Shown here piece after piece: positions 1 to 64,000 of a stretch of 64,000 nt of DNA. The notes under the pieces were generated by a model. The model was given only the letters and a program-made list of their open reading frames with translations. It was not told the origin of the DNA and did not search any database. The translations under genes were made by a program, and so were the position numbers. Location of the stretch: the NCBI GenBank assembly GCA_048013815.1, contig CM106585.1, forward strand, positions 21,080,001 to 21,144,000, read 5' to 3'. Source of the stretch: Setoptus koraiensis (lineage: Eukaryota; Animalia; Arthropoda). Position 1 is the stretch's first letter, and each line of letters opens with the position of its first letter.

Positions 1-1218
1 AAACTGATAAGCTAGCTGACCATTGGTTCCTGATTTTTTATCCCCTTCTCCACTTTGGCCATCTATGTCCTTGATAAATGAAGGATCGCGTCTGATAAAG
101 TAATCTTTAATGGAAGGATTGTATGCTAAACATTGTATGACGCTATTTATGTAGCAGGTATTGCCTAGATTAGCGAGACCGGTCGTGGGAAAACGGTCGG
201 GTTGGGCACAATCCGGAACAGACGGTTTGAAATTCAAAGGTTGTGAGGTCGCATTGAAACTCTCCCTATGGTTATTCAAAGTGTCACCTTGTCTTTCATG
301 TATCAACTGGTGTGGCTTTTGAGTTCGATCAAATTTTGGAATTTCAACTGTGTTGTTATTAATCGATCTAGAGAATAAACCGGTTTTGCCCTGAACATTG
401 TTGTTCTGATCATTTGATGGATCTTTTGGTTGACACAATATTATTGAGTGAGCCAGGGCTTGAGGAGGGGGCTGGGGTGATGGTTGCGGATTCACTTGGG
501 TCTCGTGCTGAGATGGCTTCGGGGGCACTACAGGGGCTGGTTTGGGCAAAGCAGGAACAGTTGGAGATATTTGAGGCAGTCTATCAACCGTGATTTCGTT
601 CGATATAAATCGTATGGGGTGTGTTGTTTTCTCTTTTGAGTCTATACTTGGACGGTTAGTTTCATTACTGACACCGTTGGTGTTAAGAACTGTAGGTTGC
701 CGCTGCTCATCTGATTCAAATGGTGGCGGTGATGTGGTATAATGTGGATAAGTTAAAGACCATTCCGAGAAGCCACCTTCTAGAGATTTTAGGTCGGCGG
801 TTATCTTTTTATTGGTATCGCAATCAAAATTTGTCAATGCTCGTTTTAATCGCCCTACGAAATCCGCTTCATCGCTACCATCATCGATCACAATGACATG
901 CTTATATTTGCTTCTATCCTCAAAAATATTTTTATCATTCTTCAGATCCTCCAAGGATTTTTTAATTTTGGGGATAGTTACAGTCCCGGCAAATTTGGCT
1001 ATATTTATGACATCCACCTGGTCTCTAACTGAAGTTTTTTGCAGACGTGAATCCAGGCATAAATGGGAGGCACCATATAGTTGTCGGGATCTTATATCTA
1101 TGAAGAGGATTCTTGATTGCGGGTTGTTTTTACATGATCTGATCAAATCCAAAGCGTCCGAACATGAGATAGGATCTAGTCGTGTCACGGGAACAGCTCC
1201 CCCCGGACTACTACTCAT
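1..1218 (-). CDS. USP8: USP8/UBPY-like ubiquitin C-terminal hydrolase, 5' part (rhodanese domain, Pro-rich linker, start of catalytic domain); runs off window start
   Basis: Hand translation of an open minus-strand frame from ATG 1218 to base 1 (406 codons; not in the ORF track because it has no stop in the window). Contains RILFIDIRSRQLYGASHL and LKSLEGGFSEWSLTYPHYTT (USP8-type rhodanese) and the USP Cys box GLANLGNTCYINSVIQCL. Confidence 0.85.
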   Translation of the reverse strand, partial: MSSSPGGAVPVTRLDPISCSDALDLIRSCKNNPQSRILFIDIRSRQLYGASHLCLDSRLQKTSVRDQVDVINIAKFAGTVTIPKIKKSLEDLKNDKNIFEDRSKYKHVIVIDDGSDEADFVGRLKRALTNFDCDTNKKITADLKSLEGGFSEWSLTYPHYTTSPPPFESDEQRQPTVLNTNGVSNETNRPSIDSKEKTTHPIRFISNEITVDRLPQISPTVPALPKPAPVVPPKPSQHETQVNPQPSPQPPPQALAHSIILCQPKDPSNDQNNNVQGKTGLFSRSINNNTVEIPKFDRTQKPHQLIHERQGDTLNNHRESFNATSQPLNFKPSVPDCAQPDRFPTTGLANLGNTCYINSVIQCLAYNPSIKDYFIRRDPSFIKDIDGQSGEGDKKSGTNGQLAYQF

Positions 1219-1675
1219 TTCTGATGATCGTTTTTATCTTGAGACCTTTGTCCTTTGGATAGCTTTGATGTTTATAAAATGGTGTGACCCAATCAGAATT
1301 TAATTTAATTAAGGCCAATTTTTTGGGGAAAATTGATTAAAATTGTGAAAACGGTGTGTAGCAATTGAAATTACGACGTTGTTTACATCACTGTCAGCTG
1401 GCAATGATTGAGAATGGCTTATTTTAAATTCAGCGCCCACATAGCACCAAGTAAAATGGATTTTCAGCACAATGTGATAGCAATGTGAGTGCGGTAACTC
1501 TATCAATGTCAGTCAATAATAAACTGTGTCTAGACGATTTCGCCTTCTCCTCCCCCAGGGTTATAGAGATTAACACAAGTTGAACCCATTTTTTTTTCAT
1601 CAAAACTCGGATATTAAAGCAACTATTATTGAAGGTTACCACTGCCCAAAATAAGAGAAAAAAACAATCACCAAG

Positions 1676-1894
1676 ATGAGTGAGGAACAAGAATTAGTCG
1701 ATCCAATGACAGCTCGCCGTGAAAAATGTGCCCTGGAATCTCAGATTCAGAAATTGAAGCAACGTTTAGACGAATGCAATAAACGAGTATCTTCTCGTAA
1801 AAAGACGGAAGAAACTTGCTTTGAAGAGATCATAGATTACGTGAGCGCCCTTGACCATTGTGCACACCATGGATTATTTAATAAGCTTAAATGA
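1676..1894 (+). CDS. UQCRH: Cytochrome bc1 hinge protein (UQCRH/QCR6)
   Basis: 72 aa with ELVDP...EKC...LDECNKRVSSR..TEETCFEE..D.....DHC.....LFNKLK, the typical hinge-protein Cys pattern. Confidence 0.93.
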   Translation: MSEEQELVDPMTARREKCALESQIQKLKQRLDECNKRVSSRKKTEETCFEEIIDYVSALDHCAHHGLFNKLK

Positions 1895-2059
1895 TAGATA
1901 TCTTCGTTTCATACATTGGATGGATTCGGCAACAATACACAAACATTTATTAGGTTGAAGGACATTTGTTCTAACTGTTAGTTATAGACACAATTTTATT
2001 GAAGAAATGAAATCTACGTGCTAATTAATCCAATCTAATTGTAAGAAATCCTTTCGTGA

Positions 2060-2876
2060 CTAGAGATCTGGTTCTAGGGGCTCCTTTGCCTTCACCTTTT
2101 CATTCTTACCCTCTAATAATTCCTTATATTTTGCTCGATAAAGTTGAGCCTTGTCTTTGTCTAAATCAACACCGTCACCTAGTGAATACATCCTAGCAAG
2201 ATTGAAACAGCCCCCTGCATGATTTTGATTGCATGCCTTCTCGGCATAGAGTGCTGCCTTCTTGAGGTCTTTAGCAACATCTGTTCCATTGAGGTACATC
2301 GATTGTATAATAAAGCACGAGTCTGGTTCCTTTTTGCTGTCGCAACATTTATCTAACATACTTATTGCTTTCTCAGCATTAACTGGTATCACCTTGCTGA
2401 CAGTTGGATCTCTTGCAGCATGCATCTGACCTCCATGATAACAGGCCCTAGGTTCGTTCAGTTCGCAACCCTTCTCAAAATATTCCAAAGCTAACTTACA
2501 ATCACTGGTATCTCTATCGATACCTGGATGAGTCAATGGGGACGGATTTAGAAAGAATAATTAGCATCAGGATTGTTTAGACTTTTCTAGTCAAGTAATA
2601 TCAAAATATTTCACGATTCTCTGACAACTCACCGTGACCTCTGAATGCTAGACGTCCATATGCGTCGCAGCTCAGTCCATACTTATTGACATCACAGTTT
2701 TTGATATAAGTGGCGGCCGCATTTTTTATATCATTTTCAATGGAATAAAAATAATCACCTAAGAGATGACATGATAGCGGATTTTTCTCCTCGTAACATC
2801 CATAGCGATATTCAATTCCGAGATTGTCGAGAAATTTTTTGAGTTCGTCTTTGTTCTTGAACAAGTTTAAATCCAT
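2060..2876 (-). CDS. COA7: Cytochrome c oxidase assembly factor 7 (Sel1-like repeats); 2 exons, 2876-2633 and 2523-2060, 235 aa
   Basis: Exon 1 has FLDNLGIEYRYGCYEEKNPLSCHLLGDYF; exon 2 has Cys-rich Sel1 repeats. A 109-nt GTGAGT...CCAG intron (2632-2524) joins them in frame (RGHG/IDRD). Confidence 0.9.
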
Positions 2877-3720
2877 TCCGAGGCATTTAATCGATATTGT
2901 CTTTATTATACTAATTCTGCACGTTCTTCCTAAGGCATTCTGATAACATTTTTAACAGTTCATACATGAACCTTTGAAATATTAGCCATACGCATGCGGT
3001 TTAGTTAGTTGCTGACCTCCGTAATTGTTCTCATGAGCACGTGTTTCTCTGTTGATCCTCCAATTCAGAAAATGAAAATTTATTTTCTCTTTTTGTTTGT
3101 TTCATATAATAACGATTACTCAATGAGGGAATTCAGTTCACAGAAGCTATCGTCTTAACATCATGGTCACATACAAGGTTTGGGAAGCGACATACCGTTG
3201 TACTTTACAACGTGCCATAAAGCACATGTATCTAAACACAGGGACCTTTATTTTTATGTATATATTTCTATACAGTATATATATTACTTATGGATATTCA
3301 TAAACCTTAAAAACAATATTAGTCGAGACCCCGTGAAATTACAGGACTTTGTTTAGAGAGCTTTACTCTTAAATACATGTGATCGCTTGTCGAGCGAGAC
3401 CTTAAAGCTCGCTCTGAGACATAAAAGGCTCTCATAAAGTGTGATTTCTCTCACTATCTTGACGAAGCTTAATCTAATCTCATAATCTAGATTGATCAAC
3501 AATTGATTGATTGTAGTAAATGTGAGTTTTGGTTGATTCTTGATTAGTCGATGAAAGATATTGTATTTAGACAGCTCTGATTTTCAATTTGAATAAGGTG
3601 TCCCGACACTTGTACAATAATTCAATTGTGTACGGATTGTCTTCATTCACTTGTTTTAAACGAGGTCCGAGGCTCAAATTGGCTTGTATTAATTGAATGC
3701 ATATATTTAGTCAATGTTAA

Positions 3721-4944
3721 TCAATCTGCAAAGGGATTCTTCGACATGGGTTTCTTCCAAGGGTCAGATGCTCCATGACTACTTGTAGCGAGATGATTAG
3801 ATGTAGGAGCTGTTTCCCATGGATCTATGGAGGCAAGAGTAGACGGAGCAGGTGGTTGAGATTTCCACAAATCAAATAAAGAATCAGAAGCAGTCGATTG
3901 GGTAGTGGTGGTAGCTGTCTTCCATGGATCACTCGTATTTGCTTGCGACATTGAGGGAATATCATTAGGTGTTGGCTCCCATGGGTCGAAGGCCGAATGA
4001 ACTGTTTGTCTTTGATTTGAGTTAACTATCCAAGGATCTAAATTAGATGATGTGGTTACAATAGGATCTGGCTGAGGCGTTACAGATAAACCAAGTAGAT
4101 CGTCGATTGTGCTAGGACCATTGCTTGTAGTAGCGGTTTTTGACATTGAGGAGGAGGCGCTTGGAGAAGTTGAGGCAGCCTTTTTGCTGGCATCAAGGGC
4201 CAACTTAAGGCGCAATTCATCATTCCTTTTAATTTTTTCTTGTTCCTCAGCTTCCTCTTTACTTAGAGCCAAGGCTATCTGAAGTTGGTTCTCCTCTTCG
4301 CTTGCCGTTTGCGGTCTGGCATTCTCTAGTTCTGAATTGTTTACCGCAGTCGCTTCAATGGCAGATGATGTCGATGAATTACTCACATCAAAAGAGTTAT
4401 TTAACGAGGTGGATGATTGCGGGGGAGTTTCGCTACTAGATGAATGCGAACTGCCTCTTGTCATGGACGACATGGATTCGGAGAGACGCTCTTTAGCTTT
4501 TAGGGCCCTAGCTCTCTCATTTTTCAATTTTTCGCCATCTTTAAGAAGAGCTACCAACGCTTTCGATTTTTCACGCACATTCATTCCCAAGTCCTTGTTT
4601 TCTTCCATATGCTGGAAATGATTGAGGGTTTGTATGGAAAATATATTCTCACGACATTGCTCAGCCACTTTATCCGTACCTGTCTTAATAAGATATTCCA
4701 ACACGACAAGAGCTTTGTAGACATGACGCCAATTTTTTCCATGGTCATTCAAACGTTTCCATATCATTGCCATAATTTCTGAAAATGCAACTACATTGTA
4801 GGTTAGATCGGCAATCTCGGCCATTATGGTCGACGAAGGGCCCCATGGATCGTTGGATGTTGCCTCTCTGACCTTGATTTGGGCATCTGAATATTTTTTA
4901 ACTATGTTTTTAGCGTTACGCTTCAACCCATTGACATTGATCAT
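3721..4944 (-). CDS. EPN: Epsin (liquid facets-like), intronless, 407 aa
   Basis: ENTH domain (KVREATSNDPWGPSS...NWRHVYKAL), two UIMs (EEENQLQIALALSKEE, DELRLKLALDASKK), five C-terminal DPW motifs and a terminal NPF. Confidence 0.96.
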   Translation of the reverse strand: MINVNGLKRNAKNIVKKYSDAQIKVREATSNDPWGPSSTIMAEIADLTYNVVAFSEIMAMIWKRLNDHGKNWRHVYKALVVLEYLIKTGTDKVAEQCRENIFSIQTLNHFQHMEENKDLGMNVREKSKALVALLKDGEKLKNERARALKAKERLSESMSSMTRGSSHSSSSETPPQSSTSLNNSFDVSNSSTSSAIEATAVNNSELENARPQTASEEENQLQIALALSKEEAEEQEKIKRNDELRLKLALDASKKAASTSPSASSSMSKTATTSNGPSTIDDLLGLSVTPQPDPIVTTSSNLDPWIVNSNQRQTVHSAFDPWEPTPNDIPSMSQANTSDPWKTATTTTQSTASDSLFDLWKSQPPAPSTLASIDPWETAPTSNHLATSSHGASDPWKKPMSKNPFAD

Positions 4945-5629
4945 CTTGAAGAGTTAATTAAGTATCTATCAAATTCAATGGAATTAGAAGAATCTAAGCC
5001 TAAAATTGATTAAAAGGATCAAAATGTAAATATGGCTCCAAGTCGATGACTACAAGTGATCAGATTTTCTCCTTGTCATTGGCATGCCCAATACATTTGA
5101 TTAGAAAACAGAGAGGAAGCGCCAAATTTAAACGTGTGCAGTGATTAATCGGGGGAGGCACTCCTCCCATTTCCATCTCCCCGAATGCAATTTGGGAACG
5201 CGGAGCTTCTCTTTCTATCCCGAAACCACCCTTGAGAAGGTATGAATCCTGACCTCTCATAGAACGAATAATATGCACATTATTCTCTTCTAGCTTGACA
5301 AAAAAAAGAGCATTGACCTATCGAGATTTATGTGCTTTTTTCTTCGTTTTGGGGTGCCACGGGGAGCTTCCCGTTCCTCGTCCCCAGTTCGAAACGGGGA
5401 GGTCGTCTTCCTACCCTGCCCGGTCACGAAAATTCTTAGTCCATAGGGCATCTCTTTAGCAAGCCATTCTGGTCCTCGAGAGTTTGAGAGGGGGTACCAC
5501 GGTGGGGTGGCCGCCACCCTCTCCCACCAAAAAATGAATATTCGCAAGGTCTGGGAGTCAAGTGGGTGTGATTGGGATAGATAAAAGTGACCAGAGAGGA
5601 GGTATTCACGTGAATTGTCGAAATTGGTG

Positions 5630-5844
5630 TTGCGGAGCGAACGCTCGCTCCGAGTTGGATGAAAATAGTCAAATTAGTCAAATTTCATTTGAAAAATCTT
5701 ATATCAAGAACACTGATTAATCATTTGTCTTCGTTGATTGATCTAATGTGGGAATTTCATTAAACTTTGGTGGTGTCATAAGTCACACTCGGAGCGGACT
5801 TGGAGCGAAAGTTCTCGTTCTGAGCGAGCGCGTTCGCTCCGCAA
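5630..5844. repeat. About 215-bp segment bounded by an imperfect inverted repeat of about 22 bp (MITE-like or regulatory)
   Basis: Left TTGCGGAGCGAACGCTCGCTC (5630-5650) matches the reverse complement of 5822-5844, TTGCGGAGCGAACGCGCTCGCTC, with a 2-nt indel. No target-site duplication seen. Confidence 0.5.
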
Positions 5845-7307
5845 AGACTAGACACAATCAAACATTTGGATCGCTGCTCTCTGGATGAAATGAGTCATAA
5901 ATGTACTATGGAGCGTTTTGATGAAGTGAATAATGAGTGAAGCGAGTGTAGGTGAAAAGTGTAGATGAAATGAATGCTTAAAAAAAATATGATTGGGTTA
6001 CATGTATGAGTGCCGGTTACATTTTTGTATATGTGGTAGCTCTAAGTCTTCGGCTGAACAATGCCTCTGTTCTGATTGGACAGTTAATTTTGCGATCACG
6101 GAATGCAAAAATAGTTAATGAAAAGAACGATGAACAATATTCTATCAAGTCATCCAATCAAGAGTCTCAAGATTTTTGTTTCCAATTCTATATTTTTATT
6201 AGTGTGACGCTTTTAAAGCGAAGACTTTGTTATCGAAGCACTCTATTCCTTGACATTCTGAAGTTAACTATTGTCCGTCTCGAATACGGAACTTGCAGTG
6301 CAGTGTCGAAACACATAGCCGATTGATTAGAGCTGACTCGTCATCAGCATGACAAATTGCATCGCAAAAGTCTTTTCTCCAGTTGGATGGCGAAGAATCG
6401 AAGGCACAATAGAGACGAATTCCCAATGAACCTCTCGAAGGAAATCATTCGTGATTCAACATATGAAGATAAAAAGACTGGAATCTAGTTCAATGAAAAT
6501 CTGTTAGATCTTTACATATCTTTACATTGCCCAATGCGTACATTTTTTCTTGTGGATGCAATAAACCGAGTCCTTATTGACATTCGTCGGAATGAAATGC
6601 TAATTCAACGAAGATTGATCGATAAAGGCGATCAAGATATATACTGAAAGTTGAGAGAGATAGTTGATACAACAACAACCGTCTCACGTAAGCAATTCTG
6701 GCAAAGTCGATTCTGCAACAAACTACTTGAGGAGCTGACAATTCAGAAAGATTCCAAGATTGCTCCTGACAAAGATCTTGAGCAAAGTTGGAAGACTGAT
6801 TATATGAGTTAATTATGTAAATGAGAAGTGAGGGATTGCCCGGGTAAGAACGTTTCACCAATTATAAAATAAGTTAGAGTAGGAAACTGCGGCAGATTTC
6901 TCTTGTTGCTAACTGTTGGTGCCTTTTGTGTTAAGTTGTAGGCATGAGAATAGACGTTTATATTCAATTAATTGCCAGAATGTCTCTCACACAAGATGTG
7001 ACGGGAAACTCAATAAAGCAGACGGAAGAATGACGTCAGTTTTTATTACTTATCAACTATAAGCTTAGATAATGTTGTTGACAACGCTAACCACTCTCCG
7101 GAATGTTCAGGCTTGGAATCAGGCTCTATAATACACACAAGGTGCTCATAATAATGATGGCACGTTTTGTTGATAAATAAGATGAGGAATATGAGCCCCG
7201 CTGTCTAGTCGATGATCTACTAAATCAGACGAAAAATCCAACTTTGGAACGGCTTTGCCGCATCGATTCTAACGGCTCAATGGTACAGACCAATTTAGGA
7301 TCTGGTG

Positions 7308-7419
<112 letters not shown>

Positions 7420-7920
7420 AGTCGAGTCTTTACTATGATTGAATAGAGGTGATGATGAGATCGTAAGAATTTAGAAACACTGTTGCTTATCTAGTAATGG
7501 CACTCAACCTGTTGATTCCCATGTCCGCTGTTAGCAAGTTTATCGCATTATCTCGAAAGGTGGATATGAAACACTTCGCAGTGCTCAAATCATTAGTCTT
7601 GCGAAACGCGTTTGCAATTGATCAGCCATTAAATTGTCTTTAAAAACTTGTCATAATATTATGGTGAAAGTGTATTCCATGTGCATATATGCAGCATCAC
7701 TAGTTTGTGGGTTGTACTATCAGTATAACAGCATGAACGCTCTTGTATTGTCTTAATTGTTTTTATACTTTGAGCATATTTAAAGGCCTTGCAATCATCT
7801 CCTCTCGAGTATAATGAATTACAGTTGGGACAACATTATAACATTCAACATTATAACTAAAAAGAAGAAGTAATCTCCAGTTACACTCATTGACACGCGA
7901 TCAAGATATAGTTCAAAAAT

Positions 7921-9002
7921 ATGGAATCCATCACTTCACTAATTGTTATTCTATCCATCTTCGCAATTGGTAAGGTATTCTAAGAATTGGTGCAGAACCA
8001 ATTTCTCTTCAGACCTCCTCACTCTATAAGACTAATTGCCTTGTAATATTATGTCAATAATCAGGACATGTCAGTACAGTCTCAATCGCAGGCTCTAACG
8101 CCAAGGGATCGTGTGAAGAACGCGCATCTCAAATGGATCGCTGCCTTCCAAAATTGGTATTTTACGGCGATAGGGATTTCGAGCCTCCAAAGAATAACAA
8201 AACATTAGATAAACATTGTAAGGCATTAGATGATAATCTCAAATGTGTTGGTTCCTATAGCCGCGAATGTCTACCTTCATTCGCTAGAAGCATCTATTCT
8301 GTCATGTTACGCAGATTGAAGAGTCAATTTTCAAAACGTTGTAATACCAACGAGGGTCGACAAGGTACGTCAAGTCAACAGAGCTATGATACATCGACCT
8401 TTTATTTCATGATGATTATACGTAGTCCCGATATTAATTTACCATTCTTGCACACAACTTTTCTTCAGAATTCATTGATCTGATGGCTTGCGCTGATAGG
8501 CATCACCTAGAGCCGACACATCGATGTATGGATTCTTTCATAGCACATTTAGAGCACGTTGGACAGGGTCCCCAGAGTCGTCAAATAGAGTTGACATGTT
8601 GCACGTTTCAATTATTTCAATCTTGTATTTTCGACAGTGAGTATATCTAGAACAACTTTTCACACACCAGCCATCGACATGACTTAGACGACTTCTTTCT
8701 GATTGGATATTTGTCTTTAACCATCGACAGAATCATCAAGAATAGATTGTCCACAGCGAGTAGTATCAATTGAGAAATCTAATGCATACGTTAGGTCAAT
8801 TATCAATTCCATGGGCGGTGATATTATGGAATTTATGTGTGGAAAATTTGAGAAACTAGCTCATTGTCGGAGTGTCTATCCTGAAGTCATGGAAAAATTC
8901 AGCCAAATTACAGCCGAAGTAAGGAATGGGACACTGAAAGCAAAGTCTGGTTCACCCCTGAAACCCTTGCTGTCTTTATTCACAACCAACGAACAACAAT
9001 GA
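7921..9002 (+). CDS. Secreted Cys-rich protein, DUF19-like; 4 exons (7921-7969, 8065-8364, 8469-8636, 8731-9002), 262 aa
   Basis: Signal peptide MESITSLIVILSIFAIG. Three GT-AG phase-1 introns join two ORF-track fragments and a hand-translated third exon in frame. Spaced Cys pattern including LTCCTFQLFQSC. The family label is from pattern recall. Confidence 0.75.
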
Positions 9003-10083
9003 GATATAAATGTTTAGGTTATCTATTTTTTATTTTATGTCGCTTTAATCGTGAACAACTCCGTTCGAAAGATTCGTTTAAATGAACAATGGAAAATCTA
9101 TTTATCTATCCACTATATTTGTGTTCACAAATTCATTAGTTTTCCTTTATCCAGTAAAGCGAATATCTATCGCTATTGTGACGTTTGGGTTTCATTGATA
9201 TCGGCATCGATGTGTCTTCGAATCGAATTGTTCGAACTTCGAACTACCGTCGACCGAAGTGTGTGCGTGTATGCGTTTTTTGTGCACAGAGAGTGAGAAC
9301 TGTTCATCATTTGGTGCACGTTTATGAACAGGCACAAGAAATTGCACCATTTGATTCTAGTGGCAGCATGCGGAGCGCCGCCGCTGAGATAGCCTCAAAA
9401 GTCACATAAATGACTGTGTGTGCCTGTGATGAGCTATCGTCCTCCGTTGTCAGCGGATTTTGGCACAGCACAGTGCGACGAGAAACACACAAACACACGA
9501 CTTGTGGATAATGGGCGTAATTGTTATCTTACCGTTCTAAAGTACATTCACATTTGGGCATCGATAATCAATATGTAGCAGTTTCAACAACAAACGAAGC
9601 TCTTGTATTTTCCTTTTATTTCCATATTTTTCAGCATATCCCTTATCAATATTAATACACCACTACAATACATATTTTATTGGATAATTATTTAAGTGTA
9701 TTCATGAAACATATTGTTGGCACTGTGAGATAGATTAACAAACTGAACTACATCGCCCCTTGGCTAGGATTGGCGAGGATTTTGATCATACTCACCAAAT
9801 TTTGAGGAGGATCACGCCGTCAAATGAACGGTCAGCTAGAGAACCGCTGAAGAATATTAATTTTTATAACTAAAAAAGCTACGCTAGCTTCCACATTGTA
9901 TTTTTCGTGCTGCGGATTTCGACTTTCTGTGCAATTCTTACCCAGGATAACCGAAGACAAGGCGACAGAGTGTCCGCACAGTCAGTGAGCACTGTCAGAT
10001 GAAAATATTTTTGTGACCACCCTTTACCATCACTATTACAAATATTAATTTCAAATATAAAGATCAGTATCATTATTAGCAAC

Positions 10084-13038
10084 ATGACGGACGCCAAGTA
10101 TTTTGCTAATACTAAAAAAGGAGAAATATTCGAATTGAAAAGCGAATTGAGCAGTGACAAAAAAGAGAAACGCCGTGAGGCCGTCAAAAAGGTCATAGCC
10201 TCTATGACTGTCGGCAAGGATGTTAGCACATTATTCCCAGATGTCGTTAATTGTATGCAAACGGATAATCTTGAACTCAAGAAATTAGTTTATTTGTACC
10301 TTATGAACTATGCTAAAAATCAACCAGATATGGCCATCATGGCCGTAAATACATTCGTGCGAGATTGCGAAGACCCAAACCCCCTTATCAGAGCGCTTGC
10401 CGTTAGAACAATGGGCTGTATAAGGGTAGATAAAATAACAGAATATCTATGTGAACCACTAAGGAAATGCCTTAGGGATGAGGATCCATATGTGCGCAAA
10501 ACTGCCGCTGTTTGCGTAGCAAAATTGCACGATATTAATGGTAATCTAGTGGAGGAACAAGGGTTTCTTGACCTACTTAGAGACCTACTATCCGACTCAA
10601 ATCCAATGGTGGTGGCCAATGCAGTTGCTGCTCTGTCTGAGATCAATGAAACATCATCAACTGGTCACCCACTCATAGCTCTATCTCCTCAGTTAATCAA
10701 CAAACTATTAACGGCACTGAACGAATGCTCGGAATGGGGTCAAGTTTTTATACTTGATTCGCTTGCCACTTACCAACCTGAAGATGACAGAGAAGCTCAA
10801 TCTATTTGTGAACGTGTCACACCAAGATTGGCCCACGCGAATGCTGCAGTAGTCCTAAGTGCTGTCAAAGTGCTGATGAAACTTATTGAGATGCTACCAG
10901 GAGACTCAGAATTTGTTCAAAATCTCACCAAAAAGTTAGCACCACCCCTGGTCACATTACTATCTACAGAGCCAGAAGTTCAGTATGTAGCTCTGCGCAA
11001 TATTAATTTAATAGTACAGAAGAGGCCGGACATATTGAAACATGAGATGAAAGTTTTCTTTGTCAAATATAATGATCCTATTTACGTCAAACTCGAGAAG
11101 CTAGATATTATGATACGTTTGGCATCGCAACAAAACATCGCACAAGTTCTTGCTGAACTAAAAGAGTATGCAACTGAGGTCGATGTAGATTTTGTTAGGA
11201 AGGCTGTGCGAGCCATAGGTAGATGTGCAATTAAAGTTGAACAGTCAGCTGAGCGATGTGTGTCCACATTGATAGAACTTATCCAAACAAAAGTTAATTA
11301 TGTTGTACAAGAGGCTATTGTAGTCATCAAAGACATATTTAGGAAATATCCAAACAAGTATGAGAGCATTATTTCTACCTTATGTGAAAATCTGGATACT
11401 CTAGACGAACCTGAAGCTCGTGCATCTATGATATGGATTGTAGGCGAGTATGCCGAACGTATTGATAACGCAGATGAACTACTCGAGAGCTTTTTGGAGG
11501 GATTTCATGATGAAAACCCACAAGTTCAGCTCCAACTTTTAACATCGATCGTCAAGTTGTTCTTGAAGAGACCAACGGAAACTCAAGAGCTTGTCCAACA
11601 AGTTCTAAGCCTCGCCACACAAGATAGTGATAATCCTGATCTCAGAGATCGTGGTTTTATCTACTGGCGTCTTCTATCGACTGACCCGGGCGCAGCGAAA
11701 GAAGTTGTTCTAGCGGAAAAACCACTCATATCTGAAGAAACCGATCTCTTAGAACCCACTCTGCTTGATGAATTGATATGTCACGTTGGTAGTTTGGCGT
11801 CAATCTATCACAAGCCGCCGTCTGCGTTTGTGGAAGGTAATTCAGCTGGCTTAAGGAAAACTCTCAGTTTAGGCAGTAAATCTACAAATGGAACGACAGG
11901 GGATATATTAGCCAATAGAACAGGTGAAGAAGCTACTGTCATTCCCTCCGTCGATAACATAGTCGGTGACCTACTGAGTTTGGACATATCCACGCCGGCA
12001 CAGGTAATGCCCTCATCGGGTCTAGTTGACTTATTTGGTTCATCGCCAGCACCAGCTCCAACTACAGCAACCGCTACAGCGTCCGCTACAGCAGCTCCAT
12101 TCGATATATTGAGCGATAATTTGCTGAGTGACGATTTCCTTGGAACTGGCCCATCTACAACAGTGTCATCGATAGCCAATAAATCCGTATTCAATGATTT
12201 TGCCTCATCAGTGAGCACCGGAGTAACATCAACACCGACCATGTCCACCACTGCGCCTTCATCATCATTCGGTGGTGGATCTGCAGATATATTGGGAGAT
12301 ATCTTTGGTATAAATACCGTTAAAACATTTTATACTCCCCCAAAAGAGGTCTGGCTTCCAGCCTCCAAGAACAAAGGCCTCGAAGTTAGTGGAACATTCT
12401 CTAGGGATAATGGTCAGATCAAACTAGAACTTACTTTCAGCAACAAGGCAATGCAAGCGATGAGTGGTTGGGCCATTCAACTCAACAAGAACAGTTTCGG
12501 TTTAGCTATTGCTAGTACTTTACAATTAGATCAACCAATATTGCAGCCAAATTCAACCTCAAACGCAAGCGTACCCCTTAACACCATGGGTGTTGTGCAG
12601 AAGATGGATCCTTTAACAACTCTCCAGATAGCCATTAAGAATAATGTTGGTGTTTTCTATTGCAGTTGTTTGGTGCCGATGCATGTTTTGTGCACTGAGG
12701 AGGGTGCCATTGATAAGAAAGTTTATTTGGCCGTCTGGAAACACATTCCACAGGAAAATGAAGTACAATTTACAATTGAGAATGTCAATTTGACTGCTGA
12801 GGAGATATCGCAGAAATTACAAAATAATAATATATTTACCATAGCCAAGCGTAATGTGGACGGCCAGGATATGTTATATCAATCATTGAAATTGATCAAC
12901 TTAGGTATATGGGTTTTGGCAGAGCTAAAGATCAAACCCGGTACTAATTGGCTGACATTATCACTGAAATCGAGAGCTTTGGATGTAGCCAACCCAGTCA
13001 AAGATGCCTATGAATCAATTCTACATAGTGGCGTATAA
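10084..13038 (+). CDS. AP2B1: AP-1/AP-2 complex beta subunit (beta-adaptin), intronless, 984 aa
   Basis: N-terminus [19 protein letters not shown], adaptin trunk, hinge with clathrin-box-like DLLSLD, and C-terminal appendage domains. Confidence 0.97.
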
Positions 13039-16000
13039 CTTATTTCATAAAATTGTATCACTAACTTACGTAGATATTTACCGGAGTAATGCTAGCCCTT
13101 ATAATAGAAGAGATAAACTATCAAAATGAATAATGGTGTTGACAAGTAAAATCGATTGAGGGAAGGCACGGATATTTATTATTTGTCATTTGATTTCCAG
13201 TCAGATATCCAAGCTACGTAAAAACACAATGATGCTTAAATAAATAAAATAAATTGAAAAGCTATTATAATTAAAAATAAAATAAAATCTTATCATGTTC
13301 ATGGTCAAAATGGTTCACGCATACATAAGGAAAAGATGCTACAGCAAAAAAACAAGACTGATAATAAATCTACTCACATCTAGGAACATGAATAGATGGT
13401 CTAATTTTCACAATGATGATACTTTGAGTTAGTGTTACATCTTAATCTGGTAGTGGATTATGGCTTTAATTAAGCTTTGACACTAAAAAATGTAATGCAA
13501 GACAAGCCACTCATTAGGGTTAATAGAAATGGTATCGCAGACTGGTGGCATGAAAGGCAGTAGTAGACTTGAATTTTCTTCTTTTACAATTTTCAGATAA
13601 GGGAGAGAACGTTATCACCTTGATAAAAGAAGGATAAGCCATGCACGTTTCGAAGTCAATTCATGCTCATCTAAGTTTGACAAACCAGATCTCAATCAAA
13701 TCTTTTATTTGAAAAGAAACATTATGAGTCATGAACACTGATGATGATACATGATTCAAAAGTCAAGTTATAACCATTAGTTACTTGTGGTTGGGTGCTT
13801 CCTCTGTATGTATCATTCTCGATCTTACATTTCAGAATACGATATACCGAGATAATAGTTTGACATGTATATAATGGCAATTAAATAAACATTTGTATAT
13901 TCTTGGTTGTGACAACAACAAAATCTAATGTACGTGCGTTTGTCTAAACATTTGACACCTAAATTTTTGATTGAAGGCTCACTACCTGTTGTTTATCTCA
14001 TATGTTAGCGATAACATGATAGAAAAAAGATGCTTGGCTGCAGCCTTATCTTTTTTCTCCTCTGACAATCCAATTTAATCTATTCCCAGACAAGCCTTAA
14101 TAACTGAGGTTTGATATGCTCCATCCACCGGTGGTGTACCTTTTTAGAATTTGGGACGGAAGCAGTACAAGAAACATTGACTGCTTTTTGATGAATGTGT
14201 ATGCTTTTCTTCTCTGAACAACCTTAATTATCGCCAAAGCGGATGTAGACGAGAGAGATTGTGGAGACTGTTGCAGATTCGTAGAGCAAAGTAAAAGAAA
14301 TATATTTGATAAAATTGATGAGTTTTAGAAAACTACAATTTTTTATTTCACGCATCTCTTTGAAACGGGCTCCCAGCATGTGTAACTGCTGATTTATGAG
14401 CCGAGTAGTAATTGCTTCTCACAATAAATCTGGTCTAAAAGAAGAAGAACCCTAATAGTGAACATTACAATATCAAATGTAGAAACTTCAGATTGTAAGT
14501 TTATGTATTTGAGTTAATAGAAATGGCAGACCACAGTTGTGGTCTCGTGCTGGTTAATAAAGCCAGATTAGATTGATACACTTCGACATCTAAGAATAAG
14601 AGAAAGACACTAAACTCGGCTAATATAAGAATTAAGCAATCATAAACTTGAATAAACTATTAATTAAACTCATGTTACTGCAAATACAAAGTAATGTAGT
14701 CACTATGCAGACAAGTAACATAGAAAGAGGAGAATGATGAATGATTGCTACTTCTTTGTTTGTACATTTTTTTTCTTCGCCTTTTATTCAGCATTAAGGT
14801 TCACCGAAAAACTTGATTATCACCCCGTGTCTATGGGCTTGTGTGACTCTCAATCCTTTACCAAGCAAGTGATAGATTTAAATAAAATCCTTGTAATCTC
14901 ACACAAAAAAAAACAGGAGAAGATATATGCGATTCGCTAATTAGATTTGCATCTATTAATTATTCAAACAATTAATTATCTGCTGTTCATTAGTTTGGTT
15001 TTCACTTCGATATTATGACTAGACCTATGTGCTTTTCTATTAGTATAGATGATCACATCATTACTTATTTGCCAATGGATTTGAAATCTAGTTAGGCCCA
15101 TCATAATGACCAGTAACGAGCGACTAATGAAGAGGACATGGTCAATGGACGTCTTTGCAACATTGAAAATTTGCAGCTCTTTATTTATAGAATAAATCAA
15201 CTGCTCATCCTATCACCATAAACAATTCGCAATAATGTAGATTATAGTTGGTGGGAGCCATATAACAACAACTTTATTGATAAGTGAGTCAACGTCAATG
15301 TTGGACTACTGAACAGTTACATACATAAGCAAACCAAAAGCTTGATTTGAGACAGGTATCAGGATAAACAAAGTTGAAAGATGACAAACACCAGTCCGCT
15401 ATCCTTAGTCAGCTTAAATTAATTCATGTGGGCGGAGTCGCGTCTTGGAATCACCACGTGATATACAATGCTCATTATTTGATGCTCGTAGTCTTTCAGT
15501 TGCGATTGCGAAAAACCAAGGTACTCGGAATTAGTGATCCATCTTCCACCACCCTGTGCGATCTGGAATTTACCTAGCAGTTGGATAAACTTTACAAGTT
15601 TGTTTGTAGCGGGCGAAGATACAAACAAATGAAAGCGAAAGTCTTGCACACAAAGAATGTATGATAAAAGCGATCGTCGAAAGCGGGAGATCGAGTGACA
15701 AAGAGTTGATAGATAGAGGAGGGGAGATGAGGCGGAGATAGATCAAGTGAAAGCAGCCTTTTCTTAATCAATTCAGCTTATTTAATGCTTCCCGTCGACT
15801 TATCTGCACCACAAGTGTCGGCTTTGTAAGACATGTCTTTCCGAGAATTCATTGCGCCAACCATACTAATTGATACCAACAACAACAGCGACAACTAACT
15901 AAGATACTCACTAATAGTTTAAACATAAACAAATTATTTCTTCACCATACGGCTCCATAGCTGAATCGCGCAAAGTACGTGGCGATATTAGTATCATTCA

Positions 16001-16380
16001 TCTCTATTAGTTTGCTGCACAAAAAGATATAGAAAGAACTGCTAGGTCTTAGTACAGCAAAAGGTGGGTATTTAGTCGACGAGAGAGACAGAGCGGCACA
16101 TACAAAGTAGATAGACATCATAAAACAAAGTATAAAAAGATATCACCAGATATAATGATGCGCCTTTCTCAAGAGGACTTTTAGTAGATCAACATCGTCA
16201 TCTCATAGAAGACAGCAACACATATTTAGACGTATTGACAATCGATAACAATACAAGTTCTTATTGACTAGTATAATAATTGATATTCTACTGTTGTATT
16301 CATCAACTATAGACACTAGTGAAGAAACATAGACCATCGGAGGCCTCTATCAAGGAGCAAAAATAAAAAAAAAACACAAA

Positions 16381-19300
16381 ATGAAGGTGAGTAAATGGCG
16401 CGATTTATTCATATGTTGTTAGTTTCGAGTTGTTGATTAGCCAATCGAAATGTTCGCTCGTGAACTATATGCCATATATGAATTATTACTATAACCGCGT
16501 GTTATACCCATAAACTTTAGATTAGAATCGGTTTGATGTGCAGCAAGTATTGAACTATTTCGTCGACCTTTAATTTAGAATATCTATGTTATATTGTATG
16601 AATCGATTTATTAGTTCAGACATCTCCTAACGCATATTAAAATGATGATTTTGCTTAATTTGAGTAGTAGGTTGACACTTTGTTGCGCTGACGTAACATA
16701 TCATCTGTTGTTTAACCTTTACCAGTATCAATTAGATAGATAGCCAAATGAGACATCAACATTGAACGGGACTAGCTTCTGCAAACTTGTTAGTGCCAAT
16801 AATGGAAGTGAGTTTGCTCCTCTTTTAACGATTTGAAGATGATGAGAAGCGATTACAATTAAAAGATAAGAGAGTAAATAACTAGCACACACATGTGGCA
16901 TCATTACTAAGACTGGTCATGCCAGTTACAACCGTTTCCATTAGAACAGTATGATGTAACAATTTTTTATTCAACTTTGTGTGACCATTATTTAACAAAT
17001 AGATCTTGTCAACTAGAGGGTTTGTGATAAATGACACTGACTCACACATAGAGAAAGAGAGAAAAAGAAAGTTGTAAACAAATCCAAGCTTATTAATATT
17101 TATGAACTTCATTTTCGTTGCCATTAGATATTGTTTTGGTGTTGGAATTAGCGATCACCTTAACCTTATTATGAGTGAGTGTCGTGCTGTCCGTTTGTAC
17201 CGAGCAAATTAAAATCTATCAGCTGTTTTGAAAAGAAGAAGTCAAGAATTCATTGATAGCAGTGGTAGGACCCAACCAAGTTAGGATTACTTTGAAGCAA
17301 ACTCTCACTCTCTTTCCTGCCGGCCTATGATATACGCGTTGCTGTTAATCAGTAGCAGTGGACATCCCATAAATGATCATGATCTCTAACGTTATACGAT
17401 GTTCATTATGTATCATCTGAAACCACCTATCTAAGTCACCACTACTATGCAACGGCATCAGCTTCGGCAAGGGCGACCGCAACTACGACTACCGCCACCA
17501 CCTATGATAGATTATCATTACAAGCGAGGGTATAAAGAGCAGGTAGTGGAAAAGAGAAAGAGGGAGAGAGAATAGGCTCAGCATGCTGATTGAGTTAAAT
17601 CATTGAGATGAAGTGAGATTATCCCATCTGTTATTCGGACATATTGCACTAGCAGATCAGGCCACAGTAGTGAAAAAAAAAAGAAGAGCTTTTTTCCTTA
17701 TCAATATGTTATAGTGATAACTGCTTTTTAGTTGTTACTTTACTCTCCTATAGTATGGCTCTATTGTGGTCGGTGTCGTATTAGTTAATGATAAAGGATT
17801 AATCATAAGAATCGAGAATGAGAAGCGAGTCAGCGAACGAGCGGGCGAGGAGACAAACTGGAAACTAATCTTCTTGTAGGAGTACTATCATATCATACTG
17901 GTCATTAAGCGATCTGGCTGGCTTAATGATATCGGAAACGAATTCAAGCTAGCACTCTAATACCGGTAAAGTTTTTGTTGTTATTGCTGTTTATATTGGT
18001 TGATTATGAGTCAGACATAATACCATATCAGGAATCAGCACAGTACCCGATGAATATCCTGGCCTATTGTTAATTTGTCGATCTACGGCCATGAATTGAT
18101 GAATCGATTCGGTGAATTTGTCTATATATACCTACATATATATATATTTATATTTTGAAAACCCTAAAAGAAAAGATAGATCAATATGATCGGTGGTAAG
18201 AAATAGTTTAAGAAACGGAACAACGCGAAATAGTATAAATTTAATCGTTCTGATTCCTGTAGAGAAGCCTTAATTGTTCTCTATTGGCGCCAATACAATC
18301 AATTCTTTTATTTAATTCGTTACCCACGAAGAGCTGCTATTCATGACTTGTCTCTTTGTAATTGTTTATGTTTGTTTTTAGTTTCAGCTACTATTGGCTG
18401 TGACATTGAGCAGCCTTTTGTTTGCTAGCAGCGTCTTTGCTCAGGAGGCATCCGAAGAAAAGGAACCCAAGCCAGAGCCATACAACTTTAGCTATTCGGC
18501 CGAATCATTAGGTGAGTGACATTGATTGATAGACTCCATGTTGCTTACTGCTTTGAAGTATCAACAATGAATTAATTGTCAGTATTTATCACCTGTACAT
18601 AATCGCACAACTTCAGGCGGTTTATCTAGTCACCAAGAAACAGGTGATGGAACTGGCCGTATTACCGGATCTTATTCCATACAAGGACCCGATGGAAGAG
18701 AAAGAATCGTCTCTTATATTGCTGATGGTTCAGGTTATCGTGCCGTAGTTAAAACCAACGAAATCGGAACAAAACCCGAAGATTCCGCCAATGCCCAATG
18801 GATTGTATCGCCACCAAGTCAAGGTCAGATCGATGCCGGAAACCGAGCCCAAGCAAGCAACAACTGGAATTCTGTTGCCTCAAATGGGCGCCCAGCGCAA
18901 CCAGCACCATCAGAATCAAATGGTTCTCAGCAATCTGCTGGCAAACCAACTGGCCGTCAACCAGAACAGGAGGCCGAAGGCGCCCAGGCACTTGTTTCAA
19001 TTGTGCAACAAACTCAAGATTTAGACGAGATTCCCGCCGGCGAAGCGCCACCACCGCGAGGTCAAGAGATAATAGCTGATCAAGCACCCGCCAGAGTGCC
19101 TATTCTGATTCAACAGCAACCCCTGAGGGCCACATTTGAGGCCAAGGCACCAGCAGCTCCTCAACCTCAGCAGATTCAAATTATTGAGGAGGCACCAGTG
19201 CAGCCAGTACAGATTGCACAACCAGCTCCGGTGCAAGTTCAACCCCAGCAACAAGTTCAAATCATTGAGCAGGCCCCGCAACCACAACAAGTGCAGATCA

Positions 19301-21648
19301 TTGAACAGAGTCCACAACCACAAGTACAACTGGTTGAACAGGCCCCACAAGTGCAATTGATTGAGCAAGCACCAATTCCGCAACAACCTCTAAGAGCCAC
19401 TTTCGATTCGAAAGCATCTGGTCGAGTTCGACCTCAACAACCACAAGTGCAATTGATCGAGCAAGCACCGATTCCGCAACAACCTCTAAGAGCCACCTTC
19501 GAGGCCAAAGCACCAGCAGCTATTCAACCACAACAGATTCAAATTATTGAGGAGGCACCTGTGCAGCCAGCACCAATTGCGCAACAGCCACTGAGAGCGA
19601 CATTCGAAACAAAAGCTCCTGCACGAGTCCAACCTCAGCAACAAGTTCAAATCATTGAGCAGGCCCCACAGCCACAAGTGCAAATTATTGAACAGGCCCC
19701 ACAACCACAAGTGCAATTGATTGAGGCAGCACCAGTTCAACAACAGCAACCATTGAGAGTGAATGCCGCTAAGGGTTCCGTAGTCCAGCAGCCCCAGCAA
19801 CAAGTGCAAATCATTGAACAGGCTCCACAACCACAAGTACAACTGATTGAGCAAGCACCCATTCCACAGCAACCGTTGAGAGCCACCTTTGAGACCAAGG
19901 CTCCAGCAGCGCCCCAGCAACAACAAATTTTTGTTGAGCAAAGAGAACAACAGCCACAGGTTCAATTGATTGAACAAGCACCAAAGATTCAACAACAAAA
20001 CCAACAACAATTTGTTGTCCAGGAAATAATCCCACAGCAGCCACAATTGATAAGACAGCCTCAATTTGTTCAAGTGTTGCCCCAGCAACAACAACAACCA
20101 CAATTGATCGAGCTGGCTCCTCAACAACCACAATTGATTCAACCATCACCACAACAATCTATATTCTTTGCTCCGGGTGCTCAAGTGCCAAAGGCAACAT
20201 TCCAGGCAAAGGCACCCCAAGTTGCCCAAGGACCACTCAGGGGAACAATAGTATCGACTCAACAAGAGCAACAAATTCAACAGGGCAACGCCGATGAGAA
20301 TGATGAAGATAGCAACGAACGAGCTGGCCAACCAAAGCAAGCCGCTAACTCCATTCCATCCGCCAACAGCCAAAGCGGATCGTCGAGTTCGTCAGGTAAC
20401 AAAGCGCCTCAATCTATTCAACAGGTTATCCAACAAGGGGCTCAGCAGCAGCAACAACAACAAGAGCAACAACAACAACAAGAGCAACAACAGCAGCAAC
20501 AACCACAAGCGCAATCTCAAGACAATGACAACAGAAAAGAAAGTGGCAATGCATCATCGGAGGAAAACTCCAGCCAAGATCAGCAAGGTGAGGTACCTCA
20601 ACCAGAGGGGCCAAACTCTAATGAATCAGGTCCAGGATCAGCAGGTCAACGAGGTCCGGAAAGTATCGAGGTCGCCAATAGAGAGTCACTGAACCAAGTA
20701 CCTCAGCAACCCTTGATATCGCAACCAGCGCCAAGTCAAGAGCTGAGAGGAGTCAAATTTGGCACCAAAACCAACATTGCTAGCAATCAGCAACCACAGA
20801 GTGTCGGTACAACAGCAACAACTGGGGAAAGACAAACCAACTGGATCCAAGGAGGACAGCCACAGCTAGTACAAATACAACAGCAGCCACAATTCGTCCA
20901 ACAACCAGCACCACAATTCGTTCAGCAACCAATAATCTTTCAACAACAACCACAGCAGCCTGCGCCTGCGATTGAGATTAATGAACCACAAATAGTTGTA
21001 CCAGAATTTGCATTCGAACGTATACAACCTCTGCAACCTGTTGTCCAAAAGCAAGTACTATCGCAACAGCGCTTCCAACAACCTCTGTTTGTGCAACCTC
21101 AACAACAATTAGTTCAACAAGCTCAACCGGAACAACCTGCTCAACCATTATTTCAACCAAGTGCTCCAGCTCAACCAATCCAGATTGTTCAGCAACCATC
21201 ACAGGCAATTGCACCGGAATCTAACGGACAGTTGGAGATTATCCGAATTGAGGAGCAAACAGAGACACCGTCAACACCATCTCCAAGTCCATCACCTGCA
21301 CCCACTCAAATACCTACAACAGCCGCTCCTATTATTGCTGCTGAGACGCCAGCACCAGTATTAGGTACAAAAGGACCATTAGGTAAAATTAATCGAGGTT
21401 TTGGAATTGGTCGTCTTTCTCCCAGCCGTTCTAGAGTTGCAGTCAAAGGAAGCGCCAAGACTTCCACAGCAAATTCAGACGCCTCAACTGCTTTGAGTCA
21501 ACCTCAAGAACCAACAACAGTGGCTGCAGCCGCTGCTGTAATCAAAGCACCTACCCCCACTCAGCAACCCATTACATTAACAAATCAATTTGTTAGCTTT
21601 GGGTCGAGGCTTAGTGGCACCAAGACTGGAGCAAAGACTTCCAATTAA
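16381..21648 (+). CDS. Large Rebers-Riddiford (chitin-binding) cuticle protein with Gln/Pro-rich repeats; exons 16381-16386, 18388-18511, 18617-21648; 1053 aa
   Basis: Spliced frame gives signal peptide MKLLLAVTLSSLLFASSVFA, then PYNFSY...SHQETGDGTGRITGSYSIQGPDGRERIVSYIADGSGYRAVVKTNEIGT (RR consensus), in frame with the 881-aa track ORF. The first micro-exon ATGAAG|GTGAGT is inferred from phase and donor consensus. Confidence 0.85.
19111..20260 (+). repeat. Intragenic coding repeats QQPLRATF(E/D)xKA and Q(V/I)Q(L/I)IE(Q/E)AP
   Basis: Five PLRATF units plus variants, and more than 10 QIIEQAP-type units in the translation. Confidence 0.9.
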
Positions 21649-21721
21649 ACTGAATAAACGCTTTTTTGTTTATAACAAATTTTAAATAAATAAAGCATTT
21701 GAATAGTGCATAGTGTCCCAT

Positions 21722-22471
21722 TCAAAAAGGGAACTGTCGATGATATCGCTTCATGGTTTTTCCAACTTTCGAGCTCAAAGATGTACGAGACAAATTTGAA
21801 TCGCGGTGTATCAATGGGGTTGATATTCGTTTAGCTTGCTGCTGCGTGTTATCCATCGTGTTATTGAGATTAGTGTAATGGGTGCCTGCTTGATTGGAGT
21901 TGTTTGTACTATGTTGATCATCGAATGGTCTAGCATGCATACTTTTCGGGGACATTTGATTTACTTGCAATCGCTGGGGGACAAAGCCCGAGTTAGCTGT
22001 CTGATATTCTTCCTCGAAGGTTTTATTTAAATTATTTGGCCTCCGAATTCCAAGCTCAAAGTCAAACATTTCGTCAACAGGGGTGTTTTTTGTTGGTTGC
22101 TTGGGCGTATATTGCGGTACCCTCAATGTGAAAGATGATCGTATGCTTTCCATCTCGACATTATTCCTTTCTGCGTCCTCCTTTGTTTTTTTGAACACCT
22201 CAAATAATTGGTTCTGGAGTTCCTTTGTTTTTTTCTCCTCATTCATTACTTCCTCTTTTTTTAATAACTCAATCTCTTGCAGTTCAGCATAGTACACGCG
22301 CAGTTCTGATTCTACTTGAGACAACTTTTTACAATAATTGAGATAATCTAGTCGGGCCTCTTCCGTTTTCTTTCTATATTCTTGGTGCTGATCCAGTGAT
22401 GAACTTATTTTCGTTCTTAAATTACGATCGGCTTCAAGTAGTCCATTCCATACACGATCTCCCTCCTTCAT
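21722..22471 (-). CDS. Uncharacterised protein with N-terminal coiled coil, 249 aa; 5' end may be incomplete
   Basis: 750-bp open frame with E/K/L-rich heptads followed by a disordered tail. The upstream sequence is lost in the low-quality block. Confidence 0.65.
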   Translation of the reverse strand: MKEGDRVWNGLLEADRNLRTKISSSLDQHQEYRKKTEEARLDYLNYCKKLSQVESELRVYYAELQEIELLKKEEVMNEEKKTKELQNQLFEVFKKTKEDAERNNVEMESIRSSFTLRVPQYTPKQPTKNTPVDEMFDFELGIRRPNNLNKTFEEEYQTANSGFVPQRLQVNQMSPKSMHARPFDDQHSTNNSNQAGTHYTNLNNTMDNTQQQAKRISTPLIHRDSNLSRTSLSSKVGKTMKRYHRQFPF

Positions 22472-22529
22472 GTCCTTGAATTGAGAAAAATCTCACTTTT
22501 ATTGGAAAAAAGGTTTCTACTGACGACAG

Positions 22530-25500
22530 TTGGTTTATTTAATTGTTTTCTTTTTGTTTCTATTTTTGTTGTGATTGATTGTCTTTTTTTTGATTCTTTG
22601 TGTAATTTTTTGATTTGATTTTTTGTTTTTCTTTTTTATTTCTTGTTTTTTTTTGTTGAACTCCTATTTTTTTGTTTTTTTTTTTTGTTTTTTTTTTTTT
22701 TTTTTTGCGTTCTGTTTTGATGTTTTTTTATGCCAATTTGTTATCTCTGTTTTTGATGTTTTCTTTTTTTTTTTTTGTTTTTATTTTTTGTGCCTCTTGT
22801 TTCTTGCTTCTATATTTCATGTTCCCTTTTTTTTTTTCTTTTGTTATTTTTTTTTTTTTTTTTTTGATCTTTTGTTTTTGGCGTTTTTTTTTTTTTTTCT
22901 TTTTTTTATTTTGTACTTTTTTGTTTTATCTTTTTTTTTTCTTGTTTTTTTGTTTTTTGCTGATCGTTTGTTTTTTTTTGTTTTTCTTATTTTTTTTTTT
23001 TTTTTTTTTTTTTTCTAGTTTCTTTTTTTTTTTGTATTTTGTTGTTTTTGTTGTTGTTGTGTTTATTTTATGTTTTTGTGTTGTGTGTGTGTTTCTTTTT
23101 TGTTTTTTTGTATTTATTTTTTGATTTTTGTTTGTTTGTGTTGTTTTTATGTGTTTTTTTTTGTGTTTGATTGTTTTGATGTCTTTTTGATTTGTATATG
23201 TTGGTGTGTATTTGTGTGTTTGTTTCTATGTGTGTTGATTTTTGTGTGTTTGTATGTGCTTATGTGTTTTTTTTTGTGTTTGTGTTTTGTGTATATTTTT
23301 TATGATGTTTCTTGTTTGTGTTTGTTTTGTGTTGTTGTTTTGATGTTTTTTTGTATGTTTTGTTTTTTTTGTTTTTTGTTGTGTGTTCTGTTTTGTTTTG
23401 TGTTTTTGTGTGTGTGTTTTTTGTTTTGTGTTTTTGTGGTTTTGTGTTTTTTGTTTATGTGTTTGATTTTGTATTGTTTTTGTTGTGTTTTTTGTTGTTT
23501 GTTTTTATTTTTGTTTTGATGATGTTTTTTTTTTGCTTTTTGTTTGTGTGTGTTTTTTTTTGTTTTTTGTTTTGTGTTTGTTTGGTGTGATTTTTTGTTT
23601 TTTTTGCTTTTTTGTTTTGTTTGTGTTTTTTGTGTGTGTGTGTGTGTTTTTATTGTTGTGTTGTTTGCTGTTTGTGATTTTGTTTTTTGTTTTTTTGATT
23701 TTTTTCTTTTTTGTTGTTTGTTTTTGTTTTGTGTGTGTTTTTTGATTTTTTGTTTTTGTATGTTGTGATTTTTGTTGTTTTTGTTTTGTTTTTTGTTTCT
23801 GATTTTGTTTTTGTTTTGTGTTTTTGTGTTTTTTTTGTTTGTTTTTTTTGATTTTTTGTGTTTTGTGTTTTTTTTGTAATTTTTTGTATGTTTTTTTTGT
23901 TTGTTTTGTTTTGATGTTTGTTTTTTTGTTTTGTGTTTTGTTGTTTTTTTGTTGTTTTTTTGTTTTTTGTTTTGTTGTTTTGTGTATGTTATTGTTGTGT
24001 TTTTTTGTTTTGTTTTGTTTTTGTTTTTTGTTTTGTATGTATGTTTGTGTTTTTTGTTTTTTGTTGTTTTGTTTTTGTGTTTTTTTTGTTTTTGATGTTA
24101 TGTGTGATTTTTTTGTTTGTTTTTTTGTGTTATTTTGTTTTGTATTTCTTTTTGTTTTTGTTTTGTGTTTTGTTTTATGATGTTGTTTTTTTTTGTTGTT
24201 TGTTTTTTTTGTTTTTTGTGTTTTGTGTCTTTGTGTGTGTGTTTTTTGTTGATTTGTATTTTTTGTTTTTTGTTTTATTTTGTGTTTTTGTTGTTGTTTG
24301 TGTTTGTTATGTTTTTTTTTGTATTTTTGTTTTTGTTTGTTTGTTGTGTTTTTGTCTTTGTTTTGTTTTTTGTGTTTTTTGTTTTTTTGTTTTTTGTTTT
24401 TTGTTTGTAGTTGTTTTTTTTTGTTTTTTGTGTTTTTTTGTTGTCTTTTTGTTTTGTTTTTGTTTTGATGTGTTGATTTTGTTTTTTTGTTCGATTTTTT
24501 TTTTGTTTTTGTTTTGTTTGTTTTTGTTGTTGTTTATGATTTTTATGTATTGTTGTGTCTGTTGTTTTTTGTTCTTGTTGGTGTTTGTTTTTGTGTGTGT
24601 TTGTTTTGTGCTTTTTTTTGTGATTTTTTTTTGATTCTGTTTCTTTTGGATGTTTGTTTTTTGTTTGTATGTGTTTTGTTTTATTTGTTTTTTTGTTAAT
24701 TTTTTATTGTTGATTTTTTTTGATTGTGTTTTTTTATTTGTTTTTTGTTTTTTGTGTTTTTTTGATGTTTATTTTTGTTGTTTTTGATGTTTGTGTGTTT
24801 TTTGTTGATTCTGTTTGTGGTTGTTTATGTTTTGTTTTTTTGTTTTTTTGTTTGTGTGTGTGATGTATTTATGTTTGTTTTTGTGATTGTGTATGTTTTT
24901 TGTGATTGAGTTGTTTGTTGCTGTCTTTGTTTATTTTGTTTTGTGTTTGGTTTGTATGATTGTTTTTGTTTTTGTTTTGTGTTTATTTTGTTATTTTTGT
25001 GTTTTTGATTTATGTGTTTTGTTTATGTGTTTTGTGTTTTGTTTTTTGATGCTTGTATGTATTTTTTTTGTTTTTTTTGTTGTGTGTTTTTGTTTTGTAA
25101 TTTGTGTGTTTTCTTTGTTTTGTATTTTGTTATTATTGTATGTTTGTTTTTTGATGTGTGTGTGATATGGTTTATTGTTTTTCTTTGATTGTTTTGTTTT
25201 GTTTTTTGTTTTTTTTTGATTTTGATTTTGTTTGTGTCTTTTGCTTTTTGTTTTTTTTGTTTGTTTTGTTTTTATGTTTTGTCTGTTTGTTTTTTTGTGT
25301 TTGTTTTGTCTTTGTTTTGTTGTGTTGTGTTTTTTTGTGTTTTTGTGCATGTTTTTGTTTGTTTTGTGATGATCTTGTGATGTTTTTGTGTGTGTTTTGT
25401 GATTTTTTTTGTTGTTTTGTTTGTAGTTTTGTTTTTGTGTTTTTTGATGATGTTTGTATGTGATGTGTTCTTTTGTTTTTTTGTGTTTTTTTTATTTGAT

Positions 25501-28500
25501 GTTTGTGTCTATGTCTTCTGTGATGATTGTTTTTGTGTTTTGTTTTTTGTTTTGTCTTTTGTTGGATGTTTTTATGTTTGTTTTTGTTTTTTGTTTATGT
25601 TAGCATTTCTGTTGTTTTTTGATCTCTTTCTTTTTGTTGATGTGTTTGTGTTTGTATGTTTTGTGTTTTGTCTTATATGGATGTGTGTGTGTTTTTGTAG
25701 ATGTTTGATATTTTTGTTTTGTAATGTGTGTCGGTCTATTTTTGGTTGATGTCTCATGTGTATTTGTGTTATTGTTTTTCTTGTGCCATGTCTTTTATGT
25801 TTTTGTGCGTGTTTTTGTGTGAGTTGTTGTGTGATCTGTTTTTTGTTGTTTTTCATGTTTTTGTCTTGATTGTTTGTTTTGTTTGTGTTTTCTTGAATGT
25901 TTGCTGATGTATAGGTGTTGTTTTTATGTATTTTTGTTTGTTTGACTGTATATTTTTTGTTTGTGATTTTGTTTTTGACATTTGTTTTTGACATTTTGGT
26001 TTTTCGACTGTGAGTTTTTGCTGTGTTATTTGCTGATTTGTTTTTCTGTTTGTGAATTTTGCTACTTCATTGTGTTTTTTGATTTGTTTGTGATGTTTAG
26101 TATTGCAAATTCTGTTGTGTTTTCTGTTATCTTTGTCTTTTTATTTGTTTTTTGCGGGAAAAATGTTATGTTTGATTTATTATGCTTCGTTTTTGATATT
26201 GTTTTTTTGTGATTTTAGAGTATTTGATGTGTCTTTTGTTTTTTTTGTGTGTGATGTTGAATTTTGTGTTTGGTATTTTTGTGATTTTCTGTTTTGTTTT
26301 TTATGTGTGTTTTTTGTGTCTGTATGTGTTTTGATTTTTTGTGTTTTTGTTGAGTTTTCTTATGAGTTTTTATGATTTTTTGTGTTTTGTGTTGTTGTTT
26401 GTATTGTTTTTGTGTGATATCTGTTTGTATTTTTCTTTTGTTTGTTTTTGTCGTTTGATTGATTTGTTTTTTTCTTTTGGTTGATTTGTTTTTTTTGTTT
26501 TTGTGTTTGTGTGTGTTTTTTGTCTGGTTTTTTTGAATTCTGTTGTTGTGTTTGTTGTGTTGCTTTTTGTTGCTTTTTGTGTGCTTTTGATTTTCTGTTC
26601 TTGTTTGTTATTTTGTTTTTGTTTTCTGTTATTTGTTATCTTTTGTGTGTTTTTTGTTTTGTATCTGTTTTAGTTGTGATTCTTGTTTTGTGATGTGTTT
26701 TTGTGTTTTTTTTGTGATATCTGTGTTTTTTTGTTTTTTTTTTGTCTATTTTGTGTGTTTTTGTGTGTTGATTTTGCACATTTTTTGATTTGTTTTTTGT
26801 GTTGTTTTTTATTTTTGTATTTTTTTGTTTGTGTTGTATGTGTTTTTGGTGTGTTTTTCTTTGTTTGTTATGTTTGTCTGCTTTGATTTTGTTTTTGTTT
26901 TTGATTTTGTGTGTGTGATTTTTGTTTTTTGCTTTTTGATGTGTTGTTTTCTTTTTGTGCTATGATTTTATTTTTGTTTGTGTTTGCTGCTGTTGTTTTT
27001 TTTGTGTGTGTTGATTTTGCATTTTTTTGTTTGTTAGACTCTGTGTTTTTTGTCTGTTTTTTGATGTTTTCTGTTTTTTGTATTTTTTTGTGTATGTTTG
27101 TTTGTTGTCTTTGTGTGTGTTTTTTGTTGTCTTCTGTTTGTGTTATTTGTTTTTGTGTCTCTGTTTTTTTTGTGATGTTTTTTTTGTTTTTTTCTTTGTG
27201 TTTTTTTTTTTTGTATTTTTTTTGTTTTTTTGTTTTGTGTTTTGTGTGGTGTTTTTGTGTTGTGTGTGTTTTTTTTGTGTGTTTTTTTTGTGTTTTTTGT
27301 TTTTGTTTTGTTTTTGTTTTTTATTGTGTTTGTGTTTTTTTGTGTGATTGTTGTTTTTTTTGTTGTTGTTTTTGTCTTTTTTGTGTGTTTTTTTGTTTTT
27401 TTTGTTTTGTGTTTTTGTATTTTTGTGTTTTTTTTTGTGTTGTTTTTTTGTTTTTTATTTTTTTTTTATTTATTTTTTTGTGTTTTGTTTTATATTTTTG
27501 ATTTGTTTTTTGTGTTTTTTATGTTTTGTATTTTTTTATGTTTTTTGTTTTGTTTTGATGTTTTTTATTTTGTTTTTTTTATTTTTGTGTGTTTGTTGTT
27601 TTTGTGTTTTGTTTTTGTTTGTATTTGTTTTATTTTTCTTTTTTTCATTGTTTTTTTTTGTTTTTTTTTTGTGGTTTTTTTTGTTTTGTGTGTTTTTGTT
27701 TTTTTTATTTTTTTGTTTTTGTGAGTATGTTTTTTGTTTTGTTTTTGTGTGTGTGTTGTTTTTTTGTTTTTTTTTTTTGTTTATTTTGTGATTTTGTCTT
27801 TTTTGTTTTTTATTTTGTATTTTGTGATTTTGGGTTTTTTTGTTTAGTTTTTTTGTTTTGTTTGTTTTTTGTTTTGTTTTTTTGTTTTCATGTGTTTGTT
27901 TGTTGTGTGTGTATATGATGTGTTTTTTGATGTGTGGTGTTGTGTCTATTGTTGTGTTTTGCTGTTTTTTGTTTTTTGTTTGTGGCGCATCTGTTGTGTT
28001 TTTTGATGTTTTTTTGTTTTTGTATATGTTTTTTGAATTTTTTTGTGAGTGTATTTTGTTTTCTATGTTTTTTTTGTTTTTTTGTGTGTGTGTGTTTTTG
28101 TGTATTTTTTTGTGTTTTGAATGGTTTTTATGTGTATTGTTTTTATGTGTTTTTTGTGTTTTGTGTTTTTTCTGTTTTATTGTTTTTTGTGTGTGTTTTT
28201 GTTTTTGTATTTTTGTTTTATGTGTAGTATGTTTTTTTGGTGTTTTTGTGTGTTTTGTTTTGTGTCTTTTTGTTTGTGTGTATTTTTGTTTTTTGATGAT
28301 TTTTTCTGTTGTGTGTGTGTGTGTTGTATGTTTTTGTGTGTTTTTTGTGTTGTATGTTTTGTTTTTGTTTTTTTTGTTTATGTTTTTTTTGTTTTTTTGT
28401 GTGTGTGTGTTTTTTTGTTTATTTTTGTATGTTTTTTTTTGTGTATGTTTTTGTTTTTTTGTGTTTTGTTTTTTTTTGTGATTTGTTTTTATTTTTGATT

Positions 28501-30118
28501 TTGTTTTTGTGTTTTTTTTTGTTTTGTTTGTTTGTTTTGTTTTTTTTTTGTGTTTTTTTTTGTTTTTTTTATTTGTTTTTTGTTTTTGTGTGTGTGTGTT
28601 TTTTGTTTTTTGTTGTTATGTCTGTTTTTTATGTTTTTTTTGTGTTTTGTGTTTTTTTGTTATATTTTTTTGTTTTTATTTGTATGTTTTGTTTTTTTGT
28701 GTTTTTGTTCTTTTTTGTGTGTTTTTTATGTCTGATTTTTTTTTGTTGTTGTGTTTTTTTGTCTGTTTTGTTTTTGTTTGTTTTTTTTGTTTTTTTATTT
28801 GTATTGGTTTCTTTTGTTTTTTTGTGTTTTTGTTTTTTTTGTTGTGATTTTTGTTTTTGTTTTTTTTTGTATTTTGTATTTTGTTTTGGTGTTTTTTTTG
28901 TATTTGTATTATTTTGTATGTTTTGTTTTTGTTTGTGTTTTTGTTTTTGTTCTTTGTTTTTGTTGTTTTTTTGTTATGTCTTGTGTGTGTTTTTGTTTTT
29001 GTGATATTTTGTTTTATTTTTTTATTTTTTTATTTTTGTTCTTTTTTTCTTTTTGTTTTGTTTTTTTGTTGTTTATTTTGTTGTGTAGTGTTTTGATTTT
29101 ATTTTTTTTGTCTTTTTTTCTTGTCTTTTTTCTATTTTTTTATTTTTGTTGTTTGCATGTTTCTTTTTTTGTCTTTTTTTTGTTTTTTTTGTTTGTATGT
29201 TTTTGCTCTTATATTTTTGTTTTTATATGTTTTTTTTGTTGTTTTGTGTTTTTTTGTTTTTTTATTTTTGTTTTATTTATTTGTGTTGTGTATTTGTTCT
29301 TTTTGCTTTTGTTTTTTGTTGGTTTTGTTTTATTTGTTTTTATTTGTTTTTGTGTGTGTATGTTTTATTTGTTGTTTGCTTTAATGTTTGTGTTTTTTGT
29401 TTTGTGTGTTATTTTGTTTTTCTTTTGTCTAGTGTTGTTGCTTGTGTTTTTGTGTATTCGTTTTTGTGTTTGTGATTAGTTTTATGTGTTTGTTTTGTAT
29501 TTTTTGTATGTGTTTATTTTGTTGTGTTTTGTTTTTTTTGTTTTTGATGTTTTTTTGTTTTTTGTTTTTTTGTTTGTGTGTGTTGTTTGTGTTTTTTTGT
29601 TGTTTGGTTTTTGTTTTTTTGTTTTGTTTTTGATAGTGTTGTTTTTATTGTGTTTTTGTGTTTGTTGTTTTTTTGTTTGTGTTATTTTTTTTTGTGTTTT
29701 TTTTTGTTTTTTGTGTATGTTTTGTTTTTTTGTTTTTGTGTGTTTTGTGTTGTTTTTGATTTTGTTTTTGTTGTTGTGTTTTGATTTGTTATTTTTTGGT
29801 CTTTTTTGTTTGTTATTGTGTTTGTTTTTGTTTTTGTTTTTGTTGTTTTTTTTTTTTTTGTTTTGTTTTTTTGTTTTTTGTGTTGTTTTTTTTGTTTTTG
29901 GTAGATGTTGTTGTTTTTTGTTTGTGTATGTTTTTTGTTTTTGTTTTGTTGTTTTTGCTGTTTTGTTTTTTGTTTTTTGTTTTGTTTATGTCTTCTTTTT
30001 TGTGTTGTGTATGTTTTGTGTGTGTATTTTCTGTTTTTGTTGTTTTTGTTTTTCTTTGTTTGATTTGTTTTTGTTGTTTTTTTGTTTTGTTGTTTTGTTT
30101 GTTTGTTTTTTGTTTTTT
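22530..30118. other. 7.6-kb aperiodic T/G-rich low-complexity block, probably a low-quality long-read artefact at a contig end
   Basis: Almost only T and G on the + strand, no repeat unit, gradual onset, and directly abuts the N gap. Confidence 0.8.
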
Positions 30119-30618
30119 NNNNNNNNNNNNNNNNNNNNNNNNNNNNNNNNNNNNNNNNNNNNNNNNNNNNNNNNNNNNNNNNNNNNNNNNNNNNNNNNNN
30201 NNNNNNNNNNNNNNNNNNNNNNNNNNNNNNNNNNNNNNNNNNNNNNNNNNNNNNNNNNNNNNNNNNNNNNNNNNNNNNNNNNNNNNNNNNNNNNNNNNNN
30301 NNNNNNNNNNNNNNNNNNNNNNNNNNNNNNNNNNNNNNNNNNNNNNNNNNNNNNNNNNNNNNNNNNNNNNNNNNNNNNNNNNNNNNNNNNNNNNNNNNNN
30401 NNNNNNNNNNNNNNNNNNNNNNNNNNNNNNNNNNNNNNNNNNNNNNNNNNNNNNNNNNNNNNNNNNNNNNNNNNNNNNNNNNNNNNNNNNNNNNNNNNNN
30501 NNNNNNNNNNNNNNNNNNNNNNNNNNNNNNNNNNNNNNNNNNNNNNNNNNNNNNNNNNNNNNNNNNNNNNNNNNNNNNNNNNNNNNNNNNNNNNNNNNNN
30601 NNNNNNNNNNNNNNNNNN
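30119..30618. other. Assembly gap (500 N)
   Basis: Directly visible. Confidence 1.
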
Positions 30619-31036
30619 GCAGCTTCTCAACTCCAACAAGATCTCCTTTGATCTGTTTTAGTTCACCACAAATTATTGAGCATAATATTGAGGCCATCTT
30701 TGATTGCTTGACTTTTGGCTTCACTGATTCTATCAACTCAATACATTGATCTGGGTTTGATTGAATTTGTGATACAACCTTGGACATGAACTCCACTAAA
30801 GACAATGGATTGATCCTCATCTCAAATTCGGCTACGAAATTCTGGTGTAGAGCCAACAAGTTCTTATCGCCTGGTGCATGACTGATGTAGTCAAATATCT
30901 TCAGGGTCAACTGATGCCACAGTTTTTTAGTATACAAATCCTCAAAAGCCGCAAACCAAGACAGATGTTCGGGATTAGCTAATTGCTGAGCTTGTAGGTA
31001 AGCTATGACAACTTCTTTCTCTAAACGTTGAGCCAT
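30619..31036 (-). CDS. PSMD13: 26S proteasome lid subunit Rpn9/PSMD13, N-terminal about 139 aa; truncated by the gap
   Basis: FEDLYTKKLWHQLT and NFVAEFEMRINPLSLVE are characteristic Rpn9 N-terminal motifs. Confidence 0.92.
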
Positions 31037-33967
31037 GTTGGTGTCGAATACTAAGATCTATTTGGCTTAAATATAAATTGTTTCCTTTGTTGGGCAGTCG
31101 AAGAATGGAAATGACAGTCGCCTCAGTAATATGATGAAGGAGAGATATCAAAAGTCACCAATGATCGTATGTTATTGACAACAATTGAACACACATGACC
31201 AATGGCTTGAGTGCATGATAAAATACTGAGCGCACAATTTAAATCATCTTACTCGGACAGCGGGCTGAATTCTCAATGAAGTTCCCACTCTCGATGGAAG
31301 ACACATTTCAAAGTTTCCTCCGAATTCGCACTCAGGAACCATTCCAGTTCTGATATAGTGTTGGGAATGATGAAATCTTGATAAGAATCTACCATCATTC
31401 AGATGGTGTATTATACTTCATTCTTTATTGAAAACTCGAAACAAGCAGGGCGCAAATATCGCTGTTTTGTGACAAATAATATGATTATCATTCGGCAAAT
31501 GCCATCAGAAGATCTATGTTGCATCCTGAGTTACGAAATAATGTTATTAGATCTCATTCTCCCGAGAGAAAGTAATAATAATGTGTAATGATAAAGTGTA
31601 TAATATAATAATAAATCAATATTTAGGTACATAGACGATGTCGAACAGGTCTCTATCACATCATTGTTGTTATTCCATACTGCGATGATCCTCATGTTAT
31701 ATAATATATATATATATATATATATATGAGGCACAGGAGAACTTTGAGCGACATTTACATGATTACTTTTTAACTTGGGCATGATTTCGTGGATGAGCCC
31801 TTTTATTAGATATATCGGCAAAAGCTCTATCGCAGATATAACATTTTTATCACCGATTATCACTTCCTGAAAGAGATATTATGGCCATTACCAATTCAAG
31901 CTTTGTTGCTTGCATTCTAAATCAAAGCGTTTCATGATCTAGCAACTACTAATACTAGCTCTTATCACTTACTAAGCCTCTGTTTCCAAAATCATCCTGG
32001 AAATTAATTAAACTCACTTTTACCTGTTGACCGAGCATACAAGAACAATTTCACTCCATCGAGATCCATCGAGTTCTACCGCTCACAGAGCCGATTGACA
32101 AGATAACGAGAGGATCCTTGAGCCACAAAAGTCTGTCAATTAAGATAGGCGTACAACAACAAATGATAAAACAACCATCCGCGAAATATTGAGGCGTTAG
32201 CTCTGGCAAGGATTTTATTGATTCTATTCGATGCTGAGTACATAATAAATCCCCGGAATCTATTACTTGTTTCGAGAAAAAGTGTCATCAAATCAACAGG
32301 TAGTGTTTGTGGTTATTCATATGATCTAGATAGGTTAATCTTTACATGAGTACGTGCATCTCTCGATAATGATAGCCACCCGATCTCGATTCGCGATCGA
32401 AATCGGATGGCAAATGCTAGCAATAAAAAGATATTGTCTACGATGAACTTTCTTCTCACGACATCTAGCAAAAATAGAATAGAAACTCAACATATAACAC
32501 GGTCATATCAAAAATGTTTACCAATCGACTTCGTACAAACATCATCTTTATATCAATAACAAGAAAACCCAATCTGTTCTGCGATCATGTATAACTATAA
32601 TCGATCTCAGTCGGGAAACGTTTACTGTAATTGATCCGTTGAACCTATGACTGTAGAATTCCATAGATGAATTTAACATTGAATACGACACAGAATTCTC
32701 GGTTCTGAGGTTTGGTCATAAATGCATGAAATGCCTCTTAGTTGCACTGCCAACTTCTATCCCTTCAACTATCGGCGGTACACCATATTGCGAAGACTGC
32801 GTATCCCTAAGCCATTTTATCCGGTAGAGTATCGAGTCGAATTAATCGAAGTTATCGTTATCGCAAGTCGATCGACAACTACTGCTCTATCTGCCGGTTG
32901 CGTATCTGCGATCGCAACCTTATTTGTGTATGTTTGAAATATTCCGAAGAGTTGTTATTGTTTTTGTTGGCTTCCATAAAAGAGACGAAGAAAAAGTGGT
33001 AAAAGTTGATATGAAAACCATCGAGATCGTGTTAGTCTCATTGTCATCAAGTTCGGGGACACTTATTATCTTATTTTTACTTTTATGTCACTTTTATATT
33101 GTATGTTATAGATTGTTATAGATTGTATCAATCCACATGTTATTTGAGACGCTGGTAGCTCGGGAGCGCCGACTGCAGTCATGGCCGTTGCAAAACCGAG
33201 TTCATACATTGTAAACTGACAGCTAATATGTTAGAAATTTTCTATCATTGTCAAGTTGGCAAGTTGAACAATTTTCAATACTCTGACGGTGTAAAGTGAA
33301 TACAGTGAAGTGCAGTTTGATAGTCTGAGATGATCAAAATGAATAGCCTCTAACTGTGTGACAAGTGAGAATCAGTTTTGAGTTAGAAATATTGAAACTT
33401 AGACTATGTATCAAAATGTTCATTTCGCTGGCAATAAACTTAAGTGTTGGATAGAGCACAATCAGAATGCAAAGAATTACTCAGAAAAAAAGATTTCTAA
33501 TAAGAGAAGTGCTCGTTTCCACCTCGTGTAATTGACATTAGGCTTTCGCCAATTGAACAAAGGAATTCGATTATTTACAGCTTCGCGAACAACAACCAGT
33601 TGTTGGCTCGTGTTTCTCTCTTTTGATTTAAATATTCATTCTGTCAATTGAATTTTTGGCGGCATTAATATCACGCTATCTTGGTGTATCGCGGTGATGA
33701 AGTTTAATGGAAACGTTATCTGCGAGTTGAAAGCTTCTACTATGATAACCGGTTTCGTTGTGAATAGTAACTGGATAGGCTGTATTGGATCTGGGCAGAC
33801 TAAATATTAGGACAGAAAGTTTGTATATTCTATTTACGATTTTGTTTATTGGTTTTTTTTCATAATATGATTTTCTTTCGCTCTCCTCTTTCAGTAATTT
33901 ATAAGGTGACGGGTATGTGTGCGAGAGTAATTTTATAGATGTTTCATCGATTCTCGACAAGTTGTGA

Positions 33968-34756
33968 TCACTTTTCCTCTTGGTCTTGTGGTTCTTCGCG
34001 CTCATCACCGGCATCAGACGTCCATAATGTAAGATTATCGCGTAACAATTGCATGATCAATGTACTGTCTTTGTAAGAGTCCTCGTTGAGAGTGTCAAGC
34101 TCAGCAATAGCATCATCGAATGCATCCTTGGCTAAACGACAAGCCTTGTCTGGAGAGTTGAGGATTTCGTAGTAAAAGACTGAGAAATTGAGAGCGAGAC
34201 CCAGCCTAATGGGATGCGTCGGTTGCATCTTGTTTTTGCTTATATCAAACGCTTCTTGGTAAGCTTTCTGGGATTCATCAACCACACCATCCCTAGCCTC
34301 TCCGGTTGCTACTTCAGCTAAATATCTGTAGTAGTCTCCCTTCATCTTCAAGTAAAATACCTTGCTCTCTGGATTGGTGGCTTTTGGGATTAAAAATTTA
34401 TCCAGTAAATTCAAAACATCATAACAGATCTCCCTGAGTTCCTTCTCTACCTTTTCGCGGTATTCTCGGGCCATCTGTTGTTTTCGTTCGCTGCCTTCTG
34501 TCTTTTGCTCAATGCTCGAGATAACCCGCCACGAGCTTCTACGTGCTCCCACAACATTCTTGTATGCGACAGATAATAGGTTTCTCTCTTCGTTAGTTAA
34601 TTCTACACCAGTTTCTGTAACCAATTTCATGGCCGACGCCATATCATCGTAACGTTCGGCCTGTTCAGCAAGCTTGGCACGTTGAACTTGTTCATCCTTG
34701 TCCAAATTTGTTGAGGTGGTGGTGGCTGCTGCCGCTGGTGCTGACTCGGTTGCCAT
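33968..34756 (-). CDS. 14-3-3zeta: 14-3-3 protein (zeta-like), copy A, intronless, 262 aa
   Basis: Complete signature motifs [54 protein letters not shown] and [19 protein letters not shown]. Confidence 0.98.
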
Positions 34757-35669
34757 TATAATTGATAATCAATAATAATATTATTGTGTTTATATATATA
34801 TATATATTTATATATGTGTATATATATATAAATGTACGTATTTAAATATATATATATATATGTGTGTGTATGCTTCAATATAATTTCGTTAGCTTCGGCT
34901 GGTGGTGTTTCAAAGTTAAAGCAATGCTATGGGTTCGAAATGTTGCCGTAAATAGTGAGGTTGCGAAAAAATTGTCGATTAAGATTTATTTAATTTATGC
35001 TTGTGTCTATTTAGATCATAATAGTGTTCAATAGCGTAGAATGTATGTAATAGTGATGGTAATAATAATAATGATTATATCAGTAACGTGTAATAATATG
35101 ATGTTAGTTAACCTAACAATTGTGTGGTGCAGCGAATAGGAGAAGGAGTATGTCCGTGGATATGAGTATGCTTAGGTCTGTCTGTGTGTGTGTGCGTGTG
35201 TGCGTGTGTGTGTGTGTGTGTGTGAGTGTGTGTGTGTGTGCGTGTGTGTGTGTGTATCCCAAGAGTGCGCTATTTCTCCTACAGTAGTTTAGTCCTTTGC
35301 TATAGTAACAGCAGCAGCAGTATGAGCTGTGGTAATGGTAGTAGTTGTGGTGGTATGGTAGCAGCAGCGGCGACTGCGGCGCTGAAGGCAGCGGCCGCGA
35401 TGCACACATTCGCATGTACAGTGGCAAACACACACACTCACATACTCGGGCAGCACACACAGACAGCTAGACTCAGCTTTGAATAGCAGCGGCAACAACA
35501 GCAGTTAAAAGCGGAGCAACATTAGCCACCCTGCTTGCCTGCTAAAAATTTTTGACATGCATCGTGACGAACGAACAGACAGACATTACCCATAGAATGG
35601 CCAGTAGTCAGTGACGCACGTACACACCAACACACACAAGTGCGCATACACACACACACATACTCACTG

Positions 35670-35708
<39 letters not shown>

Positions 35709-38263
35709 CACATCAAATTCTGCACCAGATTCTGCTGTGCCATTCCGAGTCCTGAGGCTGCTGCGGCCGACGCTGCTGCTGCTAGTTACAGCAACGAAAA
35801 AAAGAAGGTTCAGTATTGGTTGGCTGCATGAAAAGTTGTTCAGCACTCGAATCTACCACACTCACTTCCACGGTGCATCCAAGCAATGCTTTCCTGCACA
35901 AGTATACATTCTATACATGGGGCTCTTTTTTGTGCTAGGATCGCCACATAAATAGGCTGGGGCACAGATTCGAGACGAGAGGCTCTGACGAAGGCACCGG
36001 CGCACAACTTGTGCAACAGAGCTGTCTCTGTTCGCTACCTGTGCAAGAAAAATAGTCACGCCGAGTCGGCGGCGCATAGAGGGAGCCTTGTATTTCAGCA
36101 ACCCGTAGTGACATAACATTTGAGCGACGCCTGCAGTAGGGACACTGAACTATTCGTGGTTTTAGGGCCGGCTTAGAACATTCTAGTGTATTGTGTAACT
36201 TTTTGCTGGCCACCCGATACACAGACACACACACACACAGACACGCACACACACACACACACACACATACACACACACGCACGCAAACAATGGCAAAATT
36301 CTGCTTCTAGTGTGTGAGTGTGATCGTTTCCTAATGTTCATAACATCGGTGCGGAAAGTTTCCACGAGGGCGGCGCTGCTATGCTTTCTCGATGCCTACT
36401 TGGTGAGTGTAGATTGGCGCAGCACAATGTATGCAATCAAGAACAATGAACATTAAGCGAGACACTGCAGAGTTCGGCGTGCATTCCGAGCGCGTCTAGC
36501 GAGCTTTTTTCGCATCGAAGTTTCGGATATTGGGAAGCGATCACACAATGCAGTGCTGCTTGTCACATTGATGCTTCTGCCGCCACAGTCTGTTCTGCGT
36601 CAATGTTCTGCGTGATCTCCCTGTGATGTCAAAAATGTCGATGCGAAAAAATCCGCTAGGTGCGCTTGTGACGCTGCAGAATGCACAACGAAGCGCAGAG
36701 GTGTCTCGTTGAATGGGGTCCTTTTTTTGGGCTTGAGCACCTAAGCGCACAGAGGGGCAGATGCGCGACAGCTAAATAGCTGACCCACAGCTCTCAATGA
36801 AAGGCTGGCTGTAGCGCAGATACAAACAAGCCCGTCAACGCCAGCTGTAGTGATCGCGTAGGGCAAAAAGAAAGCATGGCAGCGCCGCCCTTGCGGAATG
36901 TTTCATGCACCAATTATTGAGCATGGGACAACAAATCACACGATACACATTAGCCTGCCGACTTTCCTGCAGTCAGAGTGGCCCGCTGGCTGCAGGAATT
37001 GCCAAACGATATGTCAGTGGTCGTGTATCGGGCCTTTCGGTCCAACTGCTGGCTGGAACCTCCTACCTAGCAAACTTTATTTCATGTACAGTGCTATGCA
37101 GCGATTGTTTGGAAACAATTGCAGATGCTCGCACCAACTCTGTCCGCCTGTATGTCTAGCTCTCTTGCGCGAATGTCCTCTGAGAAATAATCGATTCAGT
37201 CAATCTAAATTCAATCGATTGTATAGTGTTAGTGAGTGGGTTGAGGCTGTACCATTGATAATAGCTAGTAGAGGCAGTGGTGCCATAATAATGCATCCCT
37301 TTGGTTAAGCACAAACGAACAAACAGACAGGACACATCACTTTGACGCTAACGCATAACGCACAAGCAAACAGACAGACAGGAAACAACAGCAAGCGAGC
37401 GAGAAGCCAGCGAAGTATGGCCTGCGCTTCACTCTGCGCGAATTCACATCGATACTTTGAGTCTGTGCCACACAGTAGTATAGTAGCTAGCGTATAATGT
37501 TGCACAGCATCGCATAGTTACCAAGCATCATCAAAGGCAGCCCAGGGAACGAGGAAGCGCCCTAAAAATTACCCTTCGTCCGATATTGTGCCCAGACCTT
37601 TTAAACATTATCAGTGACACAAACACGCTCGCATGTGACGTTTCAGGCGGATTGTTGACGCTTGCTAGCTGTTACAAGCCAGCAAGCAAGCTGACTGGAC
37701 CGCTAAATCAATGTTTGGTGCGTGTTTAATGCGAGCCACACCGATGGCGCATCGATGTGTTGTTAATCTGTCTCCTTTTATACTTATAATAGGCTCGCTG
37801 GTATTATTTTACAAGCTAGCGACTCGCGTGATTGGCATTGAGCATTCGCTAATTATTAAACAGACAGTTATTTTCAGTTTCACCAGCGACTACCAGTTGT
37901 TTGAATGTATTTCTTTTTTTTTTTCAAATTGTCATTATGTCAATGGAATTTTCGGCGGCATTAATATCACGCGATATTTGGTGTATCGCGATTATGAGGT
38001 TTAATGGAAACGTTATCTACGAGTTGAAAGCTTTCACTATTATAACCGGTTTCGTTGTGAATAGTAACTGGATAGGCTATTTTGGACAGGGGCGAACTGA
38101 ATATTAGGGCAGGAAATTTGTATATTCTATTTACGATTTTGTTTATTGGTTTTTTTCATAGTATGATTTTCTTTCGCTCTCCTCTTTCAGTAATTTATAA
38201 GGTGACGGGTATGTGTGCGAGAGTAATTTTATAGATGTTTCATCGATTCTCGACAAGTTGTGA

Positions 38264-39061
38264 TCACTTTTCCTCTTGGTCTTGTGGTTCTTCGCGCTCA
38301 TCACCGGCATCAGACGTCCATAATGTAAGATTATCGCGTAACAATTGCATGATCAATGTACTGTCTTTGTAAGAGTCCTCGTTGAGTGTATCCAATTCAG
38401 CGATGGCATCATCGAAAGCTTGTTTGGCCAGGTGACATGCCCTGTCTGGCGCGTTAAGGATTTCGTAATAAAAGACTGAGAAATTGAGAGCGAGACCAAG
38501 TCTGATGGGATGCGTCGGTTGCATCTTGTTTTTGCTTATATCAAACGCTTCTTGGTAAGCCTTTTGTGATTCTTCCACGACATTTGTTCTAACTTCACCT
38601 ATAGCTACCTCAGCTAGATATCTGTAATAGTCGCCCTCCATTTTCAAATAAAATACCTTGCTCTCTGGATTGGTGGCTTTTGGGATTAAAAATTTATCCA
38701 GTAAATTCAAAACATCATAACAGATCTCCCTGAGTTCCTTCTCTACCTTTTCGCGGTATTCTCGGGCCATCTGTTGTTTTCGTTCGCTGCCTTCTGTCTT
38801 TTGCTCAATGCTCGAGATAACCCGCCACGAGCTTCTACGTGCTCCCACAACATTCTTGTATGCGACAGATAATAGGTTTCTCTCTTCGTTAGTTAATTCT
38901 ACACCAGTTTCTGTAACCAATTTCATGGCCGACGCCATATCATCGTAACGTTCGGCCTGTTCAGCAAGCTTGGCACGTTGAACTTGTTCATCCTTGTCCA
39001 AATTTGTTGAGGTGGTGGTGGCTGCTGCCGCTGCGGCTGGTGCTGACTCGGTTTCCATCAT
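38264..39061 (-). CDS. 14-3-3zeta: 14-3-3 protein (zeta-like), copy B, intronless, 265 aa
   Basis: Same motifs as copy A, with 10 internal substitutions and a longer N-terminus. Confidence 0.97.
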
Positions 39062-39440
39062 TAGATATTTGATATTAATAATTATTGATTTATTTATATA
39101 TATATGTATAAATGTATGTAGTTAAATATATTTATGTATGCCTCAATATTATTTTGTTAGATAGGTCTGGTGGTGCCTAAAGTAAACGTGATACTATCGG
39201 TTCAAAATGTTGCCGTGAATAGTGTGGTTGCGAAAAAATTATTGATTAAGAATTTATTTAATTTATGCTTGTGTCTATTCAGATCATAGTAGTATTTAAT
39301 AGAGTAGAATGTATGAGATAGTGACGATAATAAGAATAATAATAATAATTATATTAATGGTGTATAATAGTTTAATGTTAGTTAAACTAACGATGGTGTG
39401 ATGCAGCGAATCATAGGAGAAGCTAGAGTATGTCCGTGTA

Positions 39441-39877
39441 CTGGGTGTAATCGGACTTCTTTCATACTTTCTGTGCACACGCACATAGGCCTTTTGCTGC
39501 GTGTGCACTCTGCACACTCATAGCACATGCTCATGGCGAACGCAGTCTGAATGGTGATTAAACGGCCACATTGTTCGCGCAGGGGGCATGAATTTGGGAG
39601 TTGGTCTAACCACTGCTCGTTTGTATCCCCCTTCATATATGAATTTCATTTTACTATTCACAGGATTAATGGAGCATCTTTCAAATTCTCGCGCTATTCG
39701 TATATAAGCGCTTGAGCCATTCAGCTGCTTTCACTGTAAACTTCATTTCAAGCACACACGCACATCCAGGAAGATCGGGCGCACAAGACCGACAAAATCA
39801 CGCACAAACACCATCTTCAGCTTTGCGTTAACCAAAACCTAGCACAGAAAGTATTGAATAAGTGCGATTACACCCAG
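39441..39877. mobile_element. 437-bp non-autonomous Tc1/mariner-type element (MITE) with 36-bp TIRs and TA target duplication
   Basis: TIRs 39441-39476 and 39842-39877 (CTGGGTGTAATCG..ATACTTTCTGTGC, 4 mismatches), flanked by TA on both sides. The paralogous site upstream of copy A (about 35151-35170) has a single TA and no insert. Confidence 0.88.
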
Positions 39878-40375
39878 TATGAGTTAGCTTAGGTCTGATT
39901 GTGTGTCTGTATCCCAAGAGTGCACTATTTTCTTCTATAGTGTGTGCCGCACACACAGTGTGTGTGTGTGTGTGAGTGTGTGTGTGCGTTGTAACGAACA
40001 GGCAGATGCATATTGAATTGGACACATTGAAGTAAACAGGGAGCTATCTATCATTGGTGGTGAATCAACATTTAAATCTACCCATGCAAACCATAAATGA
40101 ATAAGTCATAGGTTATATTTACTTCAGGATTTCGTTGCAAATATTTTTAAAATGTGATAAACAACACCATCTACATTTGCTTATTACCTCGCGCATAAAT
40201 AGATTTATTTCCATTATTTATCCGTTATCTCAATATACTCGCATGTACATCTTATATTTATCAATTCTGCTGACAGATGTCATGCCGGATCCTCATTGGC
40301 CACCAACGCATGTATAGAAAACACTGGCCAAACTAACGGTTCACAGTATTAAATTACCTCGCCACGACTAATACC

Positions 40376-41122
40376 ATGGCCCTATTGCATCAACCCAGAC
40401 AAATGTCTGCATGTGTAGTTTGCCATTCACGTCTCAGAAATTCAAGTCACCTCCAGCATCAGTATGCATGCTTCAACAACAATCTTCAAAAAATAGACAT
40501 TCTTGGCTTAGCTCAATGCCAGCATGATTACAATCACATTGTCACCAAAAATGATCTTGATGACCACGAACTGGTATCATGTGAACATGTTAGAAGTAGG
40601 ATAAGGGTTGCGGCAGCTGGACTCGTCAGGGCTCTACGGGAACGCAAGACTGATGAGTATGACTATCAAGTTGGTGTCATAAAGGCTGAACAAGAGAAAA
40701 TTCGTTCTAATTTGCAATATGGACGAACATTGATCCAGCGACTACAGAAACAACAAATTCGTGATATGATTGAGGCCAGAAAAAAGGCTAGAGATTTGGA
40801 GAGTGATATAAACAATGCCTACGGATCAAACCCAGCTCAAGGGAAGAAGAGGGCAGCCGAAATGGAGGAGAAAGAAAGGATACGTTTGTACTTTTTAAAG
40901 CGAAAGAAAGAGGCAGAAAAAGAGGCGACCACTCTCAATGTGCCACCCGATCAAATTGATCCAGATAACTTTTTTGAGCCAGCCACTTTCACCCCACCTT
41001 TTCAGGACCTTAAACCACTCATTCATTTCAAACCACAGACTATTATTGTCAATCTCCATGGAACCAACTCTGACAATTCTACACCTATTGTAAAAATCAA
41101 AAAAGAGAGAACGGATACATGA
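40376..41122 (+). CDS. Uncharacterised intronless protein, 248 aa, with a degenerate Zn-finger-like N-terminus and a coiled coil
   Basis: ATG-initiated 747-bp ORF with protein-like composition; CVVCHSRLRNSSHLQHQYAC followed by a charged helical region. Confidence 0.65.
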   Translation: MALLHQPRQMSACVVCHSRLRNSSHLQHQYACFNNNLQKIDILGLAQCQHDYNHIVTKNDLDDHELVSCEHVRSRIRVAAAGLVRALRERKTDEYDYQVGVIKAEQEKIRSNLQYGRTLIQRLQKQQIRDMIEARKKARDLESDINNAYGSNPAQGKKRAAEMEEKERIRLYFLKRKKEAEKEATTLNVPPDQIDPDNFFEPATFTPPFQDLKPLIHFKPQTIIVNLHGTNSDNSTPIVKIKKERTDT

Positions 41123-42295
41123 TACAAAAACTATCAATGATTACCATTGTATATTCTCATGAGGAGATTATTTTGAAAATAAAAAACGAATCATTAGTGT
41201 ACATCTCACGTCAGCATTATTCACCCTGTTATGCGTTATTTTATTCTGAGGTCTGTCTGTACTCAGCAGCTATATCGTGAGTAAACTATAAAGTCTGCAA
41301 AGTCTGCTAATAGCCTTATAAATGGATCGTCAAGGTTCTTCCAGTGACTGCAAAATGATAATATTGCGTCAATTGTCTGCTATATGCTACTTCGTAGCTT
41401 CACTTGCAGTATCAAGATAGCATAATATTTTCAGCGCTAAACTTTTACTGTACTTGTAGACTAGCTTATGCTTCAAAATTAGACTAACAAAGAGAACACA
41501 CTTTCTATTCGCTACGAAGTTTCATATGCTTTTACTGCCTTTGAATTGAAGCTTTCCTTCTCTAGCTCCCTCCATTTGAATGGGCTATATGTTGTTAGTG
41601 AGGCAATTGGATAAATAACAGCCATTCGAATATTAATCTATCTCTGTAACCTCATTTAATGTTGTATTACTGTACCATGTCTCACTCGCTCCCTGTCTCA
41701 CCCGCTCTTTCGTTCTCTCGTTGGCTCTTACTATCCTTTCGTTAAATAAGAATTTAATCAATGTGAGTCAACTGTATCAGTACATTTGATAGAAGGAATT
41801 CAAATTTACTTCGAATGCTGTAATGATTAAAATAGAAATTAAAGAAAACGATGACTATGCTAGAACAGTATAGAGAAAATTCTCATGCTTACCTCGAGGC
41901 ACGGCTTTTTTTAGAGGAGTCAAACTAGGCACAGACACATGTATTTCGGCCAACAACGGCAACACGAACGACAACGGTGAAACAATAATAAACAAAACAC
42001 AATTATTTGATCTCCTGGCCAGTGCAACAGTTAGATGTCAAAAATTAAACAATACTCAGATTAAAAGAACACACCAGACAGATTATGTTGTATCGAAGAT
42101 ACAATGTATAATGAGGCCGAAAACGGATATTTGAATAAAAAAACATAATTATGGTAATAACAATAATAATAATTAGTCACATAGGCACACTTGACAAAAT
42201 TAGATTGAATTTACTTTTTTGAACCCAGTGTACACATAGTTATTGTTGAGTATTGCCATTTAGCCCCAGCTCAGGACAAGGATTTATTAATCAAG

Positions 42296-45200
42296 ATGAA
42301 TCAAGCTCTTCAACGTCGCCACGAGCAAATAGAGCGTTGGAAACAAAATGAGGCTTCTATCGACCTTTCATCATCTAAAGAATCAGTTAGCAAAGATAGA
42401 AAAACTAGAATCTTTTCAAACAAGGACAGCATCCGAAGGAGGGGAGGAAACAGTGTTAAATTCTCGAATTCGACATTATTTTTAGCTGCCTGCGCTAATG
42501 GTGACCTGGAGGAATGTGAAAGATTACTTAAAAATAAGTTGGTTGATATCAACACCACAACTAACGACGGGCTATCGGGCCTGCATGAGGCCGCTATTGC
42601 AGGTAACAGAAAAATGGTAGAATACCTGTTGAAAAATGGAGCTCAAGTAGATTGTGCAGACAACGAAGGATGGACACCATTGCATGCTGCCGCCAGTCTC
42701 GGTCAAAATGAGGTAGTTGAGGTTTTGTTGTTGAATAATGCAGACCCTACACTTGTCAATTGTGAGAATGTGCTCGCTTATGATCTAGCTCGCAACGATA
42801 CCGTTAGGACAATGATAGGCTCTGAATTGAGGGAAGAAAATCTGGAATTACTGAGGTTGCAAGAGAGGCGTCTAATAGAGCACGATATTTCAAGATGGTT
42901 GAAGACAGGTATTTATGACGAACGATCTCATCCCATCACAAATGCCAATGTTTTACACGTATTGGCGTCCAAAGGACACATTGAACTCATGAGTAGACTA
43001 CTCGAATCTGACGTAATAAGGAGACAAATAAACATAGATGCCCAAGATACAGAGGGATTCACCCCGCTCATAGCAGCAGCTTACTGGGGAAATACGGAGA
43101 TCGTTCAGTTACTTATTGAGCATGGAGCGAACGCTTTAATACAATCTAATCAAGGCTACAGGTTTGACGACTTTCTTGAGAGCTCATTTGCAGCACTCAT
43201 GAAAGACTTGTTCTACACCAGACAGCTAGAAAGAAAACATGACCTCATCAAGGTCTCAAACCGTGCAACTAGAATAAATAATTCGAATGCTCTACACGAT
43301 CAAGACAATAATTCGCTTATGGAAAATAGCTTTTCAGCTGTTCTACCGACATCAAAGTTTGCTTCCGCGAACGACCTAGACAACGATATAACAATTACTC
43401 TAAAGAAGCCACAAGTGCCACCACATTCGCCCTCAACTACAAAAGCCTCATTACTCTCTCCACCATCATCTCCGACAGCAACCATTGGTGATATATACAT
43501 CAGGCAATTGCAGAATGACTCTATACAATCTTCCCCAGGAAGCAAAAGCCCGGCAAGTGAAAGTGAAACTCAGAGGAGAGCTCACGCCAAACGCGTCCGA
43601 GAAACAAGGCGCTCAACTCAAGGCATATCTGCAGCGGATGTTTTAAAAGCCAAGGCTAATAGTGACCACCTAAGTCAGAGCAAATCTTCCGGTAAGTTCT
43701 GCTGTCATTCATAACGAAATTTGTGCGATCATAAATCTATGTGCTCATAATATCAAGTTCAAACATTGTAACTGATTCGTTTTTCAACTCCTCGACTAAC
43801 TTAAATGAATTGTGAACATTGGAAATTTACATCATCTGGCGCTCAATAACATATTGGAAATCATTTTCCAACTGAATATGGATCATTAACTATGATTTCT
43901 AGCTTCCTTCGATTCACTAGATGCTCAAAATGACAGCAACAGTAGAAAAGTAAGTTTTTCAAAAAAAAAAAATCAACTATTGAGTCACTTTTGAGTTTCT
44001 TTGCGATTGTTTTTATTACAACTGTAAATATTTGGATTCATCATCAAATACTAGATAGACCGAGGAATATATTAAGCTTTGGTTTATCTTACTGACCTTC
44101 TTTTCCTCCTCTGTTTCATAAGAAAGTCGCTTCATTGCTTACGAAAATGAAGTTTCATATATGCTAAACTCAATTCAATTGAGGATGGAGCATGTAGCAT
44201 TCAGTTTAAGCTATGAACATTTCCCTAACTGATTATGTCTAACTAATCTTTAGCACAAGCCTCAGATCTTATTCGCTATACGTCATACGCATGCTAGATG
44301 ATAATTTCTTTCTGTACCTCTCAAAGTTTCTACCGCTACATTTTAACTTGTATTTATCAATGAGTCTCAAATAGCGAACGACAATCGAGGAGACAGAGAG
44401 GAATAGTATTCATGCATGTTTATGTGTCATCTTGAGGCATTATTTTCGAGTTGAATGTAATGAGAACATACTTTCTACTTCCTTCTTGTCAACAGTGGAA
44501 AAAACTATTTTGTGCTTTTACGAGAAAAGACACAAGATTTTCTGTCTCATCTACGTTTAGCGCTCTGATGGGCCTTTAGCTGATAAGTCTTAATCAGTTA
44601 TATAATGATACACAAGATCGATAGTTATACTACGAGTCGCAGTGCCCTTATGTGCGCATATAAACTAGATCCCTCATAGACTTCCAACTTTCTCCCCATA
44701 CCGCTAAAAATATATATACATCTATATGCGTAGATAGAGGATGCATCTGTTGAAAAAGGAATATAAAGTAGACTGAGCAACTCGGCGACTCGTTGAATCT
44801 CTAGACTATTAATGCTCGAGGCTTTGTGTCTACATAAACATTGGTATTGATATACTAATGTATGTGTATACATTACAAAAACAGAAATGGGGTAAATTTC
44901 TGTTGCGTTTGAAGCTAGAAAATCCTTGATGCTCAAAATCATATTTCTTGGTTGAATTCCTATGTCATACTACTAATTATCATAGACATTAGAAAGTAGT
45001 GAAAGAGTGCTTTCAAATTTCCCAGTGATACCAATCAGAGTTTAAGTATTTTCATTTATCCTTCTTGATAGATATTGCGGCAACATCAAGTCGGTTCTAT
45101 ATTTGTTTGACATGCCTTGAAGAATCAGAAAAAGAAAAATCAATCATAGAATTCACAATAATTCAATAATATATAGTTATGAACAAGTGACATTATTATT

Positions 45201-46376
45201 ATCATGTCCTTTCATAATCCATACCTATCGGCCTCTAGGCCCTCATCATCTTTCACAAGATCCTCTCGTTCCTCTAAACGAAGTGATCCAAGTATTAATA
45301 AGAGTAGTTATCTTAGTAGATCAAGAAGTTCCATGGCATTGGGGGCTGGCAGTCAATCATTATTGTCCACTCAAACACCATCTTCAGCATACCATTTAGA
45401 TACTAGCTCAGCTTATGTTCCTGGTAGCTGGAACAGATCATCATCGACAAACAGATTGACCAGACAAAACAGTTCTAATGTGACACCTTCAGCACTGACC
45501 ACTTTTGTTCCAGGCTCAACTGGGCCATCGACTTCACAGTCAAGTTTGCTGAATCATAATCAGCATATACAATCTAGATCGCAAATATCTACTGTTAGTT
45601 TTCTACACAATCTATTCTGTCTAACGTTCAACTTGATGCACATACTATATTGCTTAAGTTTTTTTTTTCGGTTCCTTCATTAATACTTTCTTTGTTACAT
45701 CTGAATATTACATAACACCTATAATAATCTGATCAGAACTAACTCAATTATTATTTTCTTCCCTGGCTAAACTTTTTTATTATATCAAAATCACAATTGT
45801 TTACAGCCGTCTGGAGCACTCACCAGAGGAGCGAATGATTCAGTCACTAACCAACAATCAGCCAGTGGGGTTAATTCACGATCATCGTCTGTGTTATCAT
45901 TAGATCCTTCATCACATCATGATGATCATAGTAGTGTAAATGGAGACGAGAATTTAGATTTGAACAGTCTACAAAAGAACCAATCAAAGAGTGATAGTCG
46001 TAATCGGCTGCATCCAGATAAAAATCATTCGTCATTATCAGAGGATATATTGGATAGTGATCAGACAATTTTCAGTCGTTCAATCAGTTTAGAGTCATCT
46101 TTATCATTGGCCGAGTCATTAAACCAAAGCGAATTGAGGCGTTCTTATAAAGAATTATTAATAGAGAATGAGAAGTTAACAAAACTTTTGAAAGAGTATG
46201 AAGAAATGGAGAAGAAACGAAATCTCGATTGGACTAAAGAGAAACGACAAATGCAGAGAAAAATAAGTGAACTTGAGGAGGAGAATAAACAATTGGAACA
46301 ATGGAAGCACGAAAGCCAAAGATTAAAAGATGAAAACAGTTCATTACTGCGCGTCATAAGTAAAATTTCTAAATGA
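42296..46376 (+). CDS. PPP1R12A: Myosin phosphatase targeting subunit (MYPT/PPP1R12, Mbs); exons include 42296-43691, about 43903 or 43921 to 43949, part of 45204-45593, and 45807-46376; middle junctions uncertain
   Basis: N-terminal MyPhoNE-like RRHEQIERW, SVKF..LFLAACANGD, ankyrin repeats, inhibitory site RETRRSTQG, and C-terminal leucine zipper QRLKDENSSLLRVISKISK. Donors at 43692, 43950 and 45594; acceptor at 45806. Confidence 0.9.
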
Positions 46377-46611
46377 GATTCTTGACTATCTAGATACAAA
46401 TAAACAAGAACAAATAAATATATAGATACCGATGCACTGATCATAACAGATAAACTCATAATTGATTAATATTGAGCGCCAATCACATAGAGGAAAGAAC
46501 AATAATCTAATAAATTTGAGTCACTATCTATAGACAAATGATTCGATTCTAGCTAGCTACTTTGTCACTCATGAGTTTACAGATTTATTGTGCCAATAAA
46601 ACTGGGTGTAA

Positions 46612-46960
46612 CTGAACTTGTCACTTTCTTTGAACACGCATATGCGTTGTGTCTCCCACTGCCAAGGACATTCTAACATTCATATAGCATTGTTTTCCGA
46701 AAATTATCAATTTGGATCGATTACATCTATGCACATATTATTCATGTGAGATATCTTCAGAAGAAGTTGTGAAATCTCGCGATAGAGGCACACATGAGAG
46801 CTTGGCTAGTTAAAACTTGTTACTTTCTATAAACACTCACATGGAGAGTGTTTTTATCTGCCAAGGACATTCAAATTGCAACATCGCATTGTCTTTCGAC
46901 AATTATCAGTTGGGATCGATTAAATCACTACACCATATTCATACCAGATATCTCTACTAT
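46612..46960. repeat. Diverged tandem duplication with a period of about 200 bp
   Basis: AACTTGTCACTTTCT/AACTTGTTACTTTCT, GCCAAGGACATTC (46661 and 46860) and AATTATCA..TGGATCGATTA/GGGATCGATTA recur about 199 bp apart. Confidence 0.7.
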
Positions 46961-47195
46961 GGAAGATGAACCACTAGTCACTAGTGATTAGTGCTGTGAA
47001 TAGTAGAATAATATTCATGGATGAAGGGGGTGCGAACAAGAAGCTAGTTGGAGCGACTCCCAAGATTATACCCCCCTGCGTGAAGTAAGCTAGCCAAATC
47101 TAGTCTCCATAATACTGCATTTGCCATGAGCATGCGCTATATGTTCAGTTTCCACCCAGCGGAAGACCTATGTGCGTTTGACACTCAACATACGG

Positions 47196-47395
47196 ATCAG
47201 TAATTTTTTTCGCAATCACATTATTTACGGCAACATTTCGAACCCATAGCATCGCTTCAATTTTGAAACACCACCCACACCAGCCGGAGCTAACAAAATT
47301 ATATTGAAGCATACATATATATATTTAGATACGTACATTTATATAAATATATATATCCATAAACACAATAATATTATTATTGCTTATCAATTATA
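47196..47395 (+). promoter_or_regulatory. Inverted copy of the 14-3-3 5' leader upstream of the chimeric UGPase; arthropod initiator-like TCAGT at 47197-47201
   Basis: Aligns to the reverse complement of about 34757-34975 (TTTTTTCGCAA..TATTTACGGCAACATTTCGAACCCATAGCAT..TATTGAAGCATAC..AAACACAATAATATTATTATTG..TATCAATTATAATG). Confidence 0.85.
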
Positions 47396-48889
47396 ATGGC
47401 AACCGAGTCAGCACCAGCGGCAGCAGCCATCAACACCTCAGCAAATTCGGACAAGGATGAACAGGTTCAACGTGCCAAGCTTGCCGAACATGCCGAGCGT
47501 CGCGATAGTATGGCGTCGACCATGAGATTGATTGCAGAGAACATCTCCATGGATTCGGACTTCAAAAAGCTATACGACAAGTACCTTCGTCAAAGAAACG
47601 CCCCTCAGATTGATTGGGACAACATCAAGCCCCCATCAGAAGATGCCGTCATTTCCTATTCTAATCTCAGCAAGCCTCACGCTAATGAGATCAAAGCTAT
47701 GCTCAACAAGCTCGTGGTTGTTAAACTCAATGGAGGTCTCGGTACGAGTATGGGCTGTACCGGCCCCAAGTCCATTATTCAGGTTCGCAGTGACCTTACG
47801 TTTTTAGATCTGACTGTTAAGCAAGTCGAAGAGTTGAACAAAAAATATGATTGCGACATCCCATTAGTTCTGATGAACAGTTTCAACACAGACGTCGAGA
47901 CAAAGAAAATACTGAGAAAATATCAGCATCATCGATGTAAAATCTACACTTTTATGCAGAGCAAATTTCCTCGCATCAACAAGGAAACTTTGATGCCTGA
48001 ACCGGGAGAGTTTTATCCACCAGGTCACGGTGACTTTTACGAATCGTTCTGCCGATCGCATCTATTAAGTGATTTTATCCAAGAGGGACGCGAGTATTGC
48101 TTCGTGTCTAACATTGATAATCTGGGTGCAAATGTTGACTTGAATATACTCAGTAAGTTGCTCAAGGGTGATGGTTCGACATCGCCGTCCTTCGTCATGG
48201 AAGTTACCAACAAAACAATGGCCGATGTCAAAGGTGGTACTCTTATAGAATACGACAACAAACTCAGGTTGTTGGAGATAGCTCAAGTTCCCAAGGAGCA
48301 CATTGAAGAATTTAAGAGTGTGAAAAAATTCAAGATTTTCAATACCAACAATTTATGGATGCGATTGAAGAGCATAGAATATCTGGTCACTAATGATAAA
48401 TTAGACATGGAGATAATAGTCAACCCAAAACATCTCGATTCAGGAGTTGATGTCATTCAACTCGAAACCGCTTCTGGTGCAGCTATGAAAGATTTCGAGC
48501 GGGCTCTCGGTATCAACGTTCCACGAAGTCGTTTCCTACCAGTCAAGAAGACCGACGATTTACTTGTTATAATGTCCAATTTGTACACCCTGGAAAATGG
48601 AGTACTAACTATGAGTCCTTACAGGGCATTTCCAACAGTGCCTCTAGTCAAGCTCGGGGATACCCATTTCTCGAGAGTTAGAGAATTCCTAGCAAGATTT
48701 GCCTCCGTGCCGGATCTTCTCGAATTGAACCACTTGACTGTTTCTGGTGATGTTACCTTCGGAAAGGGTGTCTCGTTGCGAGGAACAGTGATAGTGATTG
48801 CAAACCATGGCGACAGAATCGATATTCCGTCCGGCGCCACTTTAGAGAACAAAATTGTTTCCGGAAACCTACGTATACTAGATCATTAA
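47396..48889 (+). CDS. UGP2: Chimeric UTP--glucose-1-phosphate uridylyltransferase with a 14-3-3-derived N-terminus (aa 1-48), intronless, 497 aa
   Basis: UGPase motifs KLNGGLGTSMGCTGPKS, YPPGHGD, SNIDNLGA, DVKGG, FNTNNLW, QLETA, RFLPVKK and C-terminal ENKIVSGNLRILDH. The first 48 codons match 14-3-3 copy A at 127/144 nt. Confidence 0.95.
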   Translation: MATESAPAAAAINTSANSDKDEQVQRAKLAEHAERRDSMASTMRLIAENISMDSDFKKLYDKYLRQRNAPQIDWDNIKPPSEDAVISYSNLSKPHANEIKAMLNKLVVVKLNGGLGTSMGCTGPKSIIQVRSDLTFLDLTVKQVEELNKKYDCDIPLVLMNSFNTDVETKKILRKYQHHRCKIYTFMQSKFPRINKETLMPEPGEFYPPGHGDFYESFCRSHLLSDFIQEGREYCFVSNIDNLGANVDLNILSKLLKGDGSTSPSFVMEVTNKTMADVKGGTLIEYDNKLRLLEIAQVPKEHIEEFKSVKKFKIFNTNNLWMRLKSIEYLVTNDKLDMEIIVNPKHLDSGVDVIQLETASGAAMKDFERALGINVPRSRFLPVKKTDDLLVIMSNLYTLENGVLTMSPYRAFPTVPLVKLGDTHFSRVREFLARFASVPDLLELNHLTVSGDVTFGKGVSLRGTVIVIANHGDRIDIPSGATLENKIVSGNLRILDH

Positions 48890-48902
48890 CTTTTTGTTAT
48901 AT

Positions 48903-48915
48903 TTTATTGAATAAA
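48903..48915. terminator. Back-to-back polyadenylation signals TTTATT-G-AATAAA between convergent genes
   Basis: AATAAA on + at 48910-48915 and on - at 48908-48903, inside the 65-bp gap between the two stop codons. Confidence 0.6.
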
Positions 48916-48954
48916 AGAGTTTACATATTTAATGATTACGTTAATGATATATGT

Positions 48955-49677
48955 TTAGAGGAGCGGATTGTTTTCACCCTCGAAGTCGACTGGATTGGGA
49001 ATGACTTGCTTGAGACCGTCCTCTGCTCCCAGAACAAGTTTCTTGCGTGTCTTATCTAAGTTTTTGCCTTTGGTTACTGCGCTGCCTGGTTTCGACCGGG
49101 TCTCTCTGAGTGCTCGCTTCGCACGAGAATTCTCCTGCTTGGCAGCTGGCACTTTGATGCTAACACTGATTCTCTTTTTAACAACAGACGACGGAGGTTG
49201 AGTTTTTTTCTTGTTTGGTGTGCCTGTTGCTTCTTGCGGTGCTACATGGCCTGTGCTGGCTATGTAGGAGCACGTCTGACACGTCCAATCTATTGATATT
49301 TCCGAGACGTCCGGTTTGTCTATGGACGAATCTGGAATGGCTGGTGAGTGGCATTTTTGATGATAACCTTGTTCGCACACCTCACAGATAACTATTTGAT
49401 TAGGAGCCTCTGAGATGCCGCCCTCACATACTGTGCAGATGATATGTTCTTGTTGTAGATGCTTCAACGACAATTGTGTATGAATGTCCGCTAAATCGGT
49501 CCACGCCTCTAGGTCGTCCTCGTAGCGAACGAGACATTTTTTCTTCGGCTCGTTTAATTCAATCAGGTGGCACCTGTAGTAGAGACTGTCTGAAGCCCAT
49601 TTGGCGAATACATGTTTCACACCGGACTTTTTGCCTTTTTTGAGGCTCTCCTTGAGCAGTTTCAACGATGCGGGCAT
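48955..49677 (-). CDS. Pcl: Truncated Polycomb-like protein (Tudor + PHD1 only), 240 aa
   Basis: VFAKWASDSLYY...CLVRYEDD..AW (Pcl/MTF2-type Tudor) and CTVCEGGISEAPNQIVICEVCEQGYHQKCH..WTCQTC (Pcl PHD1, including the SEAPN motif). Confidence 0.82.
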   Translation of the reverse strand: MPASLKLLKESLKKGKKSGVKHVFAKWASDSLYYRCHLIELNEPKKKCLVRYEDDLEAWTDLADIHTQLSLKHLQQEHIICTVCEGGISEAPNQIVICEVCEQGYHQKCHSPAIPDSSIDKPDVSEISIDWTCQTCSYIASTGHVAPQEATGTPNKKKTQPPSSVVKKRISVSIKVPAAKQENSRAKRALRETRSKPGSAVTKGKNLDKTRKKLVLGAEDGLKQVIPNPVDFEGENNPLL

Positions 49678-50301
49678 GTTGTCTATTATTGTTATTATTA
49701 TTATTTACTATTATTATTGCTATTATTATTCAACGATTTATATTGTATCATTTATTTGAGCAATCTGCTTATGCTAACATTTCGCAACTGCACAACGCAA
49801 CTGTGTGTCACACAAAGTTTTGAGCGAAAATGGCGCCCGGTCGCGCGAAAGCACCATGCCTGTTGCTAACCGGTGCGGGCAAAGACAAACTGCCGAACGG
49901 TATTGTGGTAATGCACGCGATTTGCAGCAAGATAGAGGGGGAAAGAAATGTATCGACGAACAAAAAGCGAAAAAGTTCGCCCCGGTCTATAGATAGCGCT
50001 TGACTCGTTTTTTTGTTTCAATTTAGTTCGATCCAATCATTAGGTGGAGCGCAGGCGCCAAATTTATATTCCACTGGGAATTTAAATCAGGGGGCGCGAA
50101 ATCAGTTTTTATTTTGTTGTTGGTGGTGGTGGTTCTCTTTGTTTTTTTTTTTGGTGACTTTCTGAACATTTTTTGATGTTTTTTTGACATGTTTTTTAGC
50201 TATAGATCTCTTTAGAATTTTATTTTACATTGATAGCATTTCTCTGCGTGTTGATGTTAAATCTAAGACTATTTATGAAGAATGCTAATAGATATTCGGA
50301 A

Positions 50302-53013
50302 CTAATGGAAATTTTTCTGTACTTTGCGATCAATAGAATACCCATTAGCGCGGGCAAACATTTTAGTCTTACGGCCCACACGTCTATTGCCAGTATCAGA
50401 AGCTAATCGCTTGTTTTGCTTAGTCATGTGAGATTTAGCCAATTTACGCTGGACAATCAAGCTATGCTCATTCGGGAAACGCTGAGAGCCATTATCCACA
50501 TTCTCTGCAAATTTTCTCATCTCCTCTGCAATACCGCGTACATGTTGAACATTTGGTAATGATGTTGTCAGATTTGTAATGTTAGCCACAATTGATGAAC
50601 CAATGCGGTTGATGATGCCCGCAGAGCTTGACGATATCAATGATGGAACTGAACAATCGCTATAATCAGAAGCTGAGGAACAAGGGCTGTTCTTGCCAGA
50701 GCTAGGTGAACAACTATTGCTTACCGTTTTCTGACCACCAACTTGAGAGCGACGTTGAGGACGTTTCTTCTTCTTTTGCCAATAAGGAAGATGATCGTCT
50801 ATCAATTGAACAGCAGGTAAAACACGAACAGCTGCTCTATTTGCAATATTATTATTCTCCTTCGACTCTTCATCTTTTACAAGCTTAGAATCTTTCGTTT
50901 GGCTATCTTTAGTCGATGCGATTGAAGCGTCATCATATGGTTTCCTATCAAGATCGGTGGTCATAGGTTTGTACAAATCCATATCCTCTAAGTTGTCTTC
51001 ATTGTCGCTCGAAAAAGGCGAGGGCGAAGAGCTAGCGGATGATAGAGGACGAGCTGAAAGTAGAGTCACCGATGTATGAATTGACGACTGCCCATTCATA
51101 GCAGTCTCGTGTCGAGTTGTTTTTGCATTTTCATGAGAGAATATACCCACATCAGGATTTGATATGTCCTTCGGTAACGTCTTGTTGCCTTTTCCTTTAG
51201 CACTAGTAACAACTTTCTGCATAGTTTTTGTCATGTCCACCGATTTGGCGTCTTTGGATTTACACACATTCTTCTCGCTTACAGCATCGACAGTATTTGA
51301 TATTTGGTTGGTCTTCACTTCAGGTACTTTCTGGTTCGACATCGGCTTTTGATTCTGTTTATTTGCACGCTGAATATACATCGAGGGGTGCTCTATTAGC
51401 AAGTTCTCTAATTCAGTTGATGAACTAGAACGGTGATTTAAATCAGTGCTTTCAGGCGATAGATTTTTTTCATCTACAATCTTGCTCAAACCAGATCTAA
51501 ATGATTTTTGATAGTTCAGATTGCTGTCTCCAGCATCAGAAGTACGAACCAATTCCGCGTGTTTTTGCACATTCTTACGTAACACTTTTTTTGGCGATTT
51601 GCAACCATCAAAACATGATGGCGGAGTTACAAACCATGATTCGTCCATCTCTGCAGCGTCACTAGAATCGTTTCCACTACTATTGTTTGTCGTTGGAGGT
51701 GGCGGAGGTGGTGGAGGTCCCATACATTGTTGAGCTTTAATTACCTGGATAATCTTTGATTTATTAATATTATTCTTCGTCTTACCCGAACAGGGCTCTT
51801 GAACAGTATCCAATGTTGATTTCTTCTTTTTGCTTTTAGCGAATCGCGTGTTTTTACCAGAACTTTTTCCACTTGACTTGATCAAATTTTGCTTCTGAAT
51901 AACATGTTCTTGAAGCCCATTCTTTGAAGAACCATCCGAAGAAGCTAGTTTTTCACCAACCGACAGAGATTTGCTCATTGCGTAATCACGCCTATGCTTG
52001 TTCGATTGTTTCGGTTTCGATTCTTTCATGAGCTGATCGTGATTGTATCCGTGATCATAGTCACAATCGCTGAAGTCGCTCGAAGCTATACTTTCATCAT
52101 CAGAATCAACAATGATAGGATCATTGAAGTCACTTTGTGACGACCAACTCGACGTAGACATAGGTCTTTGGCGCTTCAGACCAGCCCCTGTAGGGTTTTT
52201 TCCTGTTGCAAGGATAGTTGACGATAATTCATTCGATTTCATCATTGGTGCCACAACGCATGACGACTGTTTCAATGATGTTCCACAAGCCACAATTGGA
52301 GAGCTATTTTTCGCAGCAACTGCTGCAAACGATATTGTGGGACGTACGTAAACTGGAATGCCATTTGACTTCACTATTTGCTTTGAGTCGGAGTATTCCA
52401 CGACATCGGTTGAAAATTTACTCGGAGTAGGCTTAGTAACAGTAGTAGTAGTAGTAGTGTTGGTAGTTGTAGTAGTAGTAGTAGGACTAGATAGTCTACC
52501 AACCTCCTTATTATTCTGTGACTGGCCTCGGCCCTTTGTGTTCTTTACCGTGTCAGTAACAATCAATGTTTCATTATTGTTAACTTGTTGAGCTACCACT
52601 ACTAAATCAGAATCCACAACATTTTTCTCCATTTCAAAATTTGCGTTCGCCTCAGAATTGCCACCATCATTAGTTACTTTTGTTGATGGTTCTAAATGTC
52701 TTTCCTGTTTGTGTTCCTGGGACTTCTCCTCAGAAGCAATTTTCTTTTGACATGACGAATCTTCTTCATCAAAATCAATGAGTTCCCAAGCGTCCTCAGC
52801 GGAATTGGTTGAATCTTGCAATTTATGAAGTGAGTCATTTTGGCCATCATTTGCAATAGATTGGCTCTCTCTTAGTAAGCGTTCCTCTTCTTCCTTCTGC
52901 TGATCCTCCAAACTTGGCAGTAAATGAGCTGCTTTGATTTTAGGCTGCACGGTACTCAAACCAGAATCTTCTTCGTACGCACCGAAGATAAGCGATCGTA
53001 TTCCACTGAACAT
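50302..53013 (-). CDS. DOR: TP53INP/DOR-family autophagy and nuclear cofactor, 903 aa from ATG 53013, single coding exon
   Basis: MFSGIRSLIFG start, LIR-like EDAWELID, and family motifs MDESWFVTPPSCF and ELENLLIEHPSMY. An acceptor-like CTTGTTTCAG lies just upstream, suggesting a 5' UTR intron. The track start at 53031 is TTG. Confidence 0.85.
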   Translation of the reverse strand: MFSGIRSLIFGAYEEDSGLSTVQPKIKAAHLLPSLEDQQKEEEERLLRESQSIANDGQNDSLHKLQDSTNSAEDAWELIDFDEEDSSCQKKIASEEKSQEHKQERHLEPSTKVTNDGGNSEANANFEMEKNVVDSDLVVVAQQVNNNETLIVTDTVKNTKGRGQSQNNKEVGRLSSPTTTTTTTNTTTTTTVTKPTPSKFSTDVVEYSDSKQIVKSNGIPVYVRPTISFAAVAAKNSSPIVACGTSLKQSSCVVAPMMKSNELSSTILATGKNPTGAGLKRQRPMSTSSWSSQSDFNDPIIVDSDDESIASSDFSDCDYDHGYNHDQLMKESKPKQSNKHRRDYAMSKSLSVGEKLASSDGSSKNGLQEHVIQKQNLIKSSGKSSGKNTRFAKSKKKKSTLDTVQEPCSGKTKNNINKSKIIQVIKAQQCMGPPPPPPPPTTNNSSGNDSSDAAEMDESWFVTPPSCFDGCKSPKKVLRKNVQKHAELVRTSDAGDSNLNYQKSFRSGLSKIVDEKNLSPESTDLNHRSSSSTELENLLIEHPSMYIQRANKQNQKPMSNQKVPEVKTNQISNTVDAVSEKNVCKSKDAKSVDMTKTMQKVVTSAKGKGNKTLPKDISNPDVGIFSHENAKTTRHETAMNGQSSIHTSVTLLSARPLSSASSSPSPFSSDNEDNLEDMDLYKPMTTDLDRKPYDDASIASTKDSQTKDSKLVKDEESKENNNIANRAAVRVLPAVQLIDDHLPYWQKKKKRPQRRSQVGGQKTVSNSCSPSSGKNSPCSSASDYSDCSVPSLISSSSAGIINRIGSSIVANITNLTTSLPNVQHVRGIAEEMRKFAENVDNGSQRFPNEHSLIVQRKLAKSHMTKQNKRLASDTGNRRVGRKTKMFARANGYSIDRKVQKNFH

Positions 53014-53399
53014 GTTGATGACTATGCTCAATTATCTGAAACAAGGTTTAGCAGTATTATAAGATTTGATTGAATCTATTATAATATTATCCTCAATAGA
53101 TGATTGTTGTCATCAGAGTTGTTATTAGTATCGTTCCTGAAATTAAGTTGAGATGATTCGGCGATCAAGTGGCACAAAGTTTGACTAAAAAGAAGTTTGT
53201 TGAGTTTGTCAGAATCTGATTCTGTGTACCATGTGAAGTTGACACATATTCTGAAAACGTGGATCCAGAGATAAGATTTAGTGATTGCTGATCAAGAATA
53301 AATTAAATTAACGATGAATGGTCCGATTGGATCCCGGATATGGATCAGCCGCGTAAGCGCAATTATGTCGCGATGTTCATAATTGTTCGATTTGAAGAA

Positions 53400-54342
53400 T
53401 TTAAATTCCTCGTTTTGAAAATTTGCATGGTAGATCTAATGAGAGATCCAAGTGATTGTGTGTATGTGTATTACTACTAATTTGATATTTTTTGTTTATT
53501 TATAGACCTAATATGTGTACTTGTTGTAGTGTGTACCAAACACTGAACTGTGATAACCACTTCTATTTTAGGGACTTGCGTGTAGTAGTGTCCAATATCA
53601 AGTTGTCAATAGTTTTTAGTTAGTTGATTGATTGGTAGTACTAGTAGTAGTAGTAGTGTCGGTTGTGGTTGTAGTGGTGGTGGCAGTGACGGTGGTACCA
53701 GCTTTGCTTATTTGCAGTATCAAAAATAGTTGAACTACTATATACTATTTACACTATTTAATAATTTGTTGTTGCAGTAATTGTGTACATGAGCTCCTAA
53801 AATCATCACTTTTGGCTATTGGCTGTCCAATGTTTCGACGTAATTACAATGTTGAAAGGACTGGTCGGTCGAAAATGGTTGTGTCGTATTAATGGTCGTT
53901 GTTGTTGTTATAGTTGAGAGTGTTGATGCCAATTAATAATACAATTTACAGTAATATCAACATGATGGTTATATACATCGATAATAGGGTTGATGGAATG
54001 ATGATGATGATGACGAAATTCCAGCCAAATGTGTGTTTGTGTGCGTGTAATCAATAGCAAAATTGGATATTGTCGTTTTGGATGATGAAATTGTGATTAG
54101 ATTGGAACTAAGAGTGAGAATATCTATTTTATAATAATGTTGTTAAATAACAACAGTAGCTAACAGTTGGAGTAAATAGGTATTAGCATTGGCAACGAGA
54201 TGATGATAATATCTATGTTTATATATCTATATATATATGTCTATATATATAAATTTATATATGTATATGTGTGGTGATAATGGTTATTTGTACAATTTAC
54301 ATAAATTGGTTGCATTCATTGAGTTACGTGAGTGTATATATA

Positions 54343-54373
<31 letters not shown>

Positions 54374-54842
54374 TATATAATGATAATGATATAGTTATAT
54401 ATTTATTCTATAGTGTATAAATATGTTTATATTTATACCACTGTCTATCTATATAACCAATGTAGGCAACAGGGTTAGCCAACACTGTTGAAAGACTTTG
54501 AGGAAAGGATTCCTCGGTCGCTGGCTATACGCAAGATTTTTGTTTTTGTTTAGCTCTACGTTCCAGCTCTACGTTGTGTGTTGTTTCCAATGTGCGTCTC
54601 ACTTTTATGTGCCTCTTCAGCGCCATTCCTCTTGCCTTACGTGTCTGTGCCTGTGTGTGTCTAGCTGTGCGTCTCTCTATCTGTGCCCATCGAACTATGT
54701 GTGTATTCGAATTACTTACAACTATACATATGGGTGCAATCTTGGCAATATTATCATTACAACTACTACTATATTACCACTGTTATTTCTTGCAGTTGAA
54801 CAACGTCAACAAACACACAAGCACACACAAACACACACACAA

Positions 54843-54881
<39 letters not shown>

Positions 54882-57800
54882 CAGGGCTATAATAATTGTT
54901 ATTACCATTATTATATAACAACAACAAGTATTTTGGAGAGATCACAACAACAACAACAGCAGCAACAACAGCAGCAGCAGCTACGCACATACACTTCCGA
55001 ACTGTAATAGTACTGGCAATATGTTAGGTAGTAGAGATTAGTTAGTTCGCTAGTTATCAGTAACGACAACAACAAAATATCAGAGCATAGTTAAACTTAT
55101 CCCTTATCACTTGTTGTGCGCCGTCGATGTGTTAGGGCTGCTGCTGCGGCTGCGATCGTGTTCTAATCAAACCAATAGTGGTTATTTGGGGCTTGTCTCT
55201 GCTGCTCTACCGTCGCCACAACCACCACCACCGCCGCCACCACCACCACCATACTATAGACTATATACTGTAGAGTCTATGGTAAAGAGTAGTCAAGGCG
55301 ATGTAGAGGATAGTGGTAGAGGTTTCGCGACGACTAGTTAGCAGCAATAGGACAGCTGCTCACTGCATGATCTTGCCATCTGACTGAAGCACAAGTCAAT
55401 TGATACAACAGCGATGGCGACAGAGTCGCACACACTAACAAACAACCACTACCATTACTTCGAATCCAACAACCAAACTACTACCAAAAAGTTCACACTC
55501 ACATAACTAAAGACAAAAACTAACTCTAAACACTGGTATTAGATATGATCTAATCTGGCGACGGCGGCGATAGTGGTGCTGGTATTGGCTAGGCGATGGA
55601 AAGTACCTCAGAGAGTTGAAAATGGTTGCACAACAACCGCCAACATGTAATATTTATCGCAACTCAAACTACAAGTTATCGCCTATGCTATTATCATAAT
55701 CTAGAAGTGGACAGACACAGTACATGGAGAGCTAGTCGTGTTGTGCTTTCATTGTCGAATGTTTGATTAAATGACGCAACAATGCAAAAGAAAAATGTTA
55801 TGTTATGCTCTTGCCTAGACTGTTGGTGTTGGTGTTGGTGGCAGCAGCAGTCACTACTAGTACCAGCACTACCACAATCATGGCTGGAAAATATTTGCAA
55901 ACTGTGCATGCCCATGTATACTATGATGTATAATGCTAATGTTTGCTTAATAAACTTTATGTCAGACAACTAGCTAGCTGATATAAAGTTTGCCATGGCA
56001 GCTCGAACCAAAGTTACAAATATATATATATATAAATATATATATATAAGCAGTTGTCTACTGCCACTGCCGCAACTACCTCTAATAATAATAGTAATAA
56101 TACTATCGCCGTGTAATACGCAATATAATGATTAGTTTAGCAACGGTTTGATACCTCTTGTGGCAACAGCTGTTGCCACTACAACTGCCTACTACTACGT
56201 ACTTGACGATGATGTTTTGCATTCTAGAGAAGAAAACCTCCTTTCGTCGTCTTTATTTATTTATAGAAATTGTGCTACAGCGGCGGCAACAGGCTAATGC
56301 CAGGCTAGATTTAAGATGAGATCAGCAAAAACTAATGAAACAACAACTAGATTTTTCACAAAAATAATAATGGCAAAAACGAGCTTGCCATTTTGGCTAT
56401 GGCTCAAATGACAGCTACATCAACGGCTACGGCAATGCACATTGAGTCTACACGTAAACTCGTACCGCTACAACAATAATAATAATAATTTCAATTTTGT
56501 GAGAGTGTGCACTACTACTATGTATTATTCGTTCACTACTGCCAATGGCTTCCAAGTTGTTGTTGTTGTTGTTGTTGTTGGTGCTGTTGTTGTTGCTTGT
56601 TTGGCAAGGCTCAATTGTGTGATTATGATAGCACCACAAGAGCTGCAACAACAAGCAAACTCAACAATGATATCGCTTCTTCTCTTGCCTGGCATCTAGA
56701 GAGGCCAATCCCTCTCTTGCGCTAATCGTGAAAATAATTTCAATACTGGAATGGCAACACACAGCAACAATAATGATAATAACTAATATCAAATTGAACG
56801 AGCCTTCTCCAACAATAACTCTCTCACTCTGGCAAGCTAGCAATTGCAACTACAACTGCAAGCTTCAGCCTGCAGCCCATAGCCTAGCCAACCAGCCAAA
56901 ATAGTGGATTATGCGTGGCGTCTACCCAGTTACCACGATTTAAAGATTTGTTGTTGTTCATCAGCTGACTGAGTCGACTGAGGGACGGTCGCCATCAACG
57001 GAGGCAGCAGGCATCTTGGAGGAGCTGTTTTCTTTATTTTATTATCCATCCGACTGTAGCTTCAGTGTAGCTTTAATTATTTCATCATCAACACTAGCAC
57101 GCACAGACGGCACAGGCGCAGAAGAAAGAACCTTGGATTGTCTTTAGAATGGATTGCATATATTGAGGATTTGCATAATCAAGATAATACCTTATTAGAT
57201 TGCTGGCGCTTTTCCATCAAGTTTGCCACACCATAATCACTGGCATATAATATACAATATATGATATATATACATATATACAAACACTCGATTGCTTACG
57301 TTAGACAGACAGAAACACAATCGCACGTATGTAGTGCACGTTAGTCTCGTGACTGTCGCTCGCCAAGCGACTTTGCAAAGGACATATGGCTCCCTCGAGC
57401 GAGAGGCGTCGCGAACAAGCTCGCTAATGGTTGATTGTTGCTACGGCTTGTTGTACAATGAGCTCCGGATGCCAAGATACAAGTGTAAAGTAACTGGGCC
57501 TAAGCTGACGATAATCTAGTGTGTGTTTGATTTGATTTGATTATCACGCGCCCATCCAGTGTTAATCAACACAAACACAAACACAGTCAAACGAACACTA
57601 TACTACGAGTACAGTACACAGTGCATACAAACGGATAAAACAAGAGTCAGCTGAAAGGCAACAACGACAAATGAGCGTCACTGCTATGCGACTTTCATGC
57701 CTTCTTGCCCGCTCGAGCCAGCAGTATTGTAAATATTGTTGGGATGCATGAAGAGTCTTCATTTTGCTCATTTGTTCGTTTGTTATTGAGGAGCGCAAAT

Positions 57801-59234
57801 TTGTGCCTTAGGTGACTTTGCCTTGCAAGAGAGAGAGAGAGAGGCGTCTATCTAAACATTTGCGTCTTTGAAAGTCGGTTGAAAGCAGATTCTGACAGAA
57901 TCTTTGTTTCACCAACTGACTGGCTGAACAGCAAGCAGCAAATGTGATGCCAGCCAGCCAGCCAGTCTGGCCCGCACAACAGCAGTCTCGGCAGCTAATC
58001 AGTCAGCTGATACAGTAAGATGATTAGACATACTTTCATATTGTGTGCTGAACATAAGTGTGAATAATAAGTAAATGAAATGAAATGAATTAGCTGAATT
58101 GATTAATCAGCTACCACTGCTGCCACCAAATAAACTGCTAATAAATATCCGAGCGTCACATGCAAGCTCTATGAGCGCGCACACACTCGACATGCAAGAT
58201 TTGTGTCTATATCACGTATTTAGCCAGAGACGTGTGGCGGCTGGATATTTCTAGACAACTGACTACTGCTAACAACAATGCTCAACTCACCTCGTTGGCT
58301 GCTGATTCCCTGCGTGTGTCCTCCTCTTTCCATTTGTGTACAGGTGCCTGCCAGGTCTGATAGGCGAGAGAGTGTACAGTGATACAGTACAGGTGAAGGT
58401 GAGCGTCAATATCAGGCAATCATCTATCTCTTGTTGTTTGGTTGTTCAATCAATGATACTATTAATAGTGCTAGTTGTAACAATTTGAGCTGCAGCTACC
58501 GCGGTTGTTGCTGTTGTGGTTGCTGTTGTTGTTGTTGTTGTTGTTGTTGTTGCTGCTATCCAATCAAAAGTTTGTGTGCGCTACCAAGGGAGATAGATCC
58601 AGTAGTTGCAATCCAGTTTTATTATTATTTCCAATCTTTCTCACCAATGACTTTTAGCTTGTCCTAGACGCCCGACAAGAGCCACTCACAACTGCCAGAG
58701 TGTGCTATTGATAATAATAATAATGAACCAATTGTTTTTGTCGTGGTTGCTATTGCAAGGTTTGGAGGTACGTTATGCGTCGTCAAATCAGTCGTTGTCA
58801 GTTAAATGGTTGCTGTTGTTGCTTGCTGTTGTTGTATCATGCTGGCTTGTCGCGCGTGAGTGTGTGACTTAAACACAATGCATGCGATACGTACAGATAG
58901 ATGGATGTGTATTTTATTATTAATACAATTATTACAATTTATTATTATTATTATTATTATTATTATCGGGTCGTGTTGTGTGTTCACAGATAGACAACAA
59001 AGAGAGCAGTTGGTGTTGTTGTTGTGGTTGTTCGTCAAAAGAGAGCAACTATCTAGCCATGTACAGTATATATACTATACAGCAGCATATATACACTACT
59101 GCTGGTGGTAGTTGGAGCTGTTGTTGTATCGTAGAACTTAATGGACAACAACAAACGAACGAATCGAACAACAACAAAAACGAATCGAACACAACGAATT
59201 TTGAACCAGCAGCAGCAGTGTTGGTTCTATTTTC

Positions 59235-59267
<33 letters not shown>

Positions 59268-59751
59268 GTAGCAGCAGAGCCAGCCGTAGTTTTTGCATCA
59301 ACTTCGCCCGTTTCTGCCTGCCCCCTCCCCCCCAGTTCTATTCCCCGTGTGAGCAACAACAACAACAACAACAACACACTCTCTGGAGTTCATTTTTTGA
59401 CACACACACCAGGGCTGCAAAGTTGCTCGCACTGACACTCGCGCACACACACACAAAGACACAACAACAGCAACAACAGCAACAACAGCAACAGCAGCAG
59501 CAACAACAGCAGCAACAGCAACAACAGTGAAGTTTCGTCAGCTAGCAAACATCACAAGACAAAATGGAAACAAAGGTCAGCTGATTTGACAAACGGACAC
59601 GGGGACGGAAAGGAGGACAAGTGACAGACGGTCGGCTCTCAGCAACGCCAACGCTGGCAGCACTAACGACGCCAGACACAATGGCGCAGTCGCCGTTCGC
59701 TGGTTCGCTCGGCTGTGCGTTCGAAATCGAATTCTCTGCTCTGTCGGTTGC

Positions 59752-59809
<58 letters not shown>

Positions 59810-62000
59810 CTGGCAAAGCAGTTTGTTCGACGCATTGCCAGTGTAGCTCTGCCAGTGTAACACTGCCAGTGTAACGCGCACAGCGCCTATAATGGCCCAA
59901 GCACCAGCCAAGGATGCGGGGGAAGGCAGGGGGCCCGGGCGAGCCAGTGCCAGCGCACAGCATTTGTCAGTTGGCAGCGCTAACTGTTAGTGACTGACAC
60001 AGTGTTAGCGCTGGCCATTGTTGCCGTGTGCAGCCAACGGTACAACATCAACATTGCACCAATGTGCACCACTGGTGGCACAGCGAGCCCCATCGAGTCG
60101 CCTCTGACAGTTGTGACTCACAACAATTGTGAGTGGCGCAACTGAATTCGTGCGCAACATTCGGCACTCTGTTCAACAGACAGTTTGTTATTTGGAACAA
60201 CATTCAGTCTGTGCGCGCAAGCTGCGCAACAAAGTAGAGCCGCGCACAGACTGGGCCTCCCATTTAGCGCGGGCCTCGAGTATCGCAACAGTCGCCCAAA
60301 TATCCCATTTACGCGTATATGTGGGCACCGCGTTACGCGCAAATGTGTGTCAGTGGTGGCCGAGAGTGGCCCAGTTCGTGCCAGCGCTAACTGGCGCGAT
60401 TAATATCTAGCCAAGCACACGAGCGACGGGCCCAACGCTACGCGATCCCACTTCGCCTGGCCGTTCGGGCGCCCCAATTCGCAGCTCGCAACTGGCAGTT
60501 CGCAGCTCGCGATTCGCAGTTCGCGATTCGCAGCTCGCAACTGGCAACACGGAACAGATCGCGCTGAACGAGCGCCGATGATCAGATGATCGCGTGGGCG
60601 CCCCACGTCGCACTGGTGCTGCCATTGCGGGGACCTTCTCGACGCCACTTAATGGTGCGCTTGCAACTGTTCCAAATGACGTCTTGAGGACGAATCGGTG
60701 GCGCTGTTGCTTCGCTGTTGACGCCGTAGCAATGGTTTGGATATAGTTTCAGCCCCGACTGTCGACTGTGTGTGTGTGTTACTTGCACTCTTACCGACGA
60801 CGTTTATCTTTGCTCTCTCTCTCTCTCTCGCCCTGCTCACAATACCACAGCTGATAACTGTAGTGGGCCTAATATGCATTGTCTGCTGATAAGACCGTCA
60901 CTGTTATACTTGTCCCATTGTTAGCTCGCCAGGGTTAGCTTGCCAACGAGGCAACGCAAACGCCAACAACAACAACAACAACATTAGCAGAAACTAGAAA
61001 ATATTTCTCCGTTGCTGTCGCTGCTGTCGTCGTCGTTTATCGTGATTCTGGCTTACACTGCGAATTGTCTATACACTGATTGACAATACTACACTGTCTG
61101 CTGCTCTGGCTGACTTTCGACACAACAAAGGCACCATTCGGTCGGACCAACCTCGCAAACAGCTGATTGTGTTGTTGTTGTTATTTTAGTTGGTAGTAGC
61201 TGTCGGTTGTGTGCAGCGACTTGGTCGCCATTATTTGCTGTTGTTGTTGCTGTTGTTGCTGCTGTTGCTGCTGGTGCCACTGCTACATTACGCAATAGTG
61301 GAGCTACAATTGTTCTAACTCACTTATCTCCAGCGACTGGCAAAGCCATGCCAGCAGACATTTGCAATAATATGATGTGTGCGTAGCCGTTAAAAAAGAT
61401 AAACTGAGCGAGATATTTTGAGCATACAAGCCAACACATCGCAGCACGACGTATACAGATACAAGCGAACGATAGAGGCAGGAAAAAAGAATAAAAAGAA
61501 ATGAAAACCATCAACTGACAACCTTGTCCAACTCAACAATTTAATGATGATGCAAATGATGCAACAATGATTGCCGTATGGGTGTTGTCTTTGTTTCTAA
61601 CGCAACAGCAACGGCAACAGCACCAGCCACGACAACAACAACAACAACAACAACAACAATAGGTCACTTCTTTTTTCGCAATTCAGTTTCAGAAATTTGG
61701 AAATTTTCAGCTGGCAAAAAACTCCATCTCTCCTCGAAAATTATAGATGGCACAAGCGAATAAGCGAATTGTAACCGTAGCGTAACACGAATTTTGTCTA
61801 ATACTCACTCTCCTCTCGCCGTCATCATCGTCGTGGTCGTCGGATGACTTTGCTTTGTATCATCTGTGTGGTTCTATATAAAGGTGGCCATTTTAACCTT
61901 GTAACCTAGAAAACAAGTTCGCTTCTTATCTCATTGTCCGGCTCATTGCAACAGCGCGCCAAGACACGCATAGAAACTGGAAATCGTATCTCTTCCTCCA
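53400..62000. repeat. Microsatellite-rich noncoding region ((TA)n, (CA)n, (CAA/CAG)n, (TTG)n), probably the DOR 5' introns and regulatory region
   Basis: For example (TA)n at about 54337-54371, (CA)n at about 54815-54876, (CAA/CAG)22 at 59462-59527 and (GT)n at about 59761-59807. Similar (CA)n tracts at 35181-36282. Confidence 0.85.
60481..60550. repeat. 7-bp minisatellite GCRRYTS, about 10 units
   Basis: GCAGCTC GCAACTG GCAGTTC GCAGCTC GCGATTC GCAGTTC GCGATTC GCAGCTC GCAACTG GCAACAC. Confidence 0.85.
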
Positions 62001-62586
62001 GCAACAATCTAGGCAGTTTGTGTTTACATTTGCAACACTCAAATTACAACACTTGTCAGGTGTATAATGGCAGAGCGGTCGATTATCAGCGGCCTCTCAC
62101 ACAGCAGAGATAAGCTGAGATGAGAATAGAAAGTTGAGCCTGATACAATGGGAGTAACGTCCGATCTAGGGATAAATTCGCCTGTGTCCATCATTGGACG
62201 AAAGGGGATAATTTTGCAAATATTATCGGCTTGCGAATACGAGACAGGTGAGGTTGGCCGATGTTGTCGATACTTGCGATTGACACGAAACGAGCCGGCC
62301 GCTGGTCAGTCGGAGCTATGGAGGGCCATATACAGAGGCTCGCTGGTGCGATTGTTATCGCGTTCGTCAGATGACATAAATCGCAAAGTCAGCACAATGG
62401 CATGTTATCAGCCAGATTGTACAAGTACAATTGAGATACTGCCAACCAGATAGCCAATTTGACGACGACTACTTGACATTGATAAAGGCCATCTCGGCTC
62501 ACACAAATTGCCACTTCTCAGTTGTTATATGTTGTTGTTGTTGTTATTGTTATATTTGTTAGTATAATTTTATTCAACAAGTGGTG

Positions 62587-64000
62587 TCAATGCGCCACTC
62601 CAAAGCACAATATCTTGAAACGGCGATATCGTTGCTCTATTTGTTCTTTGCATCTTTCTCGTATGACTATGCTAGCTCCAACGGTCAAACCAATGACAAA
62701 TGTCACCATTGTAATGGCGAGCATTGTACCGATAGACAGCTTAGTTGTTTGCCTCAACAAATTAGCATTTTCTTCCGCCAGACCATTGTTGTCGGCATCA
62801 ATTAGAACTTGCTCATTCGATTGTTTGCCACCAGATTGTGAGTCGATAAACATGGCGTTAGTGGTAATATCTTTTTTCATTGTATAAATATAACAATTTG
62901 TCTCAAATATCAAACTGGATTTAGTTAGTTTTGTCCGCGCTCCGGTCATCGCAACAAAGCAGCTCTGGTGAGGACTGGCCTGAGCCTTGTAACAAAACTG
63001 AAACATGTTGCAGTTTTTGTTATTTTCCACACAACGCGATGCACATTCGTCGACATTTATACCCGTTATGGGCACCAACAATTGCTGCTGCCGCTCCTCT
63101 GTCAAGCTCATGTGATCTAATCGGTTGAAATCGGCCAAATACGACCGTTGGTAACGTCTGCAGGCCAGCCGCGTCGGTGGAAAAAATCTTATCCATGATC
63201 GCTGTTGCCTAGTGACCATATCCGACGAAACTGCCAATTGCGAGTCATTGGTCAGCTTTCTTGTGGCCTGCAAGAAGCAGATATTATTGTTGACTTGGTC
63301 ACTTCGGCCCGACTGTTTCGTTGCCGACTGTTTTCCATCGGCGCCCTGAGTCGACGGCGACATGTCTGGCTTTTGTGCGTTTGGATCGCAATAATCGAAG
63401 GACAAACAATTAAATTCCGACTCCATCACACACTGATGGGCGCAATCGTGTTCGTCGTGTGCCTCGGTCCTCTTGATTAATTTGCGCTCTCTCATATAGT
63501 CTGTGTACACTGGCTGCGCTGCGATCTGTTCAAGTTTTGAAAATTTAGCCAGAAAATCGCGCTGCACAATAACACATTGCGCCTCTTCCATTGAGCTAGC
63601 CAGAATGGACTTTCTGTCATACAGGCCACTTGTTACGCATTGTCTGTCAAAGTGACAGTAAGAAAAGGAGCCACAATCTCGTCCCCGATCAATACACAAC
63701 ATGGCGCATGTGTCATACGTCTGGCCACTGATCACAACGAGCTCGCCATCATCGGAGCCCAGCACAGATTGTGGCTCCTTTTCTGGGTTGCCGTCGACAC
63801 TAGTCGGCCCATTTTGGCCCCCATTCCAGTTTGTCTTGGGCAGTATTTTGAAGCGTCTCCGTCCGACAGAATCGTGAAAAGTTGCGCCGATATTATCGGC
63901 CTGATTATCATCTGCGTTTAGCATCTCTTCAAGAGTGTCTCGTTCTATCTCGAAACTACTGGGCACCAATACAATAAGCGCGTGTGCCCAAAAGTTTGGC
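62587..64000 (-). CDS. Type I membrane protein with at least three PAN/apple-like domains; 3' part only, runs off window end
   Basis: CAMLC..CGSFSYC..C, CAHQC..FNCLSFDYC and CASRC..CNMFQFC repeats; TM helix IGTMLAITMVTFVIGLTVGASIVI with a short basic tail. The frame is open to base 64000. Confidence 0.85.
   Translation of the reverse strand, partial: PNFWAHALIVLVPSSFEIERDTLEEMLNADDNQADNIGATFHDSVGRRRFKILPKTNWNGGQNGPTSVDGNPEKEPQSVLGSDDGELVVISGQTYDTCAMLCIDRGRDCGSFSYCHFDRQCVTSGLYDRKSILASSMEEAQCVIVQRDFLAKFSKLEQIAAQPVYTDYMRERKLIKRTEAHDEHDCAHQCVMESEFNCLSFDYCDPNAQKPDMSPSTQGADGKQSATKQSGRSDQVNNNICFLQATRKLTNDSQLAVSSDMVTRQQRSWIRFFPPTRLACRRYQRSYLADFNRLDHMSLTEERQQQLLVPITGINVDECASRCVENNKNCNMFQFCYKAQASPHQSCFVAMTGARTKLTKSSLIFETNCYIYTMKKDITTNAMFIDSQSGGKQSNEQVLIDADNNGLAEENANLLRQTTKLSIGTMLAITMVTFVIGLTVGASIVIRERCKEQIEQRYRRFKILCFGVAH

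What the first reader, a model, noticed from the sequence alone, without database searches (positions are those of the whole stretch)
47396..48889. Chimeric gene: 14-3-3 N-terminus fused in frame to an intact UDP-glucose pyrophosphorylase
Seen: residues 1-48 ([48 protein letters not shown]) align without gaps to 14-3-3 copy A, 12.6 kb away on the opposite strand (127/144 nt). The frame continues with no intron or stop into UGPase (DFKKLY..IDWDNIKPP onward), with all catalytic motifs and the C-terminal oligomerisation tail present. Established: animal UGPases have a helical N-terminal segment of about 50 aa before this point, and 14-3-3 helices 1-2 form half of the dimer interface. Inference: a length-matched helix swap created a new gene, which could change UGPase regulation or let it dock onto 14-3-3 monomers, linking signalling to UDP-glucose supply. 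I know of no described 14-3-3::UGPase fusion.
Basis: partly seen in the sequence, partly recalled or inferred. Interest (0 to 1): 0.92.

Follow-up and report, generated by a model that had tools for sequence, protein, structure and literature searches.

The report
14-3-3 gene start grafted onto UGPase
A mite's UDP-glucose pyrophosphorylase gene has acquired the promoter region, start codon and first 48 codons of a nearby 14-3-3 gene; the chimera is real, transcribed and shared with a sister species, but the borrowed peptide looks like a passenger, not a working 14-3-3 part.

Summary
ORF 47396-48889 (+, 497 aa) is uninterrupted. Its first 143 nt match the start of two intact 14-3-3 genes on the minus strand (89% and 85%), and a complete UGPase follows.

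- The copied piece also carries about 190-410 nt of 14-3-3 5' flank, so a promoter and 5'UTR came with the start codon.
- The closest relatives have short UGPases (438-472 aa) that start at the equivalent of internal ATG 47549. Nothing was swapped out; the 14-3-3 piece is an addition.
- The piece lies at a synteny breakpoint between two ancestral gene blocks.

A sister species (L001) has the same chimera with only 29 codons of 14-3-3, after an in-frame 66-nt loss. RNA-like contigs from three public runs cover only gene bodies. They cross the junction in two runs without splicing and carry fusion-specific bases from 47235 onward, and 47396 is the first ATG in that stretch.

The peptide evolves with dN/dS near 1. 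It has changed 7 of 30 residues that do not vary in any relative's 14-3-3 examined.

Verdict: a real chimeric gene made by promoter and start-codon capture, and a new member of a known kind. The proposed 14-3-3 docking role is not supported. First-stage notes report similar 5'-end captures elsewhere in this genome; these are unchecked.

The parts
46987..47395 (+). Copied 14-3-3 5' flank (promoter and 5'UTR) now upstream of UGPase
   Evidence: 47196/47205-47395 is 78-82% identical to the flanks of copies A and B, and 46987-47180 is 73% identical to 39670-39476. The run X7 contig 47235-47413 has zero mismatches and carries fusion-specific bases. There is no ATG in 47235-47395. A TATA-like 16-mer at 47330-47345 is shared with copy A and with L001, and copy B has a diverged version.
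47396..47538 (+). 14-3-3-derived coding piece: start codon, N-terminal extension, helix 1 and most of helix 2 (48 codons)
   Evidence: 127/143 identical to copy A and 126/149 to copy B. dN/dS is 0.96 and 0.80. The start context has A at -3 and G at +4.
47539..47548 (+). 10-nt linker between the end of 14-3-3 homology and the ancestral UGPase ATG; with the last base of the piece (47538) it reads in frame as E-N-I-S
   Evidence: Homology to both parents ends at 47538. Absent in L001, where the 14-3-3 piece abuts the ATG directly.
47549..48889 (+). Native, orthologous, intronless UGPase (446 codons plus stop) starting at the ancestral ATG (M52)
   Evidence: Pfam UDPGP. 91% amino-acid identity to L001 with dN/dS 0.03. 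Relatives start at the equivalent M. The downstream PHD and DOR neighbours are conserved in L001-L005.
33968..34756 (-). Intact 14-3-3 copy A (262 aa), a parent of the piece
38264..39061 (-). Intact 14-3-3 copy B (265 aa); its 5' flank (to about 39670) gives the longest match to the copied flank
42296..46553 (+). MYPT-like gene (ankyrin exon, middle exon, PRKG1_interact exon, 3'UTR): the last gene of the ancestral 14-3-3 block, ending just before the breakpoint
   Evidence: Pfam. The same neighbour is present in L001. The MYPT / ORF / 14-3-3 arrangement is conserved in L006. Contigs end at 46482-46553.
48955..49677 (-). Convergent PHD-finger gene, a conserved downstream neighbour that marks UGPase as the native copy

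Best explanation
A copy of about 550 nt from the 5' end of a 14-3-3 gene was placed in inverted orientation directly in front of the native UGPase gene. The copy holds promoter-proximal flank, 5'UTR, start codon and 48 codons. It sits at a point where two ancestral gene blocks were joined: 14-3-3/ORF/MYPT on one side and UGPase/PHD/DOR on the other. This happened before the window's species and the L001 species split. UGPase is now transcribed from inside the copied 14-3-3 flank. The first AUG of that mRNA is the 14-3-3 AUG, which reads in frame into UGPase, so the main product should be UGPase with a 51-residue N-terminal extension (29 residues in L001). The lasting function of the graft is a promoter, leader and start codon for an essential enzyme that lost its own upstream region. 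The peptide is a tolerated passenger, kept only in frame and free of stops. Shown here: the anatomy, the shared origin, the synteny break, transcription across the junction, and relaxed protein-level constraint. Inferred: the position of the promoter, translation from 47396, and the copying mechanism (for example a templated insertion during break repair).
For: - Homology includes 5' flank as well as coding sequence.
- RNA-like contigs in runs X5, X6 and X7 cover only gene bodies and show zero depth over 46554-47234. X5 contig 47347-48880 and X7 contig 47400-47714 cross the junction with no joints. X7 contig 47235-47413 matches the fusion flank exactly.
- There is no ATG in 47235-47395, an in-frame stop lies at 47369-47371, and the start has a strong context.
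- Protein P0001 on L001 (475 aa) has the same chimera. It differs by a 6-nt and a 66-nt indel, both multiples of three. The 66-nt one is flanked by CCA microhomology.
- Relatives have short UGPases with stops just upstream of their ATG.
- dN/dS of the piece is 0.96 and 0.80 against the parents, versus 0.10 between the parents and 0.03 for the UGPase body.
- A TATA-like motif and the start context are conserved in the fusion, copy A and L001; copy B has a diverged version of the motif.
Against: - The library type of X5-X7 is not on record, so calling them RNA rests on the coverage pattern alone.
- The X6 contig starts at 47527, 22 nt before the internal ATG, so a downstream start site or a short isoform is possible.
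- The 5' end of the X5 contig (47347-47395) probably follows the parent's 5'UTR through a 46-nt stretch identical in fusion and copy A. Only X7 therefore shows the fusion's own leader, and at low depth (3.9).
- There is no protein-level evidence.
- The piece is about half as diverged between the two species as the synonymous sites of neighbouring genes (pS 0.157 against a median of 0.34, 13th percentile of 29-codon windows). This hints at some sequence constraint or gene conversion that the passenger reading does not explain.
- Outside a 16-mer, the copied flank cannot be aligned in L001.
Confidence: 0.72

Rival explanations
1. Leader only. The 14-3-3 piece supplies transcription and a 5' leader, but the enzyme made is mostly the ancestral short form. 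It would be started at ATG 47549 (or the in-frame ATGs 47513 and 47522) from a start site inside the piece or by leaky scanning.
For: The X6 contig begins at 47527 at full depth. All close relatives make do with the short form. The peptide shows no amino-acid constraint.
Against: X5 and X7 contigs run through the piece at depths like the gene body. 47396 is the first AUG and has A at -3 and G at +4, while 47549 has T at -3. Both indels that separate the two species' pieces keep the frame, and neither piece has a stop. That pattern is expected if the upstream AUG is used.
Confidence: 0.18
2. Functional 14-3-3 module. Helices 1-2 of 14-3-3 give UGPase a new interface that docks onto 14-3-3 monomers or changes regulation.
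For: The piece covers helix 1 and most of helix 2, which form part of the 14-3-3 dimer interface (established knowledge). The frame is kept in two species. AlphaFold2 predicts a helix at residues 18-49, though with pLDDT of only 42-71.
Against: dN/dS is about 1. There are 7 changes in 30 residues that do not vary in any relative's 14-3-3 examined. From my recollection of the 14-3-3 zeta structure, these include the equivalents of Tyr19 and interface Asp21. L001 has lost the second half of helix 1 and all of helix 2. There is no Pfam 14-3-3 hit. The phosphopeptide groove (helices 3, 5, 7 and 9) is absent.
Confidence: 0.06
3. Assembly artefact: a chimeric join of 14-3-3 and UGPase reads.
For: A 46-nt stretch (47384-47429) is identical in the fusion and copy A and could mislead an assembler.
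Against: Downstream of that stretch the piece differs from both parents at 16 or more positions, spaced closer together than a 31-mer, so it is a locus of its own. Independent runs hold 0.99 of the sampled words (X2). Contigs from other samples cross the junction. A different species has the same junction type.
Confidence: 0.02

Closest known systems
Chimeric genes born by partial gene duplication with promoter and first-exon capture (Drosophila jingwei, Sdic and Quetzalcoatl types; cited from my own knowledge)
   Same: An intact parent gene persists. A 5' fragment with regulatory sequence and a start codon is fused in frame to another gene. The new gene is transcribed and the recruited peptide evolves quickly.
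   Different: The recipient here appears to be the native, syntenic copy of an essential housekeeping enzyme rather than a spare duplicate, so the graft replaced its regulation instead of creating an extra gene. The fragment lies at a synteny breakpoint. Neither parent had been reported in such a fusion in the papers searched.
Canonical animal UGPase (UGP2 type, 508-541 aa in ticks, Sarcoptes and trombidiform mites)
   Same: Full UDPGP catalytic core, nucleotide-binding loop and C-terminal tail. 63-71% identity.
   Different: It lacks the canonical N-terminal segment of about 55 aa, as do all its close relatives, and carries an unrelated 51-aa extension of 14-3-3 origin instead.
14-3-3 zeta-type proteins (PF00244)
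   Same: The first 48 residues are 77% identical to the genome's own 14-3-3 copy A.
   Different: Only helices 1-2 are present. There is no ligand groove, and constraint on residues that do not vary in relatives is lost. It is not a 14-3-3 protein.
Plant UGPase as a reported 14-3-3 client
   Same: Papers on plant UGPase mention 14-3-3 alongside it (titles and term counts only, papers not read).
   Different: That is a non-covalent client relation through the 14-3-3 groove, which is absent here. There is no genetic fusion.

Membership tests
UDPGP / UTP-glucose-1-phosphate uridylyltransferase (PF01704) | Full-length match to the family profile above the curated cut-off | tested here: met
   605 bits against a cut-off of 22; residues 55-462 cover profile positions 3-413 of 413.
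UDPGP / UTP-glucose-1-phosphate uridylyltransferase (PF01704) | Conserved nucleotide-binding loop and all columns invariant across arthropod UGPases | tested here: met
   The KLNGGLGTSMGC loop at residues 110-121 and every invariant column of the 64-sequence alignment are present.
UDPGP / UTP-glucose-1-phosphate uridylyltransferase (PF01704) | Orthology to the single UGPase locus of relatives (same neighbours) | tested here: met
   PHD and DOR genes lie downstream in the window and in L001-L005. Whether a second copy exists elsewhere in the genome could not be tested.
UDPGP / UTP-glucose-1-phosphate uridylyltransferase (PF01704) | Enzyme activity | not testable with these tools
   Only purifying selection was shown: dN/dS 0.03 against L001.
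14-3-3 (PF00244) | Nine-helix domain recognised by the family profile | tested here: not met
   No 14-3-3 hit in the fusion at E up to 0.01. The parents score 359-364 bits.
14-3-3 (PF00244) | Purifying selection on the helix 1-2 residues that do not vary in relatives | tested here: not met
   7 of 30 residues changed, dN/dS 0.8-0.96, and most of the stretch deleted in L001.
Chimeric gene by partial duplication with promoter capture | Intact parent retained, and the fragment includes 5' flank and start codon | tested here: met
Chimeric gene by partial duplication with promoter capture | Transcript runs from the captured flank across the junction, unspliced | tested here: met
   X7 contigs 47235-47413 and 47400-47714, X5 contig 47347-48880, no joints. 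Caveat: the runs' library type is inferred from gene-only coverage.
Chimeric gene by partial duplication with promoter capture | Promoter activity of the captured flank, and translation from the captured AUG | not testable with these tools
   Inferred from first-AUG position, start context and frame conservation.
Chimeric gene by partial duplication with promoter capture | Persistence beyond one genome | tested here: met
   The same chimera occurs in L001, a different species: synonymous differences of 0.31-0.64 per site across neighbouring genes.

The most novel reading that the evidence does not exclude
The graft may be one instance of a recurrent process in this intron-poor mite genome. Inverted copies of gene 5' ends (promoter, 5'UTR, start codon) would be inserted at rearrangement breakpoints and re-equip the neighbouring gene with a promoter. 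First-stage notes from other windows of the same genome describe three look-alike cases (URM1, RPL23A-NOC2L, DDX5/OGDH). None has been checked. If they hold, promoter capture by 5'-end duplication would be a systematic route by which a compact, rearranging genome rescues genes cut off from their regulatory DNA.
Probability: 0.25. Interest if true: 0.7.

Novelty: new member of a known kind. Interest (0 to 1): 0.42.

Why it matters
- The case is unusually clean: both parents are intact and close by, the ancestral state is visible in relatives, a sister species shows later trimming, and transcripts cross the junction.
- The recipient is what appears to be the native copy of an essential sugar-nucleotide enzyme. 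It therefore shows how a housekeeping gene can survive losing its upstream region by borrowing another gene's front end.
- It also shows that the UGPase N-terminus tolerates loss and replacement in this lineage.
- It does not, on present evidence, link 14-3-3 signalling to UDP-glucose supply.

Tried and rejected
1. Staggered-break inversion of the MYPT segment. The two copies of the piece flank 39671-46986 as inverted repeats, which fits that model's geometry. However, the distant relative L006 has MYPT, ORF and 14-3-3 in the same relative arrangement, so the segment was not inverted. No ELM2 or myosin gene, the ancestral upstream neighbours of UGPase, is present in the window or in L001. Rejected in its simple form.

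2. Strong nucleotide-level conservation of the piece between species. Against the UGPase body (pS 0.61) the piece (pS 0.157) looked extreme, with binomial P of 8e-5. But MYPT and DOR have pS of 0.31-0.36, and 13% of 29-codon windows in the neighbouring genes are as low. Downgraded to a weak hint.

3. Gene conversion from a slowly evolving parent. 14-3-3 synonymous sites are saturated against L006, so the parent is not unusually conserved at DNA level. The 14-3-3 gene of the L001 species, which is needed to test conversion, could not be found among search hits or cluster members.

4. A hidden upstream exon for a canonical UGPase N-terminus. tblastn with four canonical N-termini found nothing in the window or in L001-L005.

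5. AlphaFold2 on the N-terminus. Residues 1-17 are disordered and 18-49 form one low-confidence helix. The alignment has only two sequences there, so this is uninformative.

6. Transposon involvement. The 140-nt direct repeat at 46615-46756 and 46814-46953 has no other copy in the window.

7. Organism identity through run accessions in the literature: no hits.

8. Raw RNA runs X15-X23 were not used. Other runs under the same label hold none of the sequence, so I took that label to be a host or generic one. This was a guess.

Full report
**Observation**

The window has an uninterrupted 497-codon ORF at 47396-48889 on the plus strand.
- Its first 143 nt match the first 143 nt of a 14-3-3 gene at 34756-34614 (minus strand, copy A). 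The match is 127/143 without gaps, E 5e-50.
- The same stretch matches a second 14-3-3 gene at 39058-38910 (copy B) at 126/149 with one 6-nt gap.
- Both 14-3-3 genes are intact, intronless and full length by Pfam.
- In the chimera Pfam sees only a complete UDPGP domain at residues 55-462, E 7e-182. Every column that is invariant in 64 arthropod UGPases is retained.

- Homology to both parents continues upstream of the ATG to 47196-47205 at 78-82%.
- Against copy B it continues through a second block, 46987-47180 matching 39670-39476 at 73%.
- The copied unit is therefore about 550 nt: roughly 410 nt of flank and 5'UTR plus 48 codons, in inverted orientation relative to the parents.
- A TATA-like 16-mer about 50-65 nt before the ATG and the start context (A at -3, G at +4) are shared by the chimera and copy A. 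Copy B carries a diverged version of the motif.

**Ancestral state of UGPase**

- The best database match, P0001 (475 aa, about 90% identical), begins with the same 14-3-3-type N-terminus.
- The next 30 or more relatives (70-77% identity) are 438-472 aa. They start at a methionine 2-12 residues before the conserved GFxxLF block, which is the position of M52 (ATG 47549) here.
- Three of these proteins were traced to four loci (L002-L005). Each gene has an in-frame stop 15-18 nt upstream of its ATG.
- tblastn with four canonical N-termini finds no upstream exon within 6 kb.
- These genomes carry very long single-ORF genes, such as a myosin of about 1,860 aa, so they are intron-poor and the calls are credible.
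- Canonical arachnid UGPases (508-541 aa) do have about 55 more residues.

The lineage had therefore already lost that segment. The 14-3-3 piece was added in front of the old start codon, not swapped for a helix of equal length.

**Genomic setting**

- Downstream of UGPase, a convergent PHD-finger gene and a DOR-family gene are conserved in the window, L001 and L002-L005. This identifies the gene as the native, orthologous UGPase.
- Upstream, the distant relatives have ELM2 and myosin genes. The window and L001 instead have a MYPT-like gene (ankyrin and PRKG1_interact domains; 42296-46376). No ELM2 or myosin is found anywhere in the 64 kb.
- In another distant relative (L006), MYPT, a small ORF and 14-3-3 are neighbours in the same relative arrangement as in the window.
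- The piece therefore sits exactly at the seam between two ancestral blocks, 14-3-3/ORF/MYPT and UGPase/PHD/DOR.
- A simple inversion of the MYPT segment with staggered breaks does not fit, because that segment is not inverted.
- A copy templated from the 14-3-3 gene about 8 kb away during break repair, or a later local inverted duplication, would fit. Both are inference.

**Sister species**

- L001 carries MYPT, the chimera, PHD and DOR in the same order.
- Its 14-3-3 piece is 29 codons and abuts the UGPase ATG directly.
- Relative to the window it lacks 66 nt, bounded by CCA on both sides, and has 6 extra nt in the alanine run. Both differences are multiples of three.
- One origin before the split, followed by an in-frame deletion, is much more parsimonious than two independent captures of the same gene start at the same target.
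- The two species are well separated. Synonymous differences per site are 0.31-0.36 in MYPT and DOR and 0.61-0.64 in UGPase and PHD.

**Transcription**

I could lay contigs of four public runs on 46400-49800.
- Runs X5, X6 and X7 come from one study and have no library type on record. They cover three gene bodies and give zero depth over 46554-47234 in all three, which is what RNA gives and DNA does not.
- X5 has a single 1,536-nt contig at 47347-48880.
- X7 has contigs at 47235-47413, 47384-47429 and 47400-47714.
- No joints were reported, so nothing is spliced out.
- The X7 contig ends fall exactly where a 31-mer graph must branch, on either side of a 46-nt stretch (47384-47429) that is identical in the chimera and copy A.
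- The X7 contig 47235-47413 has no mismatch, so it carries the chimera's own bases at 47357-47358 and 47383.
- The X5 contig has three mismatches. One is C>A at 47383, which is the copy A base. The flanks of the chimera and copy A differ at just three positions in 47347-47395, so I infer that the X5 contig switches into the parent's 5'UTR at its last 49 nt.
- Solid conclusions: chimera-specific sequence from 47400 to 48880 is contiguous in RNA-like contigs (X5), and the chimera's own leader from 47235 is present (X7, depth 3.9 against 3.9-8.2 in the gene body).
- The X6 contig starts at 47527. This is unexplained and keeps a downstream start site possible.
- There is no ATG in 47235-47395, so 47396 is the first AUG of such a transcript.

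**Constraint on the borrowed peptide**

- Against copy A the piece has 13 non-synonymous and 4 synonymous differences, dN/dS 0.96. Against copy B dN/dS is 0.80.
- The two parents differ with dN/dS 0.10, and the UGPase body differs from L001 with dN/dS 0.03.
- In the relatives' 14-3-3 proteins examined, the 30 residues from DKDEQ to LVTE are essentially invariant. The chimera has changed 7 of them.
- L001 has deleted everything after the first half of helix 1.
- Between the two species the retained 27-29 codons again give a ratio of 0.92.
- The peptide is thus free to change as long as the frame stays open. This argues against a preserved 14-3-3 interface.
- AlphaFold2 gives a disordered start and one low-confidence helix, with almost no alignment depth there. 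I draw nothing from it.

**A caution I applied to myself**

- The piece is only 15% diverged between the species, and at first this looked far below neutral (P = 8e-5 against the UGPase synonymous rate).
- Measured against the other neighbouring genes it falls at the 13th percentile of 29-codon windows.
- It is a hint of mild sequence constraint around the start, or of occasional gene conversion, and nothing more.
- 14-3-3 itself is saturated at synonymous sites against a distant relative.
- The parent gene of the L001 species could not be retrieved.

**Mechanism proposed**

A rearrangement cut UGPase off from its old upstream DNA. A copy of the 14-3-3 gene's front end at the junction now supplies promoter, leader and start codon. 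Ribosomes starting at the first AUG would make UGPase with a 51-residue extension (29 in L001) that is neutral baggage.
- Promoter capture with a translated passenger peptide: 0.72.
- The piece serves only as an untranslated leader: 0.18.
- A working 14-3-3 interface: 0.06.
- Assembly artefact: 0.02.

**Comparison with what is known**

- Chimeric genes formed by partial duplication that bring a promoter and first coding segment to another gene are well known in Drosophila and elsewhere (my own knowledge).
- This is a new member of that kind, with an unusual recipient: what appears to be the native copy of an essential enzyme.
- A full-text search found no natural 14-3-3::UGPase fusion, only engineered chimeras and papers on plant UGPase that also mention 14-3-3.
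- First-stage notes from other windows of this genome describe three similar 5'-end captures. I could not check them. If they are real, the phenomenon may be systematic here.

**Organism**

- The nearest named UGPases are from trombidiform mites at about 71%.
- Notes on other windows of this genome speak of a gall or plant-feeding mite.
- The species was not established here.

Noticed in passing
window 33968-39061: The two tandem 14-3-3 copies are nearly identical over their first 48 codons (dS 0.03) but diverged over the rest (dS 0.32), with dN/dS 0.10 overall. This suggests a gene-conversion tract at the 5' end. It matches the other first-stage note on this window (s1-303168).
   Followed up: partly
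window 47145-47312 (-) and 34864-35034 (+): A 55-56 aa ORF lies antisense in the copied 14-3-3 flank and in the copy A flank. The homologous pair begins MLQYNFVS (the copy A version has two extra leading residues, MCMLQYNFVS). It may only reflect the duplication; no evidence for coding was sought.
   Followed up: no
window 46615-46756 and 46814-46953: Two direct copies (73%) of a 140-nt element lie in the spacer between MYPT and the copied flank. There are no other copies in the window.
   Followed up: partly
window 35100-36400, 39950-39990, 54800-54880, 59230-59810: Long (CA)n/(TG)n microsatellite tracts, including between the two 14-3-3 copies and in the copy B upstream region.
   Followed up: no
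window 42296-46553: MYPT-like gene in at least three exons (ankyrin ORF 42296-43714, 45204-45683, and 45891-46376 with a PRKG1_interact domain). It is one of the few spliced genes in an otherwise intron-poor stretch. Its adjacency to 14-3-3 is conserved in a distant relative (L006).
   Followed up: partly
window 48386-49414 (run X9): A run from another study and another organism label holds contigs 97-98% identical to the UGPase 3' part and the PHD gene. This is probably a close strain or sibling species. It does not reach the junction.
   Followed up: no
window 48880-48990: Contigs of the convergent UGPase and PHD genes stop 4-9 nt before the UGPase stop codon and 22-33 nt inside the PHD ORF end in the runs whose contigs reach these ends. 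Probably coverage decays at transcript ends in an AT-rich 3' region; an AATAAA lies at 48911.
   Followed up: no
L002-L005 and proteins P0002-P0037: A whole clade of mites has UGPases of 438-472 aa that lack the canonical N-terminal segment of about 55 aa found in ticks, spiders, Sarcoptes and trombidiform mites.
   Followed up: partly
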